46,020 nucleotides of DNA. It comes from Actinomycetota bacterium. Its GTDB lineage: Bacteria; Actinomycetota; Acidimicrobiia; IMCC26256; JACDBD01. How positions within the stretch are numbered: the first letter of the stretch is position 1; the number at the start of each line of letters is the position of its first letter. A program made the position numbers and the translations under genes. Positions 1 through 46,020 of the stretch are shown here, piece by piece. The stretch covers positions 1-46,020 of the forward strand of contig JBKOWN010000010.1 of the NCBI GenBank assembly GCA_046724435.1, read 5' to 3'. The notes beneath the pieces are model-generated. The model saw only the letters and a program-made list of their open reading frames with translations, ran no database searches and was not told the origin of the DNA.

Positions 1-80
1 CGTCCATCGCCGTCGCTCCCCACACATCCTCGTACTCGCGCCGTTTCAGGGGGTCGCGGGTCCGCCCATTGCCTGCTTGG

Positions 81-638
81 TCAGGATGCCCGGTACCGGT
101 CGAAACCCGCTGTCGTCACGACGCGTTGCGCGTCGGTGACGGCCATCGCCTCTACCCCGGGTCGTTCGGCAAGCCACGTCATGCCCTCGCGGCCGAGCGC
201 GACGGCCGCGGTCGCGTAGGCGTCGGCCATCGTGAGATCAGGTCCGACGACGGTCACCGACGCGAGGCCGTACGCGGGACTCCCCGTGCGCGGATCGATG
301 ACGTGATCGCCGCGCTCGTAGCACCCGGAGGTTGCGACCGCGCCGTCGACCACGCGGACCACGGCAGCCAGCTTGTCGCGCTCCCAGGGGTGTTGGATGC
401 CGATCAACCACGCGTCACCGGATGCCGGTCGCCCCCGCACGGCCACGTCGCCGCCGGCATTGATGCAGAAGCGGCGCGCGCCCGCGTCCAGGAGCATGGT
501 CGCGGCACGTTCGACCGCCCACCCCTTGACGAGGCCCGATGGATCGAGCAGTCCGATGCCTGGCCGCGGCTCGAGCCCGACATGCGCACCGAACGTGATG
601 TCGAACGCTCCGCCGCTCAGCGCGCGAACCTCGTCGCA
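81..638 (-). pseudogene. apbE: FAD:protein FMN transferase (ApbE family), 5'-truncated
   Basis: The frame reads CDEVRALSGGAFDIT...LDPSGLVKGWAVERAA...INAGGD...VATSG.YERG.H.IDPRTG...ADAYATA. ApbE similarity extends upstream of the ORF-track ATG (497) to about 638. The ApbE N-terminus and a proper start are absent. Confidence 0.75.
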
Positions 639-639
639 T

Positions 640-705
640 GAACAACGCCAGCCCGACGAACGCCATGAGCACGTCCGGGTAATGAGTGATGAAGTCGAGC
701 GTCTG
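640..705 (-). pseudogene. Possible fragment of a ferric-reductase-like transmembrane oxidoreductase
   Basis: Reads QTLDFITHYPDVLMAFVGLALF in a different frame from apbE. It resembles the YPDVLMA..L.L segment of actinobacterial ferric-reductase-like proteins, which typically sit next to apbE. Confidence 0.35.
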
Positions 706-735
706 CCGCGTCCTGGCCTCGTCCTGAAACTTCGG

Positions 736-1683
736 TCAGGAGGCGGGAGGAATGCTGCCCGCGACCTCTTGCAGCGCTGCGATTCGCTGCTCGATCGGCG
801 GATGGGTCTCGAAGAGCCGGTTGAACCATCCGTGAACGTGACCTTCGCGCTTGTCGAGGGGCGACGCGATCCACATATGGGCCGTGGCAGCCGGCGCGTG
901 ATGCACCGTCGCCGGGTTGTCGCGCAACTTCTCCAAGGCCGAGATGAGTCCCTGGGGGTTCCGTGTGATGTAGACGCCGGAGACGTCGGCGAGCGCCTCG
1001 CGGCGGCGAGAGACTGCGAACTGCATGAGCTTCGCTGCTATGGGAGCGAGGACGATGAAGACCAGCGAGAGGGCGAGGATGAAGATCGCTACATCGCCAC
1101 CGTTGTCGTCCCGGCCGCCCCCACCGAGGCCACCGAAGAACAGAAGGCGGAGGCCAAGATCGCACAGCAGCGCGAGGAACCCGACCAGGGTGACTGCGAT
1201 CGTCGAGATCAGGATGTCGTAGTTGCGAACGTGGCTGAGCTCGTGCGCGAGAACGCCTTCGAGCTCGGCGCGGTCCATGGTTTGGAGCAAGCCCGTCGTG
1301 GCCGCCACCGCCGAGTGTCGAGGGTTGCGCCCGGTTGCGAAAGCGTTCAGCGCCGGATCGTCGATGACATAGACGCGAGGCTTCGGGAGCCCGACGGCGA
1401 TGCACAACTCCTCGATCAGGTCATGGAACTGCCGGAACTCGTGCGGATCGGCTTCCCGAGCTCTGGCGGCGGCGATCGCGAGCCGGTCCGAATAGAAGTA
1501 GCTCGCCCAGACCAGGCCGATCGCTATGACGAAAGCGACGACGATGAACGCAGCGCCGAACCTGAAGAGGAGGTCGAAGGCCACGACCGCCCCGGTGATG
1601 AGGACCGCGAACCCGACCATCAGATAGACAGTTCGGCGCTTGTTTGCGCCGATCTGCGACATCAGGTCTCTGCGCTGGGCCAT
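736..1683 (-). CDS. htpX: M48 family zinc metalloprotease HtpX
   Basis: NAFATGR, GVLAHELSH (HExxH), SRRREALAD and THPPIEQRI motifs; GGAGGT RBS upstream of ATG 1683. Confidence 0.92.
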   Translation of the reverse strand: MAQRRDLMSQIGANKRRTVYLMVGFAVLITGAVVAFDLLFRFGAAFIVVAFVIAIGLVWASYFYSDRLAIAAARAREADPHEFRQFHDLIEELCIAVGLPKPRVYVIDDPALNAFATGRNPRHSAVAATTGLLQTMDRAELEGVLAHELSHVRNYDILISTIAVTLVGFLALLCDLGLRLLFFGGLGGGGRDDNGGDVAIFILALSLVFIVLAPIAAKLMQFAVSRRREALADVSGVYITRNPQGLISALEKLRDNPATVHHAPAATAHMWIASPLDKREGHVHGWFNRLFETHPPIEQRIAALQEVAGSIPPAS

Positions 1684-1812
1684 GTGACCTCCTCCCGGAT
1701 GGTATTGCGCGCCCTTGCCGGGGGCGGCGCGTGAGTCCTGGCCCTTCCAGTTCACAGACGATTCCCAGGTCGCTCTCGGGGTCGGCCCAGCGGGGATGGG
1801 GAAGATCGATGG

Positions 1813-2967
1813 GTGTCCGTCACAGCCGTAGCTGTGTCAACCGGGACAGCTCGCAGCACGCCGAGCGCCCCGACGGCGGTCGACGCAGCGGGACCCGCCG
1901 TCCCGACTCGGCGCTGGATCAAGTGGGTCGCCGGGGCTGCCATCGCCGCCGGCATCGTCTACACGGTTGTCTTCTCGGCGGGCAGTTTCGCCGACGCCGT
2001 GGACTCGCTCGCCGCGGCGCGGTTGTGCTGGGCGGCCGTCGCCGTTGGGTGCGAGGCGGCCAGCTTCCTGCTCCTGGGCCTGCTGGTTCACCGCCTGGTG
2101 GGTGCTGAGACCGGAGTCTCCCGCCGCGCGACGGTCGGCGTCGGCCTTGTCCTGTCAGGCCTGGGCAACGTGCTCCCGGCGGCGCCGGCCGAGGGGCTCG
2201 CCCTGGCCTCGGCCGAGCTTCACCGGCGGGGAGTGAAGACCCGTCGAGTCCGGCTCGCGCTCGCGTTCTCGGAGTGGTACACGACGCGGGCCACCTTCGC
2301 CCTCGTCGCACTCAACGCCGTGGTGATCGCCGCCATCGTGCAGTTTCGCGTCGGCGGCGGCCTCGCTCGTCCGTGGCTCTTCGGACTGCCTGCGGCCGGA
2401 GTGCTCGGAGTCCTCGCGCTCACCGCATGGCTCGCCAGCCGACGCGGGACCGCCGAGTGGGTAGCCGTCGTCGCCGGTCGGCTCCGGTTCTGGAAGCCCG
2501 CTCCACCGATCGAACATCTGCGTGCGGCGGGTGCTGCGTGGTGGTCCGACGCCCAAGAGGTCCTGGGTAACCGGAGGAACCGAATGGCCGTCGTGTTGGT
2601 CGCCGCCGCGTCAACCGCGTGCGACGCCCTGTGCTTCGGCTTCGCACTGTGGGCCGTCGGCATCGACCCCCGCCCCGGCGAGTTCCTGCTCGTCTACGGC
2701 GCGGCAATGGTCGCCTCCCTCGTGCCCCTGCTTCCTGACGGGCTCGGAACCGTCGAGTCGGTCGTCCCCCTCCTCCTCCACCACAGCGGGACTCCTCTCG
2801 CCGCCGGCCTCGCTGCCGTGCTCGTCTATCGCGCGATCGCGACTGTGCTGCCGGCCGCTGCCGGCGCCCTCTCGCTCGGGCGCCTGCGGCTCTCGACTCT
2901 CAGCATTCGACGGCCCACGCCCGCAGGCGACCCGTTAAGCGGAGCTGACACTCGCGTCCCCTGCTAA
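1813..2967 (+). CDS. Lysylphosphatidylglycerol synthase TM / flippase-like membrane protein (YbhN-like)
   Basis: Multiple TM segments; P.LPDGLGTVE and AAVLVYRAI motifs typical of the family; start uncertain. Confidence 0.75.
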   Translation: MSVTAVAVSTGTARSTPSAPTAVDAAGPAVPTRRWIKWVAGAAIAAGIVYTVVFSAGSFADAVDSLAAARLCWAAVAVGCEAASFLLLGLLVHRLVGAETGVSRRATVGVGLVLSGLGNVLPAAPAEGLALASAELHRRGVKTRRVRLALAFSEWYTTRATFALVALNAVVIAAIVQFRVGGGLARPWLFGLPAAGVLGVLALTAWLASRRGTAEWVAVVAGRLRFWKPAPPIEHLRAAGAAWWSDAQEVLGNRRNRMAVVLVAAASTACDALCFGFALWAVGIDPRPGEFLLVYGAAMVASLVPLLPDGLGTVESVVPLLLHHSGTPLAAGLAAVLVYRAIATVLPAAAGALSLGRLRLSTLSIRRPTPAGDPLSGADTRVPC

Positions 2968-3524
2968 TCGATCAGGAGTGCCGACGGGTCCGGCCAGACG
3001 TATCGGAACGCGCTCGGCGCGCCGCTGAGTCGACTTGGAACATCGCCCGGCGGGGACACGAGCCGTCGGCCAACTCGCTTGCCGCTTCGCGCCTCGTAGA
3101 AGGCCTGCGCCGGGGTGTTCTGTTCGAGGACCCACAGGTAGAGGCCGCTCCCGGGAGTTCGTGCGGCGACCGTCCGGGCCGTCGCGGCCAGGAGGTTGCT
3201 CCCGATCCGATTGCCCTTCAGTGCGAACTCGACGTGGAGGTTGTCAAGGAGGGCGCCCCATGTCGGGTCATCGTCGAGAACGGTGTGGGCGAAGCCGACG
3301 AGCGCGTCGCCGTTCTCTGCAACAAGAGTGCAATGGCTCGCTGGCGGATTGCCGAGCTGGCGAGTCCATACGGCTCGACGGTCGGCGGCCACGTCACCGT
3401 CGAGGAACGCGTCTGAGTAAGCGCCTCGGTAGTGGCGTCGCCAACTCTCGGCGTGAAGAGCCGCGATCGCCGGCGCGTCGGAACTGTCGGCGACACGAAT
3501 GCGAACGGTAGGAACGTCCGGCAT
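2964..3524 (-). CDS. GNAT N-acetyltransferase
   Basis: LDNLHV...KGNRIGSNLL and LWVLEQNTPAQAFYEA acetyl-CoA motifs. Confidence 0.88.
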   Translation of the reverse strand: MPDVPTVRIRVADSSDAPAIAALHAESWRRHYRGAYSDAFLDGDVAADRRAVWTRQLGNPPASHCTLVAENGDALVGFAHTVLDDDPTWGALLDNLHVEFALKGNRIGSNLLAATARTVAARTPGSGLYLWVLEQNTPAQAFYEARSGKRVGRRLVSPPGDVPSRLSGAPSAFRYVWPDPSALLID

Positions 3525-3704
3525 GACTGGTCCTCCTCATCGATCCCGCGGTGGCGCGGTGGCGAAGCCCGGTGCGGGACCGTCGGAGAGCCAAAGCCCT
3601 CGGGTCACTCTGGTGAGTGCTCGGACGCTACAGACGCTGCTGCTTGCCGGCGAGTGAATTCGACGTGCGCCAGAACCGGGCTGCATCCCCGGTACGGTCT
3701 GGCG

Positions 3705-4451
3705 ATGGCGAAGAGTGACGTGGTCCTGGTGCACGGTTGGATGATGGAGCCCTCGATGTGGGCGCATCAGGAAGAGGCGTTGGCCGACGGCGTGAGACCC
3801 CATGCGGTCAGCCAACCGGGGCACGGCGTTGCCGTCTCGCGGCTGCACCAACATCCGACGATGCCAGACTGGGCGACGTGGTTCGCTCGGGAGCTCGAAG
3901 GCCGCGCAATCAGCGACGCGGTCGTGATCGGTCACGACATCGGCGGCCTGCTCGCCCAGGAGATGTGGCGCCGCTCTCCCGAGCGGGTCAGGGCGCTGGT
4001 GCTCGTCAGCACGCTGGATGAGGCATGGAGCGAGACCGAGAGAGCGACCCTCGAGGCGCTGAGCGACGCCGTCCTGGATTGGAACGCCGACACCGCGGCT
4101 CGGCTTTCGAGCGCGCTCATCGGCGCGGAGTTTCTCAGCGAGAATGCGGATTGGATCGAGGACTGGCGCGAGCAGGTCGCTCGGACCTACGACCTCCCCG
4201 TGGTACGCGAGCTCGGCCGCCTCGCGGCCGCACACGACGATTACCGCAACAACTCAGAATCGATCCGAGTGCCGACCCTCGTCATCAACGGCAGCACTGA
4301 TTCCATGGTGACCACCGAGAGGGCCAGGGCAATGGCCGATCGCATCCCCGACGCTCGTTTCGTCGAGATACCCGAGAGCGGGCACGCGCCACCCCTGGAG
4401 AATCCAGAAGCAGTATCTGACGCGCTGGTCGAGTTCACCGCCGGCCTCTAA
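3705..4451 (+). CDS. Alpha/beta fold hydrolase
   Basis: VVLVHGW, GHDIGG nucleophile elbow, GSTD and SGHAPPLENP; TACGGT 6 nt before ATG 3705. Confidence 0.85.
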   Translation: MAKSDVVLVHGWMMEPSMWAHQEEALADGVRPHAVSQPGHGVAVSRLHQHPTMPDWATWFARELEGRAISDAVVIGHDIGGLLAQEMWRRSPERVRALVLVSTLDEAWSETERATLEALSDAVLDWNADTAARLSSALIGAEFLSENADWIEDWREQVARTYDLPVVRELGRLAAAHDDYRNNSESIRVPTLVINGSTDSMVTTERARAMADRIPDARFVEIPESGHAPPLENPEAVSDALVEFTAGL

Positions 4452-4557
4452 GTCATCGCCCGTTCGCGTTCCCCGATCGCGAGCGGTCGAAGCACCGTTT
4501 CGGCTCGTCTTTGACGAGGTCTGCTAAGAAGGCCGCCGCGCGACGCTGTATCCCGTA

Positions 4558-6927
4558 GTGGGCCCCTTGCATCGACCTTCCGGCCGTCATCCGCTACGCC
4601 GCACAGGGTGGGTGCTGACGGCGTTGGGCGTCGCGCTCGTGCTCGTCGCCTTGTTTCCGCGCGGCGCCTCGGCGGACACCCTGCGGTCGCACCGGTCGGC
4701 GACGAGCCCCCGGCCACAACGTGTGCTCGTGCTCTCGCTGCCCGCGACCGCCTGGGCGGATCTCGATCCGGCGATCGCCCCACACCTTGTGCAGTTGCTC
4801 GATCATTCGGCGGTGGCCGACCTCGCCACCCGGGGGGCGAACGGTCTGGCGAAGTTCGGTGACGGGTATGCCACGTTGGGAGCGGGAACGCGGAGCGCGA
4901 CCGACGGTGTGACCGACGGGGACGCGTTCGGGGTGGACGAGCCGTTCGGTGACCGCACGGCATCCGATGTGTTCCGCCTGCGAACGGGACGCACTGTCCG
5001 GCGGGGCTTGGTCCACCTGGGGCTGCCCGGTCTCGATGCGAAGAACGCGGGGTTGCTGTTCGACGCCAAGGTCGGCGCGCTGGGCGATGCGCTCGCGAAA
5101 GCCGGCTTCAGTCGGGCCGTGATCGCGAACGCCGACGGCGCCGAGCCGTACACGCCGCCGCTCCCGCAGTACCGGCGGGACGCGGTGATCGGTCTCATGC
5201 GATCGGACGGCACCGTCCCGCGGGGTGCGGTCGGGCCCGACCTGCTGCAAGCGGATCCAGCGGCGCCGTTCGGGATACGACTGTCCCCCGACGCCGTGGA
5301 GCGGGAGTTCCAATCTGCGTGGAAGGACCGATCGGTCGTCCTGGTCGAGGGATCCGATCTCGAACGCGCCGATGCCTACAAAGTGTTCGCGACATCCGAG
5401 GAGTGGAGCCGCCTCCGGAAGCAAGCACTTGCGTGGACAGACGCGATGGTCGGACGCTTGCTCGCCGGCGTCGACTCGAGACGTGACGCAGTCGTCGTGG
5501 TCGGACCGTCCCACCCGATGAATGCAGACGCCCTGACCGTCGCAGCGGTGAAGGCTCCCGGCGTGAAGCCGGGCCTGCTCGAATCGGGGACCACGCGGCG
5601 GGCCGGGTTCGCGGCCCTCGTCGACGTCGCACCGACGATCCTCGACGTGCTCGGTGTCGACCGGCCGACGTCGATGGAAGGGAGGCCACTCTCCGTCGAA
5701 ACCACCGGCGGGTCGGCTGCACACCGACGCACGACGTTGGTCGAGGCGAACACGAACGCCCTCTTCCGGGACAGCCTCGTGACAGAGGCCACGTACGTGT
5801 ACATCGTCGCGACAGTCGTTCTGGCGCTCGCATTCATCGTCGGCGGTCGTGTCACCGCACTCCGGGTCTGGTTGCGGTTGGCGGCCCTCGCGTTGATCGG
5901 ATACCTCATCGCTACATACCTCGCCGGCCCGCTCCACTTCGCGGGACACGGCGGGATCGTCGCGTTCTGGTGCTTCGTGATCGGTGCCGCGATAGCCATC
6001 GCGGCGTTCTGCGACATCGTCGGACGCCGTTCCGTGCTCGATCCCCTGATGCTCGCGCTCGGAGGACTGCTGATCCTTCACCTCGTCGATCTTCTCGCAG
6101 GGGGGCGCGCCGAGTTCAACAGCGTCTTCGGGAACTCGGCCACCATCGGGATCCGTTTTGCCGGCCTCGGAAACCTGTCCTCCGCCCAACTCGCCGCTGC
6201 CGCCATCGCCCTGGCCGGACTCTTGGCGTGGCGGGTCGGGGGCACTCGAGGCGCGCGAATCTCGATCGCGATCTTGGCGGTCACGCTCGTTGTCATTGCG
6301 TCACCGATCTGGGGCCAGGACTTTGGAGGGACACTGGCCGACGCGCCGGCGTTCGCATTGCTCGGGTGGCTGCTGCTCGGGCGGTCCGTACGCCGTGGCA
6401 CCGTGCTGGCGCTCGGTGGCTTGCTGATCGGGATCGGCGTGGTCGCCGGGCTCCTCGACCTGCTCCGATCGAGCGGACAGCGCTCGCACATCGGACGCTT
6501 CTTCGAGTCGTTCGGCAACGGATCGGGCGACTTCGTCACGACCATCCAACGCAAGGCGAGCGAGAGCTTCGACTCGCTGACCGCGTATCACTGGATCGTG
6601 CTCATCGTCGTGATCGTCGCCCTCATCGCGTACCTGTGGACTCGGATGGGCGGCCCACTTCGCGTCGCAGCCGACCGGATACCAACGCTCCGGCCGGCCG
6701 CAGTCGCGTTCATCGTCGCGACCGTGCTCAACACGGTGCTGAACGATTCCGGGATCACGATCGCGGGAATGATGCTCGGGATCGCGGGAGCCGTCATCGT
6801 GTACATCAGCGTTGCCTTCCTGGACGAGACCGGAGGGACGAGGACGCGACGTACAATCGACCGCGCACCCGAGTCAGCGCCTTCCGGAGACGGTAGCGAT
6901 CGGGTTCCCACGAGCACCGATGCCTGA
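4558..6927 (+). CDS. Membrane protein with an extracellular alkaline-phosphatase/phosphoglyceromutase-like domain and a multi-TM C-terminus
   Basis: Signal peptide; S.TTRRAGF..LVDVAPTILDVLG...P..MEG motif; RFAGLGN, GQDFGG, SHIGRF and NDSGI in the TM half. Confidence 0.6.
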   Translation: MGPLHRPSGRHPLRRTGWVLTALGVALVLVALFPRGASADTLRSHRSATSPRPQRVLVLSLPATAWADLDPAIAPHLVQLLDHSAVADLATRGANGLAKFGDGYATLGAGTRSATDGVTDGDAFGVDEPFGDRTASDVFRLRTGRTVRRGLVHLGLPGLDAKNAGLLFDAKVGALGDALAKAGFSRAVIANADGAEPYTPPLPQYRRDAVIGLMRSDGTVPRGAVGPDLLQADPAAPFGIRLSPDAVEREFQSAWKDRSVVLVEGSDLERADAYKVFATSEEWSRLRKQALAWTDAMVGRLLAGVDSRRDAVVVVGPSHPMNADALTVAAVKAPGVKPGLLESGTTRRAGFAALVDVAPTILDVLGVDRPTSMEGRPLSVETTGGSAAHRRTTLVEANTNALFRDSLVTEATYVYIVATVVLALAFIVGGRVTALRVWLRLAALALIGYLIATYLAGPLHFAGHGGIVAFWCFVIGAAIAIAAFCDIVGRRSVLDPLMLALGGLLILHLVDLLAGGRAEFNSVFGNSATIGIRFAGLGNLSSAQLAAAAIALAGLLAWRVGGTRGARISIAILAVTLVVIASPIWGQDFGGTLADAPAFALLGWLLLGRSVRRGTVLALGGLLIGIGVVAGLLDLLRSSGQRSHIGRFFESFGNGSGDFVTTIQRKASESFDSLTAYHWIVLIVVIVALIAYLWTRMGGPLRVAADRIPTLRPAAVAFIVATVLNTVLNDSGITIAGMMLGIAGAVIVYISVAFLDETGGTRTRRTIDRAPESAPSGDGSDRVPTSTDA

Positions 6928-8401
6928 GCCCGCGTTCGACGTCGCCCGCTCGCGGGAATCGACCGAGCGGCCTGCACGAGCCGGGCTGCACACAGACCGA
7001 CCAATCCGCAGCTCGCGATTGAACACGCTGTTCAGCGGCGGCCTTGCGGAACGCTGGTGTCTCCTCGCGGTGGCGGTTGGGTGCGGTGGATTCATCGCCG
7101 CAATCGCGCCACCTCATGCGGTGGTCGTGACGCTGGTCGTGCTGCTGTCGACGGTGACGTGCGCGCGGCTGGCGGTGCTCGAGTGGCGGCGGCCGCGGCT
7201 CGGGCTGCGAGCGGTGGTCGTCGCGATCACGCTCGTGCTCGTGTCAGCGGTGGTGATACCCCCGCGTGGCTCCAACGACGTGTGGTCGTATGCCGCCTAC
7301 GGCCGCATGGTGAGCGTGCACGACGCGAGCCCCTACGAACACGTACCCGCCGACTTCCCTGGCGACGCGCTGTACCACGAGGTCAGTCCGGTGTGGCGTC
7401 ATCGGGGGTCGGTCTATGGCCCGGTCTTCGTCGGCTTCGCCGCCGCCGGCACCTTCCTTGCGGGCGACTCGCCGACTGCGACCCGGCTGTTCTTCCAGAT
7501 GAGCATGGCCGCCGCGGTTGTCGTCGCGCTCGCGCTGGTGTGGCGTCGGACGCGGAGCACCGCCGCGCTCGTCTGGCTCGGTCTGCACCCACTCTTCGGG
7601 GCCGCGCTCGTCAACGGCGGTCATATCGACGCGCTCGTCGGCCTGGCCGTCCTCGTGAGCGCAATGCTGGCTGCGAAACGGTGGGGTGTCGCCACGGGCG
7701 TCGTGATCGGGCTCGCGACGCTCGTCAAGCTCCCGGCGATCCTGGCGCTCGTCGGTGTCGTCGCCTGGGGCTGGAAACAGCGTGATCGGCAGCTCCCGGT
7801 CCGCGCCGTGGCGACCGCCGGCGCGATCGTCACGCTCGGCTATCTCCCTTTCCTGCCGGGAGCATTTCGCGTTCTCCATGGCGCGAACCAGACCGTGACA
7901 CCAGGCTCGCTCTGGAACGTGCCCGCGGAGTGGCTCGTCGGCAACGACGCCGGACGGAACCTCTTTCCTTACGTGCCGCCGGAACTGACCGCGCTCTCGT
8001 ACTTCTCGCTGGCTCTGTCCGGCGTTCTCGCCGTCGGTCTCGCCTGGCGGATGATGCGGCGTCGCCGTCCCGATCAGGCAATCGGCGCGGCGACAGCCTC
8101 GTACACGGTTGCCGCCGAGTACACGCTGCCCTGGTACACGGCCTGGGCGCTCCCGGTCCTCGCTGACCGCCGCCCGTCACCCGTGGCCTGGGTCGTCTGG
8201 ACCCAGTCCGCGCTGCTCCTCGCGGCATGGAAGCTGCCCCTTCCCGCCGAGGGCGCCGTCTTCCACAACGCGATCATGGGTCTGCTCACCTACGCGGCAC
8301 CGATCGTGGCGCTCATCGCGTTCGCGGTGGCGGGCGTCCTCGGCACCGGGCGCACGGGCATTCCGACGACGTCGAGTAATCGCACGCCTGCGGTCGAGTA
8401 G
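6920..8401 (+). CDS. GT-C glycosyltransferase (GT87 / MptB-like polyprenol-phosphomannose mannosyltransferase)
   Basis: SNDVWSYAAYGR, SPY..P, SVYGP, GGHIDAL, LVKLPA and LPWY.AW motifs; many TMs; ATG overlaps the end of the upstream gene. Confidence 0.8.
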   Translation: MPEPAFDVARSRESTERPARAGLHTDRPIRSSRLNTLFSGGLAERWCLLAVAVGCGGFIAAIAPPHAVVVTLVVLLSTVTCARLAVLEWRRPRLGLRAVVVAITLVLVSAVVIPPRGSNDVWSYAAYGRMVSVHDASPYEHVPADFPGDALYHEVSPVWRHRGSVYGPVFVGFAAAGTFLAGDSPTATRLFFQMSMAAAVVVALALVWRRTRSTAALVWLGLHPLFGAALVNGGHIDALVGLAVLVSAMLAAKRWGVATGVVIGLATLVKLPAILALVGVVAWGWKQRDRQLPVRAVATAGAIVTLGYLPFLPGAFRVLHGANQTVTPGSLWNVPAEWLVGNDAGRNLFPYVPPELTALSYFSLALSGVLAVGLAWRMMRRRRPDQAIGAATASYTVAAEYTLPWYTAWALPVLADRRPSPVAWVVWTQSALLLAAWKLPLPAEGAVFHNAIMGLLTYAAPIVALIAFAVAGVLGTGRTGIPTTSSNRTPAVE

Positions 8402-8458
8402 ATCGCCGGCAGCGAGCGACAACACTTCGGTCGTGGCGTTCAGGGGCATGCTGGGGAC

Positions 8459-9478
8459 GTGAAGTCGGTGCGGGGCCTCGCGGTCGCATTGGTCGTGTTC
8501 CTGGGTGTCGGAGCCTTCGTCGTTGCACCGGGAGCCGCGGGTCGCGCGCTACCCGCGCGCTGGCGTCCGTTCCTGCACGTGCCGGCGGTCGTCGATCTCA
8601 CGGAGCCGCGGGCCGACGGATCGTTAACGGTGGCGGCGGACGGCGGTCTGTCGCTGCTTCGCCTCGGTGCCGAGCCAACTCCGTTTGCCCGTGGGCCCGA
8701 CGGCTACTCGACCGCGCGCGGCCCGGAGGCCTACATCGCGCGCGCCTCGAACGAGATGGTGGACGGCACAGCATGCTCGTTCACCGCGGACACCGTCTAC
8801 GCGATCGAGCCGAGCGACACGCCGGGGGTCATCGAGATCGACGCCCAAGGACGAGCACGACGCTTCGCGGACCTCGCGAGTGGGATGTCACCGAATGGCA
8901 TCGCCTTCGATCACGTCGGCCGCTTCGGTCATCGGCTCCTGGTCACGGCGGCCGTGTCGAACCGCACCGCGATCGTCGCGCTGGACTGCGCCGGCGCCGT
9001 GAGCACGATCGCACCGAACGCGCCCAGGCTCGAAGGCGGCATCGAGGTCGCGCCGGCCTCGTTCGGCTCCTACGGAGGCGACCTGATCGCGCCGGACGAG
9101 CACAGCGGACGGATCTTCGCGATCGATGCGCGAGGCAACGTTCGCACCGTTGCCCGGTCAGGGCTGCCGAGCGGTGCTGATGTCGGAGTCGAGAGCGTGG
9201 GGTTCGTCCCGCCCCAATTCGACCGGAGCCAAGCCGCTTACCTCTCCGACCGTCGCTCCCCCGGCAACCCTCACCCCGGGACCGACAGCATCTTGCGTTT
9301 CTCCGGGGCGGATCTCGTGAAGGCACGCGTACGTCCGGGCGACCTCGTGGTCGCGTCCGAGGGCGGCGCCAAGACCATTGCCGTTCGCTGCGCCCGCAGG
9401 TGCTCGGTCCGCAAGATCGCCGACGGGCCCGCGGCCAGCCACGTGGAAGGCCACATCGTCTTCGCGCCCGGTCGTTGA
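8459..9478 (+). CDS. Secreted beta-propeller-like protein
   Basis: Signal peptide; PNGIAFD..G.FG and GGIEVAP..FG.YGGDL blade-like repeats. Confidence 0.55.
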   Translation: MKSVRGLAVALVVFLGVGAFVVAPGAAGRALPARWRPFLHVPAVVDLTEPRADGSLTVAADGGLSLLRLGAEPTPFARGPDGYSTARGPEAYIARASNEMVDGTACSFTADTVYAIEPSDTPGVIEIDAQGRARRFADLASGMSPNGIAFDHVGRFGHRLLVTAAVSNRTAIVALDCAGAVSTIAPNAPRLEGGIEVAPASFGSYGGDLIAPDEHSGRIFAIDARGNVRTVARSGLPSGADVGVESVGFVPPQFDRSQAAYLSDRRSPGNPHPGTDSILRFSGADLVKARVRPGDLVVASEGGAKTIAVRCARRCSVRKIADGPAASHVEGHIVFAPGR

Positions 9479-9496
9479 GTCGCGTCGGACGCGCAG

Positions 9497-9697
9497 CTAG
9501 CTCTTCTTCTTGTCCTTGGTGTCCGTAGTACCGGCTTCGTCGTTCCCTTCGGGGTGCGCTCCCTTTTTGAACTCTTTCGAAGCCTGGCCGAGTGAACGAG
9601 CCAGCTTGGGAAGCTGTGAGCTCCCGAAGAGCAGCACGATGATGCCGACGATGATGAGCAGGTCGGGTCCGGCGATTTCGCCGAAGATGGGCGTCAT
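9497..9697 (-). CDS. tatA: Twin-arginine translocase TatA/E subunit
   Basis: LLFGSSQLPKLARSLGQASKEFKKG; AAGGA RBS upstream of ATG 9697. Confidence 0.92.
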   Translation of the reverse strand: MTPIFGEIAGPDLLIIVGIIVLLFGSSQLPKLARSLGQASKEFKKGAHPEGNDEAGTTDTKDKKKS

Positions 9698-9777
9698 GAG
9701 CGGTGTCCTTTCAGACGGCCGCGTCCAAGCACCACCCACGCCGGGATACGCGGTGCCCTCAGCCACAAAACAGGGTA

Positions 9778-10923
9778 ATGCCGCCAAAGCCAAAGTCAGC
9801 CGCGGCCGGCGTCGACCTTCCTCTCGGCAGCGATCCCCGCCGCGCACCCGCCCGGTCGGTAGCGTTGGGGATCGCACACTCCCCGGTACGCCGCTGCTTG
9901 CTTGTCGCGCTCATCGTCGCCTGTGGGCTTCTGATCCCATCGCTCGGCGCGACCACGACGCCGGCGTCCGCGCAGGAAGCCGATCCGGTCACGCAGGCGA
10001 ACGACGCCGTCGCCGAAGCCCAGGCGCAAGTGGACCAGGTAGCCGGCGCGTATTTCGATGCGCTCCAGCGAGCGCAACAACTCGACGCGCAGATCTCCGA
10101 GCTGCAAGCTCGCATCGACGAGTCGAAGCAGCGGGTGACCGAGCTCAAGACAATCACGAAGGATCGTGCGGTCGCGGCGTACAAGCGCACCGGGAACACG
10201 CTCGGGAGCGTGTTCCTCGACAACCCGGGCGCCACCGAGACCGCGCACCGCATCAAGTTGCTCGACATCGTGAACGCTCACGACGACGACGCCGTCCGAG
10301 CGTTGCGCCATACGCAGGATGATCTGTCGCGTGAGCGTCAGGACCTCGAGGCGGCGCGGGAGGAACAGGCGAGCGCGCTCGTTCGCCTCAAGGAGCAGGA
10401 CCAGGAGGTCAATGCGAAGCTCGTCTCGGCCCAGGCGCAACGACAGGCCGCCCTCGAGCAGCAACTCCAAGCGCAACTCCAGGCCCAACTTCAGGCGCAA
10501 CAGCAGGCCGCCGCGGAGGCTGCGGCGGCGGCGGCCGCCGCGGCAGCGACGCCGCCCCCGACGCAACCGCCGCCAGCGCAACCGCCCCCGACGCAACCAC
10601 CCCCACGCCCGAACACCCCCGCGCCGGTCCCCGCCAGCTCCCCGCCGAACGGCGGCGTGAGCCCGCACCACAACGACCCGTACCTGACCTGCGTGCGCCG
10701 CCACGAGAGCAGCGACAACTACCAGGCCTACAACCCCGGCGGACCCGCCTACGGCGCCTACCAGTTCCTGCAGAGCACCTGGAACCTCGCCACCAACCAC
10801 GCCGGCCGCGGCGATCTCGTCGGGACCGACCCACGGCGCGCCTCCGCGTACGACCAGGACGAGATGGCCTGGGGCCTCTACCAGTGGGAGGGCAAGCGTC
10901 CCTGGTCCGTCGACCCCTGCTGA
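9778..10923 (+). CDS. Secreted coiled-coil protein with a C-terminal Rpf-like/transglycosylase domain
   Basis: Signal peptide, CwlO/PcsB-like coiled coil, Q/A/P-rich linker, CVRRHESSDNY...GAYQFLQSTW...QD..A...PW; start uncertain. Confidence 0.8.
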   Translation: MPPKPKSAAAGVDLPLGSDPRRAPARSVALGIAHSPVRRCLLVALIVACGLLIPSLGATTTPASAQEADPVTQANDAVAEAQAQVDQVAGAYFDALQRAQQLDAQISELQARIDESKQRVTELKTITKDRAVAAYKRTGNTLGSVFLDNPGATETAHRIKLLDIVNAHDDDAVRALRHTQDDLSRERQDLEAAREEQASALVRLKEQDQEVNAKLVSAQAQRQAALEQQLQAQLQAQLQAQQQAAAEAAAAAAAAAATPPPTQPPPAQPPPTQPPPRPNTPAPVPASSPPNGGVSPHHNDPYLTCVRRHESSDNYQAYNPGGPAYGAYQFLQSTWNLATNHAGRGDLVGTDPRRASAYDQDEMAWGLYQWEGKRPWSVDPC

Positions 10924-11050
10924 GGGCGCCGAGCAGGCGGGGCGAATCCGGCGCTCGCCAGGCCCGTCGGCACGGCGGCATGATCTGCGCAACAAGCCGC
11001 TCTTTGCAGTCGACATCGAGCGCGTGGACGCAAGGGGGAGGGCGATTCCA

Positions 11051-11431
11051 GTGGACGTGAGATCGATCGTCGATCGCGAGCCGGAGGTCGAGCACAACGG
11101 AACCGTCCCCGTGTGGTACCTCGTCCACCCCCGGGAGATGAAAGAGCTGACCGACGGCGGTTTCGTGGAGTTGATCAACGAGTTCGAGGTGGCGGCGGGT
11201 GGTGCCGTATTTCCCCACAGCCACCCGACGCACGAGTGGTATTTCGTGATGTCGGGACGTGGCGTCATGACCGTCGACGAGGAGGAACGCCCGGTCGGAC
11301 CCGGCGACCTCGTCTACATCCCGCCCGACCAGGTGCACAGCCTCCGGCCCGTCGGCGGCGGCGCGATCCACTGCTTCTGCTTTGCCGTCGGCGTCAAGGG
11401 CGCCGGCGTCGTGGATTACAAGACCCACTGA
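11051..11431 (+). CDS. Cupin domain protein
   Basis: PHSHPTHEWYFVMSGRG and GDLVYIPPDQVHS cupin motifs; GGGAGGG upstream of GTG 11051. Confidence 0.88.
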   Translation: MDVRSIVDREPEVEHNGTVPVWYLVHPREMKELTDGGFVELINEFEVAAGGAVFPHSHPTHEWYFVMSGRGVMTVDEEERPVGPGDLVYIPPDQVHSLRPVGGGAIHCFCFAVGVKGAGVVDYKTH

Positions 11432-11461
11432 GCGCGCGAGTCGGGACGCCGTCCCCGATGG

Positions 11462-12361
11462 TTACGGGATAGCGGCGAGGAGCGCGTCCTTCGCGCCGGT
11501 CATGCCGAGCTGGTTGGGATGGACCGGTGCCGCCGGCGCGGCCGGTACCACCGGCTCGACCCAGCGGACCGTGGGGATCCGGCACGCGTCGTGCCCGATG
11601 CTGGCCGCGTACGTGTCGACGAACGTGGCGTCGTTCGCCGCCGCCTGCTGGGCGATCATCGCATTGAGGGCCTTTTCGATGCCACGCAGGTACGGCACGT
11701 CGCCGGGCGTCATCGGCATCTGCGGGTAGCACCCCTCGGGCGCGCCGCCGACGAGCGGACCCTCGGGAAAGATCGCCTCGTAAGCGAGGATGTAGATCTT
11801 CGCCCGCGGGGCGCGCTGATGGATGCCCTGCAGCGTCGCCGCGACCTTCGGCGCGGTGTCGGCGATGCGCTGCCTGAGCTCGTCATGGCCGTTCACGACG
11901 TACTTGTCCTGGCACGGTGTGCCGACGGGCGTGGCGCTGGCGCAGTCCTCGGCGATGCTCGTGAACCCGATGTCGTTGCCGCCGATCGTGAGCGTCACCA
12001 CACCGGTCTTGAAGTCGAGCGCACTGAACTGCGGTGGGTTCGGACCGTCGGGAGAGACGCTCTGAGGATTGGTCATGTCGTCGGTCGTGGCGCCGCCGCA
12101 GGAGATGTCGACGAACTTCGGCAGCGCGATGGACGGCGCTGCGAGGTGGGGGTAGTTGTGGTCGGACTTGAGGCAGCCGTACGGCGGGACGGGGAACGGG
12201 ATGATCGGTCCCGACGAGTACGAGTCGCCCAGGGCGACGTACGTGTCCGGCGGCGGGGGCGGTGGGGGCGGCGGGGCCGGGTTGGCCGGGCTCGCCGAGA
12301 AGCAGGCCGTCGCGAACAGGCCCACGGCCAGCAGGACAGCGATCCGACGCCCCGTCACCAA
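11462..12361 (-). CDS. SGNH/GDSL lipase, probable lipoprotein
   Basis: YVALGDSYSSG, TIGGNDIGF and VHPN motifs; lipobox-like FATAC. Confidence 0.9.
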   Translation of the reverse strand: MVTGRRIAVLLAVGLFATACFSASPANPAPPPPPPPPPDTYVALGDSYSSGPIIPFPVPPYGCLKSDHNYPHLAAPSIALPKFVDISCGGATTDDMTNPQSVSPDGPNPPQFSALDFKTGVVTLTIGGNDIGFTSIAEDCASATPVGTPCQDKYVVNGHDELRQRIADTAPKVAATLQGIHQRAPRAKIYILAYEAIFPEGPLVGGAPEGCYPQMPMTPGDVPYLRGIEKALNAMIAQQAAANDATFVDTYAASIGHDACRIPTVRWVEPVVPAAPAAPVHPNQLGMTGAKDALLAAIP

Positions 12362-12440
12362 GTCTCCCCCCGACGACCGACCACCTGACTTCTACCACGC
12401 GATCGCGTGATCGAAACAAGCGCGGAGCGGATCGGATCCG

Positions 12441-13208
12441 TCACACGAATTCGGCGAACACCGGTCGGAACTGGTCGACGATCATCTCGACGCGCGTGCA
12501 GATCCTGTTCAGCATCGCCCAGACGCCGACGCCATCGCCGAGCGGTGTGTTCCGGAACGCGATGCGCACGACGAAACTCGGCTCCACATCCATCTCCGGA
12601 GCCGGAGGGTCGAAGGTGAATCGGGCGAGCTCGGCGCCCAGCTCGAGGCGACCTTCGGGAAAGGCGGCCTCGACGAGGCCGTCGGGGTTGTAGTTGGAGG
12701 TGCCGCCGAATCGGTACCCGGTTGTCTGCAGCGTCCGGCGGCTCGCGAGGTTCGACAGGCGCCCGAGGATCATGAGCGAGTCGTAGTCGGCACCGTACCT
12801 ACCGTGGTACGGCTGCAGTCGTTCCAACGGTGCGACCTGATCCGGCCCGATGCCCCGCAGCTTCCCCAGGTTGTCCCAGAACTCTCCCGGCGACGCGTAG
12901 ATCGGGAAGCGCGTGTCGCGAGCCAGGTCGGGCGGCAGCGTGCCGGAGTAGAGGATCGCGAGCTCGTGGGCGAGATGGTCGAGCGCCGACGCGGCGTTGT
13001 GGAGACAATCGCCGATGACCGGCCCCCACTCGGGGCGAGTCTTCCGGAAAGCCTTGACCCGGTATACGTGCTCTCGCCCGACGCGTTCGACGTCGTGCCG
13101 GAACCGGTAGGCGTCGTGCTCGAAGGCATCGAACTCTCTCTCGAGCATGTCGAGGTGATCGCGCGCGCGGTCGCAACTGAGCCCAACGCCGTCCAGCGGG
13201 TGAGGCAT
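12441..13208 (-). CDS. Hypothetical protein, helical HEPN-like family resemblance
   Basis: IGDCLHNAASALDHLA...FPI...LQPY...L.RLSN pattern; start taken at MPHPLDG. Confidence 0.55.
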   Translation of the reverse strand: MPHPLDGVGLSCDRARDHLDMLEREFDAFEHDAYRFRHDVERVGREHVYRVKAFRKTRPEWGPVIGDCLHNAASALDHLAHELAILYSGTLPPDLARDTRFPIYASPGEFWDNLGKLRGIGPDQVAPLERLQPYHGRYGADYDSLMILGRLSNLASRRTLQTTGYRFGGTSNYNPDGLVEAAFPEGRLELGAELARFTFDPPAPEMDVEPSFVVRIAFRNTPLGDGVGVWAMLNRICTRVEMIVDQFRPVFAEFV

Positions 13209-13329
13209 CGCAGGACCCTTGCTCTTCGGGCGGGCAGGCACGACCGGACGCGAAGCTAATAATTTCGACACGTCCGTGATGGAGGGACGGCTCCTGGCGA
13301 GGGGCGCAAACCGGAGGGATGTGCAGAAA

Positions 13330-13830
13330 ATGAGCGCGGACGCGCAAGCTTTCGGTGCAATCGTCGCCGACCTGGACACTCCGGTGTACGTCGTGACGAC
13401 CGCAGCGGGAGACGAGCGGGACGGCTGCCTGGTCGCTTTCGCGTCGCAGTGCAGCATGAAGCCGCCGCGATTCGGGGTCTGGCTGTCAAAGGAGAACCGC
13501 ACGTACCGCATCGCGCGGTCGGCGGAGACACTCGTGGTCCACATCCTCCGCCAGGGGGATCAGGACCTGGCGCGCCTCTTCGGTGCCCAGACCGGCGACG
13601 AAGTCGACAAGTTCACGGGCATCCAATGGCGTTCGGGGCCTGACGGCTGTCCCGTGCTCGCGCGCTGCGACTGGTTTGCCGGGTCGATCGTCGAACGCGT
13701 CGATACCGGCGATCACGTCGCGTTCGTGCTCGCCCCCCACGGCGGGCAGTGCGACCGGTCGGGCACCCATCAGCTCGGCATGCAGGAGATCGGCGACATT
13801 CGGGCGGGGCACCCGATCCCGGGGAATTGA
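13330..13830 (+). CDS. Flavin reductase family protein
   Basis: VYVVTT...GCLV.FASQCS..PP, FGAQTG..VDKF and GDHVAF motifs. Confidence 0.9.
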   Translation: MSADAQAFGAIVADLDTPVYVVTTAAGDERDGCLVAFASQCSMKPPRFGVWLSKENRTYRIARSAETLVVHILRQGDQDLARLFGAQTGDEVDKFTGIQWRSGPDGCPVLARCDWFAGSIVERVDTGDHVAFVLAPHGGQCDRSGTHQLGMQEIGDIRAGHPIPGN

Positions 13831-13844
13831 GCCTGTTCTCGGCC

Positions 13845-14636
13845 ATGCAGATTGACCTTCGCCTCGACCCGTTCGACACACCGTGGGTCCACGTACGGGA
13901 GGCGGTCCGCGCCGCGGCGGACGGCGGGTTCGAAGGAATCTGGACGCCGGATCATCTCGACGGGCGTGTCTTCGGCGCGTCGGAAGTGCTCGAGTGTTGG
14001 ACCACGTTGACCGCGATCGCCCTCTCGACGTCCGACGTCATGCTGGGTCCGCTGGTGTTGAACGTCGCGAACCGCGATCCGGGTGTGCTCGCTTCGATGG
14101 CCGCAACCCTCCAGGACATCTCCGGGGGACGTCTCCTGTTGGGGCTCGGTGCCGGCGGCGGGAAAGGCGCGCCGTTCCGCCGCGAGCAGGAAGCGATCGG
14201 ACGTGCCGTCCCACCCGACCCCGCACGCCGCGCGCGGGTCGAGTCGTGCGTCGCGGAGATGCGTCGCCTCTGGAGTACTCCGGGTTTCCTGCACCCGGAC
14301 CCGGCACCACCCGTCGTGATCGCCGCCTTTGGCCCGAAGATGGCCGAGCTGGCCGGGCGCGCCGGCGACGGCATCAATGCTCCCGCCCAGCATCCGCGCC
14401 TGCGCGAGCTCGTCGGCATAGCCCGCGCCGCCCGGGTGGACGCCGGCCGCGACCCCGCTCGCTTTCTCGTGACCGTCTACTCCGAGTTCCACGAGAGATG
14501 GTTCGACGTCCAGTCGCCGGCGCGCGCAGAGCTGGCCGCGTCGGGAGTCGATCGTCTGATCCTGTACCTCGGACCGCCGTTCGAGAACGCGCGCATCCGC
14601 CGAGCAGGTCGACTCCTGCACGAACCCGCCGGTTGA
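13845..14636 (+). CDS. LLM-class (luciferase-like) flavin/F420-dependent oxidoreductase
   Basis: IWTPDH, ECWTTLTAIA, LGPLVLNVANRDP, SGGRLLLGLGAG and GPKMAELAG motifs. Confidence 0.88.
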   Translation: MQIDLRLDPFDTPWVHVREAVRAAADGGFEGIWTPDHLDGRVFGASEVLECWTTLTAIALSTSDVMLGPLVLNVANRDPGVLASMAATLQDISGGRLLLGLGAGGGKGAPFRREQEAIGRAVPPDPARRARVESCVAEMRRLWSTPGFLHPDPAPPVVIAAFGPKMAELAGRAGDGINAPAQHPRLRELVGIARAARVDAGRDPARFLVTVYSEFHERWFDVQSPARAELAASGVDRLILYLGPPFENARIRRAGRLLHEPAG

Positions 14637-14675
14637 GCACGCGCTCGGCAAGCGCGTACCCGTACGCTGACCGGA

Positions 14676-15602
14676 ATGGCGGACGAAGAGCATCACGACG
14701 TCGTCATCGTCGGTGGTGGCACGGCAGGGGTGAATTGCGCGCTGGAATGCTTCGACATCCAGCTCGACACGGTTCTCGTCGAGGCGAGCCCCACCTTGGG
14801 TGGCCAGCTGTCCGAGATTCTCCACTCCGTCCGCAACGTCGCCGCCGGGCCTTTCCCCGACGGTCGAGCGCTGCAACGGGCGCTGGTCGAGTCGGCCGAG
14901 ATCCTCGGCGACCGGGTGCGGCTGTCGCATCCCGTGACGAGGGCGGATGTAGAAGGCCGTGCGGTCGAAGTCGACGGCCTGCGAATGTCCGGCCGGGCCT
15001 TGGTCGTCGCCACCGGTACGAGCAAGCAGTACCTCGAGGCCGCGCCCGACGGCGCGTTCGGCGGTGATGTCACCTACCAGCTCGAGCCACAGTTGCCCAG
15101 CTTTGCCGGGCGCGACGTCGCGGTCATCGGCGGTGGTGACAGCGCGACCCTGGATGCACTCGAGCTCGCCCGCCGGGGTTCATCCGTCAAGTTGATCCAC
15201 CGGTCGCCGGATCTCACCGCCCGGCAGGACATCCTTCGCCAGCTGCAGGACCAGCCTCGGATCGAGGACCTGCCCGGCTGGGAGCTCGAAGCAGCGCACG
15301 GCGCGGAGCGACTCGAGAGCATCGTCCTCGTGCGACGGTCGACCGGCGACAGGAAGGAAGTCGCAGTCCAGCGTTTGGTCGTCAAGATCGCGCGCACGCC
15401 CAACACGCAGCTGCTCGAAGGGCAGCTGGAGCTCGACCGGTCGGGAGCGGTGGTCGTCGATCGCGAGTTGCGCGCTTCCCGGGCCGGGGTCTTCGCCGCG
15501 GGCGACGTCGTCGCCGGTGCCTACGCCCGGGTTGCGGCCGCGCTGGGACAAGGTTCGTTGGCGGCGCGGTCGGTCTTGCATTCTCTCGAAGGACGATCGT
15601 GA
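14676..15602 (+). CDS. Thioredoxin-reductase-like NAD(P)/FAD oxidoreductase lacking CxxC
   Basis: GGGTAG, VATG, GGGDSA and GVFAAGDV motifs; the usual CATC position reads VTYQLEPQ. Confidence 0.82.
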   Translation: MADEEHHDVVIVGGGTAGVNCALECFDIQLDTVLVEASPTLGGQLSEILHSVRNVAAGPFPDGRALQRALVESAEILGDRVRLSHPVTRADVEGRAVEVDGLRMSGRALVVATGTSKQYLEAAPDGAFGGDVTYQLEPQLPSFAGRDVAVIGGGDSATLDALELARRGSSVKLIHRSPDLTARQDILRQLQDQPRIEDLPGWELEAAHGAERLESIVLVRRSTGDRKEVAVQRLVVKIARTPNTQLLEGQLELDRSGAVVVDRELRASRAGVFAAGDVVAGAYARVAAALGQGSLAARSVLHSLEGRS

Positions 15603-16153
15603 CACCCGCTGACTCGTCGGCTGACGATGAGCTCCCGACGAGCGACGAGGTAGTCGCCGAGTTTCGACGCGCTCTTGATGATCCGGAGCGGCGATCGACG
15701 CGCAATCTCGTCGGGTACCTGATCGATCTGCTTCGCAGCAACCTCGCTCAATGGAACTGGGAGGACGAAGCACGCGACTCCGGGGCCGACGACGCGGCCG
15801 TCGCCGAGGCGAAGCGAGCGATCGACCAGCTCAACGCGGCAAGGCACCACCTGGTCGAAGAGATCGACGCGGCCATCGACCGAACCGGCGGGCAATCCGC
15901 GTCGGCGCCGCTTGCGACGGAGAGTCCCGGGATGGCGTTCGATCGACTCTCCGTGCTCGTGATCCGGATCCGCCACGCCGAGCGGGTGGCCGGCGAGGGC
16001 GCGTCGGACGCCGATCTCTACGCCTCGCGCCTGGCGGTCCTGTACCGCCAGCTGGCGGACCTCCAGGAGGCCATCGACGGCCTGATCGCGGACGTTCGCG
16101 AAGGTACGAGGCGCTTCGTTCCGTACCAGAGCTTGAAGATGTACGGGCAGTAG
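15599..16153 (+). CDS. DUF4254-like helical protein
   Basis: N..QW..ED.AR, KRAIDQLN..R..LVEEID, TESPG.AFDRLS and Y..LKMY motifs; GTGA overlap with the upstream gene. Confidence 0.8.
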   Translation: MTPADSSADDELPTSDEVVAEFRRALDDPERRSTRNLVGYLIDLLRSNLAQWNWEDEARDSGADDAAVAEAKRAIDQLNAARHHLVEEIDAAIDRTGGQSASAPLATESPGMAFDRLSVLVIRIRHAERVAGEGASDADLYASRLAVLYRQLADLQEAIDGLIADVREGTRRFVPYQSLKMYGQ

Positions 16154-16162
16154 CCGAGCGGC

Positions 16163-17215
16163 TCACGCGGCGAGCGTCGACAGGGCGACGGTGTGGAGCC
16201 GGTACCCGCCGCGATTGAAGCCGTAGAGGATGCGGTCGCCCACGACGGCGGCGTGCGCAATGCCGAGCGAATCAGCAGCGAGGCCGTCCGTGCGGGCCCG
16301 ATGGTCGCCACTCGCGGTGCGGTACACATCCACCTCGCCCGCCCGGCCGATCCCGCAGACCCGTCCGGCCGCGAGGACCACCGCCGTGCCCCCGTTTCCC
16401 CATGCGAGGTCGCGCGCGAAGCGGCCCCGGACCACCGTTCTCCCGTCGGCAAGGTCCAGCGCCGCGAACCCGCCTCCGTGAAGCTTCTCCCAGTCGTAAT
16501 CGTCGATCCCGTGTGCACCGATCTCGGGGCCGGCAACCCAGAGAAGCTCTGCGTCCTGAACGAAAGTGGCCGGTTCGAAGTCGACGCCGACCTCCCAGCG
16601 CAGCCGGCCGACGTCGCCGCGATCGATCGGGACGAGACCGGCGCGGCCGTTGCCGCCGACGGCGAGGGAGCGCCGCTCGCCGGCGTGGGCGGTGGCGAGG
16701 GCCGTGACCATGCCCCATGCCTCCAACTCGACGTGGCCGTCCAGGCGCGCGCCGTCGGCGGACGCGGTGATCGGCTCCGACACCAGCACGCCTCCCGCTT
16801 GTTGCTCGTGCGGTAGCGACCCGATGAGCCGATCACCGAGTGCCACAACGCGCTCCATGTCCGGGGCGAAGTCAGCGGTCCACACCGGCTCGATCCGGCG
16901 GGGCGCGCCGCTGGTGTGAATCTCGGAACGCCGGAACGCCCGCAGGAGCCCGAGATGATTGAGCACCACGACGACGCCGGCCGCCGGGACGTCGAGGATC
17001 GCGTGAACGTCAAGATCGTATTGCGACGGCTCGTCGTCATCGGGAAACACGGTTTGGTCGAACACTGCACACGGCTCGAAGGCGCGCGAGGCGAACACGA
17101 CGTTTCGACCGAGGTTGTTCCATGCACAGACATGACCGAGGTCGACGACCCTCCCGATCCCGGCGGGTTGCGAATTCCGAACGCGGCTCCGGGGGTGGGA
17201 GTCCAACTCGGTCAT
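16163..17215 (-). CDS. Hypothetical cytoplasmic beta-rich (propeller-like) protein
   Basis: ATGA overlap with the GT9 stop; no signal peptide; beta-strand-rich repeats. Confidence 0.65.
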   Translation of the reverse strand: MTELDSHPRSRVRNSQPAGIGRVVDLGHVCAWNNLGRNVVFASRAFEPCAVFDQTVFPDDDEPSQYDLDVHAILDVPAAGVVVVLNHLGLLRAFRRSEIHTSGAPRRIEPVWTADFAPDMERVVALGDRLIGSLPHEQQAGGVLVSEPITASADGARLDGHVELEAWGMVTALATAHAGERRSLAVGGNGRAGLVPIDRGDVGRLRWEVGVDFEPATFVQDAELLWVAGPEIGAHGIDDYDWEKLHGGGFAALDLADGRTVVRGRFARDLAWGNGGTAVVLAAGRVCGIGRAGEVDVYRTASGDHRARTDGLAADSLGIAHAAVVGDRILYGFNRGGYRLHTVALSTLAA

Positions 17216-18111
17216 AGCAGTTCCCGGAGCGCGTCCATGACGTCCGCCGGACGGATCCCTTCGAGACACCGCGCTCCTACCGGGCAACTCCGTGGCTGCC
17301 ACGCCGAGGCGGGCGAGCTCACCCGAGCGTTATACGCGTATGTCCTCTCCATCGACCGGCACGATTCGTCGCAGCGATCGCCCACGACCGCCCGACAGTG
17401 GGGCCACGGCCGGAAGTAGACAGCTCGGTCCCGATACATCCCGACGGTCGGCGTTCCTTGCTGGACGGCGATGTGGGTCAGACCGGTGTCGATGCCAACG
17501 ACCGCACGACACGACGTGAGCACGTCGACCGCGTCGCCGGGTGTCGGAGCCCGGACGGTCTCGATCCCGGTGAGGGACATCTTGGCAACGGGCTCGTCAC
17601 GGGTGACCATGCGGACGTCGTTGCCCCCGTCTCGGATCTCGCGGTCCACCTCGGCCCAGCGTTCGGGGGCCCAGCGTTTCGTGCCGTCGCTCTCGGTCAC
17701 GAGGATGACGGAGTCGCGAAGGTCGGCGCGTGCTCGCCGCACGTCCAGCGCGACCGGCCGTGAGAAATCGGCGGGGATCCCGAAGTCTGCGCAAATGCGC
17801 CCCAGGATCTCGTTGATCTCGAGGGGGCCGACGGCTCGGTCGAACTCGGGCGATCCCCACCAGTAGTCCCGTTGCAGCGGGTGATCACGCAGATCGAAGA
17901 AGCGACCGCCCGCTCGGGCGGGATCGAAGGTGTCCTCGTGCACGCAGCCGCCGAGCCCGGCGATGCGATCCGCCAACACGGCCTGACCGGCTGACCGCGC
18001 CACCAGCCACGTCTCCCCGGGGTTCTCCGTGATCAACGCCTGGATCGCGGGCAGGGACACGATCAGATCGCCCAGGCCGAAGGAGAACGGGGCGATGTAG
18101 GTGCGCCGCAT
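17212..18111 (-). CDS. Glycosyltransferase family 9 (heptosyltransferase-like)
   Basis: GLGDLIVSLPAIQAL, KRW..ERW, VVGIDTGLTHIA...TPTVG and a C-terminal Cys cluster ending CLEGI.P.DV. Confidence 0.85.
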   Translation of the reverse strand: MRRTYIAPFSFGLGDLIVSLPAIQALITENPGETWLVARSAGQAVLADRIAGLGGCVHEDTFDPARAGGRFFDLRDHPLQRDYWWGSPEFDRAVGPLEINEILGRICADFGIPADFSRPVALDVRRARADLRDSVILVTESDGTKRWAPERWAEVDREIRDGGNDVRMVTRDEPVAKMSLTGIETVRAPTPGDAVDVLTSCRAVVGIDTGLTHIAVQQGTPTVGMYRDRAVYFRPWPHCRAVVGDRCDESCRSMERTYAYNARVSSPASAWQPRSCPVGARCLEGIRPADVMDALRELL

Positions 18112-18131
18112 CAGGACGAGCCTCGAGGTCC

Positions 18132-18800
18132 TCAGCGACTCGCATAGGTCGTGACGTCGTCGATCGAGGCCGCCGCGAAGGCGCGCCGGCGCTCCGCGCA
18201 CTTGTTGCATTGCCCGCAATGGCCTCCCGCGGCCGGGTCGATGCACGAGAACGTGTGCTCGAGTTGGAGCTGCCGACCACGTTCCAGGACGTGGGCCTTC
18301 TCGAGCTCGGAGAACGGCGTCGCGATCTCGAGGCGATGATTCACGGCGGTACGAACGAGCGATTCGACGTCGCCGAAGAACTCGCGGCTGCTGTCCGCGA
18401 AGGGATTCCCCTTCAGCGTGCCGAGAGCGACGGTCGGATAGCCGTTGAGCGCACACCAGATCGATGACTTCGACAGGAGGAGCAGGTTCCGTCCCGGTAG
18501 GTAGACGGCTTCGTCGGGCGTGTGCGCGTCGGGTACGTCGTCGGCGGAAAGGCTCCAGTGAGCGCCGTACGTATCGGCGACCGGGAGGTCGAGCGTCACG
18601 AGAGACCGAAGCCGGGAGCCCGGCAGCGTGTCGAGGAAACGCCGCAGGTGGCTCTCCTCGGTCTCTTCCCACGCGAGACCGAACCGGACGTAGAGCGGCT
18701 GCACGATACGCCCTTCCTCCAGGTACTCCGCCGTCAACACGGCGCTGTCGAGACCGCCGCTGGCCAAGACCGCGACGCCGTCGCGGTCGGGCAAGGTCAT
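18132..18800 (-). CDS. queC: 7-cyano-7-deazaguanine synthase QueC-family protein
   Basis: SGGLDS PP-loop, YLPGRN and TFSC..P...[11 protein letters not shown] zinc motif. Confidence 0.88.
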
Positions 18801-19156
18801 GCATCACCTCGATACACGCACCCCGAGGTACAGGTCTCGTGGACGACGACCTGGGACAGCTCGGGAAGGGAAGGCGCGACGCGATCCCAGATCCACCGGG
18901 CCAGGAGCTCGCTCGTCGGGTTCTCGAGCCCGGGAACTTCGTTCAGGTAGTAGTGGTCCAGGCGATCGAGGACCGGTCGCATCGCACACGCGACGTCCCC
19001 GAAATCGCGAACCCAACCGGTCTCCTCCCCGAGCGGCCCCTCGATGTGCACTTGCACCCGGAACGAGTGTCCGTGGAGACGGGCACACTTGTGACCCGGA
19101 GGTACGTTCGGCAGACGGTGCGCGGCCTCGAACGTGAACTCCTTGAAGATCTCCAT
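18797..19156 (-). CDS. queD: 6-carboxytetrahydropterin synthase
   Basis: [31 protein letters not shown] and ENPTSE; ATGA overlap with queC. Confidence 0.95.
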
Positions 19157-19297
19157 GGTCGGACTCCCGCCGAGCTCGGCTGGCGGCTGCAGCGCCGTCG
19201 TGGATGCTAAGCGGTTGATCACCGACGGATGCACTCGCCACTGCGAGGAGCATCAAGGAGGCGGAACCGGGCGCCGCCGCGACCCGACGAACGGCGC

Positions 19298-20245
19298 TCA
19301 GCTCGCGGTGGACGGTGCGGACTGAGGGGTGTCGGCCGGCGCCGGCTCGCGTGGGCCGCTCCGGGCGCGGAACAGGGCGACGACGATCATTCCGAGCCCG
19401 TACACGGTGGCGGCGATCAGCACGATGACATTGACGACCGGGATCAGGCCCGCCACCGAGAGGATCCCCCAACCGACGAGGTACGAGAGCAGCCGATTGG
19501 TGGGCGGCCGGAGTATGAGCCGGCCGAGGAAGTACGCGGACGTGACGTACCCAAGCGTGTAAAGGAAGCCGAGCGCCAGCAACACGATCGCGCCGAGCGG
19601 CAAGCCGATCACCGTCGCGAGCAGGATCAACCCGACGACCGGCAAGCCCACGGCCGCGGCGATACCGAGCCCGATCGACGCGCCCACGGCCGTGCGTCCG
19701 GCATCGGCGAACGCATCCGCGGCGCGGGGCGCGATCAAGAGCAACAGCAGCCCGAGCACGAGTGTCGACACGATCACGGCAAGCCAAAGGAGGATCGCCG
19801 CGACGACGCCGACCTGACCCAGCGCGAAGCGCCTGCTGACCGACTTCACGTCGCCGTCAACGGTCGCTCCGGGAGAGATGCGCGCCTTCTCGCGCGAGGT
19901 GACGTCCCCGCCGACGCGGGCACCGCCATCCACGATGACCCGCCCGTTCACCGCGACGACGTCGTCTTTGACTGATCCCCTGACGATCACATCGCCGTTC
20001 AGTGCGAAGACCGAACCGCGCACGCTGCCGTTGATGCGAGCATCACCGTTGAGGATGACGACGCCGCCGACGCTCTCCTGAGGCGCGACATCCACCCGCC
20101 CCGTGATGACGACCTGGGTGTCGTCGTCGCGGTTCCTGGCCTGCGTCCCGCCTGGTGCGGCTACGGCAGGCGCGGCCACCGTCAGGGATGCCGCGGCGAC
20201 GAGCGCGCCTACCACGACACCCACACACACGCGCCGGTGGGTCAC
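19298..20245 (-). CDS. Bactofilin-like (polymer-forming beta-helix) domain membrane protein
   Basis: Signal peptide, repeated G.V.I.G.V.GDV units, then about 5 TM helices including IGLPLG. Confidence 0.72.
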   Translation of the reverse strand: MTHRRVCVGVVVGALVAAASLTVAAPAVAAPGGTQARNRDDDTQVVITGRVDVAPQESVGGVVILNGDARINGSVRGSVFALNGDVIVRGSVKDDVVAVNGRVIVDGGARVGGDVTSREKARISPGATVDGDVKSVSRRFALGQVGVVAAILLWLAVIVSTLVLGLLLLLIAPRAADAFADAGRTAVGASIGLGIAAAVGLPVVGLILLATVIGLPLGAIVLLALGFLYTLGYVTSAYFLGRLILRPPTNRLLSYLVGWGILSVAGLIPVVNVIVLIAATVYGLGMIVVALFRARSGPREPAPADTPQSAPSTAS

Positions 20246-20283
20246 GCCGTAGGAGATACCCGCTCGTGGTCACAGTGAAACCC

Positions 20284-20700
20284 TCAGTCGCCGAGCGCGC
20301 CGCGCAGATCACGCACGTGGTCCTGCGTCTGTTCGAGCAGCGGCCGCAGGGCCTCGGCGACGTCGGGAAGCCCCAGCTCCTGCGCCTGCTCGAAGCGCTC
20401 TCGATAGGCCGCCAGCTGGCGTTCCTCGAGCTCGAGATCGAGTGCGAGCGCCCGACGCGGCTCGGTGTGGTTCGGAACTTCAGGCACGTGCGTCGTCGGC
20501 TCCCCGCCGAGGAAGCCGATCTGCTCCGCGAGCACGGTGGCGTGCTCGAGCTCCTGGCGGAGGTGCGGGCGGATCATCTCGGCCATGGGCTGGAACTCGA
20601 TGCCCTTCACTGTCGCCGCGTGCTGGGTGTATTGGACGATCGACCGGAACTCCAGCTCGAGGTCGCCATTCAGCAGCTCGACCAGCTTTTCCCTATCCAT
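20284..20700 (-). CDS. Ferritin-like / bacterioferritin family protein
   Basis: LN.DL..E...IVQY..H, ELEHA..LAEQI..LGG.P and EQTQDH. Confidence 0.82.
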   Translation of the reverse strand: MDREKLVELLNGDLELEFRSIVQYTQHAATVKGIEFQPMAEMIRPHLRQELEHATVLAEQIGFLGGEPTTHVPEVPNHTEPRRALALDLELEERQLAAYRERFEQAQELGLPDVAEALRPLLEQTQDHVRDLRGALGD

Positions 20701-20791
20701 GATGTCTCCCGATGTGTACCCACGGTCCACCGGGACATCATGGCCATGCACTTCCCTCGGTAAACCAAGTTGCTGCGAGCGTCGGCGCGGG

Positions 20792-21763
20792 TCAGAAGCT
20801 CTCGAGATAGGCCGCCGCCCCGCGCACGACGGCATGACGCGGGTCGCGCGCCATACGGACCGGGAAGCCGAGCTCGAAGGCGAGACGGCGATCGAGGCCG
20901 AGCAACAGCGCCCCGCCGCCCGTCAGCACCAGGCCCTGATGGCTCGCATCGGCGACGAGCTCAGGCGGTGTGGCCTCGAGGGTGTCGCGCACGGTGTCGC
21001 AGATGCCGTGGACCGGTTCCTCGATCGCCTCGCGCAGCTCGACGGTGGAGACGGTGATCGTCCTCGGCGACCCTGTCGCCTGATCGACGCCACGGATGTC
21101 GACGTAGCCCTCTTCTCGGAGCGGCCACGCGCTCGCGTACCGCGACTTCACGTACTCCGCGGTCCCTTGGCCGATTCCGAGCCCGTACTCCTTCCGGCAG
21201 AAGGCCATGATCGCCTGGTCGAAGTGGTTGCCCGCGGTGCGGACGGACGCGCTCGCGACGACCCCGCCAAGGGACAGCACGGCAACTTCCGTGGTGCCGC
21301 CGCCGACGTCGACGACGAGGTTGCCGACCGCGCTCTCGATCGGCATGCCGGTCCCGAGCGCCGCCGCGACCGGCTCCTCGATGAGGTGCACCGGCTTGCG
21401 GGCACCGGCAAACTCCGCCGCCTCCTGCACTGCGTGACGTCCGAGCTCGGTCGCGCGGGAAGGGACGCAGACCACGACTCGAGGCCGCCACCAGCGCCGC
21501 TCACTCACGCGGTGCAGAAAGACCCGCAGCATCTTCTCGCACGCCGTGAGGTTGGCGACCGTGCCGTCCTCCAACGGGCAGAGCACTTCCAGATGGCGCG
21601 GTGTGCGCCCCTGCATGTGCTTCGCCGCGGCGCCGACCGCGACGATCTCGCCGTCGCGGCGATTGATCGCGATGGCAGACGGCTCGTCGACGACGACACC
21701 TCGCCCTCGCACGTAGGTGACCGTGTTGGCGGTGCCGAGGTCGACGGCGACGCCCAAGCCCAT
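20792..21763 (-). CDS. mreB: Rod shape-determining actin MreB
   Basis: DLGTANT, EPS, IEEPVAAALG, VVDVGGGTTEVA and LTGGGALL; AGGAGG RBS. Confidence 0.92.
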   Translation of the reverse strand: MGLGVAVDLGTANTVTYVRGRGVVVDEPSAIAINRRDGEIVAVGAAAKHMQGRTPRHLEVLCPLEDGTVANLTACEKMLRVFLHRVSERRWWRPRVVVCVPSRATELGRHAVQEAAEFAGARKPVHLIEEPVAAALGTGMPIESAVGNLVVDVGGGTTEVAVLSLGGVVASASVRTAGNHFDQAIMAFCRKEYGLGIGQGTAEYVKSRYASAWPLREEGYVDIRGVDQATGSPRTITVSTVELREAIEEPVHGICDTVRDTLEATPPELVADASHQGLVLTGGGALLLGLDRRLAFELGFPVRMARDPRHAVVRGAAAYLESF

Positions 21764-21843
21764 GCTCCCCTCCTGTTTCGACCCTACGGGTCTCGGCGCG
21801 CGAAGTCGACGACCCTCGGGCGTCGCGCGTCGCGCTCACGGAG

Positions 21844-22284
21844 TCAGCGCTCGTAGGTGCCCATCAGCGTCGCAGTCGCCCGGACGTGGCCGTCGATAGC
21901 CGCGCGAAGCTCGTCGATCGTCGATCCGGGCTCGAGGTCGACTGACTGGTCCAACGCGTACGACGTGAACTCGTAGTGATGCGGACCAGCTCCGGGCGGA
22001 GGGCATGGACCGCCGAAGCCGCTGTTGCCGAATCCGTTCCGACCTTGCCTGATCCCGGAACCGTCGTCGGCGGGAAGGCGACCGCTCGACGGGTCGATGC
22101 CCCAGGCCACCCAATGAACGAAGGTTCCGCTGGGCGCGTCGGGATCCTCACAGGTCAGCGCGAGGTCGACCACGCCGCTCGGCACACCGCTCCAATGCAG
22201 TTCGGGCGGCGCGTTCTCACCGTCGCAGGTGTGCACACGCGGAATCGGGTCGCCTTCTTCGAAGTTCGGACTCGTCAGGTCCAT
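21844..22284 (-). CDS. YbhB/YbcL (PEBP) family protein
   Basis: EDPDAPSGTFVHW and GPCPP.G.GPHHYEF motifs. Confidence 0.92.
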   Translation of the reverse strand: MDLTSPNFEEGDPIPRVHTCDGENAPPELHWSGVPSGVVDLALTCEDPDAPSGTFVHWVAWGIDPSSGRLPADDGSGIRQGRNGFGNSGFGGPCPPPGAGPHHYEFTSYALDQSVDLEPGSTIDELRAAIDGHVRATATLMGTYER

Positions 22285-22384
22285 CGCCGCCTCGCTGTGG
22301 TCATCGCCTCCCGGGTGGGTCACCACGATAGGTGGCTTTACCGCGGTCGGTGGGGGCGGCCGGCGCAGCTAGGTTGGGCGGCGC

Positions 22385-23764
22385 GTGACCGGCAGACTGC
22401 TCTTCGCATGCTGCGTCGTCATAGCCGTTCTCCTCGCGGCATGCTCGTCCGGGAGTAACACGAAGTCGAAGTCCAGCAAGGGGACGACCGCGACAACCGC
22501 GCCGCAGACAGGCGGTTCGCAACCCGGCGGAGCGTGGCCCACCTACCACCGCGACGCGTTGCGCACTGGCGTTGAACCGAGCGGTCCGACTCCAGGCTCG
22601 CTTCGCCGAGTGTGGGAGTCGCCAGAGGTCGACGGGAAGGTGTACGCCGAACCGGTCTTCGTCGGCAACCAGGTGCTCGTCGCAACCGAGCACGACACCG
22701 TGTACGCGCTCGACGCCGCGACGGGCCAGGTCCAGTGGCAGAAGAATCTCGGTGAACCGGTTCCCCAATCGCAGCTCCCGTGCGGGAACATCGACCCGAC
22801 CGGCATCACGAGCACGCCCGTCGTCGACACCGGGCGCGGTCTGGTGTACGTCGTCACGTTCACGATGCCGGCCCGCCACGAACTCGTCGCGCTCGATCTC
22901 GCTTCGGGCGTGCAGCGTTTCCGTCGGCCTGTCGACGCGCAAGGCGCAGACCCGAAGGTCGAGCAACAACGCAGTGCGCTCGCGATGGCCGGGGACCAGG
23001 TGCTCATCGCGTACGGCGGACTGTTCGGCGACTGCGGTACCTACCACGGTTACGTGATCGCGGCGCGTGCCGACGGAAGCGGCGACCTCACGACCTTCCA
23101 GGTCCCGACGGCGCGCTCGGGAGCCGTCTGGGCGCCGCCCGGTCCGGTGGTGGACAACAACACCGTGCTGATCGCAAGCGGGAACTCGGTCGGGCCGGGT
23201 GGCAACCAGGACCTGTCGAACTCGGTGCTGCGCCTGTCCCTGCCCGGGCTCCAGCTCAAGGACTCGTGGACGCCACGCAATCGCGACGAGCTGAGCCAAA
23301 CCGATCAGGACCTCGGTTCCACGTCACCGGTGCCGGTCGGAAACGGGCTCGTCTTCGTGGTGGGCAAGGAAGGCGTGGGCTACCTCATGCGCGCCGATGC
23401 GCTGGGGGGCGTCGGCGGCGAGGTCTTCTCCGGACCGGTGTGCCGCGGGTTCGGAGGTACTGCGTCGGCGCCGCCTTTGCTGTTCGTGCCGTGTCGCAAC
23501 GAGCTCGACGCGCTCCGCATCGAAGGATCGAGCTTCTCCGTGGCGTGGCGCGTGCCGGGCGTCGACGGGTCGCCCATCGTCACCGGCGACACCGTGTGGG
23601 CGATCGACCTCAGCGGAGGCCAGCTGCACGCGTACCGTTCGTCCGACGGGCAGGAGCTCGCCAGCATGCCGGTGGGGGACGTCGCCAACTTCGGCACACC
23701 GGCGGCGGGGAACGGCCTCGTCGTCGTCGCCGGCGGCGGGCATGTCGTCGCCTTCGGGAACTAA
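22385..23764 (+). CDS. PQQ-like beta-propeller lipoprotein
   Basis: Lipobox LAAC; WPTYH.D..RTG, YALDAATG...W, GITSTPVVD and D.DLGS. Confidence 0.8.
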   Translation: MTGRLLFACCVVIAVLLAACSSGSNTKSKSSKGTTATTAPQTGGSQPGGAWPTYHRDALRTGVEPSGPTPGSLRRVWESPEVDGKVYAEPVFVGNQVLVATEHDTVYALDAATGQVQWQKNLGEPVPQSQLPCGNIDPTGITSTPVVDTGRGLVYVVTFTMPARHELVALDLASGVQRFRRPVDAQGADPKVEQQRSALAMAGDQVLIAYGGLFGDCGTYHGYVIAARADGSGDLTTFQVPTARSGAVWAPPGPVVDNNTVLIASGNSVGPGGNQDLSNSVLRLSLPGLQLKDSWTPRNRDELSQTDQDLGSTSPVPVGNGLVFVVGKEGVGYLMRADALGGVGGEVFSGPVCRGFGGTASAPPLLFVPCRNELDALRIEGSSFSVAWRVPGVDGSPIVTGDTVWAIDLSGGQLHAYRSSDGQELASMPVGDVANFGTPAAGNGLVVVAGGGHVVAFGN

Positions 23765-23768
23765 CGGG

Positions 23769-24710
23769 TTGCTCCGCAGTCGAGCGTTCGGCGTCGGCGC
23801 GACGGCACTGCTGTTCGTCGGCCTCGCGTTCCTGATCTCGACGAGGGGCGGTACGCCGGCGGGCACGTTTCGGGTCGCGAGCGGGCCGCAAGGGCTCGCG
23901 ACCGGCCACGGCGCGGTCTGGGTCGCCAGCACCGACGAAGGCCGCGTGTCACGGTTCGATCCCCGCTCCCGCCGCGTCACCGCCACGATCCACGTCGGCG
24001 GTGCGCCAGTCGACGCGACCTTCGGCGGCGGCGCGGTGTGGGTCACCGAGCCCGGGCGCGACGAGGTGGTGCGCGTCGACGCTGCCGCCACTCGGGCCAT
24101 CTCAAAGATCCCAGTCGGTGACACGCCGACGGCGATCGCGGCGGACGACACTTCGGTCTGGGTCGCCAACAACAGAGCCGAGACGGTCTCGCGCATCGAC
24201 CCCGCCACCGGCGCGGTTGCGGCCACCATCCCGGTGGGTGGACGACCCGCCGGGGTCGCCGTGGGCTCGGGCTCGGTCTGGGTCTCGAACCCGAAAGGCA
24301 ACTCCGTCTCCCGCATCGATCCCGCGACCAACTCGATCGTCGCAACGATCGTCACCGGTCACGTCTCCGCCGCGGTAGCGGCCGGCGACGGCGCAATCTG
24401 GGTGGCTAACGTCAAGGCGGGGACCGTCTCTCGCATCGATCCCGACACCAACGCGATTGTGGCGACGATGCGTGTCGGTACGCGACCGATTGCGATCGTG
24501 GCCGGCGGCGGTGCGGTCTGGGTCGCGAACGTCGAGGACAACACCGTCTCGCGGATCGACCCGACGATCAACCGAGTGACAGCTACCGTCGCCGTCCACA
24601 GCGATCCCAGCGCTCTCGCGGTCTTCGACGGGACGCTCTGGGTCGCGAACGAGGGCGACGGCGTCTTGTCGCGCCTCCCGGCGGCGCCCGCGGCAACGGG
24701 CCGTCAGTAG
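23769..24710 (+). CDS. YVTN/YncE-type beta-propeller protein
   Basis: About 7 repeats of VWVAN....VSRIDP.TN.V.ATI.VG; N-terminal TM; start uncertain (23742 or 23769). Confidence 0.8.
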   Translation: MLRSRAFGVGATALLFVGLAFLISTRGGTPAGTFRVASGPQGLATGHGAVWVASTDEGRVSRFDPRSRRVTATIHVGGAPVDATFGGGAVWVTEPGRDEVVRVDAAATRAISKIPVGDTPTAIAADDTSVWVANNRAETVSRIDPATGAVAATIPVGGRPAGVAVGSGSVWVSNPKGNSVSRIDPATNSIVATIVTGHVSAAVAAGDGAIWVANVKAGTVSRIDPDTNAIVATMRVGTRPIAIVAGGGAVWVANVEDNTVSRIDPTINRVTATVAVHSDPSALAVFDGTLWVANEGDGVLSRLPAAPAATGRQ

Positions 24711-25297
24711 AGCCAGGGATCCCGCAGGTCGCTGTACTCGACGTTGGCCATCAGCTTCTCGAAATCGGCCGCCTGCGGCGCGAGCTCCGAGGGTGCTTCC
24801 TTCTTCTCGCCTTCGCGCGCGTCAGCCTCGCTCGTGAAGTAATTCGCCTCGGTGTAGCGATCGGGCCCGGTCCAGACCCGGAGCCCGCCGATCAGATCGG
24901 GCCGCCACGACCCCGCCACCTTCTCGAAGCCGGCGTCCAGTGCGTGCAGCTGGTCACGGTCGGCGCTGCCTCGCATGATCTGCACGAAGCCCGCGTCGTT
25001 CGACCCGCCGCCGAGGAACGTCTCGACGTCCTCGGAGTCGGTGAACGTGACGTCGCCGGCGAAGCACCCCTCCGTCTCCGCCCACCAGCGCCCCTGCTCA
25101 GGACGCTCGCTATTGGCCTTGGCGGCGCCGGCCGACTGAAAGCGGGCGAACGCGATCCCGTAGCCGTCGTCGGTCACGCCGGCTGTGGATCCCAGAAATC
25201 CCGTCGCGCCGGGCCGCAGGTCGCTCTGCCACCGGTCCATCTGGCGGTGCAGGCCATCGCGATCCGACACACGACCTTCGATCACTTGCACGAACAT
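24704..25297 (-). CDS. Hypothetical protein with two ABM-like dimeric alpha/beta repeats
   Basis: Internal duplication FVQVIEG / FVQIMRG; GAGGAG RBS. Confidence 0.7.
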   Translation of the reverse strand: MFVQVIEGRVSDRDGLHRQMDRWQSDLRPGATGFLGSTAGVTDDGYGIAFARFQSAGAAKANSERPEQGRWWAETEGCFAGDVTFTDSEDVETFLGGGSNDAGFVQIMRGSADRDQLHALDAGFEKVAGSWRPDLIGGLRVWTGPDRYTEANYFTSEADAREGEKKEAPSELAPQAADFEKLMANVEYSDLRDPWLY

Positions 25298-25411
25298 CCG
25301 CACCATCTCCTCGCGTCGGGTTTCCGGTCGAATGATCCTCCGGTGGCAAGAGCACCGCAACCGGCCCGGCGCCGATCGACGTAGCGTGGCGGGCGTCGAG
25401 AGGTCGGAGCG

Positions 25412-25876
25412 ATGCAGCAGGCGTTCGTCTTCGAGAAGGTGGCGGTTCTCGTCGGCCCGTGGCACGAGCCGATGGAGCCCCCCGAGCGCGGCGCGCGGGT
25501 CGAGGTGCGGCTGCTCGCCGAGGAGCCGCGGCGCGGGTCGCGCTCTGCGGCGCAACGGTTGGTGATCGACCAACCCGTCTTCCGCGCCGATCTCTTCGAT
25601 CAGGCCGACGGCCCGCCCGGCAATCTCCGGAGCGCGCACTTCCATCCCCGATTCCACGGCGTCGAGCCGTGCGATCGGCACTGGCGCGACGAGATTCGCG
25701 CCGATCCCACCGGCTGGCTCGCGATACAGCTCGGCGACCTGCGCCGGCTCCTCGATGAGTCGGGGGTCGACGTCAGCGACGCGCCGTGGATCGAAGAGGA
25801 CGCGGCCGCGCTTCGCGACGCCGTTCCCGGCGTGCTGGCTGCGGTCGAGCGAACCTGGGAGGCGGTTCGCGTCTGA
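25412..25876 (+). CDS. Hypothetical protein (HxH motif)
   Basis: Coding-like ORF with GGAG RBS; FRADLF and AHFHP. Confidence 0.65.
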   Translation: MQQAFVFEKVAVLVGPWHEPMEPPERGARVEVRLLAEEPRRGSRSAAQRLVIDQPVFRADLFDQADGPPGNLRSAHFHPRFHGVEPCDRHWRDEIRADPTGWLAIQLGDLRRLLDESGVDVSDAPWIEEDAAALRDAVPGVLAAVERTWEAVRV

Positions 25877-25894
25877 CCGCGAACCCCGCGGGTC

Positions 25895-26086
25895 TCAGCC
25901 CTCCGCGGTGTCGAGGCGCTCCGGGTCGGTCGCCGGAGGCGCTTCGGGAGCCGCGGTCGTGCCACGTGACTCCTCGGGTGACGGCACGCCATCGTGTTGC
26001 CGGCGTGCCCGCTTTGCTGCTTGCTTTTCCTGACGCTTTCGCTCGCGCTCGCGCTTCTCGAACGACGTGCGCTGACGACCCGCCAT
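25895..26086 (-). CDS. Small basic hypothetical protein
   Basis: AAGGAG RBS; FEKRERERKRQEKQAAKRARR; directly downstream of cspA. Confidence 0.7.
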   Translation of the reverse strand: MAGRQRTSFEKRERERKRQEKQAAKRARRQHDGVPSPEESRGTTAAPEAPPATDPERLDTAEG

Positions 26087-26157
26087 GACTACTCCTTGTC
26101 GCTCCCGAGGTGTCGGGTAACGGCAATGCCGCTACCCGACGCCTCGTGTGAGCCTCG

Positions 26158-26361
26158 TCAGACGACTCGGACGTTCTGGGCTTCCTCGCCCTTCCGGCCG
26201 GGCGCCACGTCGAACTCGACGCGCTGACCGTCTTCGAGCGAGCGGTAGCCGTCGCCCTGAATCGCAGAGAAGTGGACGAAGACGTCGTCTCCGCCTTCAC
26301 GCTGGATGAAGCCGAAGCCCTTCTCCGAGTTGAACCATTTCACGGTGCCTTGCGTTGCCAT
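26158..26361 (-). CDS. cspA: Cold-shock protein
   Basis: [15 protein letters not shown] and DVFVHFSAI (RNP1/RNP2); AAGGA RBS. Confidence 0.97.
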
Positions 26362-26704
26362 TCGTTGTTTCCTTAGCAGTTGTCACCCCGCCGACCCGGT
26401 GTCAGCAGCCGGGAGGCGGGACACGTGTTCAATGTCCATTCGGTGGCTCGAAGGGAGCGAAGCGGACAGGTACCTCACTGGGGCGAACCGAATCCCCGGG
26501 ACACTGCCCGCCAGGCGGGAGCGACGAGAAGAGGGTCGGACCGGTGTTGTCGCTCGCGCCGCAACGTGGCGACCGAAGCTGACCAATTCAGACTACTCGA
26601 CCCACGCCGCCTGGCAGATCATGGCGGGGTGGGGTCGGCGCTAGCGTCAGCGCGAGCATTTGCCTGCCGGAATCAGCTTGCCAGAAAGGGGTAGGGACAC
26701 TCGG

Positions 26705-27817
26705 ATGCCCGTCTCTTCCGCCGACCTCGGTCCCGTGCTCGTGACCGGAGCGTCAGGATTCATCGGCTCTTCGGTGGTTCGCGCCCTGCTCGATCGGGGT
26801 GCTCACGTCCGTGCCCTCATCGAGCCGGGACGGGACGACGACAACCTCGCCGGCCTAGCTGTCGACCGAGTCGTCGGCGATATTCGAGACTCAGCCACGG
26901 TCGAAGAGGCGGTCGACGGGATCTCGACGGTCTTCCACCTGGCTGCGATCTATCGCTTCTGGGCCGCCGACCCGGACCTCTTCTACGACGTGAACGTCGG
27001 CGGCACGATGAACGTCCTGCGCGCCGCGACACGATCGAAGTGCCGCCGGCTCGTCTACACGAGCACGGTCGCGACGCTCGGCGTCGCCGAGAACGGCAGG
27101 CCCGCGTCCGAGCAGTCGCTCGTGCACTTCGAGCACCTCTTCGGGCATTACAAGCGATCGAAATACCTCGCCGAGCACGAAGTCCTGCGCGCCGGCGCGA
27201 GCGGGCTCCCAGTCCTGCTGGTGCATCCGACGTTCCCCGTCGGCGAGGGCGACGCCGCGCCCACGCCGACCGGTCGCACGATCGTCGAGTTCCTGAACGG
27301 CCGCATCCCCGCCTTCGTCGACACTGCGCTCAACGTCGTGCACGTCGACGACGTCGCCCGCGGCCACGTGCTGGCCGCCGAGTCCGGTCGCGTGGGGCGC
27401 AGCTACATCCTGGGCGGCGAGAACATGTCGCTGCAGAGAATGCTGTCGACGCTGGCCGAGATCTGCGGTTTGGCGGCCCCTCGCGTGCGGTTGCATCCTC
27501 GTGTCGTGCTGCCGATCGTGCGGACCGCCGAATGGGCCGAGGCCACCGTGCTCGGGAGGGAGCCAACCCTCCCGTCCGAGCCCGTGCGCATGGCGACCAC
27601 ACGCATGGAGTACGACGACAGCCGCGCACGCACCGAGCTCGGATACTCGAGCATTCCCGCCCGCGAGGCTCTCGCGCGCGCGGTGCGGTGGTACCTCGAG
27701 CACGGCTTCGTGAAGCCTGCCCGCGTCGAGCGCATTCGGGGAGCGGCCGGTCTTGCGCTCGACCGTGGCCGGTCGGATGACACCGACGACTCGTACGCGG
27801 AGCGCCTCGCGCAATGA
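26705..27817 (+). CDS. hpnA: Hopanoid-associated sugar epimerase / NAD-dependent epimerase
   Basis: TGASGFIG, FHLAA.YR.W, YTSTVATLG, YKRSK, P.PTG..IV.FLNG..P.FVDT.LN. Confidence 0.78.
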   Translation: MPVSSADLGPVLVTGASGFIGSSVVRALLDRGAHVRALIEPGRDDDNLAGLAVDRVVGDIRDSATVEEAVDGISTVFHLAAIYRFWAADPDLFYDVNVGGTMNVLRAATRSKCRRLVYTSTVATLGVAENGRPASEQSLVHFEHLFGHYKRSKYLAEHEVLRAGASGLPVLLVHPTFPVGEGDAAPTPTGRTIVEFLNGRIPAFVDTALNVVHVDDVARGHVLAAESGRVGRSYILGGENMSLQRMLSTLAEICGLAAPRVRLHPRVVLPIVRTAEWAEATVLGREPTLPSEPVRMATTRMEYDDSRARTELGYSSIPAREALARAVRWYLEHGFVKPARVERIRGAAGLALDRGRSDDTDDSYAERLAQ

Positions 27818-29280
27818 CGGCACTACCGCACGAGTTCGACGATTCCTCTGCCGGCACGCCGGACATTGCGTCCGCATCGGGCCCGACGCAGAGCGACGAC
27901 TTCGATCTTGGCGCGCTGCTCGCGGCGCGCCGACATGAGGCGTTCGCGCTGCACGAGCGCTACATCAATCCGCAGATGCCACGCGTGCTCCGCACGATCG
28001 GTTTCGACCGCGAATGGGTGCGGGCCGAGGGACCGTATCTCTTCGACCGCGACGGCAACGCGTATCTCGACTTCCTCGCCGGGTTCGGCGTGTTCGCCCT
28101 CGGCCGGTGCCATCCCGTGATCGAGCAGGCGTTGCAGGATGCGATGGATGCCGACCTGCCGAACCTCGTGCAAATGGACTGCCCACCGCTCGCCGGTCTG
28201 CTCGCCGAAGCGCTCGTCGCCCAGATGCCCGACGACGCGTATCGATGCTTCTTCACGAACAGCGGAGCCGAATCGATCGAGACCCTGCTCAAGTTCGTGC
28301 GTGGCGCGACGGGCCGGTCGCGAATCCTGTTCGCCGACCACGCGTTCCACGGGCTGACCACCGGTGCCCTGTCGCTGAACGGAGGGCGCGAGTTCCGAAA
28401 CGGGTTCGGTGACCTGCTCCCCGGGTGCCAGAGCGTCGCCTTCGGCGACCTCGACGCGCTCCGTCGCGAGTTGGAGGCCGGCGACGTCGCTGCGTTCGTC
28501 GTCGAGCCGATCCAGGGCAAGGGCGTCTTCGTCGCCCCCGACGACTACCTGCGCGAGGCCGCCGACCTGTGCCACCGGCACGGCGCGCTCCTCGCGGTCG
28601 ACGAGGTCCAGACCGGGCTCGGGCGAACCGGCACGCTCTTCGCCTTCGAGCAGTGGGGCGTCGTCCCCGACATCGTCACGGTCGCCAAGGCGCTGTCGGG
28701 TGGATACGTCCCCGTCGGCGCCATCATCGCCCGGGCTCACGTCGTCGAGAGCGTGTTCGACAAGATGGACCGCGCCGTCGTGCACAGCACGACCTTCGGC
28801 CAGAACGTCCTGGCGATGACCGCCGGCCTCGCCACCCTTCACACCATCGACGCCGAGCACATCGTCGAACGCGCCGCGAAGCGAGGGGCGCGGCTGCTCT
28901 CGGGCCTCCAGGCACTCGAGGACAGCCACGAGGTGGTGCACGAGGTCAGAGGCCGCGGCCTCATGATCGGCATCGAGTTCCGCCGGCCGCGCTCGCGGCG
29001 ACTACGAGCCCAATGGAGGATCCTGGAGACGATGCGCACCGGGCTCTTCACCCAGCTCGTCGTCGTGCCGCTCTTCCGGGACCATCGCATCCTCACCCAG
29101 GTCGCGGGCGACAACCAGAACATCCTCAAGATCCTCCCGCCTCTCGTCATCACCGACCCGCAGGCGGACTCCTTCGTCGACGCGGTCGATGCCGTCCTGA
29201 CCAAGCTCGAGCGGTCGCTGGGCCTCCTCTTCGGCGTCGGTCGTTCGCTGGCGATCCCGGCGATGAGGAAAGGCCGATAG
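27814..29280 (+). CDS. hpnO: Class III aminotransferase, HpnO-like
   Basis: [43 protein letters not shown] and the HpnO-like [21 protein letters not shown]. Confidence 0.78.
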
Positions 29281-29283
29281 CGC

Positions 29284-29742
29284 ATGACCGACAAGTCGAC
29301 GTTCAATGACGACGAGTGGAAGGCGCTCACGGACGCGCCGCTGTTGGTGACATTGGCATTGTTCGCGGCGGGTGAGCACGGACCGATCTCGATGGTGAAG
29401 GAAGCGAGCGCCAGCGCCCGCACCATCGCCCATCCGCCCGCCGGCGGCCCCGCGGACGAGCTCATCACCGAGATCGCCAAGGAGGCGGAAGGCAAGGAGG
29501 CGCGTCACAACGCACGCCAGCATCAGGTGGCCAACCTCGAGCAGGTCATCGAAGCCTCGCTCACCGACCTCGGCGGCGCCGCGACCGCGTTGCGCAGGCT
29601 CCCGGACGACCAAGCTGCGCAGGTCGGCCATTGGTTCGTCGACATCGCCAAGACGGTCGCGGCCGCAGCCAAGACCGTTACTCCCACCGAGCAGGAGACG
29701 ATCGACAAGATCGCAGCGTTGTTCGCGACCCCGTCGTCGTGA
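29284..29742 (+). CDS. Hypothetical helical protein (TerB-like resemblance)
   Basis: F...EW..L..AP, VKE, IA..VA.AAK and E...I..IA pattern; tightly spaced in the operon. Confidence 0.6.
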   Translation: MTDKSTFNDDEWKALTDAPLLVTLALFAAGEHGPISMVKEASASARTIAHPPAGGPADELITEIAKEAEGKEARHNARQHQVANLEQVIEASLTDLGGAATALRRLPDDQAAQVGHWFVDIAKTVAAAAKTVTPTEQETIDKIAALFATPSS

Positions 29743-30941
29743 ACATCGATCTGCTCGACCCGGCATCGTTCGCCGACGGCCAGCCCCACGACCAGTTCCG
29801 CTGGCTGCGGGACAACGCCGCGATATACCGCCATCCGGAGCCGGACGGCCCCGGCTTCTGGGCCGTCACCCGGTACGACGACGTGCGGGAGGTGGGGCGC
29901 GACCCCGAGCACTATTCGTCGGTGCCGACGATCATGATCCCCGACTTCGCGGACGTCGACTTCGGCGACCACCAGATGATGATCACGTCGGACCCGCCGC
30001 GTCACACGCGCCTGCGGCGCATCATCAACAGCCAGTTCACGCCCCGGGGCGCCGAAAGGCTGCGGCTGCGTATCGATGAGCTCGCCGCCGAGATCATCGA
30101 CGCCGTGATCGAGCGGGGCGAGTGCGACGCCGTCACGGACATCGCCGGCGAGATGCCCTCGTTCGTCATCGCCGAGCTGCTGGGGATCCCACTCGACGAC
30201 GGGCGCCGGCTCTACCAACTCACCGAGACCATTCACGCCGCCCCCGAGACCGTGCCGCCGGGCGCGGGCTTGAACGCGATCGTCGAGATGTTCAACTACG
30301 CCCGCCAGGTCGCCGAGGACAAGCGCGCGCATCCCGGTGACGACCTGGCGAGCCGCATCCTCGGCGCCGAGGTCGACGGCGAGCGACTCGACGACATCGA
30401 CTTCAACCTGTTCTTCCTGCTGCTCATCGACGCCGGCGGCGACACCACCCGCAACCTCGTCGGCGGTGGCCTCGTCGCGCTGTTCGACCATCCCGACGAG
30501 CGCCGCCGCCTCCAGGACGATCTCGACGCCATGCTCCCGAGCGCGGTGGACGAGATGCTGCGCTGGGTGAGCCCGGTGATCTACATGCGCCGCACCGCTA
30601 CGCAGGACTGCGAGCTCGCGGGCACGCCGATCCCGGCCGGCGACAAGGTGGTCATGTACTACGGCTCCGCCAACCGCGACGAACGCGCCTTCGCCGAGCC
30701 CGACCGCTTCGACGTCGGACGCGCACCGAACGAGCACATCGCGTTCGGAGGCGGCGGACCGCACTTCTGCCTGGGATCGCACATCGCGCGGGTCGAGATC
30801 CAGGCAATGTTGCGCGAGCTGCTCACACGGCTACCCGACATCTCCCCCGCCGGCCCCGCCGAGTGGCTGGCGTCGAACTTCATCTCCGGGCCCAAGCACC
30901 TGCCGGTGCAGTTCAAGCCCGCCCGGCGCGCCACCGCCTGA
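29739..30941 (+). CDS. Cytochrome P450 (CYP125/142-like resemblance)
   Basis: DPP.HTRLR, AGGDTTRN, EMLR, SANRDE..F and FGGGGPHFCLG heme motif; GTGA overlap. Confidence 0.93.
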   Translation: MNIDLLDPASFADGQPHDQFRWLRDNAAIYRHPEPDGPGFWAVTRYDDVREVGRDPEHYSSVPTIMIPDFADVDFGDHQMMITSDPPRHTRLRRIINSQFTPRGAERLRLRIDELAAEIIDAVIERGECDAVTDIAGEMPSFVIAELLGIPLDDGRRLYQLTETIHAAPETVPPGAGLNAIVEMFNYARQVAEDKRAHPGDDLASRILGAEVDGERLDDIDFNLFFLLLIDAGGDTTRNLVGGGLVALFDHPDERRRLQDDLDAMLPSAVDEMLRWVSPVIYMRRTATQDCELAGTPIPAGDKVVMYYGSANRDERAFAEPDRFDVGRAPNEHIAFGGGGPHFCLGSHIARVEIQAMLRELLTRLPDISPAGPAEWLASNFISGPKHLPVQFKPARRATA

Positions 30942-30947
30942 CCGGCC

Positions 30948-31244
30948 TCAGAGCTTGGACTTGGCGATGCAGATGGTGAGGTGCGCGTTCAGCACCGCGT
31001 CGCGAGTGGCGTCCGAGACGCCGGCGTCGGCTTCGGCCGCCGCTTTGGCGCTGTCGCCGGCCTGCTCGAGCTCGATGACGGCTTCCCGCTCGTCGTCCAC
31101 GCGAGTGGCCTTCTCGGCCTTCGCCGCGAACTCACCCACGACCGCGACGGTGACGGGAGACGCTCCCTGATCGGCACGGACGACGTTCAGCGCGTCGTCT
31201 GCCTGCGCCCGGACTTCCCGCAACCGCTCGGTGACCTTGGTCAC
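30948..31244 (-). CDS. Small hypothetical protein
   Basis: Coding-like helical ORF; TAATCT 6 nt before GTG. Confidence 0.65.
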   Translation of the reverse strand: MTKVTERLREVRAQADDALNVVRADQGASPVTVAVVGEFAAKAEKATRVDDEREAVIELEQAGDSAKAAAEADAGVSDATRDAVLNAHLTICIAKSKL

Positions 31245-31284
31245 AGAGCGAGATTACGCCCGAACGCCCAGGCGGAGCGAGGGC

Positions 31285-31740
31285 GTGCGGCTGGGTGACC
31301 GGAGGGTCCGCGACCTGGGCGATGCCGCCCATTACCGTCTCGATATCCGGGTTTCTCCAGTTGTCTCTCCACGCGCGCGTCCTCATGCGCCCTCACGCCG
31401 CTTCTTCGCGGCGGTTGTTGTCGCGGCGGCGCTCTTCGCGGTCGGCTGCTTCGCGCCCAACTCGTCGGGATCATTCAGCGTGCACCACGACGACCCGTTC
31501 CTCACGTGCGTGCGCCGGGTCGAGTCCGGCGGCAACTATCAAGCCCTCTCACCCGGCGGCCAGTTCCGCGGCGCGTACCAGTTCCTCCAGAGCACGTGGG
31601 ATGCCACCGCGAACCACATCGGCGCCCGGGATCTCGTCGGCCTCGACCCCATCACCGCCAGCCCGACGCTGCAGGACGACATGGCGTGGGCGCTCTTCCA
31701 GTGGCAGGGGACGGGGCCGTGGGCGGGCAACGGCTGCTGA
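31285..31740 (+). CDS. Small Rpf-like/transglycosylase protein, probable lipoprotein
   Basis: AVGC lipobox-like; CVRRVESGGNY...GAYQFLQSTW...QD..A...G.GPW; start uncertain. Confidence 0.78.
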   Translation: MRLGDRRVRDLGDAAHYRLDIRVSPVVSPRARPHAPSRRFFAAVVVAAALFAVGCFAPNSSGSFSVHHDDPFLTCVRRVESGGNYQALSPGGQFRGAYQFLQSTWDATANHIGARDLVGLDPITASPTLQDDMAWALFQWQGTGPWAGNGC

Positions 31741-31881
31741 GCTGAGGCGCGCTCGGCGCTCAGCGACCGTCGAAGAACCGGTCGTACGCCTCGGGATCGA
31801 CGGGCGCGTCCCAGAGGTCCGTGATCTTCTCCTCGAGGGTCGATGTCGAGCGTCGCGCCGCCAGTGCGCCCCCGCCGGGAT

Positions 31882-33054
31882 TCAGGGGGTCGGCTCCGAC
31901 TCCACGTCGAAGTACTCCATGTAGCGGCGAGCCCGATCGCGGACGGCGCCAGGGTCGAGACCCGTGTCGGCGAAGGAGTACTCGTGGGCGCCGTGCTTGT
32001 CGGCCCGGTTCTCGGCCAGGAAGCGACGCATGCGCGCTTCTGCGTCCGGCGTGAGCTCGGCGCCGAGGCGGTCGTAGATCGATCGGATGGTGCGGAACGG
32101 GTCAGCCATGAACGCGGCGTAGTGGACGTCGACGACCCGGTCGGTGGGAATCGTGCCTTCTTCGCGCGCGGTCACCGAGCGGTCGAGCGCATCGAGGACG
32201 GGGTCGCCCCACTCGGCGGCGACGTCCGCGATCAACACGTCGTCAGCCGCCGTGCCCTGGACGACTGCAAACAGCGACGAGAGAGACGCGATGACGCGCA
32301 GCGGGTCGCGGTGCGTCTGAACGACGAGCGCGTCCGGGTACTCGGCCAGCAGCGCGGGCAGCGCCCACAGGTGGGCGCCCGTCTTGAGGACCCAGCGACC
32401 ACCGGGGTTGCGCCACTGAAGCAGCTGCAGGAACTGCCGGTGCCACCGGTACGCCGGCGCCATGTCGGCCTCGCGCGTGACCCAGTGAAGGTACGACGGC
32501 AGACGGAACTGGCTGTTGAAGATCGCGCTGGCGAACTCGCCGCCGGTGATCACGATGCACTCCTGGCCCAGGCGCGCGCCCATCGGGTGCATCGAGCGCA
32601 GCTCGGGACGCATCTCGTACGCGAGATCGATCCCGGCTTGCGATTCGGCGATGCGGGGATCGGTCTCGTAGGTCGCCGCTTCGGGAGGCGGGCTCGGGTG
32701 GTCCACTTCCCACGTGCGGGGGACACGGTTGGCCGGATCCTGGCCGAACAGGTCGTGCAGGATCGTCGAGCCGGTGCGCCCCATGCCGATCATGACGATC
32801 GGCGGCGTAACGTCGGCCGTGCCGATCTCCGGATCGCGGCGGTGCCAGTCGGTCACCTGCAAGCGGTTCCTGAGGTGGCCGACCAGGACCATCGGCGCCA
32901 TCACCTCGCCGACCTCGTTGAGGCGCGCCTCGTTGTTCAGCCCGTCGACGAGGCGGTCGAGCCCGATCCGGAACGTGTCGGGGCCGAAGTCGTCGAGGCC
33001 GGTCTGCTCAGATGCGCTGTTGATGAGCTGTTCGGTGACGAGATCCGCCGTCAT
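31882..33054 (-). CDS. Sulfotransferase family protein
   Basis: GMGRTGSTIL 5'-PSB loop, WVLKT..H, QTHRDP...S and H.YS..D.GL; TACGAT 7 nt before ATG. Confidence 0.9.
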   Translation of the reverse strand: MTADLVTEQLINSASEQTGLDDFGPDTFRIGLDRLVDGLNNEARLNEVGEVMAPMVLVGHLRNRLQVTDWHRRDPEIGTADVTPPIVMIGMGRTGSTILHDLFGQDPANRVPRTWEVDHPSPPPEAATYETDPRIAESQAGIDLAYEMRPELRSMHPMGARLGQECIVITGGEFASAIFNSQFRLPSYLHWVTREADMAPAYRWHRQFLQLLQWRNPGGRWVLKTGAHLWALPALLAEYPDALVVQTHRDPLRVIASLSSLFAVVQGTAADDVLIADVAAEWGDPVLDALDRSVTAREEGTIPTDRVVDVHYAAFMADPFRTIRSIYDRLGAELTPDAEARMRRFLAENRADKHGAHEYSFADTGLDPGAVRDRARRYMEYFDVESEPTP

Positions 33055-33119
33055 CGGCCGGATCGTACGCGCGCGGGCCCGCTCTTGAACGCGATGAGGA
33101 CCTTGATCACAATGCAACG

Positions 33120-33764
33120 TCAGCGGTTCGGGTGCGTCTCGCGCCAGAGTGTCGATAAATACCGCTGGCGCGCGCCGAGGTCGTTCATCGCCGCGGTGAA
33201 CGCTGGCTCCATTCCGGGCGGCGGCAACTCGTTCATCGTGATCAAGGTGTTTCGGTTCAGCACGTACCCGATCCCGCGAAACAGAGCGTGCTTTGCACCC
33301 CGCCGAAGTTCGGAAAAGGCCTCTTCGTAGTCCGTGTAGCTCTTGGCGTGACGTTCCAGCGCGGACGCGGACTTGAAAACGAAGGCGTCGATGACTCCGA
33401 CCCTGTTGGCGTCGGCCCCGTACACGTCGCCGGTATGAGGATCGACGGTCGGGCACGCTTGGGGCGCGACGACGACGATGCGCGCCCGCCGTGCCCGCTC
33501 GTCGCGGAAAGGTCTGCTGTCCTGCGCGTCACTGAACGTGGGCCAGTCAGGCGTTCCGCACGCGGTGATGCCGTGCGCTTGTAACGCCGCGCCGACGGTC
33601 GCGAAGACGGGCGGAGGCGGTTCGGTCGGCGACGGCACCTGCGCCGCGACCATCTCCCCCGTGGCGGCGACCACGAGCGCGACGACGAGTGCCGCAACCG
33701 CGACCTTCACCGTGACCGCCACACGCGGCCCAGGCGCGCAAGTCACCGGGGTCGAGTGTCCCAC
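33120..33764 (-). CDS. Secreted hypothetical protein
   Basis: Hydrophobic signal-like segment followed by a coding-like domain; start uncertain. Confidence 0.5.
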   Translation of the reverse strand: MGHSTPVTCAPGPRVAVTVKVAVAALVVALVVAATGEMVAAQVPSPTEPPPPVFATVGAALQAHGITACGTPDWPTFSDAQDSRPFRDERARRARIVVVAPQACPTVDPHTGDVYGADANRVGVIDAFVFKSASALERHAKSYTDYEEAFSELRRGAKHALFRGIGYVLNRNTLITMNELPPPGMEPAFTAAMNDLGARQRYLSTLWRETHPNR

Positions 33765-33818
33765 CTGGAACTGGCGAGGTCACGTTGCGTTCATTGCCCT
33801 CGCCGTGGCCACCGGCGA

Positions 33819-34207
33819 GCCTTCGAGGAGGCCAACCGGAACAAGTCGGTGGCCGCCTACGCGAAGAACGTCGGCGGCAAGGGCAACGCGGACGGCTTCG
33901 GCGCGCAAGCGTGGACCGCCGGGCTGTTCTTCCGCGACGTCGGCGACAACGTTGCGCAGGCCGACGGCAGGAACGGCATCACGCCAGCCGCTTCCTCGAG
34001 GAGGCGGCGAAGCTCCACGACTTCACGGCGAGCGTGGACGGTGACGGCATGCTCGGCCCCACCGACGTCGGCGGGCACAGGGTCAGCCCCTCCTTCCTCC
34101 TCATGCAGGTGAAGGAGAACAGGTACGTGCGGGTCTTCCCAAAGCAGGCGAACACGTTCGATTGCGACCCGAAGAACGTATTCACGATCAAGTTGGACCA
34201 GTCGTAG
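33819..34207 (+). pseudogene. C-terminal remnant of an ABC substrate-binding protein (branched-chain/LivJ-like), frameshifted
   Basis: FEEAN...GFGAQAWTAGLFF...NGIT, then a switch of frame near 33985 to RFLEEAAKLHDFTA.GMLGPTD...RVFP...TFDCDP.N; no 5' part. Confidence 0.65.
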
Positions 34208-34290
34208 ACGGGGCCCTGCGTCAGGGCAATCCTGTAGGCGGGCGGCGCCGTAGTTCTGGCGTCGGACCAAACCGCAGCGAAAGGAAAGGC

Positions 34291-34908
34291 ATGCACTACG
34301 GAACAGCAGGCGCCGGCACGAGGGTGGCGCGCCGTTCCCGAACCCGCCCTCGGAAGTACCGCATCTCTGCGTTCGTCGCCCTGGGCGCCGCCGCAGTGAT
34401 CGCGCTGGCAGCGTGCGGCGGATCGAGCAGCACGAGCTCGAAGAAGTCGACGACCACGACCTCAAAGGGCGCAGCGGCCGCGGCAGCCGTCGTCAAGACG
34501 GCCAACAGCTCGACGCTCGGCACGATCGTGGTCGATAGCACCGGTAAGACCGTCTACACGCTCACGAACGGGGGCCAGCAGGTTGCGTGCTCGGGAGCAT
34601 GCCTGCAGATCTGGCCGGCCGTGTCACTGCCCGCCGGGACGACGAACGCAACCGGCTCCGGCGTGCAGAACGTGGCCGCGATGGGCACGCAGGTCACGGT
34701 CAACGGCGCGCCCGTCTACACCTTCTCCGGTGACGCGTCGGCGGGATCGACCAACGGCGAGGGCATCACCAGCTTCGGCGGTACCTGGCACGTGGTGAAG
34801 GCCGGCGGCGCGAGCAGCGGTGGGAGCACCGGCGGCGGGAGTGGGAGCACCGGCGGCGGGAGTGGCAGCACCCCTGCCACGACGAGCATGGGCGGCTCCG
34901 GGTACTGA
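34291..34908 (+). CDS. Lipoprotein with Yx(FWY)xxD repeats (COG4315-like)
   Basis: LAAC lipobox; G.TVY, CSGAC..IWP, QVT.NG.P.YTFSGD and GTWHVV; AAGGAAAGG RBS. Confidence 0.85.
   Translation: MHYGTAGAGTRVARRSRTRPRKYRISAFVALGAAAVIALAACGGSSSTSSKKSTTTTSKGAAAAAAVVKTANSSTLGTIVVDSTGKTVYTLTNGGQQVACSGACLQIWPAVSLPAGTTNATGSGVQNVAAMGTQVTVNGAPVYTFSGDASAGSTNGEGITSFGGTWHVVKAGGASSGGSTGGGSGSTGGGSGSTPATTSMGGSGY
34820..34872 (+). repeat. 21-bp tandem repeat (about 2.5 copies) encoding a G/S/T linker
   Basis: GTGGGAGCACCGGCGGCGGGA twice, plus a partial copy. Confidence 0.85.
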
Positions 34909-34914
34909 CGCTGG

Positions 34915-35196
34915 TCAGTCGCGCCCTTCGGGCAACGGGGGCTTCCTGCCGGGATTGGCCGGCGGAAGCTCCCGGCCCGATGGCTCGGGCTTCTCGTTCT
35001 CGTCCTCGTCGTGCTCGTCCTCGTCGTGGCCGAGGAAACCTCTGAGGTCGTCGTCGAACGAGTCGCGGAACTTACGGAACTCGGCGAGCCCGCGGCCCAT
35101 CTGACGGCCGACCTCCGGGAGCTTGGACGGCCCGAAGACGAGCAGTGCCACCACCAACACGATCAAGAGGTGCCAGGGGGCAAAGAGGCCTTCCAC
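34915..35196 (-). CDS. TatA/TatB family subunit
   Basis: WHLLIVLVVALLVFGPSKLPEVGRQMGRGLAEFRK followed by an acidic tail. Confidence 0.9.
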   Translation of the reverse strand: MEGLFAPWHLLIVLVVALLVFGPSKLPEVGRQMGRGLAEFRKFRDSFDDDLRGFLGHDEDEHDEDENEKPEPSGRELPPANPGRKPPLPEGRD

Positions 35197-35333
35197 GTCA
35201 CGCGAGCGTATCCACGCGATGCGGGAGTCACGTCGCGACCTAGGCGGCTCGGATCCTCCTGAGGGCTGAGCAGATTCCGGGCCGCGGTCGACCATCCACC
35301 AATTGCGGGGCCGCACTCGTTACCTTGCAGCGC

Positions 35334-36083
35334 ATGCCGCGAAGAGGCAGAAGCCTCCGCGCCCGCGCTCTCGCATGGTGGCAGCGCAGCCACGCCGATC
35401 CGGACAGGCGCGCCTTTCGCCGCATCGGCGTCATCTCGTTCGGCGCCCTCGGCGGCTCCGTGATCCTGGCCAAGATCTCGCAGGACGCGCCCGCCGCCGG
35501 CGTGATCAGGGCGTTCGCGATCACGCTGTTCCTCCTCGCAGCGCTCACGCTGCTCGCCGTCGTCCTCCTCATGGGCGAGGAGATGGTCGACGCGATGGAC
35601 GAGTCCGACCCGATGCGCGCGCGCCACGGCGGCGCCTACGGCCCCCGCCTCAACCGCTACTTCCGAAAGGCCGGGCGCGATGCCCGTGCGTGGATCACGT
35701 CGCTCCCCGGGAACGTCGCCGCGCTGCGCCGCGGGATCACGCGCGAGTCCCTGTCGCGATTCACCGCCGCATCGGGAGCGGCCCTCGGCGGCATCCCGCC
35801 CGCCGACGTCCCGCCGCCCCGGAGCGCCGGGCGACTGGCGCGACCCAGGCGCGAGCCGCCTCCGCCGCCTGAGCAGGTCCCGCCTGAGCAGGTCCCGCCC
35901 GAGCCCTCGCCGCCGGCGCGCCGCGTCCCGGCATTTCGTTCCTCCAGCTCCGGGTCGCCGGTGGTGGCGCGGCGGCCGATCAAGGCCAGGTCGTCCCGGA
36001 CCGGTCGACCGACCCGGCGCTCGGAACGCAGCGCTCCGCGTACGGGTCGCGCCGGCCAACCCGGCGGTCGATCCCCGCGCTGA
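35334..36083 (+). CDS. Hypothetical membrane protein with a Pro/Arg-rich tail
   Basis: Two TM segments; TACCTT 7 nt before ATG; 15-bp tandem repeat at 35865-35894 (PPEQV twice). Confidence 0.55.
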   Translation: MPRRGRSLRARALAWWQRSHADPDRRAFRRIGVISFGALGGSVILAKISQDAPAAGVIRAFAITLFLLAALTLLAVVLLMGEEMVDAMDESDPMRARHGGAYGPRLNRYFRKAGRDARAWITSLPGNVAALRRGITRESLSRFTAASGAALGGIPPADVPPPRSAGRLARPRREPPPPPEQVPPEQVPPEPSPPARRVPAFRSSSSGSPVVARRPIKARSSRTGRPTRRSERSAPRTGRAGQPGGRSPR

Positions 36084-36122
36084 CAGGGCGGCGCCGAAGA
36101 CACGTCATCTAGCGTGTCGACG

Positions 36123-36704
36123 ATGAGCACGAGCGAGCCGGCACGCCCACAGACACCGCGCATCCCGCCCGTCGGCGACGACGAGATGGACGAGGAGACG
36201 CGCGTGCTCCTCGAGGAGGTCCGGCTCCCCAACGCCGAGGCCCTCAACATCTTCGCCACGCTCGTGCGGCATCCGGGACTGTTCCGACGTTGGATGCCGT
36301 TCGCGGGCAAGCTCCTTGCGGGCAAGCTCCCCGCCCGTGATCGCGAGCTCCTGATCCTGCGGACGGCGTGGCGATGCCGTTCGCCGTACGAGTGGGGGCA
36401 GCACGTACGCCTGGCGAAGGCGGCGGAGATCTCCGACGAGGAGATCAACCGCATCGTCGCCGGGCCCGACGCGCCCGGTTGGGAGCCGTTCGACCGGACG
36501 CTCCTGAACGCCGCCGACGAGCTCCACGACGACTCCGGCATCACGGATGCCACGTGGTCCGCGCTCGCGGCGCGCTACGACGAACGGCAGGTGATCGAGG
36601 TGCCGATGCTCGTCGGCCAGTATCACATGGTCGCCTTCACGCTGAACTCGCTGGGCGTGGAACGCGAGCCGGGCGTCCCGGGCCTGCCCGACGGGCACGT
36701 GTAG
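36123..36704 (+). CDS. Carboxymuconolactone decarboxylase / AhpD-like protein
   Basis: NIFATL.RHP, RELLILRTAW....YEW.QH and A.DEL motifs. Confidence 0.88.
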   Translation: MSTSEPARPQTPRIPPVGDDEMDEETRVLLEEVRLPNAEALNIFATLVRHPGLFRRWMPFAGKLLAGKLPARDRELLILRTAWRCRSPYEWGQHVRLAKAAEISDEEINRIVAGPDAPGWEPFDRTLLNAADELHDDSGITDATWSALAARYDERQVIEVPMLVGQYHMVAFTLNSLGVEREPGVPGLPDGHV

Positions 36705-36706
36705 GC

Positions 36707-37525
36707 GTGGACCCCGAGCTGCCCGACGAGGCTGCCGGACGCGCGCCGGGGCGTGGCCGGCTCGACGGACGACGGCTGCTCGTCGTCGGTGCCGGCACAC
36801 GACGCACCGACGACCCCGACGCGCCGATCGGCAACGGGCGAGCGATCGCCGCGCTCGCGGCCCGTGAAGGCGCCATGGTCGCCTGCGCCGACCGCGACGA
36901 GGCCGCCGCGCTCGCGACGGCTGAGCTCATCACCGCCGACGGCGGCAGCGCCGAGGTGCTCGTAGCCGACGTCACCCGCCCGGCCGACTGCGCGGCTGTC
37001 GTCGCCGGCGCCGAGGCACGCCTCGGCGCGCTCGACGGGCTGGTGCTCAATATCGGCATCGGAGAAGGCCGCCTCCTCGAGGGCACGACCGTGGAGGACT
37101 GGGACAGGACGTTCGCAGTCAACGTTCGGGCGCACTTTCTCGTGTGCAAGGCGGCCGTGCCCACGCTCGCCGACCGGGCCGCGGTCGTGTTCATCAGCTC
37201 GATCGCCGGGATCACGCCCGGGAGCAGCCTGCCCGCGTACGACACGTCGAAGGCCGCGCTCGGTGGCCTGTGCCGGCACGTCGCGCACGAAGGCGCGCGG
37301 CGCGGGATCCGGGCCAACGTCGTCGCCCCCGGCCTCATCGACACGCCCATCGGCCGGGCCGCGTCGGCGGGGCGGCCGTCGCGCGATCGCACACCCGTGC
37401 CGCTCCGGCGTCAGGGCACGGGCTGGGAGATCGCCTACGGGACGGTGTTCCTGCTCTCCGACGAAGCGAGCTACGTCACCGGCCAGACGCTGGTCGTCGA
37501 CGGCGGGCTCACGGCCCTTCGTTAG
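36707..37525 (+). CDS. SDR family oxidoreductase
   Basis: GNGRAIA, YDTSK (YxxxK), IRANVVAPGLIDT and YVTGQTLVVDGG. Confidence 0.92.
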   Translation: MDPELPDEAAGRAPGRGRLDGRRLLVVGAGTRRTDDPDAPIGNGRAIAALAAREGAMVACADRDEAAALATAELITADGGSAEVLVADVTRPADCAAVVAGAEARLGALDGLVLNIGIGEGRLLEGTTVEDWDRTFAVNVRAHFLVCKAAVPTLADRAAVVFISSIAGITPGSSLPAYDTSKAALGGLCRHVAHEGARRGIRANVVAPGLIDTPIGRAASAGRPSRDRTPVPLRRQGTGWEIAYGTVFLLSDEASYVTGQTLVVDGGLTALR

Positions 37526-38298
37526 GCCTCCGGCGCGGACTCTCCCGCCCGGTGCGCGTCGATCTCGGCCTGCAGCTGTTGGAGCGCTGAGACGAATTGG
37601 CGGCGGGCCTCGTCGGCGTACGGGTTGCTGATCTGGCTCGTGTCGAACATGTCGACGGTGTGCTGCTGCTCGATGAAGGCGATCTCGGCCAGCTTCTCGA
37701 ACGACGGGATGGCGAGCACGTCCCGGTGCTTGAGGTCCAGCAGATCGATCCAGACGAGTGCGCGCGCGATGAAGAAGGGGAGTGACTGCATGTATGCCAT
37801 CGCGCGGTCATGCTCGTCGGGCGGGATCGACACCACTTCCAGCCCGAGATCGTCCTCGAGGAATCCCCGGAAGCCGGCCGCCGCCGGACCGCGCTCGGCC
37901 GTCACGACGACTCGCAGGCCCGGCTCGATCCGAACCATCGACGGCGGCCCGAACAGCGGGTGAGTGGCCAGCAGGTTCGTGTCGGGAGGGAGGATCTCGT
38001 CGAGCAGCTTCCCCGCCCGCTCCTTGGTCGAGACCACGTCCATCACCACGGTGTCGGGACCGAGCAGATCACGGAGCTGCTGCAAGACGCCGGCGAGCGC
38101 CGCGAACGGCACGGCGAGGATGACGACGTCCGCCGCCGCGACTTCCTCGAGAGCGGCCGATCGCACGCCGTCGGTCGTGTGCCCGAGTTTGGCGTCGTCG
38201 GCGTCGTAGACGAGAACCTTCCCGAGCCGCGCCAGCGACGCAGCGAGGAACTGCCCGAAGTGGCCGTAGCCGACGATGCCGAACGTCTCGAACCGCAT
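37522..38298 (-). CDS. tyrA: Prephenate/arogenate dehydrogenase
   Basis: GYGHFG, ILAVP, DVVSTK, THPLFGP and EHDRAMA..Q. Confidence 0.85.
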   Translation of the reverse strand: MRFETFGIVGYGHFGQFLAASLARLGKVLVYDADDAKLGHTTDGVRSAALEEVAAADVVILAVPFAALAGVLQQLRDLLGPDTVVMDVVSTKERAGKLLDEILPPDTNLLATHPLFGPPSMVRIEPGLRVVVTAERGPAAAGFRGFLEDDLGLEVVSIPPDEHDRAMAYMQSLPFFIARALVWIDLLDLKHRDVLAIPSFEKLAEIAFIEQQHTVDMFDTSQISNPYADEARRQFVSALQQLQAEIDAHRAGESAPEA

Positions 38299-38342
38299 GG
38301 CGTTCGGAGCGTATCCGCCGTGACGGCAAATCCTTCGACGGA

Positions 38343-39854
38343 TTAGGCGCGGGCCGAGCGGGTCCGAGCCTTGCTCGGGCGTGCCTTCCGTGCCGGCGCC
38401 TTCCTCGACCCGGGCTTCTTCGTCGCGCTCTTGTTCGGAGCTCGCGACTTGTTCGCCGTCGTGCTCTTCTTCGTCGTGCGCTTCGCGCCGGCGGACCGCT
38501 TCTTCGTGGTGGTCGGGCGCGCGGGTCGCTTGGTCGGCTTCTTCGCCGCGTTCGCGCGTGCAGGGCGCTTGGTTGTCGTCTTCTTCACGGTGTTCGTGCG
38601 TCGGGCACTGTTCGCCCGCGCCGAGCTCTTCTTCTTCGCCGTGGTCTTGCGAGGAGTCGCCTTCGCGCGCGCGGTTCGCTTCTTCGCCGTGGTCTTGCGC
38701 GGACCGGTCTTCCTAGCTGTTGTCCGCCGCGGCCTCGTACCGGTCGATCGCTTCTTGCCACCCGCCTTGCCGCTTGTGGCTCGCTTCTTCGCGGGCGCCT
38801 TGCGGGAACCCGCCTTTCTCGCAGGCGTCGTCCGGGTCGTCGACCGTCGCACGTAGATCGCCCACGGTGGCTCCTCGGCCACCGGCGGGGGCGTGCCCGC
38901 GTACTCCGGCTGCAGCTCGTCGGCGCCGAAGTCCCGCCGGCCGCCACGCCAGGCGGCCAGGATCACCGCGCCGAACCCGTAGGCGGACACGAAGAACCCG
39001 ATGACGAACCCGAGGCCGGGCACGAGCGCGCCGAAGCGCAGGATCCCAAATCCGGCGAAGAAGGCGCCGACCCGTCCTTTCGTCCCGCTCCCGTGAACCA
39101 TGAGGCGCCCGAAGATGAGCGCGCTGGCGACATAGCCGAGCGGGATCAGCACCGCGAGCGTCCCGAGGATCGCCACGCCGAGCGGGATGCCGACGACGCT
39201 TGCGATGACGACCACGCCGAGGATCGGACCGAGGACCCCGAGGAAGAGCCCGAGGAAGAAGGACGCCCAGACGCGTCGCCCGGCGACGACGACGGCGTCG
39301 GAGGCACGCGGGAACAACCAGACGAACAACAATCCCAGCACCGCCGTCGACACGGTGACCGTCACCCACAGCACCGCCAGGATGACCACGATGAACCCGG
39401 CGAAGAGGCTGTTGATGTCGAGCTTCTCGACGTGGCCCCGAACCGCGCCGCGTGCTGCGGTCGGAGCCGTGCGCGAGGCCACGTCGCCGCGGATGTCCGC
39501 GCCCCGGCGCACGGTCGCCTTACCGTTGAGCACCGTCACGCTGCCATCGACACGCCCGCTGATGAACGCGTCGCCGTCCAGCACGAGCGCGTCGCCCGTC
39601 ACGCGCCCGGCGACCAGGAGATCGCCCCGGCCCACGTAAACGGCGCCGTTCACGCGGCCGTCGATGCGGGCGGACCCGTTTGCCGACACCGCCGGACCGC
39701 GCACGGACTCGCCGGCCGCCACGACGAGCCCTCCGGTCACGTTGATGCGCCGGCCGTCCTCCTGGTTGCCTCCGTCCTGGGCGCCGGCGGGATGTGCGCT
39801 CGCCAGCACGAACACGAAGGCAACGGCTGTCGCCGCGAGCACTCGACAGCGCAT
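38343..39854 (-). CDS. Bactofilin-like beta-helix membrane protein with a histone H1-like basic C-terminal tail
   Basis: Same architecture as 19298-20245, plus about 165 aa of K/R/A/T-rich repeats (RKTTAKK, KKPTKRP); TACGAT 6 nt before ATG. Confidence 0.75.
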   Translation of the reverse strand: MRCRVLAATAVAFVFVLASAHPAGAQDGGNQEDGRRINVTGGLVVAAGESVRGPAVSANGSARIDGRVNGAVYVGRGDLLVAGRVTGDALVLDGDAFISGRVDGSVTVLNGKATVRRGADIRGDVASRTAPTAARGAVRGHVEKLDINSLFAGFIVVILAVLWVTVTVSTAVLGLLFVWLFPRASDAVVVAGRRVWASFFLGLFLGVLGPILGVVVIASVVGIPLGVAILGTLAVLIPLGYVASALIFGRLMVHGSGTKGRVGAFFAGFGILRFGALVPGLGFVIGFFVSAYGFGAVILAAWRGGRRDFGADELQPEYAGTPPPVAEEPPWAIYVRRSTTRTTPARKAGSRKAPAKKRATSGKAGGKKRSTGTRPRRTTARKTGPRKTTAKKRTARAKATPRKTTAKKKSSARANSARRTNTVKKTTTKRPARANAAKKPTKRPARPTTTKKRSAGAKRTTKKSTTANKSRAPNKSATKKPGSRKAPARKARPSKARTRSARA

Positions 39855-39920
39855 GCAGCGATCGTAACCGTGGAGAATGCGGTCCTTGGGGATGCGCGCC
39901 GGGCGCGCGCGAGACCCGCG

Positions 39921-40337
39921 CTACTCGGAGTGCGTCGTCGCCGAAGCGCGCTCGCCGTCGTCGGAGCCTTCCATCGCAGCGCCGAACGCGTCGGGTGCCG
40001 GCCCGTCTTCGGCCGTCCCCTCACGCCGGTTGCGCGCCCGCCACGCCGCGTAGACGGCGGCGACGACCGCGGTGGCGAGGACCAGGCGCACGATCAACGC
40101 CGCCCGACCGGCCGTCCGGCGGCGCCGTCGGCGGTCCACCGGCGTGTCGACCGGCAGCCGCTTGGCCGCCTCCGTGACCCGATGCTCGAGCTTCCGCGCC
40201 CGCCGCTTCGCCCTCCGGCCGATCCGCTTCCGCCCTTCGGCAACGACCTCTTGGGTCGTCGCGGCGAGCTTCTTGCCGGCCTGCTCGGCCAGCTCGTGCG
40301 CGTCCCCCACATCCAAACTCACGTCCAACTTGGCCAC
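39921..40337 (-). CDS. Hypothetical membrane-anchored protein
   Basis: GAGGAG RBS; helical region, Arg run, then a single TM. Confidence 0.6.
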   Translation of the reverse strand: MAKLDVSLDVGDAHELAEQAGKKLAATTQEVVAEGRKRIGRRAKRRARKLEHRVTEAAKRLPVDTPVDRRRRRRTAGRAALIVRLVLATAVVAAVYAAWRARNRREGTAEDGPAPDAFGAAMEGSDDGERASATTHSE

Positions 40338-40470
40338 GGCGATCAGCTCCTCTCGAACGGAGACTCCGTGGACATACCCGGAAACCTGCGAATTGATGCA
40401 CGTCTGGCGATCCGGCGGGCCGGCCGCCATCCCGACCCCGCACGACCGCCACCGCTAACGTTCGAGGCGC

Positions 40471-41145
40471 GTGGTCCGTCAACGCCCGCACGTCGCGCTG
40501 CTGTGGTCCACCTCAGCTCGCCGGCGGGCGATGCTCGTCGGCATCGTGGGCGTCCTGACCGGGATCGTGACGGCCTTCTTCATGCCGTGGCAGGTGTCCA
40601 CGCTGCTCGGATGGGACGTCGCGGCGGCGTTGTACGTCGCGTGGGTGTGGACGGGCGCTGGTCACTTCGACCCCGACGAGACGCAGAGATTCGCCACCCG
40701 AGAGGACGACAGCCGCGTCTCGGCTCAGTTGCTGCTCGTCGGCGCGTGCCTGGTGAGCCTGGTGGGCGTGGGCTTCGATCTGCTGAAAGCCGGCCAATCC
40801 CGGACCGCGAGTGGCCACGTCGTGCTCGTCTCGGTCGCCGTGGCGACGGTGGTCCTGTGGTGGGCGGCCGTGCACAGGGTGTACGCGTTGCGGTACGCGC
40901 ACGAGTACTACGCGTACATGCCGGTCGGTGGCATCGACTTCAAGTCCGGGCCGGGTTATCGGCCGGACTACCGCGACTTCGCGTACGTCGCATTCGTCAT
41001 CGGCATGACGTTCCAGGTGTCGGACACGGACATCAACCATCGGGGGATCCGGCGCTCCGTCCTGGGCCATGCCTTGTTGGCGTACCTCTTCGGCGCGGTG
41101 ATCCTGGCGGTGACTATCAACATCGTCGCCCAGATCTTCCAATAG
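40471..41145 (+). CDS. DUF1345 family membrane protein
   Basis: YALRYAHEYY, PDYRDFAY.AF.IGMTFQVSDT and IRR.VL.HALL. Confidence 0.9.
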   Translation: MVRQRPHVALLWSTSARRRAMLVGIVGVLTGIVTAFFMPWQVSTLLGWDVAAALYVAWVWTGAGHFDPDETQRFATREDDSRVSAQLLLVGACLVSLVGVGFDLLKAGQSRTASGHVVLVSVAVATVVLWWAAVHRVYALRYAHEYYAYMPVGGIDFKSGPGYRPDYRDFAYVAFVIGMTFQVSDTDINHRGIRRSVLGHALLAYLFGAVILAVTINIVAQIFQ

Positions 41146-41160
41146 GGTCCACGAGATGCG

Positions 41161-41904
41161 TTGCCCAACGACAGTGACGGGCACCGTCCAGCCGCGCGTC
41201 GCGACGGCGTAACCTCCGCGCTCGCCGTGTCCGAACATGTGGATCAGCACGTACCCGAGGAGCTGATCGAATCGGGGAGCGCAGAAACTCGCAGCGGGCG
41301 CGCCCTCGAGGTTTTCGCGATCGTCCTGTTGTCGGCGGCGGCGATCGGCACAGCGTGGAGCGGGTATCAGGCCGCCCGGTGGAGCGGCCGGGAGGCACAC
41401 AACTTCGCCCTGGCCGACGCGGCGCACGCGAGGTCGACGCGAGCGGCGACCCTGGCGAGCGAAGGTCGTGTCCAGGATGTCGCCGACTTCGAGCGTTGGC
41501 TGGATCTGGAGACGGTGGGCGACTCCACGCGCGCCGACTTCCATGCCGCGCACTTCGACGACGAGCTCCGCACCGCGTTCGTCCCGTGGCTGGCACAAGA
41601 TCCGCTCAACAACCCGAACGCGATCGCCACGCCGCTGAAGATGCCCCAGTACCACCAGGCCGCGGCCGAGCGTTCTGCCCACCTCGAGGCGGTGGCGGAG
41701 CATCTCCTCGAGGACGGGGTCACAGCGCGCGACCGGGCCGACGAATATGTCCTCACGACGGTGTTCTTCGCTTCGGTGCTGTTCTTCGCCGGGATCTCGT
41801 TACGCATCGCCCGGCAGTGGCTACGGATCGGCGTCCTCGCGCTCGGCGTCGCGTTCTTCGTCTACGGGGTCGTGCACCTCATCCTGCTCCCGACCCTCTT
41901 TTGA
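41161..41904 (+). CDS. Hypothetical membrane protein
   Basis: TAWSGYQAARWSG, P..MPQY and D.YVL.TV.FASVLFFAGI; 3 TMs; start uncertain. Confidence 0.65.
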   Translation: MPNDSDGHRPAARRDGVTSALAVSEHVDQHVPEELIESGSAETRSGRALEVFAIVLLSAAAIGTAWSGYQAARWSGREAHNFALADAAHARSTRAATLASEGRVQDVADFERWLDLETVGDSTRADFHAAHFDDELRTAFVPWLAQDPLNNPNAIATPLKMPQYHQAAAERSAHLEAVAEHLLEDGVTARDRADEYVLTTVFFASVLFFAGISLRIARQWLRIGVLALGVAFFVYGVVHLILLPTLF

Positions 41905-41980
41905 GACGGGCACGCGACGACGCCAGGCGTCCCTATGAGTATTGTCAACCCCGAGCTTCCGGCTGGGGGGAGAGAGCGCC

Positions 41981-44452
41981 GTGGAGCGGTTCTGGAGACT
42001 CATCGCCGTCGAGCTGGGCAAGCACGCGGGGCTCGTGTCGGTCATCGGGTTGCTCGTCACGCTGATCCTCGGCTTCGGCATCACGCGCCTCCAGTTCTCG
42101 ACCGGCCAGGACAGCTACCTCAACAAGAGCGACACCGTCTACAAGGACAACGTCGCCTACCAGCGGCTCTTCGGCGGCCAGGCGATGCTGACGCTCGTCA
42201 CGATGGACAAGGGCCACACGGTCAACGAGCTGTTCACGGCCGAGAACCAGGCCAAGTGGCGCGCCGTCGAGGACGAGTTGGGCAAGAGCAAAGGGATCGT
42301 CGGCGTCATCAGCCCCCGCACGATCATGGAGTTCAGCGACGGCCTTGTTCAGAGCCCGTCCGGCGATCCGACCCAGAGCATCGCGGGTCAGGCGCTGCTC
42401 AGTGCCACGGCTCGGGACCCCTCGCCCGAGGGCCAGGCGGCGCGCAGCGCGGACGCGGCGACGACGCTGCAGCGGCTGAACGCGGTCCCGCAGGCCGAGC
42501 GCACGCTCAACAACCCGGCGTGGGTCGACTTCCTCCTCCATAACAACCAGGGCCAGGTTCGCAAGGGGCTGCGCACGTTCATCATCGACGACACGCACGC
42601 ACAGATGGTGACGCGCCTCGTCGGCAACGCGTCCATCACTACGGAGGGTGCCGCTTCGGACAAGGTCGTCGCGGCGGGCAATCACCTGAAGTTCGCCAAC
42701 GCGTCCGACATCACCACCGGAGCGCCGGTGCTGCTCAAGGACATCAACGACTACCTCACCGGCGGCATGCTGACGCTCGGCGCGATAGCCGTCGCCATCA
42801 TGATCGTGATCCTCCTCGTGCTGTTCGACGTGCGCTGGCGACTGCTGCCCCTGGCCGTGATTCTCATCGGCATCGTGTGGGCCTTCGGGCTCGCCGGCTA
42901 CATCGGCATACCGCTGACGATCGTGACGATCGCCGGTCTCCCGGTGATGCTCGGGATCGGGATCGACTATGCGATCCAGATGCACGCGCGCGTCGAGGAG
43001 GAGGTGGTGATCGACCGCGAGGCGCATCCGATCCAGGAAACCGCGCGCAATCTGTGCCCGGCGCTGCTCGTGGTCACCTTCGACGCCATCTTCGCCTTCG
43101 CGGCCCTCCGCTTCGCCAAGGTGCCGATGCTCCGGCAGTTCGGGCTCCTCTTGGCGGTGGGCATCGCCGTGATCTGCCTGTGCAGCATCATCGTCCCCCT
43201 CGCGGCCCTCGGCATTCGCGAGTACAAGTCGCCCACCAAACGCCGCGACTTCCGCACCGGCCCGCTCGGCAGGTTGGTCGTGTGGCTCGGCGGGTTGCCC
43301 GGCAGCGTCGCGGTCTACCTCACCGTCGCGAGCGTGATCATCTTCGCCGGAGGGATCCTCGTCGAAGGGAAGCTGGAGCTCCAGACCGACCCGGTCAAGT
43401 GGGTCAACCAGCATTCGCAGGTGATCCACGACCTCCACACCCTCGACCGCGAGACGGGGTCGTCGAGCGAGCTCGGGATGTTCGTGCAATCCAAGGACGT
43501 ATTCGACGACAAGACCGTCACCTTCATGGACGGCTTCACCACCAAGCAGCTCGCCGAGCATCCGGACACGCTGCTCACGGCGGCCGGCATCGTCACGACC
43601 GTGAGCGACATCACGAACGACGTGCCCGGCGCGACGCACGTCGCGCCGACGGGCTCAGAGGTGCGCGCGGCCAGCGGCGTCGCGCCGCCGGGCGTCACGA
43701 AGTCGACTGTCAGCAGCAACGGGGATGCGCTGAACCTCATCTTCCGCACCGGCCCCAGTGAGCTGCAGCGACGGGCCGCGGTCGTGCGCGAGATCCGGTC
43801 CACGGTGCGCCCGCCGGCGGGCGTGAGCGCCACGCCGTCCGGCCTCGCCGTCGTCGGGGTCGGGCTGCTCGACAACCTCGAGGCCAACCGCGTCCTGCTC
43901 ACGTACCTCGCCATCCTGTTCGTGTTCCTCTTCCTGTCGGTGCGGCTCCGCAGCGTGATCCGGTCGCTGCTCTCGCTCGTCCCGGTGCTGATCGCGGTGG
44001 GCACCGCGTCGCTGGTCGCCTACGCGTTCAGCCTCAAGCTGAGCCCCATCACCGCGGTGGGCGGCCCGCTGGTGGTGGCGGCGTGCACCGAGTTCACGTC
44101 GCTGATCCTGCTGCGGTTCGTCGAAGAGCGGCGCCGGGGCTTGACCCCGGAGGAATCGGTGGAGGTGGCGGCGTCCCGCACCGGCCGTGCGTTCATCGTG
44201 TCGGCGCTGACCGCCATCGCGGGGGTGGCCGTCATCGCCACCTCGTCGCTGCCGCTCCTGCGTGACTTCGGGATCATCGTGGCCATGAACGTGACCGTGG
44301 CCCTGCTCAGCGCGCTCGTCGTGCTGCCGCCGATGCTCGTATGGGCCGACCGGCGCAACTGGGTATCGCGCGGCCTGGTCAAACGGGAGATCCTCGAGGG
44401 CACCGCGGCTCGCGAGCGCGTCCAGCCGGCACCCGCACCGGCCCCGTCGTAG
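41981..44452 (+). CDS. MMPL/RND family transporter
   Basis: Two-fold repeat of TM bundles with extracellular domains; GIGIDYAIQ, LRQFG and LRDFG. Confidence 0.88.
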   Translation: MERFWRLIAVELGKHAGLVSVIGLLVTLILGFGITRLQFSTGQDSYLNKSDTVYKDNVAYQRLFGGQAMLTLVTMDKGHTVNELFTAENQAKWRAVEDELGKSKGIVGVISPRTIMEFSDGLVQSPSGDPTQSIAGQALLSATARDPSPEGQAARSADAATTLQRLNAVPQAERTLNNPAWVDFLLHNNQGQVRKGLRTFIIDDTHAQMVTRLVGNASITTEGAASDKVVAAGNHLKFANASDITTGAPVLLKDINDYLTGGMLTLGAIAVAIMIVILLVLFDVRWRLLPLAVILIGIVWAFGLAGYIGIPLTIVTIAGLPVMLGIGIDYAIQMHARVEEEVVIDREAHPIQETARNLCPALLVVTFDAIFAFAALRFAKVPMLRQFGLLLAVGIAVICLCSIIVPLAALGIREYKSPTKRRDFRTGPLGRLVVWLGGLPGSVAVYLTVASVIIFAGGILVEGKLELQTDPVKWVNQHSQVIHDLHTLDRETGSSSELGMFVQSKDVFDDKTVTFMDGFTTKQLAEHPDTLLTAAGIVTTVSDITNDVPGATHVAPTGSEVRAASGVAPPGVTKSTVSSNGDALNLIFRTGPSELQRRAAVVREIRSTVRPPAGVSATPSGLAVVGVGLLDNLEANRVLLTYLAILFVFLFLSVRLRSVIRSLLSLVPVLIAVGTASLVAYAFSLKLSPITAVGGPLVVAACTEFTSLILLRFVEERRRGLTPEESVEVAASRTGRAFIVSALTAIAGVAVIATSSLPLLRDFGIIVAMNVTVALLSALVVLPPMLVWADRRNWVSRGLVKREILEGTAARERVQPAPAPAPS

Positions 44453-44481
44453 CAGCGGCCGCGCAATAGAGACGGATCGCC

Positions 44482-45189
44482 TCAGGGCAGCGTCAAATTC
44501 AACGTCGTGCCCTGCCCGGCTTGGTTGACAGCCGTCTCGTGCGCGTCGCGGCCGTCGACCCGGAAGGTGATGGTGGCGCCGATCGCGCACCCGGGGATCG
44601 AGTCGGGCCCCACCACGTCGATGCTGAATCCGATGAAGTTGTCGATGAGCCGGGTCGTGGCGACCGCGCACCGGGTCTCGCCGATGAGAGCCTCCACGTG
44701 GGCACCCGGCGGCAGCCGGCGGTTGCGCCCGTCGAAGATCTCGCCGGCGAAGCCGACGATCGGCCCGACGCCCCCGTTCGGCGCGCTCGTCGAGAACCCG
44801 GGGTCGAATCTCGCCGTCTTGCCGTTCCCGGGCCAACGCACCGACTGATTGCTGTAGACGATCTGGTGCTGCACGAACGTCCAGACGAAGATCTGGCTCC
44901 CCGGCGCACCGCATCCGCTCGCTTCGGAACGGGCGAAGACGGTGACGTCGAACCGCCCGTTGCGCACACGCGGGAGCTTGCGCTGACAGGGAGTGACGAG
45001 GCCCTGCCGCTTGACGACGGTACCGAGGTACGGCGCGTCGAACAGCGCACCGTCCAGAGTCGCGTGGCCGCGGACGACAACGCGGTCCTCCGCGCCCGTT
45101 CGGACCGCGTCGGCGTCGCCACTGAAGGCGCCAGCGATCGCCGCCGCGACCGTCAGAACGGCAACCAGCAGCTTCTTCACCCACCCCAT
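44482..45189 (-). CDS. Secreted hypothetical protein with two internal repeats
   Basis: Signal peptide; SGCGAPGSQI.. and PGCAIGATITF.. repeats, each with a Cys pair. Confidence 0.6.
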   Translation of the reverse strand: MGWVKKLLVAVLTVAAAIAGAFSGDADAVRTGAEDRVVVRGHATLDGALFDAPYLGTVVKRQGLVTPCQRKLPRVRNGRFDVTVFARSEASGCGAPGSQIFVWTFVQHQIVYSNQSVRWPGNGKTARFDPGFSTSAPNGGVGPIVGFAGEIFDGRNRRLPPGAHVEALIGETRCAVATTRLIDNFIGFSIDVVGPDSIPGCAIGATITFRVDGRDAHETAVNQAGQGTTLNLTLP

Positions 45190-45343
45190 CGCAATTCAGA
45201 CCCCCCATGCCCCGGCCACGATGTCACGACGATGTAGTGACCGTTCGACGGCGCACAGGTCTTCTACACCGTCTCGCCGAGTTCGGTTCCGCCGATCGAT
45301 CGCGGCAGGTCCCGCGCACTCGCAACTCGATACGATCCCGGCG

Positions 45344-46020
45344 ATGCGCCGAGCCGGTTTGACGGGCGTGGTCGTCGCGCTTGTCGCGTCGTGCTCGTCG
45401 TCGGCACACATCGCACGCCCGGCGCAAGGGGCCGTCACCGCGATCGCCGCGCAGCAGAACCTCAGCGTCGCGCGCGTCGACCCTGTCGCCGCACAGAAGA
45501 TCGACGGCTTCGGAGCCTCGGGGGCGTGGTGGCCGAACGATCTCGTCAAGTTCCCGCCCCGGGCGCGGCGACGCGTCGACGACATGCTCTTCTCCCGGCG
45601 GGGCATCGCCCTGTCGGGCTACCGCTTCAACATCGGCGGCGGCGGCGTCGGTGTGAACACGCCGGCGCGAGCACCCAAAGAGGAGAGCGCCGACACCGCC
45701 GGCCGGGCGTTCTTGCGCGCGGCCGACCAGATGGGGGTGCCGGTCCTCACCGGTTTCGTCAACAGCGCGCCGCCGCAGTTCACGACGAACGGCAAGTCCT
45801 GCGGCGGCACCCTCAAGCCGGGCAGCGAAGCCGCGTACGCGAAGTATCTCGCCACGATCGTCGAACGCATCCACGACCGCGACCACATCACGCTCCGGTA
45901 CATCAGCCCGATGAACGAGCCCGACAACAGCTTCGGCGACTGCGGCCAAGAGGGCATGCAGGTCCCCATCGAGCAGCGGGCGGCGGTGGTGCAAGCCCTC
46001 GGGCGCGAGCTCGCGCGGCG
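45344..46020 (+). CDS. Glycoside hydrolase family 30 (runs off the window end)
   Basis: Translated by hand because it is absent from the ORF track: IDGFGASGAWW, YRFNIGGG, FVNSAP and ISPMNEPD (acid/base Glu); TACGAT 7 nt before ATG. Confidence 0.85.
   Translation, partial: MRRAGLTGVVVALVASCSSSAHIARPAQGAVTAIAAQQNLSVARVDPVAAQKIDGFGASGAWWPNDLVKFPPRARRRVDDMLFSRRGIALSGYRFNIGGGGVGVNTPARAPKEESADTAGRAFLRAADQMGVPVLTGFVNSAPPQFTTNGKSCGGTLKPGSEAAYAKYLATIVERIHDRDHITLRYISPMNEPDNSFGDCGQEGMQVPIEQRAAVVQALGRELAR

What the first reader, a model, noticed from the sequence alone, without database searches (positions are those of the whole stretch)
14676..19156. Candidate new 7-deazapurine/glycosylation system: queD-queC-GT9-beta-rich protein converging on TrxR-like + DUF4254
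Seen: queD and queC overlap (ATGA), GT9 starts 20 nt after queC, and GT9 overlaps an unknown 350-aa gene (ATGA). This run ends 9 nt from a convergent, coupled pair (CxxC-less TrxR-like and DUF4254-like). No queE, queF, folE, tgt or dpdA is in the window. Established: QueD, QueE and QueC make preQ0 for queuosine, DNA modification and pyrrolopyrimidine natural products. Glycosylated preQ0 derivatives (huimycin, dapiramicin) exist, and QueC-like proteins have been repurposed in defence systems (QatC, type IV CBASS). Inference: this is not a standard queuosine operon. It may be a six-gene module that makes or attaches a glycosylated deazapurine or pterin, or one in which the QueC paralog acts as a ligase on another substrate.
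Basis: partly seen in the sequence, partly recalled or inferred. Interest (0 to 1): 0.8.

Follow-up and report, generated by a model that had tools for sequence, protein, structure and literature searches.

The report
QueD plus QueC-paralog glycosyltransferase gene cluster
A six-gene cluster kept together in about 80 soil actinobacterial genomes pairs a normal pterin-forming enzyme (QueD) with a divergent QueC paralog, a glycosyltransferase and three poorly understood proteins, in genomes that lack the rest of the queuosine pathway, so it probably makes an unknown pterin-derived product.

Summary
The six genes (queD, queC-like, GT9, a 350-aa WD40-like beta-propeller, DUF4254, a CxxC-less TrxR-like flavoprotein) form a real module. 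All six occur in the same order in 80 of 103 distinct related loci; 9 more are cut by contig ends and 3 lack only DUF4254. Flanks vary, and rough dN/dS is 0.07-0.41.

It is not a queuosine or deazapurine operon. QueD is canonical. No QueE was found in six carrier genomes, including a complete chromosome and a 99%-complete MAG. No TGT was found in the four of these that were searched for it. The QueC-like protein scores far below the QueC cut-off, has lost several canonical substrate motifs, and forms its own clade. In 8 of 8 Planctomycetota genomes the same paralog coexists with canonical QueC and TGT, and it often sits next to a QueD-type gene.

DUF4254 is linked to GT9 across phyla, by fusions and by neighbourhood.

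Best reading (about 0.4): the QueC paralog ATP-activates the carboxylate of 6-carboxytetrahydropterin, and the product is then glycosylated and redox-tailored. No product or partner has been shown. I found no description of this cluster in the searches run.

The parts
18797..19156 (-). queD, canonical 6-carboxy-5,6,7,8-tetrahydropterin (CPH4) synthase, PTPS-I type
   Evidence: TIGR03367 scores 108.6 bits against a cut-off of 89.25. It scores 197.5 bits to PDB 2oba and 183.5 bits to 4ntm, whose depositors name it 6-carboxy-5,6,7,8-tetrahydropterin synthase, aligned over residues 3-118. It carries the C-ARL-HGH sequence, which matches the PTPS-I motif CxxxHGH given in PMC5041015. It is the only PTPS hit in 5 of 6 carrier genomes searched.
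18132..18800 (-). QueC-family ATP pyrophosphatase paralog ('QueC-like'), overlapping queD by ATGA
   Evidence: PF06508 scores 94 bits. TIGR00364 scores 65.7 against a cut-off of 150.3. SGGLDS and C(x)8CxxCxxC are kept, but YxQxHxxE, YPDC and the Tyr after the first Zn cysteine are lost (against PMC13329287 section 6). It forms a separate clade with 99/99 support. Canonical QueCs of the same class score 201-263 bits.
17212..18111 (-). GT9-family glycosyltransferase, 299 aa, starting 20 nt after queC-like
   Evidence: PF01075 scores 44.1 bits against a cut-off of 22, over residues 136-252. The profile of 25 orthologues hits WaaF 1psw at E 1.2e-6, WaaC at 6e-6 and TibC at 7e-3. It lies far below the LPS heptosyltransferase equivalog cut-offs (39 against 185). 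Four invariant cysteines (C247, C251, C276, C282) sit near the C-terminus.
16163..17215 (-). 350-aa cytoplasmic seven-bladed WD40-like beta-propeller of no known family, overlapping GT9 by ATGA
   Evidence: No Pfam, NCBIfam or PADLOC hit. The AF2 model has pLDDT 88.8 and pTM 0.89. Foldseek and VIA give a flat list of WD40/BamB-type propellers: Z 23-25.5, rmsd about 3, 275-290 residues aligned, 7-13% identity. There are 54 invariant columns among 27 orthologues, many of them polar. In a class sample it was found only in one order of Acidimicrobiia.
15599..16153 (+). DUF4254 protein, a five-helix bundle, converging on the propeller gene (9 nt between stops) and overlapping the TrxR-like gene by 4 nt
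   Evidence: PF14063 scores 114.8 bits. The AF2 model has pLDDT 91.4. There is no informative structural match: best Foldseek E 0.096 and best VIA Z 7.5. In other lineages it is fused to GT9, GT9-APH, NTP_transf_2, TPR or Pyr_redox_2.
14676..15602 (+). Thioredoxin-reductase-like FAD/NAD(P) flavoprotein without redox cysteines
   Evidence: PF07992 scores 106.6 bits. TIGR01292 scores 147 against a cut-off of 343. At the CxxC site of TrxR it reads TYQLEPQ. No CxxC occurs in any of the 40 orthologue segments recovered; my pattern found the segment in 40 of 122 loci.
13749..14636 (+). Luciferase-like monooxygenase, an occasional accessory gene (true start probably near 13842)
   Evidence: PF00296 scores 119.8 bits. 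A tblastn hit lies within the locus in 20 of 80 complete clusters. It is next to the TrxR-like gene in close relatives, but directly upstream of queD on the same strand in L017, L018, L021, L022, L033 and L039.
13219..13830 (+). Flavin reductase-like protein, an occasional accessory gene
   Evidence: PF01613 scores 98.1 bits. It is present in 10 of 80 complete clusters, always beside the luciferase-like gene.

Best explanation
This is a self-contained, vertically maintained six-gene module. It uses the first committed enzyme of deazapurine synthesis but not the rest of that pathway.

Proposed steps:
1. QueD turns dihydroneopterin triphosphate into 6-carboxytetrahydropterin (CPH4). The substrate comes from FolE, which is encoded elsewhere in the genome. 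This step follows from the established activity of this enzyme family.
2. No QueE exists to contract the ring, so the QueC paralog most likely acts on CPH4 itself or on an oxidised form of it. It would adenylate the C6 carboxylate with ATP and pass it to ammonia or another amine, giving a pterin 6-carboxamide, a nitrile or an amide conjugate. This step is inferred.
3. The GT9 enzyme, working with DUF4254, then adds a sugar. This step is inferred.
4. The CxxC-less TrxR-like flavoprotein sets the redox state of the pterin ring or tailors it. Where present, the luciferase-like monooxygenase and flavin reductase would contribute. This step is inferred.
5. The WD40-like propeller is either a scaffold that holds these enzymes together or an additional enzyme. 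This is open.

The end product would be a new glycosylated pterin-type metabolite or cofactor of one order of soil Acidimicrobiia.
For: The module is real.
- All six genes occur in one order in 80 of 103 distinct loci. Nine more are cut by contig ends and 3 lack only DUF4254.
- Beyond the six genes, only the luciferase-like gene (12-14 of 43 loci) and the flavin reductase (9 of 43) recur in the flanks.
- Rough dN/dS for all six genes is 0.07-0.41.

It is independent of queuosine and deazapurine synthesis.
- No TGT in G000, G201 (a 4.7-Mb chromosome record), G203 or G204.
- No QueE with three models in G000. TIGR04508 and TIGR03365 found none in G201, G203 or G204 beyond generic hits of about 20 bits. 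TIGR04508 found none in G251 (99% complete) or G351.
- As a positive control, G205 gave QueE at 342 bits next to a canonical QueC at 259 bits.
- No QueF in G000.

QueD is canonical. FolE is present in the genome.

QueC-like is a distinct paralog.
- It lies below the equivalog cut-off, has altered pocket motifs and forms its own clade.
- It keeps Arg, an aromatic residue and Asp at the positions that contact the 2-amino-4-oxopyrimidine face of the ligand in Cap9 (R86, Y115, D117; bioRxiv 2025.04.06.647259 section 7; alignment). A pterin shares that face.

The same paralog (52-60% identity) occurs in Planctomycetota.
- It is adjacent to a QueD-type gene in 6 of 11 loci and 2 kb away in a seventh.
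- In 8 of 8 genomes searched it coexists with a canonical QueC and TGT.
- Canonical QueC sits beside QueE-like hits in two of those genomes.

The GT9-DUF4254 partnership recurs.
- Fusions: P0232 (GT9-DUF4254) and P0263 (GT9-APH-DUF4254).
- Neighbourhood in Acidobacteriaceae and in an actinomycete.
- A published table row reports the link for Flavobacteria (PMC9425974).
- Pyr_redox_2-DUF4254 fusions also exist: P0248 and P0254.
Against: - No product, substrate or activity has been measured. Every chemical step after QueD is inference.
- In Planctomycetota the QueC-like/QueD pair stands without GT9, DUF4254, the propeller or the TrxR-like gene. DUF4254-GT9 in turn occurs without queC/queD in Acidobacteriaceae and elsewhere. 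The six genes could therefore be two functional units sharing an operon.
- In Planctomycetota QueE exists, so CDG rather than CPH4 could be the paralog's substrate there.
- G202 has a TGT, and G205 has the full canonical set alongside the cluster. Absence of the Q pathway is therefore not universal among carriers.
- G000 is only 85.7% complete.
- WD40-like propellers are more often protein-binding scaffolds than enzymes. GT9 includes protein glycosyltransferases such as TibC (E 7e-3). Both points lean towards a macromolecular target.
- Two singleton proteins fuse a CCA-adding/poly(A)-polymerase-type enzyme to this QueC-like clade (P0272, P0274), which hints at RNA.
- No GmhA or HldE domain II hit passed its cut-off in five carriers, so the sugar donor is unknown.
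Confidence: 0.4

Rival explanations
1. Two unrelated units share an operon. One is a QueD/QueC-like pair that makes a small pterin or base derivative. The other is a GT9/DUF4254 unit (with the propeller and flavoprotein) that glycosylates some unrelated envelope or protein acceptor.
For: Each unit occurs without the other. QueC-like plus a QueD-type gene is found alone in 7 of 11 Planctomycetota loci. DUF4254 with GT9, HldE-like, TPR and CofD-family genes is found in Acidobacteriaceae. DUF4254-NTP_transf_2, PRTase and GT9 sit together in an actinomycete. Three Acidimicrobiia-type loci lack DUF4254.
Against: In 80 loci the two units stay fused, with overlapping or nearly abutting reading frames (20 nt between queC-like and GT9, and an ATGA overlap), while everything around them changes. 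In the class sample, the propeller used as marker of the cluster (7 of 301 genomes) and DUF4254 in the phylum sample (3 of 201 genomes) are both rare. Within this class the DUF4254 and GT9 genes seen here therefore lie inside the cluster, and no stand-alone GT9/DUF4254 unit turned up; a direct search for such a unit was not made.
Confidence: 0.17
2. This is a macromolecule-modifying system modelled on Cap9 and QatC. The QueC paralog would ligate the CPH4-derived carboxylate to an amine of a protein (the propeller, DUF4254 or another) or of a glycan, and GT9 would also act on that macromolecule.
For: The best solved-structure match of QueC-like is Cap9 (9nto_B, E 2.4e-10), ahead of QueC 2pg3 at 1e-7. 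Cap9 uses the QueC mechanism to join CDG to a protein N-terminus (bioRxiv 2025.04.06.647259, abstract and section 7). The propeller fold is the typical protein-binding scaffold. It has a lower-confidence N-terminal tail carrying the strongly conserved motif NSQPxGIGR. GT9 includes protein heptosyltransferases.
Against: The extreme N-terminus of the propeller varies in length and sequence among 83 distinct inferred N-termini, with 15 different residues at position 2. The start codons behind this were picked by a heuristic. This argues against an N-terminal alpha-amine target of the Cap9 kind. The tree puts the paralog no closer to the two short defence-type QueC-likes than to canonical QueC. 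No CD-NTase, Cap10/TGT or QatA/B/D-type gene is present.
Confidence: 0.15
3. It is a 7-deazapurine pathway after all. An unrecognised enzyme of the cluster would replace QueE, and the QueC paralog would act on CDG to give a glycosylated preQ0-type compound, as the reader first proposed.
For: QueD and a QueC-family enzyme are the two flanking steps of preQ0 synthesis. QueC-like keeps the ATP and Zn motifs and the Arg, aromatic and Asp ligand contacts. From recall, not from any call: glycosylated preQ0 natural products exist.
Against: The ring contraction is radical-SAM chemistry, and none of the six proteins is a radical-SAM enzyme. No QueE was found with the models used in six carrier genomes. 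Residues needed by canonical QueC are changed, including the Tyr whose alanine mutant is inactive in E. coli (PMC13329287 section 6).
Confidence: 0.07
4. It is an anti-phage defence system built around a QueC-family protein.
For: QueC-family proteins are signature parts of QatABCD and type IV CBASS (abstracts in the listing). Distribution is patchy: 7 of 301 Acidimicrobiia genomes sampled. The PADLOC QueC model scores 76 bits.
Against: No nuclease, TIR, ATPase or other effector-type gene is present, and the other five proteins have no PADLOC hit. Flanks are housekeeping genes (MreB, ferritin-like, bactofilin-domain). The cluster is kept across most sampled members of a genus (3 of 4 and 2 of 3). 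The presence of QueD points to biosynthesis.
Confidence: 0.05

Closest known systems
preQ0 pathway (FolE - QueD - QueE - QueC) of queuosine/archaeosine and deazapurine DNA modification
   Same: It uses the same first enzyme, a canonical QueD (183.5 bits to PDB 4ntm, named 6-carboxy-5,6,7,8-tetrahydropterin synthase). It also uses a QueC-fold ATP pyrophosphatase with the SGGxDS and Zn-cysteine motifs.
   Different: QueE, QueF and TGT are absent from the window. QueE was not found in six carrier genomes, TGT was not found in the four of these searched for it, and QueF was searched only in G000. The QueC copy lies outside the canonical clade and has lost substrate motifs. It is joined to GT9, DUF4254, a propeller and a flavoprotein instead.
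Cap9 (type IV CBASS) and QatC (QatABCD): QueC-family enzymes repurposed for nucleobase-protein conjugation
   Same: It is a QueC-fold paralog working outside tRNA modification. Cap9 is the best solved-structure match. The Arg, aromatic and Asp ligand contacts are conserved.
   Different: It has canonical length (222 aa) rather than 191 aa for Cap9 or about 400 aa for QatC. It scores 24.8 bits on the QatC model, whose cut-off is 280. None of the partner genes of those systems is present. It is encoded beside QueD, which points to a biosynthetic setting. CDG is unavailable in these genomes.
Pterin glycoside biosynthesis (cyanobacterial biopterin glucoside, tepidopterin and similar), recalled and not retrieved by any search
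   Same: A PTPS-family enzyme and a glycosyltransferase would cooperate to give a glycosylated pterin.
   Different: As far as I recall, those pathways use PTPS-II-type chemistry and reductases, and glycosylate a side-chain hydroxyl with other GT families. Here the pterin would carry a C6 carboxyl-derived group made by a QueC-family enzyme, and the GT belongs to family 9.
GT9 heptosyltransferases (WaaC, WaaF) and protein heptosyltransferase TibC
   Same: It shows the Pfam GT9 signature in the nucleotide-sugar-binding half. The orthologue profile hits WaaF, WaaC and TibC.
   Different: The host phylum is generally regarded as lacking LPS (my own knowledge, not tested here). The protein is far below the equivalog cut-offs. 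No GmhA or HldE domain II hit passed its cut-off in five carriers. It has an extra C-terminal four-cysteine segment.
DUF4254-GT9 pairs of Flavobacteria, Acidobacteriaceae and others
   Same: The same two families sit side by side or are fused.
   Different: Elsewhere the pair sits with envelope or sugar-nucleotide genes (HldE-like, CofD/YvcK-family, TPR), or with PRTase, NUDIX and a nucleotidyltransferase. Only here is it joined to queD and queC-like.
Thioredoxin-reductase-type flavoproteins without CxxC (for example TrxR-type ferredoxin-NADP reductases)
   Same: It has the two-dinucleotide-binding-domain TrxR fold. PDB hits include ferredoxin-NADP reductases such as 5xhu and 3ab1.
   Different: It is only about 25-30% identical to any solved member (my estimate from the bit scores; identity was not computed). 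It is translationally coupled to DUF4254, and fused to it in P0248 and P0254.

Membership tests
QueD / PTPS-I (CPH4 synthase) | CxxxHGH motif (PTPS-I) rather than CxxxxxHGH (PTPS-II) or ExxHGH (PTPS-III) | tested here: met
   The sequence reads [11 protein letters not shown]. Motif definitions are from passages of PMC5041015. The residue after Cys is Ala, so it is not a I/III hybrid.
QueD / PTPS-I (CPH4 synthase) | Score above the NCBIfam equivalog cut-off, and close similarity to biochemically defined QueD | tested here: met
   TIGR03367 scores 108.6 against 89.25. It scores 183.5 bits to 4ntm over residues 3-118.
[quoted passage not shown] | Score above the equivalog cut-off (TIGR00364, 150.3 bits) | tested here: not met
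   It scores 65.7 bits. On Pfam PF06508 it scores 94 bits, against 201-263 bits for canonical QueCs of the same class.
[quoted passage not shown] | SGGxDS ATP loop and C(x)8CxxCxxC zinc site | tested here: met
   SGGLDS and [16 protein letters not shown] are present, and invariant in 14 orthologues.
[quoted passage not shown] | Substrate-side motifs YxQxHxxE, VPxRN and YPDC, and the Tyr following the first zinc cysteine (PMC13329287, section 6) | tested here: not met
   Y-VRFGLAWE has lost the Gln and His. LPGRN is kept. FADS replaces YPDC. SC-I-DP replaces SC-Y-xx.
[quoted passage not shown] | Pathway context: QueE (source of CDG) and TGT or DpdA in the genome | tested here: not met
   No QueE was found in G000, G201, G203, G204, G251 or G351. 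No TGT was found in G000, G201, G203 or G204. G000 is 85.7% complete, G251 is 99% complete, and G201 is a chromosome-level record.
[quoted passage not shown] | Placement inside the canonical clade in a tree | tested here: not met
   In a 23-row tree, the 14 cluster copies form a clade (99/99) on a stem of 3.24. The canonical bacterial and archaeal QueCs group apart. Branches are long, and no true Cap9, QatC or ToyM sequence was available to include.
QatC / Cap9 (defence QueC-family) | Match to the QatC equivalog model, and presence of partner genes (QatA/B/D, or CD-NTase plus Cap10) | tested here: not met
   NF041925 scores 24.8 against 280. None of those families is among the window ORFs. There is no TGT-family gene in the genome.
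Thioredoxin reductase | Redox-active CxxC in the NADPH domain, and the equivalog score | tested here: not met
   It reads TYQLEPQ at the CxxC site. TIGR01292 scores 147 against 343. CxxC is absent in all 40 orthologue segments recovered.
Glycosyltransferase family 9 | Pfam PF01075 above its gathering score | tested here: met
   It scores 44.1 against 22, over residues 136-252. The orthologue profile hits WaaF and WaaC.
LPS heptosyltransferase I/II | Equivalog score, and an ADP-heptose supply (GmhA, HldE) | tested here: not met
   TIGR02193 scores 39.2 against 185. TIGR02195 scores 26.8 against 134.6. No GmhA or HldE domain II hit passed its cut-off in 5 carriers, though sub-threshold SIS-domain hits occur in 3 of them.
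DUF4254 (PF14063) | Pfam match above the gathering score | tested here: met
   It scores 114.8 against 27.
Known anti-phage defence systems (PADLOC) | Matches of several cluster proteins to the models of one system | tested here: not met
   Only the QueC-like protein matches (QueC model 76 bits, QatC model 21.9 bits). The other five have no hit, or a single E 0.008 hit.

The most novel reading that the evidence does not exclude
The QueC paralog is a pterin-carboxylate ligase. It would adenylate CPH4 and attach the pterin through an amide bond to an amine on a protein or glycan. That would be a pterin counterpart of Cap9 deazaguanylation. The WD40-like propeller would serve as target or docking platform, and the GT9/DUF4254 pair would extend the adduct. 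This would be the first protein- or glycan-bound pterin modification made by QueC-family chemistry, and it would give a first function to the widespread DUF4254-GT9 pair.
Probability: 0.13. Interest if true: 0.85.

Novelty: new variant of a known kind. Interest (0 to 1): 0.62.

Why it matters
QueC-family enzymes were recently shown to have been re-used for protein modification in phage defence. This cluster points to a third use: a QueC paralog that works directly with QueD and without QueE, which implies chemistry on a pterin carboxylate rather than on a deazapurine. The same paralog sits beside a QueD-type gene in Planctomycetota that also keep the canonical pathway, so the QueD/QueC-like pair appears to be a separate and undescribed biochemical unit spanning at least two phyla.

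The cluster also ties DUF4254 to a defined enzymatic context that can be tested by heterologous expression. DUF4254 has 1,608 50%-identity clusters at E <= 0.001 and was present in all 50 Flavobacteria genomes analysed in a published survey (PMC9425974). It has no known function and recurs next to, or fused with, GT9 enzymes.

If the product is a new pterin cofactor or pigment of abundant soil Acidimicrobiia, it would add to a small known set of pterin derivatives.

Tried and rejected

**Complex prediction.** The GT9 + DUF4254 job was never accepted. The queue was full or the machine gave no answer. No result exists.

**Structure and sequence searches with no informative match.**
- DUF4254: Foldseek against PDB gave no match at E <= 0.001 (best 0.096; some HEPN-toxin rows at TM about 0.3). 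VIA wide gave a best Z of 7.5 to transporter helices, which is generic for helical bundles. The Atlas gave no usable hit once PF14063 was excluded.
- Propeller: only generic WD40/BamB/PQQ-type matches. The orthologue profile against PDB sequences gave nothing below E 0.05.
- GT9: the single sequence had no PDB sequence hit.

**RNA elements and signals.** Rfam found no RNA family in the window, at gathering score or at E <= 1 across the cluster. The promoter and terminator scan gave nothing above shuffles.

**Expression.** No RNA holder was listed for the stretch.

**Alignment too diverse.** The search for related loci with the diverse DUF4254 alignment A4 failed for lack of a conserved stretch. 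I replaced it with the 6-sequence alignment A5.

**Fusion search.** The search for homologous proteins for DUF4254 returned only close relatives. The 'longer' search with QueC-like gave six long proteins, each a single sequence on one contig (CCA-adding-type enzyme + QueC-like twice, QueC-like + class-III aminotransferase, QueC-like + ABC ATPase). I treat these as leads only, because they may be gene-calling run-ons.

**Fused GT9 versus window GT9.** BLASTP gave only core-motif similarity, E 0.003-0.008.

**Literature.**
- 'DUF4254' occurs in 2 papers, neither on function.
- A search on 6-carboxytetrahydropterin / QueD / glycosyltransferase / pterin gave 8 papers. Judged from their titles and the abstract starts shown in the listing, none was relevant; none was opened.
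- A search on QueC / paralog / QueD / Planctomycetes gave nothing on this clade.
- The 2026 QueC-family survey has no occurrence of Actinobacteria, Actinomycetota, Planctomycet-, glycosyltransferase, PF01075 or pterin in its main text. I did not open its supplementary tables, which may list small clusters that include this clade.

**Readings rejected.**
- A queuosine salvage or remnant operon: rejected because the six genes are under purifying selection and conserved as a block.
- PTPS-III folate bypass: rejected because the motif is CxxxHGH without Glu.

Full report
**Observation.** The window is contig C34 of a 2.74-Mb, 205-contig MAG that is 85.7% complete. It has about 69% G+C, and its relatives are Acidimicrobiia.

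- queD 19156-18797 overlaps queC-like 18800-18132 by ATGA.
- GT9 (18111-17212) starts 20 nt after the queC-like stop.
- GT9 overlaps the 350-aa gene (17215-16163) by ATGA.
- That gene ends 9 nt from the stop of DUF4254 (15599-16153, + strand).
- DUF4254 overlaps the TrxR-like gene (14676-15602) by 4 nt.

The 350-aa protein has no family. Nothing resembling queE, queF, folE, tgt or dpdA is among the 47 window ORFs scanned.

**The module is real and has sharp edges.**
- The 350-aa protein retrieved 42 loci, all from Actinomycetota/Acidimicrobiia MAGs.
  - tblastn with the window's proteins found all six genes in the same order and orientation in 39 of them.
  - The other 3 are cut by contig ends.
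- An alignment of QueC-like orthologues found at least 520 relatives, of which the best 80 were kept.
- Pooling both sets gives 122 loci and 103 distinct ones:
  - 80 carry all six genes.
  - 9 are truncated by contig ends.
  - 3 lack only DUF4254 (L163, L202, L209).
  - 11 are Planctomycetota (discussed below).
- An all-against-all comparison of ORFs in 43 loci showed that nothing else within about 7 kb is widely shared.
  - A luciferase-like monooxygenase recurs in 12-14 loci and a flavin reductase in 9.
  - The monooxygenase lies beside the TrxR-like gene in close relatives but directly upstream of queD in others. That is the behaviour of a loosely attached accessory gene.
- Pairwise NG86 dN/dS for the six genes against four relatives is 0.07-0.41. 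dS is near saturation, so these values are rough.
- In a sample of 301 Acidimicrobiia genomes the propeller gene is in 7, counting the window's own. These fall in 3 of 135 genera and 3 families, all in one order.

**It is not a queuosine or deazapurine operon.**
- The window's genome has one QueC-family gene (this one) and FolE on another contig. It has no TGT, no QueF and no QueE.
- Because the MAG is incomplete, I repeated the searches in relatives that carry the cluster.
  - G201 (a 4.7-Mb chromosome record), G203 and G204 have no TGT, no QueE and only the cluster's QueC-like.
  - G251 (same genus, 99% complete) and G351 have no TIGR04508-type QueE.
- The searches can find these genes in this class. 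G205, which also has the cluster, has a canonical QueC (259 bits) next to a QueE (342 bits), plus two TGTs.
- G202 has a TGT, so carriers are not uniformly Q-less.
- Among 81 sampled Acidimicrobiia, QueC-family scores are bimodal: 201-263 bits in six genomes and 89-94 bits for the cluster copies. Seventy-three genomes have none.

**The individual proteins.**

*QueD* is canonical.
- It scores above the equivalog cut-off.
- It scores 183.5 bits to PDB 4ntm, deposited as 6-carboxy-5,6,7,8-tetrahydropterin synthase.
- It has the PTPS-I motif CxxxHGH, as defined in PMC5041015 (passages).

*QueC-like* keeps the catalytic core but not the canonical pocket.
- The ATP loop and the four zinc cysteines are kept.
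- It has lost the Gln and His of YxQxHxxE, reads FADS for YPDC, and has Ile where canonical QueC has the Tyr whose alanine mutant is inactive in E. coli (PMC13329287 section 6; alignment).
- It also lacks two insertions present in canonical QueC.
- Its best solved relative is Cap9 (E 2.4e-10), ahead of QueC.
- It keeps Arg, an aromatic residue and Asp at the Cap9 positions that hold the 2-amino-4-oxopyrimidine face of the ligand (bioRxiv 2025.04.06.647259 section 7).
- In a 23-row tree the 14 cluster copies form a clade (99/99) on a long stem. They sit apart from canonical bacterial and archaeal QueCs, and from two short plasmid-borne QueC-likes found among TIR, PfkB and HhH-GPD genes.
- True Cap9, QatC and ToyM sequences could not be included.

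*The TrxR-like protein* has no CxxC, and none occurs in the 40 orthologue segments I could extract.

*GT9* is a short, divergent member with four invariant C-terminal cysteines. No GmhA or HldE domain II hit passed its cut-off in five carriers, so ADP-heptose is not an evident donor.

*The 350-aa protein* models confidently (pLDDT 88.8) as a seven-bladed WD40-like propeller, with only generic matches. It has many invariant polar residues. The stretch before its conserved NSQPxGIGR motif varies in length.

*DUF4254* models (pLDDT 91.4) as a five-helix bundle with no informative match.

**Two wider links.**

*1. DUF4254 goes with GT9 well beyond this cluster.*
- A profile search found 1,608 representative clusters. 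Among them are fusions of GT9-DUF4254, GT9-APH-DUF4254, DUF4254-NTP_transf_2, DUF4254-TPR and Pyr_redox_2-DUF4254.
- In Acidobacteriaceae the gene sits with TPR and CofD-family genes. It lies opposite a GT9 gene in 3 of the 8 loci annotated, one of them with an HldE-like gene.
- In one large actinomycete genome it is fused to a nucleotidyltransferase in an operon with NUDIX, PRTase, GT9, SDR and a histidine phosphatase.
- In Actinomycetota as a whole the family is rare: 3 of 201 genomes.

*2. The QueC-like clade also occurs in Planctomycetota, at 52-60% identity.*
- It is adjacent to a QueD-type gene in 6 of 11 loci, and 2 kb away in a seventh.
- None of the other four genes accompanies it there.
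- All 8 Planctomycetota genomes searched hold this paralog (84-98 bits) as well as a canonical QueC (210-254 bits) and TGT.
- They hold two PTPS genes each. QueE-like hits lie beside the canonical QueC in two of them.
- The paralog therefore has its own job, and its steady companion is QueD, not QueE.

**Interpretation.**
- What is shown:
  - a conserved six-gene block;
  - a canonical QueD;
  - a distinct QueC paralog;
  - no QueE in six carriers, and no TGT in the four of these searched for it.
- What is inferred: the paralog adenylates the carboxylate of CPH4 and transfers it to ammonia or another amine. GT9 with DUF4254 then glycosylates, and the flavoprotein tailors the pterin.
- I put about 0.4 on this pterin-product reading.
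- The main rivals are:
  - two functionally separate units that share an operon (0.17);
  - a Cap9-like conjugation to a macromolecule (0.15);
  - a deazapurine route with an unknown QueE substitute (0.07);
  - a defence system (0.05).
- The remainder is unassigned.

**Novelty.** Each protein fold is known, and the repurposing of QueC-family enzymes is an active topic. I found no description of this cluster, of a QueD/QueC-paralog pair acting without QueE, or of any function for DUF4254 (searches; term search in the 2026 QueC-family survey). The supplementary tables of that survey were not opened. I rate it a new variant of a known kind. It is moderately surprising to a specialist and can be tested directly by heterologous expression.

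Noticed in passing
L210, L212, L220, L221, L223, L226 (adjacent); L222 (2 kb apart); L214, L217, L225, L227 (QueC-like only): Planctomycetota (Gemmataceae and relatives) carry the same QueC-like paralog, often directly followed by a QueD-type PTPS gene. This is in addition to a canonical QueC, QueE-like genes and TGT elsewhere in the genome. It looks like a two-gene unit of unknown function spanning two phyla.
   Followed up: partly
P0232, P0263, P0145/P0147/P0163/P0178, P0180, P0248/P0254: DUF4254 occurs fused to GT9, to GT9 plus an APH-type kinase, to an NTP_transf_2 nucleotidyltransferase (proteins of about 600 aa), to TPR repeats, and to the C-terminal part of a Pyr_redox_2 flavoprotein.
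   Followed up: partly
L079, L082, L096, L119, L065, L115, L057, L074: In Acidobacteriaceae (at least 528 relatives) and a few other lineages, DUF4254 is followed by a TPR protein and a CofD/YvcK-family protein. It lies opposite either a GT9 gene (once with an HldE-like PfkB + cytidylyltransferase gene) or an ATP-grasp gene.
   Followed up: partly
L053 (G054:C1:7021000-7040900), about 4100-11400: A large actinomycete genome has an operon of NUDIX, a 213-aa unknown, DUF4254-nucleotidyltransferase (600 aa), a phosphoribosyltransferase, GT9, an SDR and a histidine phosphatase. A Pyr_redox_2 gene lies 3 kb away. This looks like nucleoside or nucleotide-sugar chemistry.
   Followed up: no
P0272 (697 aa), P0274 (676 aa); Two single-contig proteins join a CCA-adding/poly(A)-polymerase-type enzyme (PolyA_pol head, RNA-binding and HD domains) to a C-terminal QueC-like domain of this clade (52-54% identity). 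This could be a real fusion or a run-on gene call, and it hints at an RNA link.
   Followed up: no
L144 (Rhizobium etli pB, 3294-5056) and L145 (Agrobacterium pTi, 661-6484): Short (about 190 aa) QueC-like genes on conjugative plasmids sit among TIR-domain, PfkB/nucleoside deoxyribosyltransferase and HhH-GPD glycosylase genes. This is a defence-island-like setting.
   Followed up: no
window 17212-17460 (C-terminal 80 residues of GT9): Four cysteines (C247, C251, C276, C282) are invariant in 25 orthologues, which suggests a metal-binding segment. From recall only: the protein heptosyltransferase TibC has a cysteine-bound iron site.
   Followed up: no
window 19298-20245 (-), 38343-39854 (-), 20792-21763 (-): Two proteins with bactofilin-domain hits are present; the first is below Pfam's cut-off (26.7 against 27.9 bits). 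An MreB homologue (387 bits) lies next to a ferritin-like gene. This block is shared only with the nearest relative (L011/L172).
   Followed up: no
window 22385-23764 (+): A second, unrelated beta-propeller is present: a PQQ_2/BamB-type protein of 459 aa whose hydrophobic N-terminus looks like a lipoprotein signal.
   Followed up: no
window 12441-13544 (-), 4558-6927 (+), 8459-9478 (+): These are long ORFs with high third-position G+C and no Pfam match.
   Followed up: no
L006, L008, L011, L040-L044, L162, L172; G205:C1:1777067-1777671: In several long-contig MAGs the cluster genes give split or shortened tblastn matches, and one copy has an in-frame TGA. I could not tell assembly errors from real decay.
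   Followed up: no
window 26660-33456: A run of tailoring-type genes lies 8-14 kb from the cluster: an NAD-dependent epimerase/dehydratase, a class-III aminotransferase, a cytochrome P450 and a sulfotransferase. It is not conserved with the cluster in other loci.
   Followed up: no
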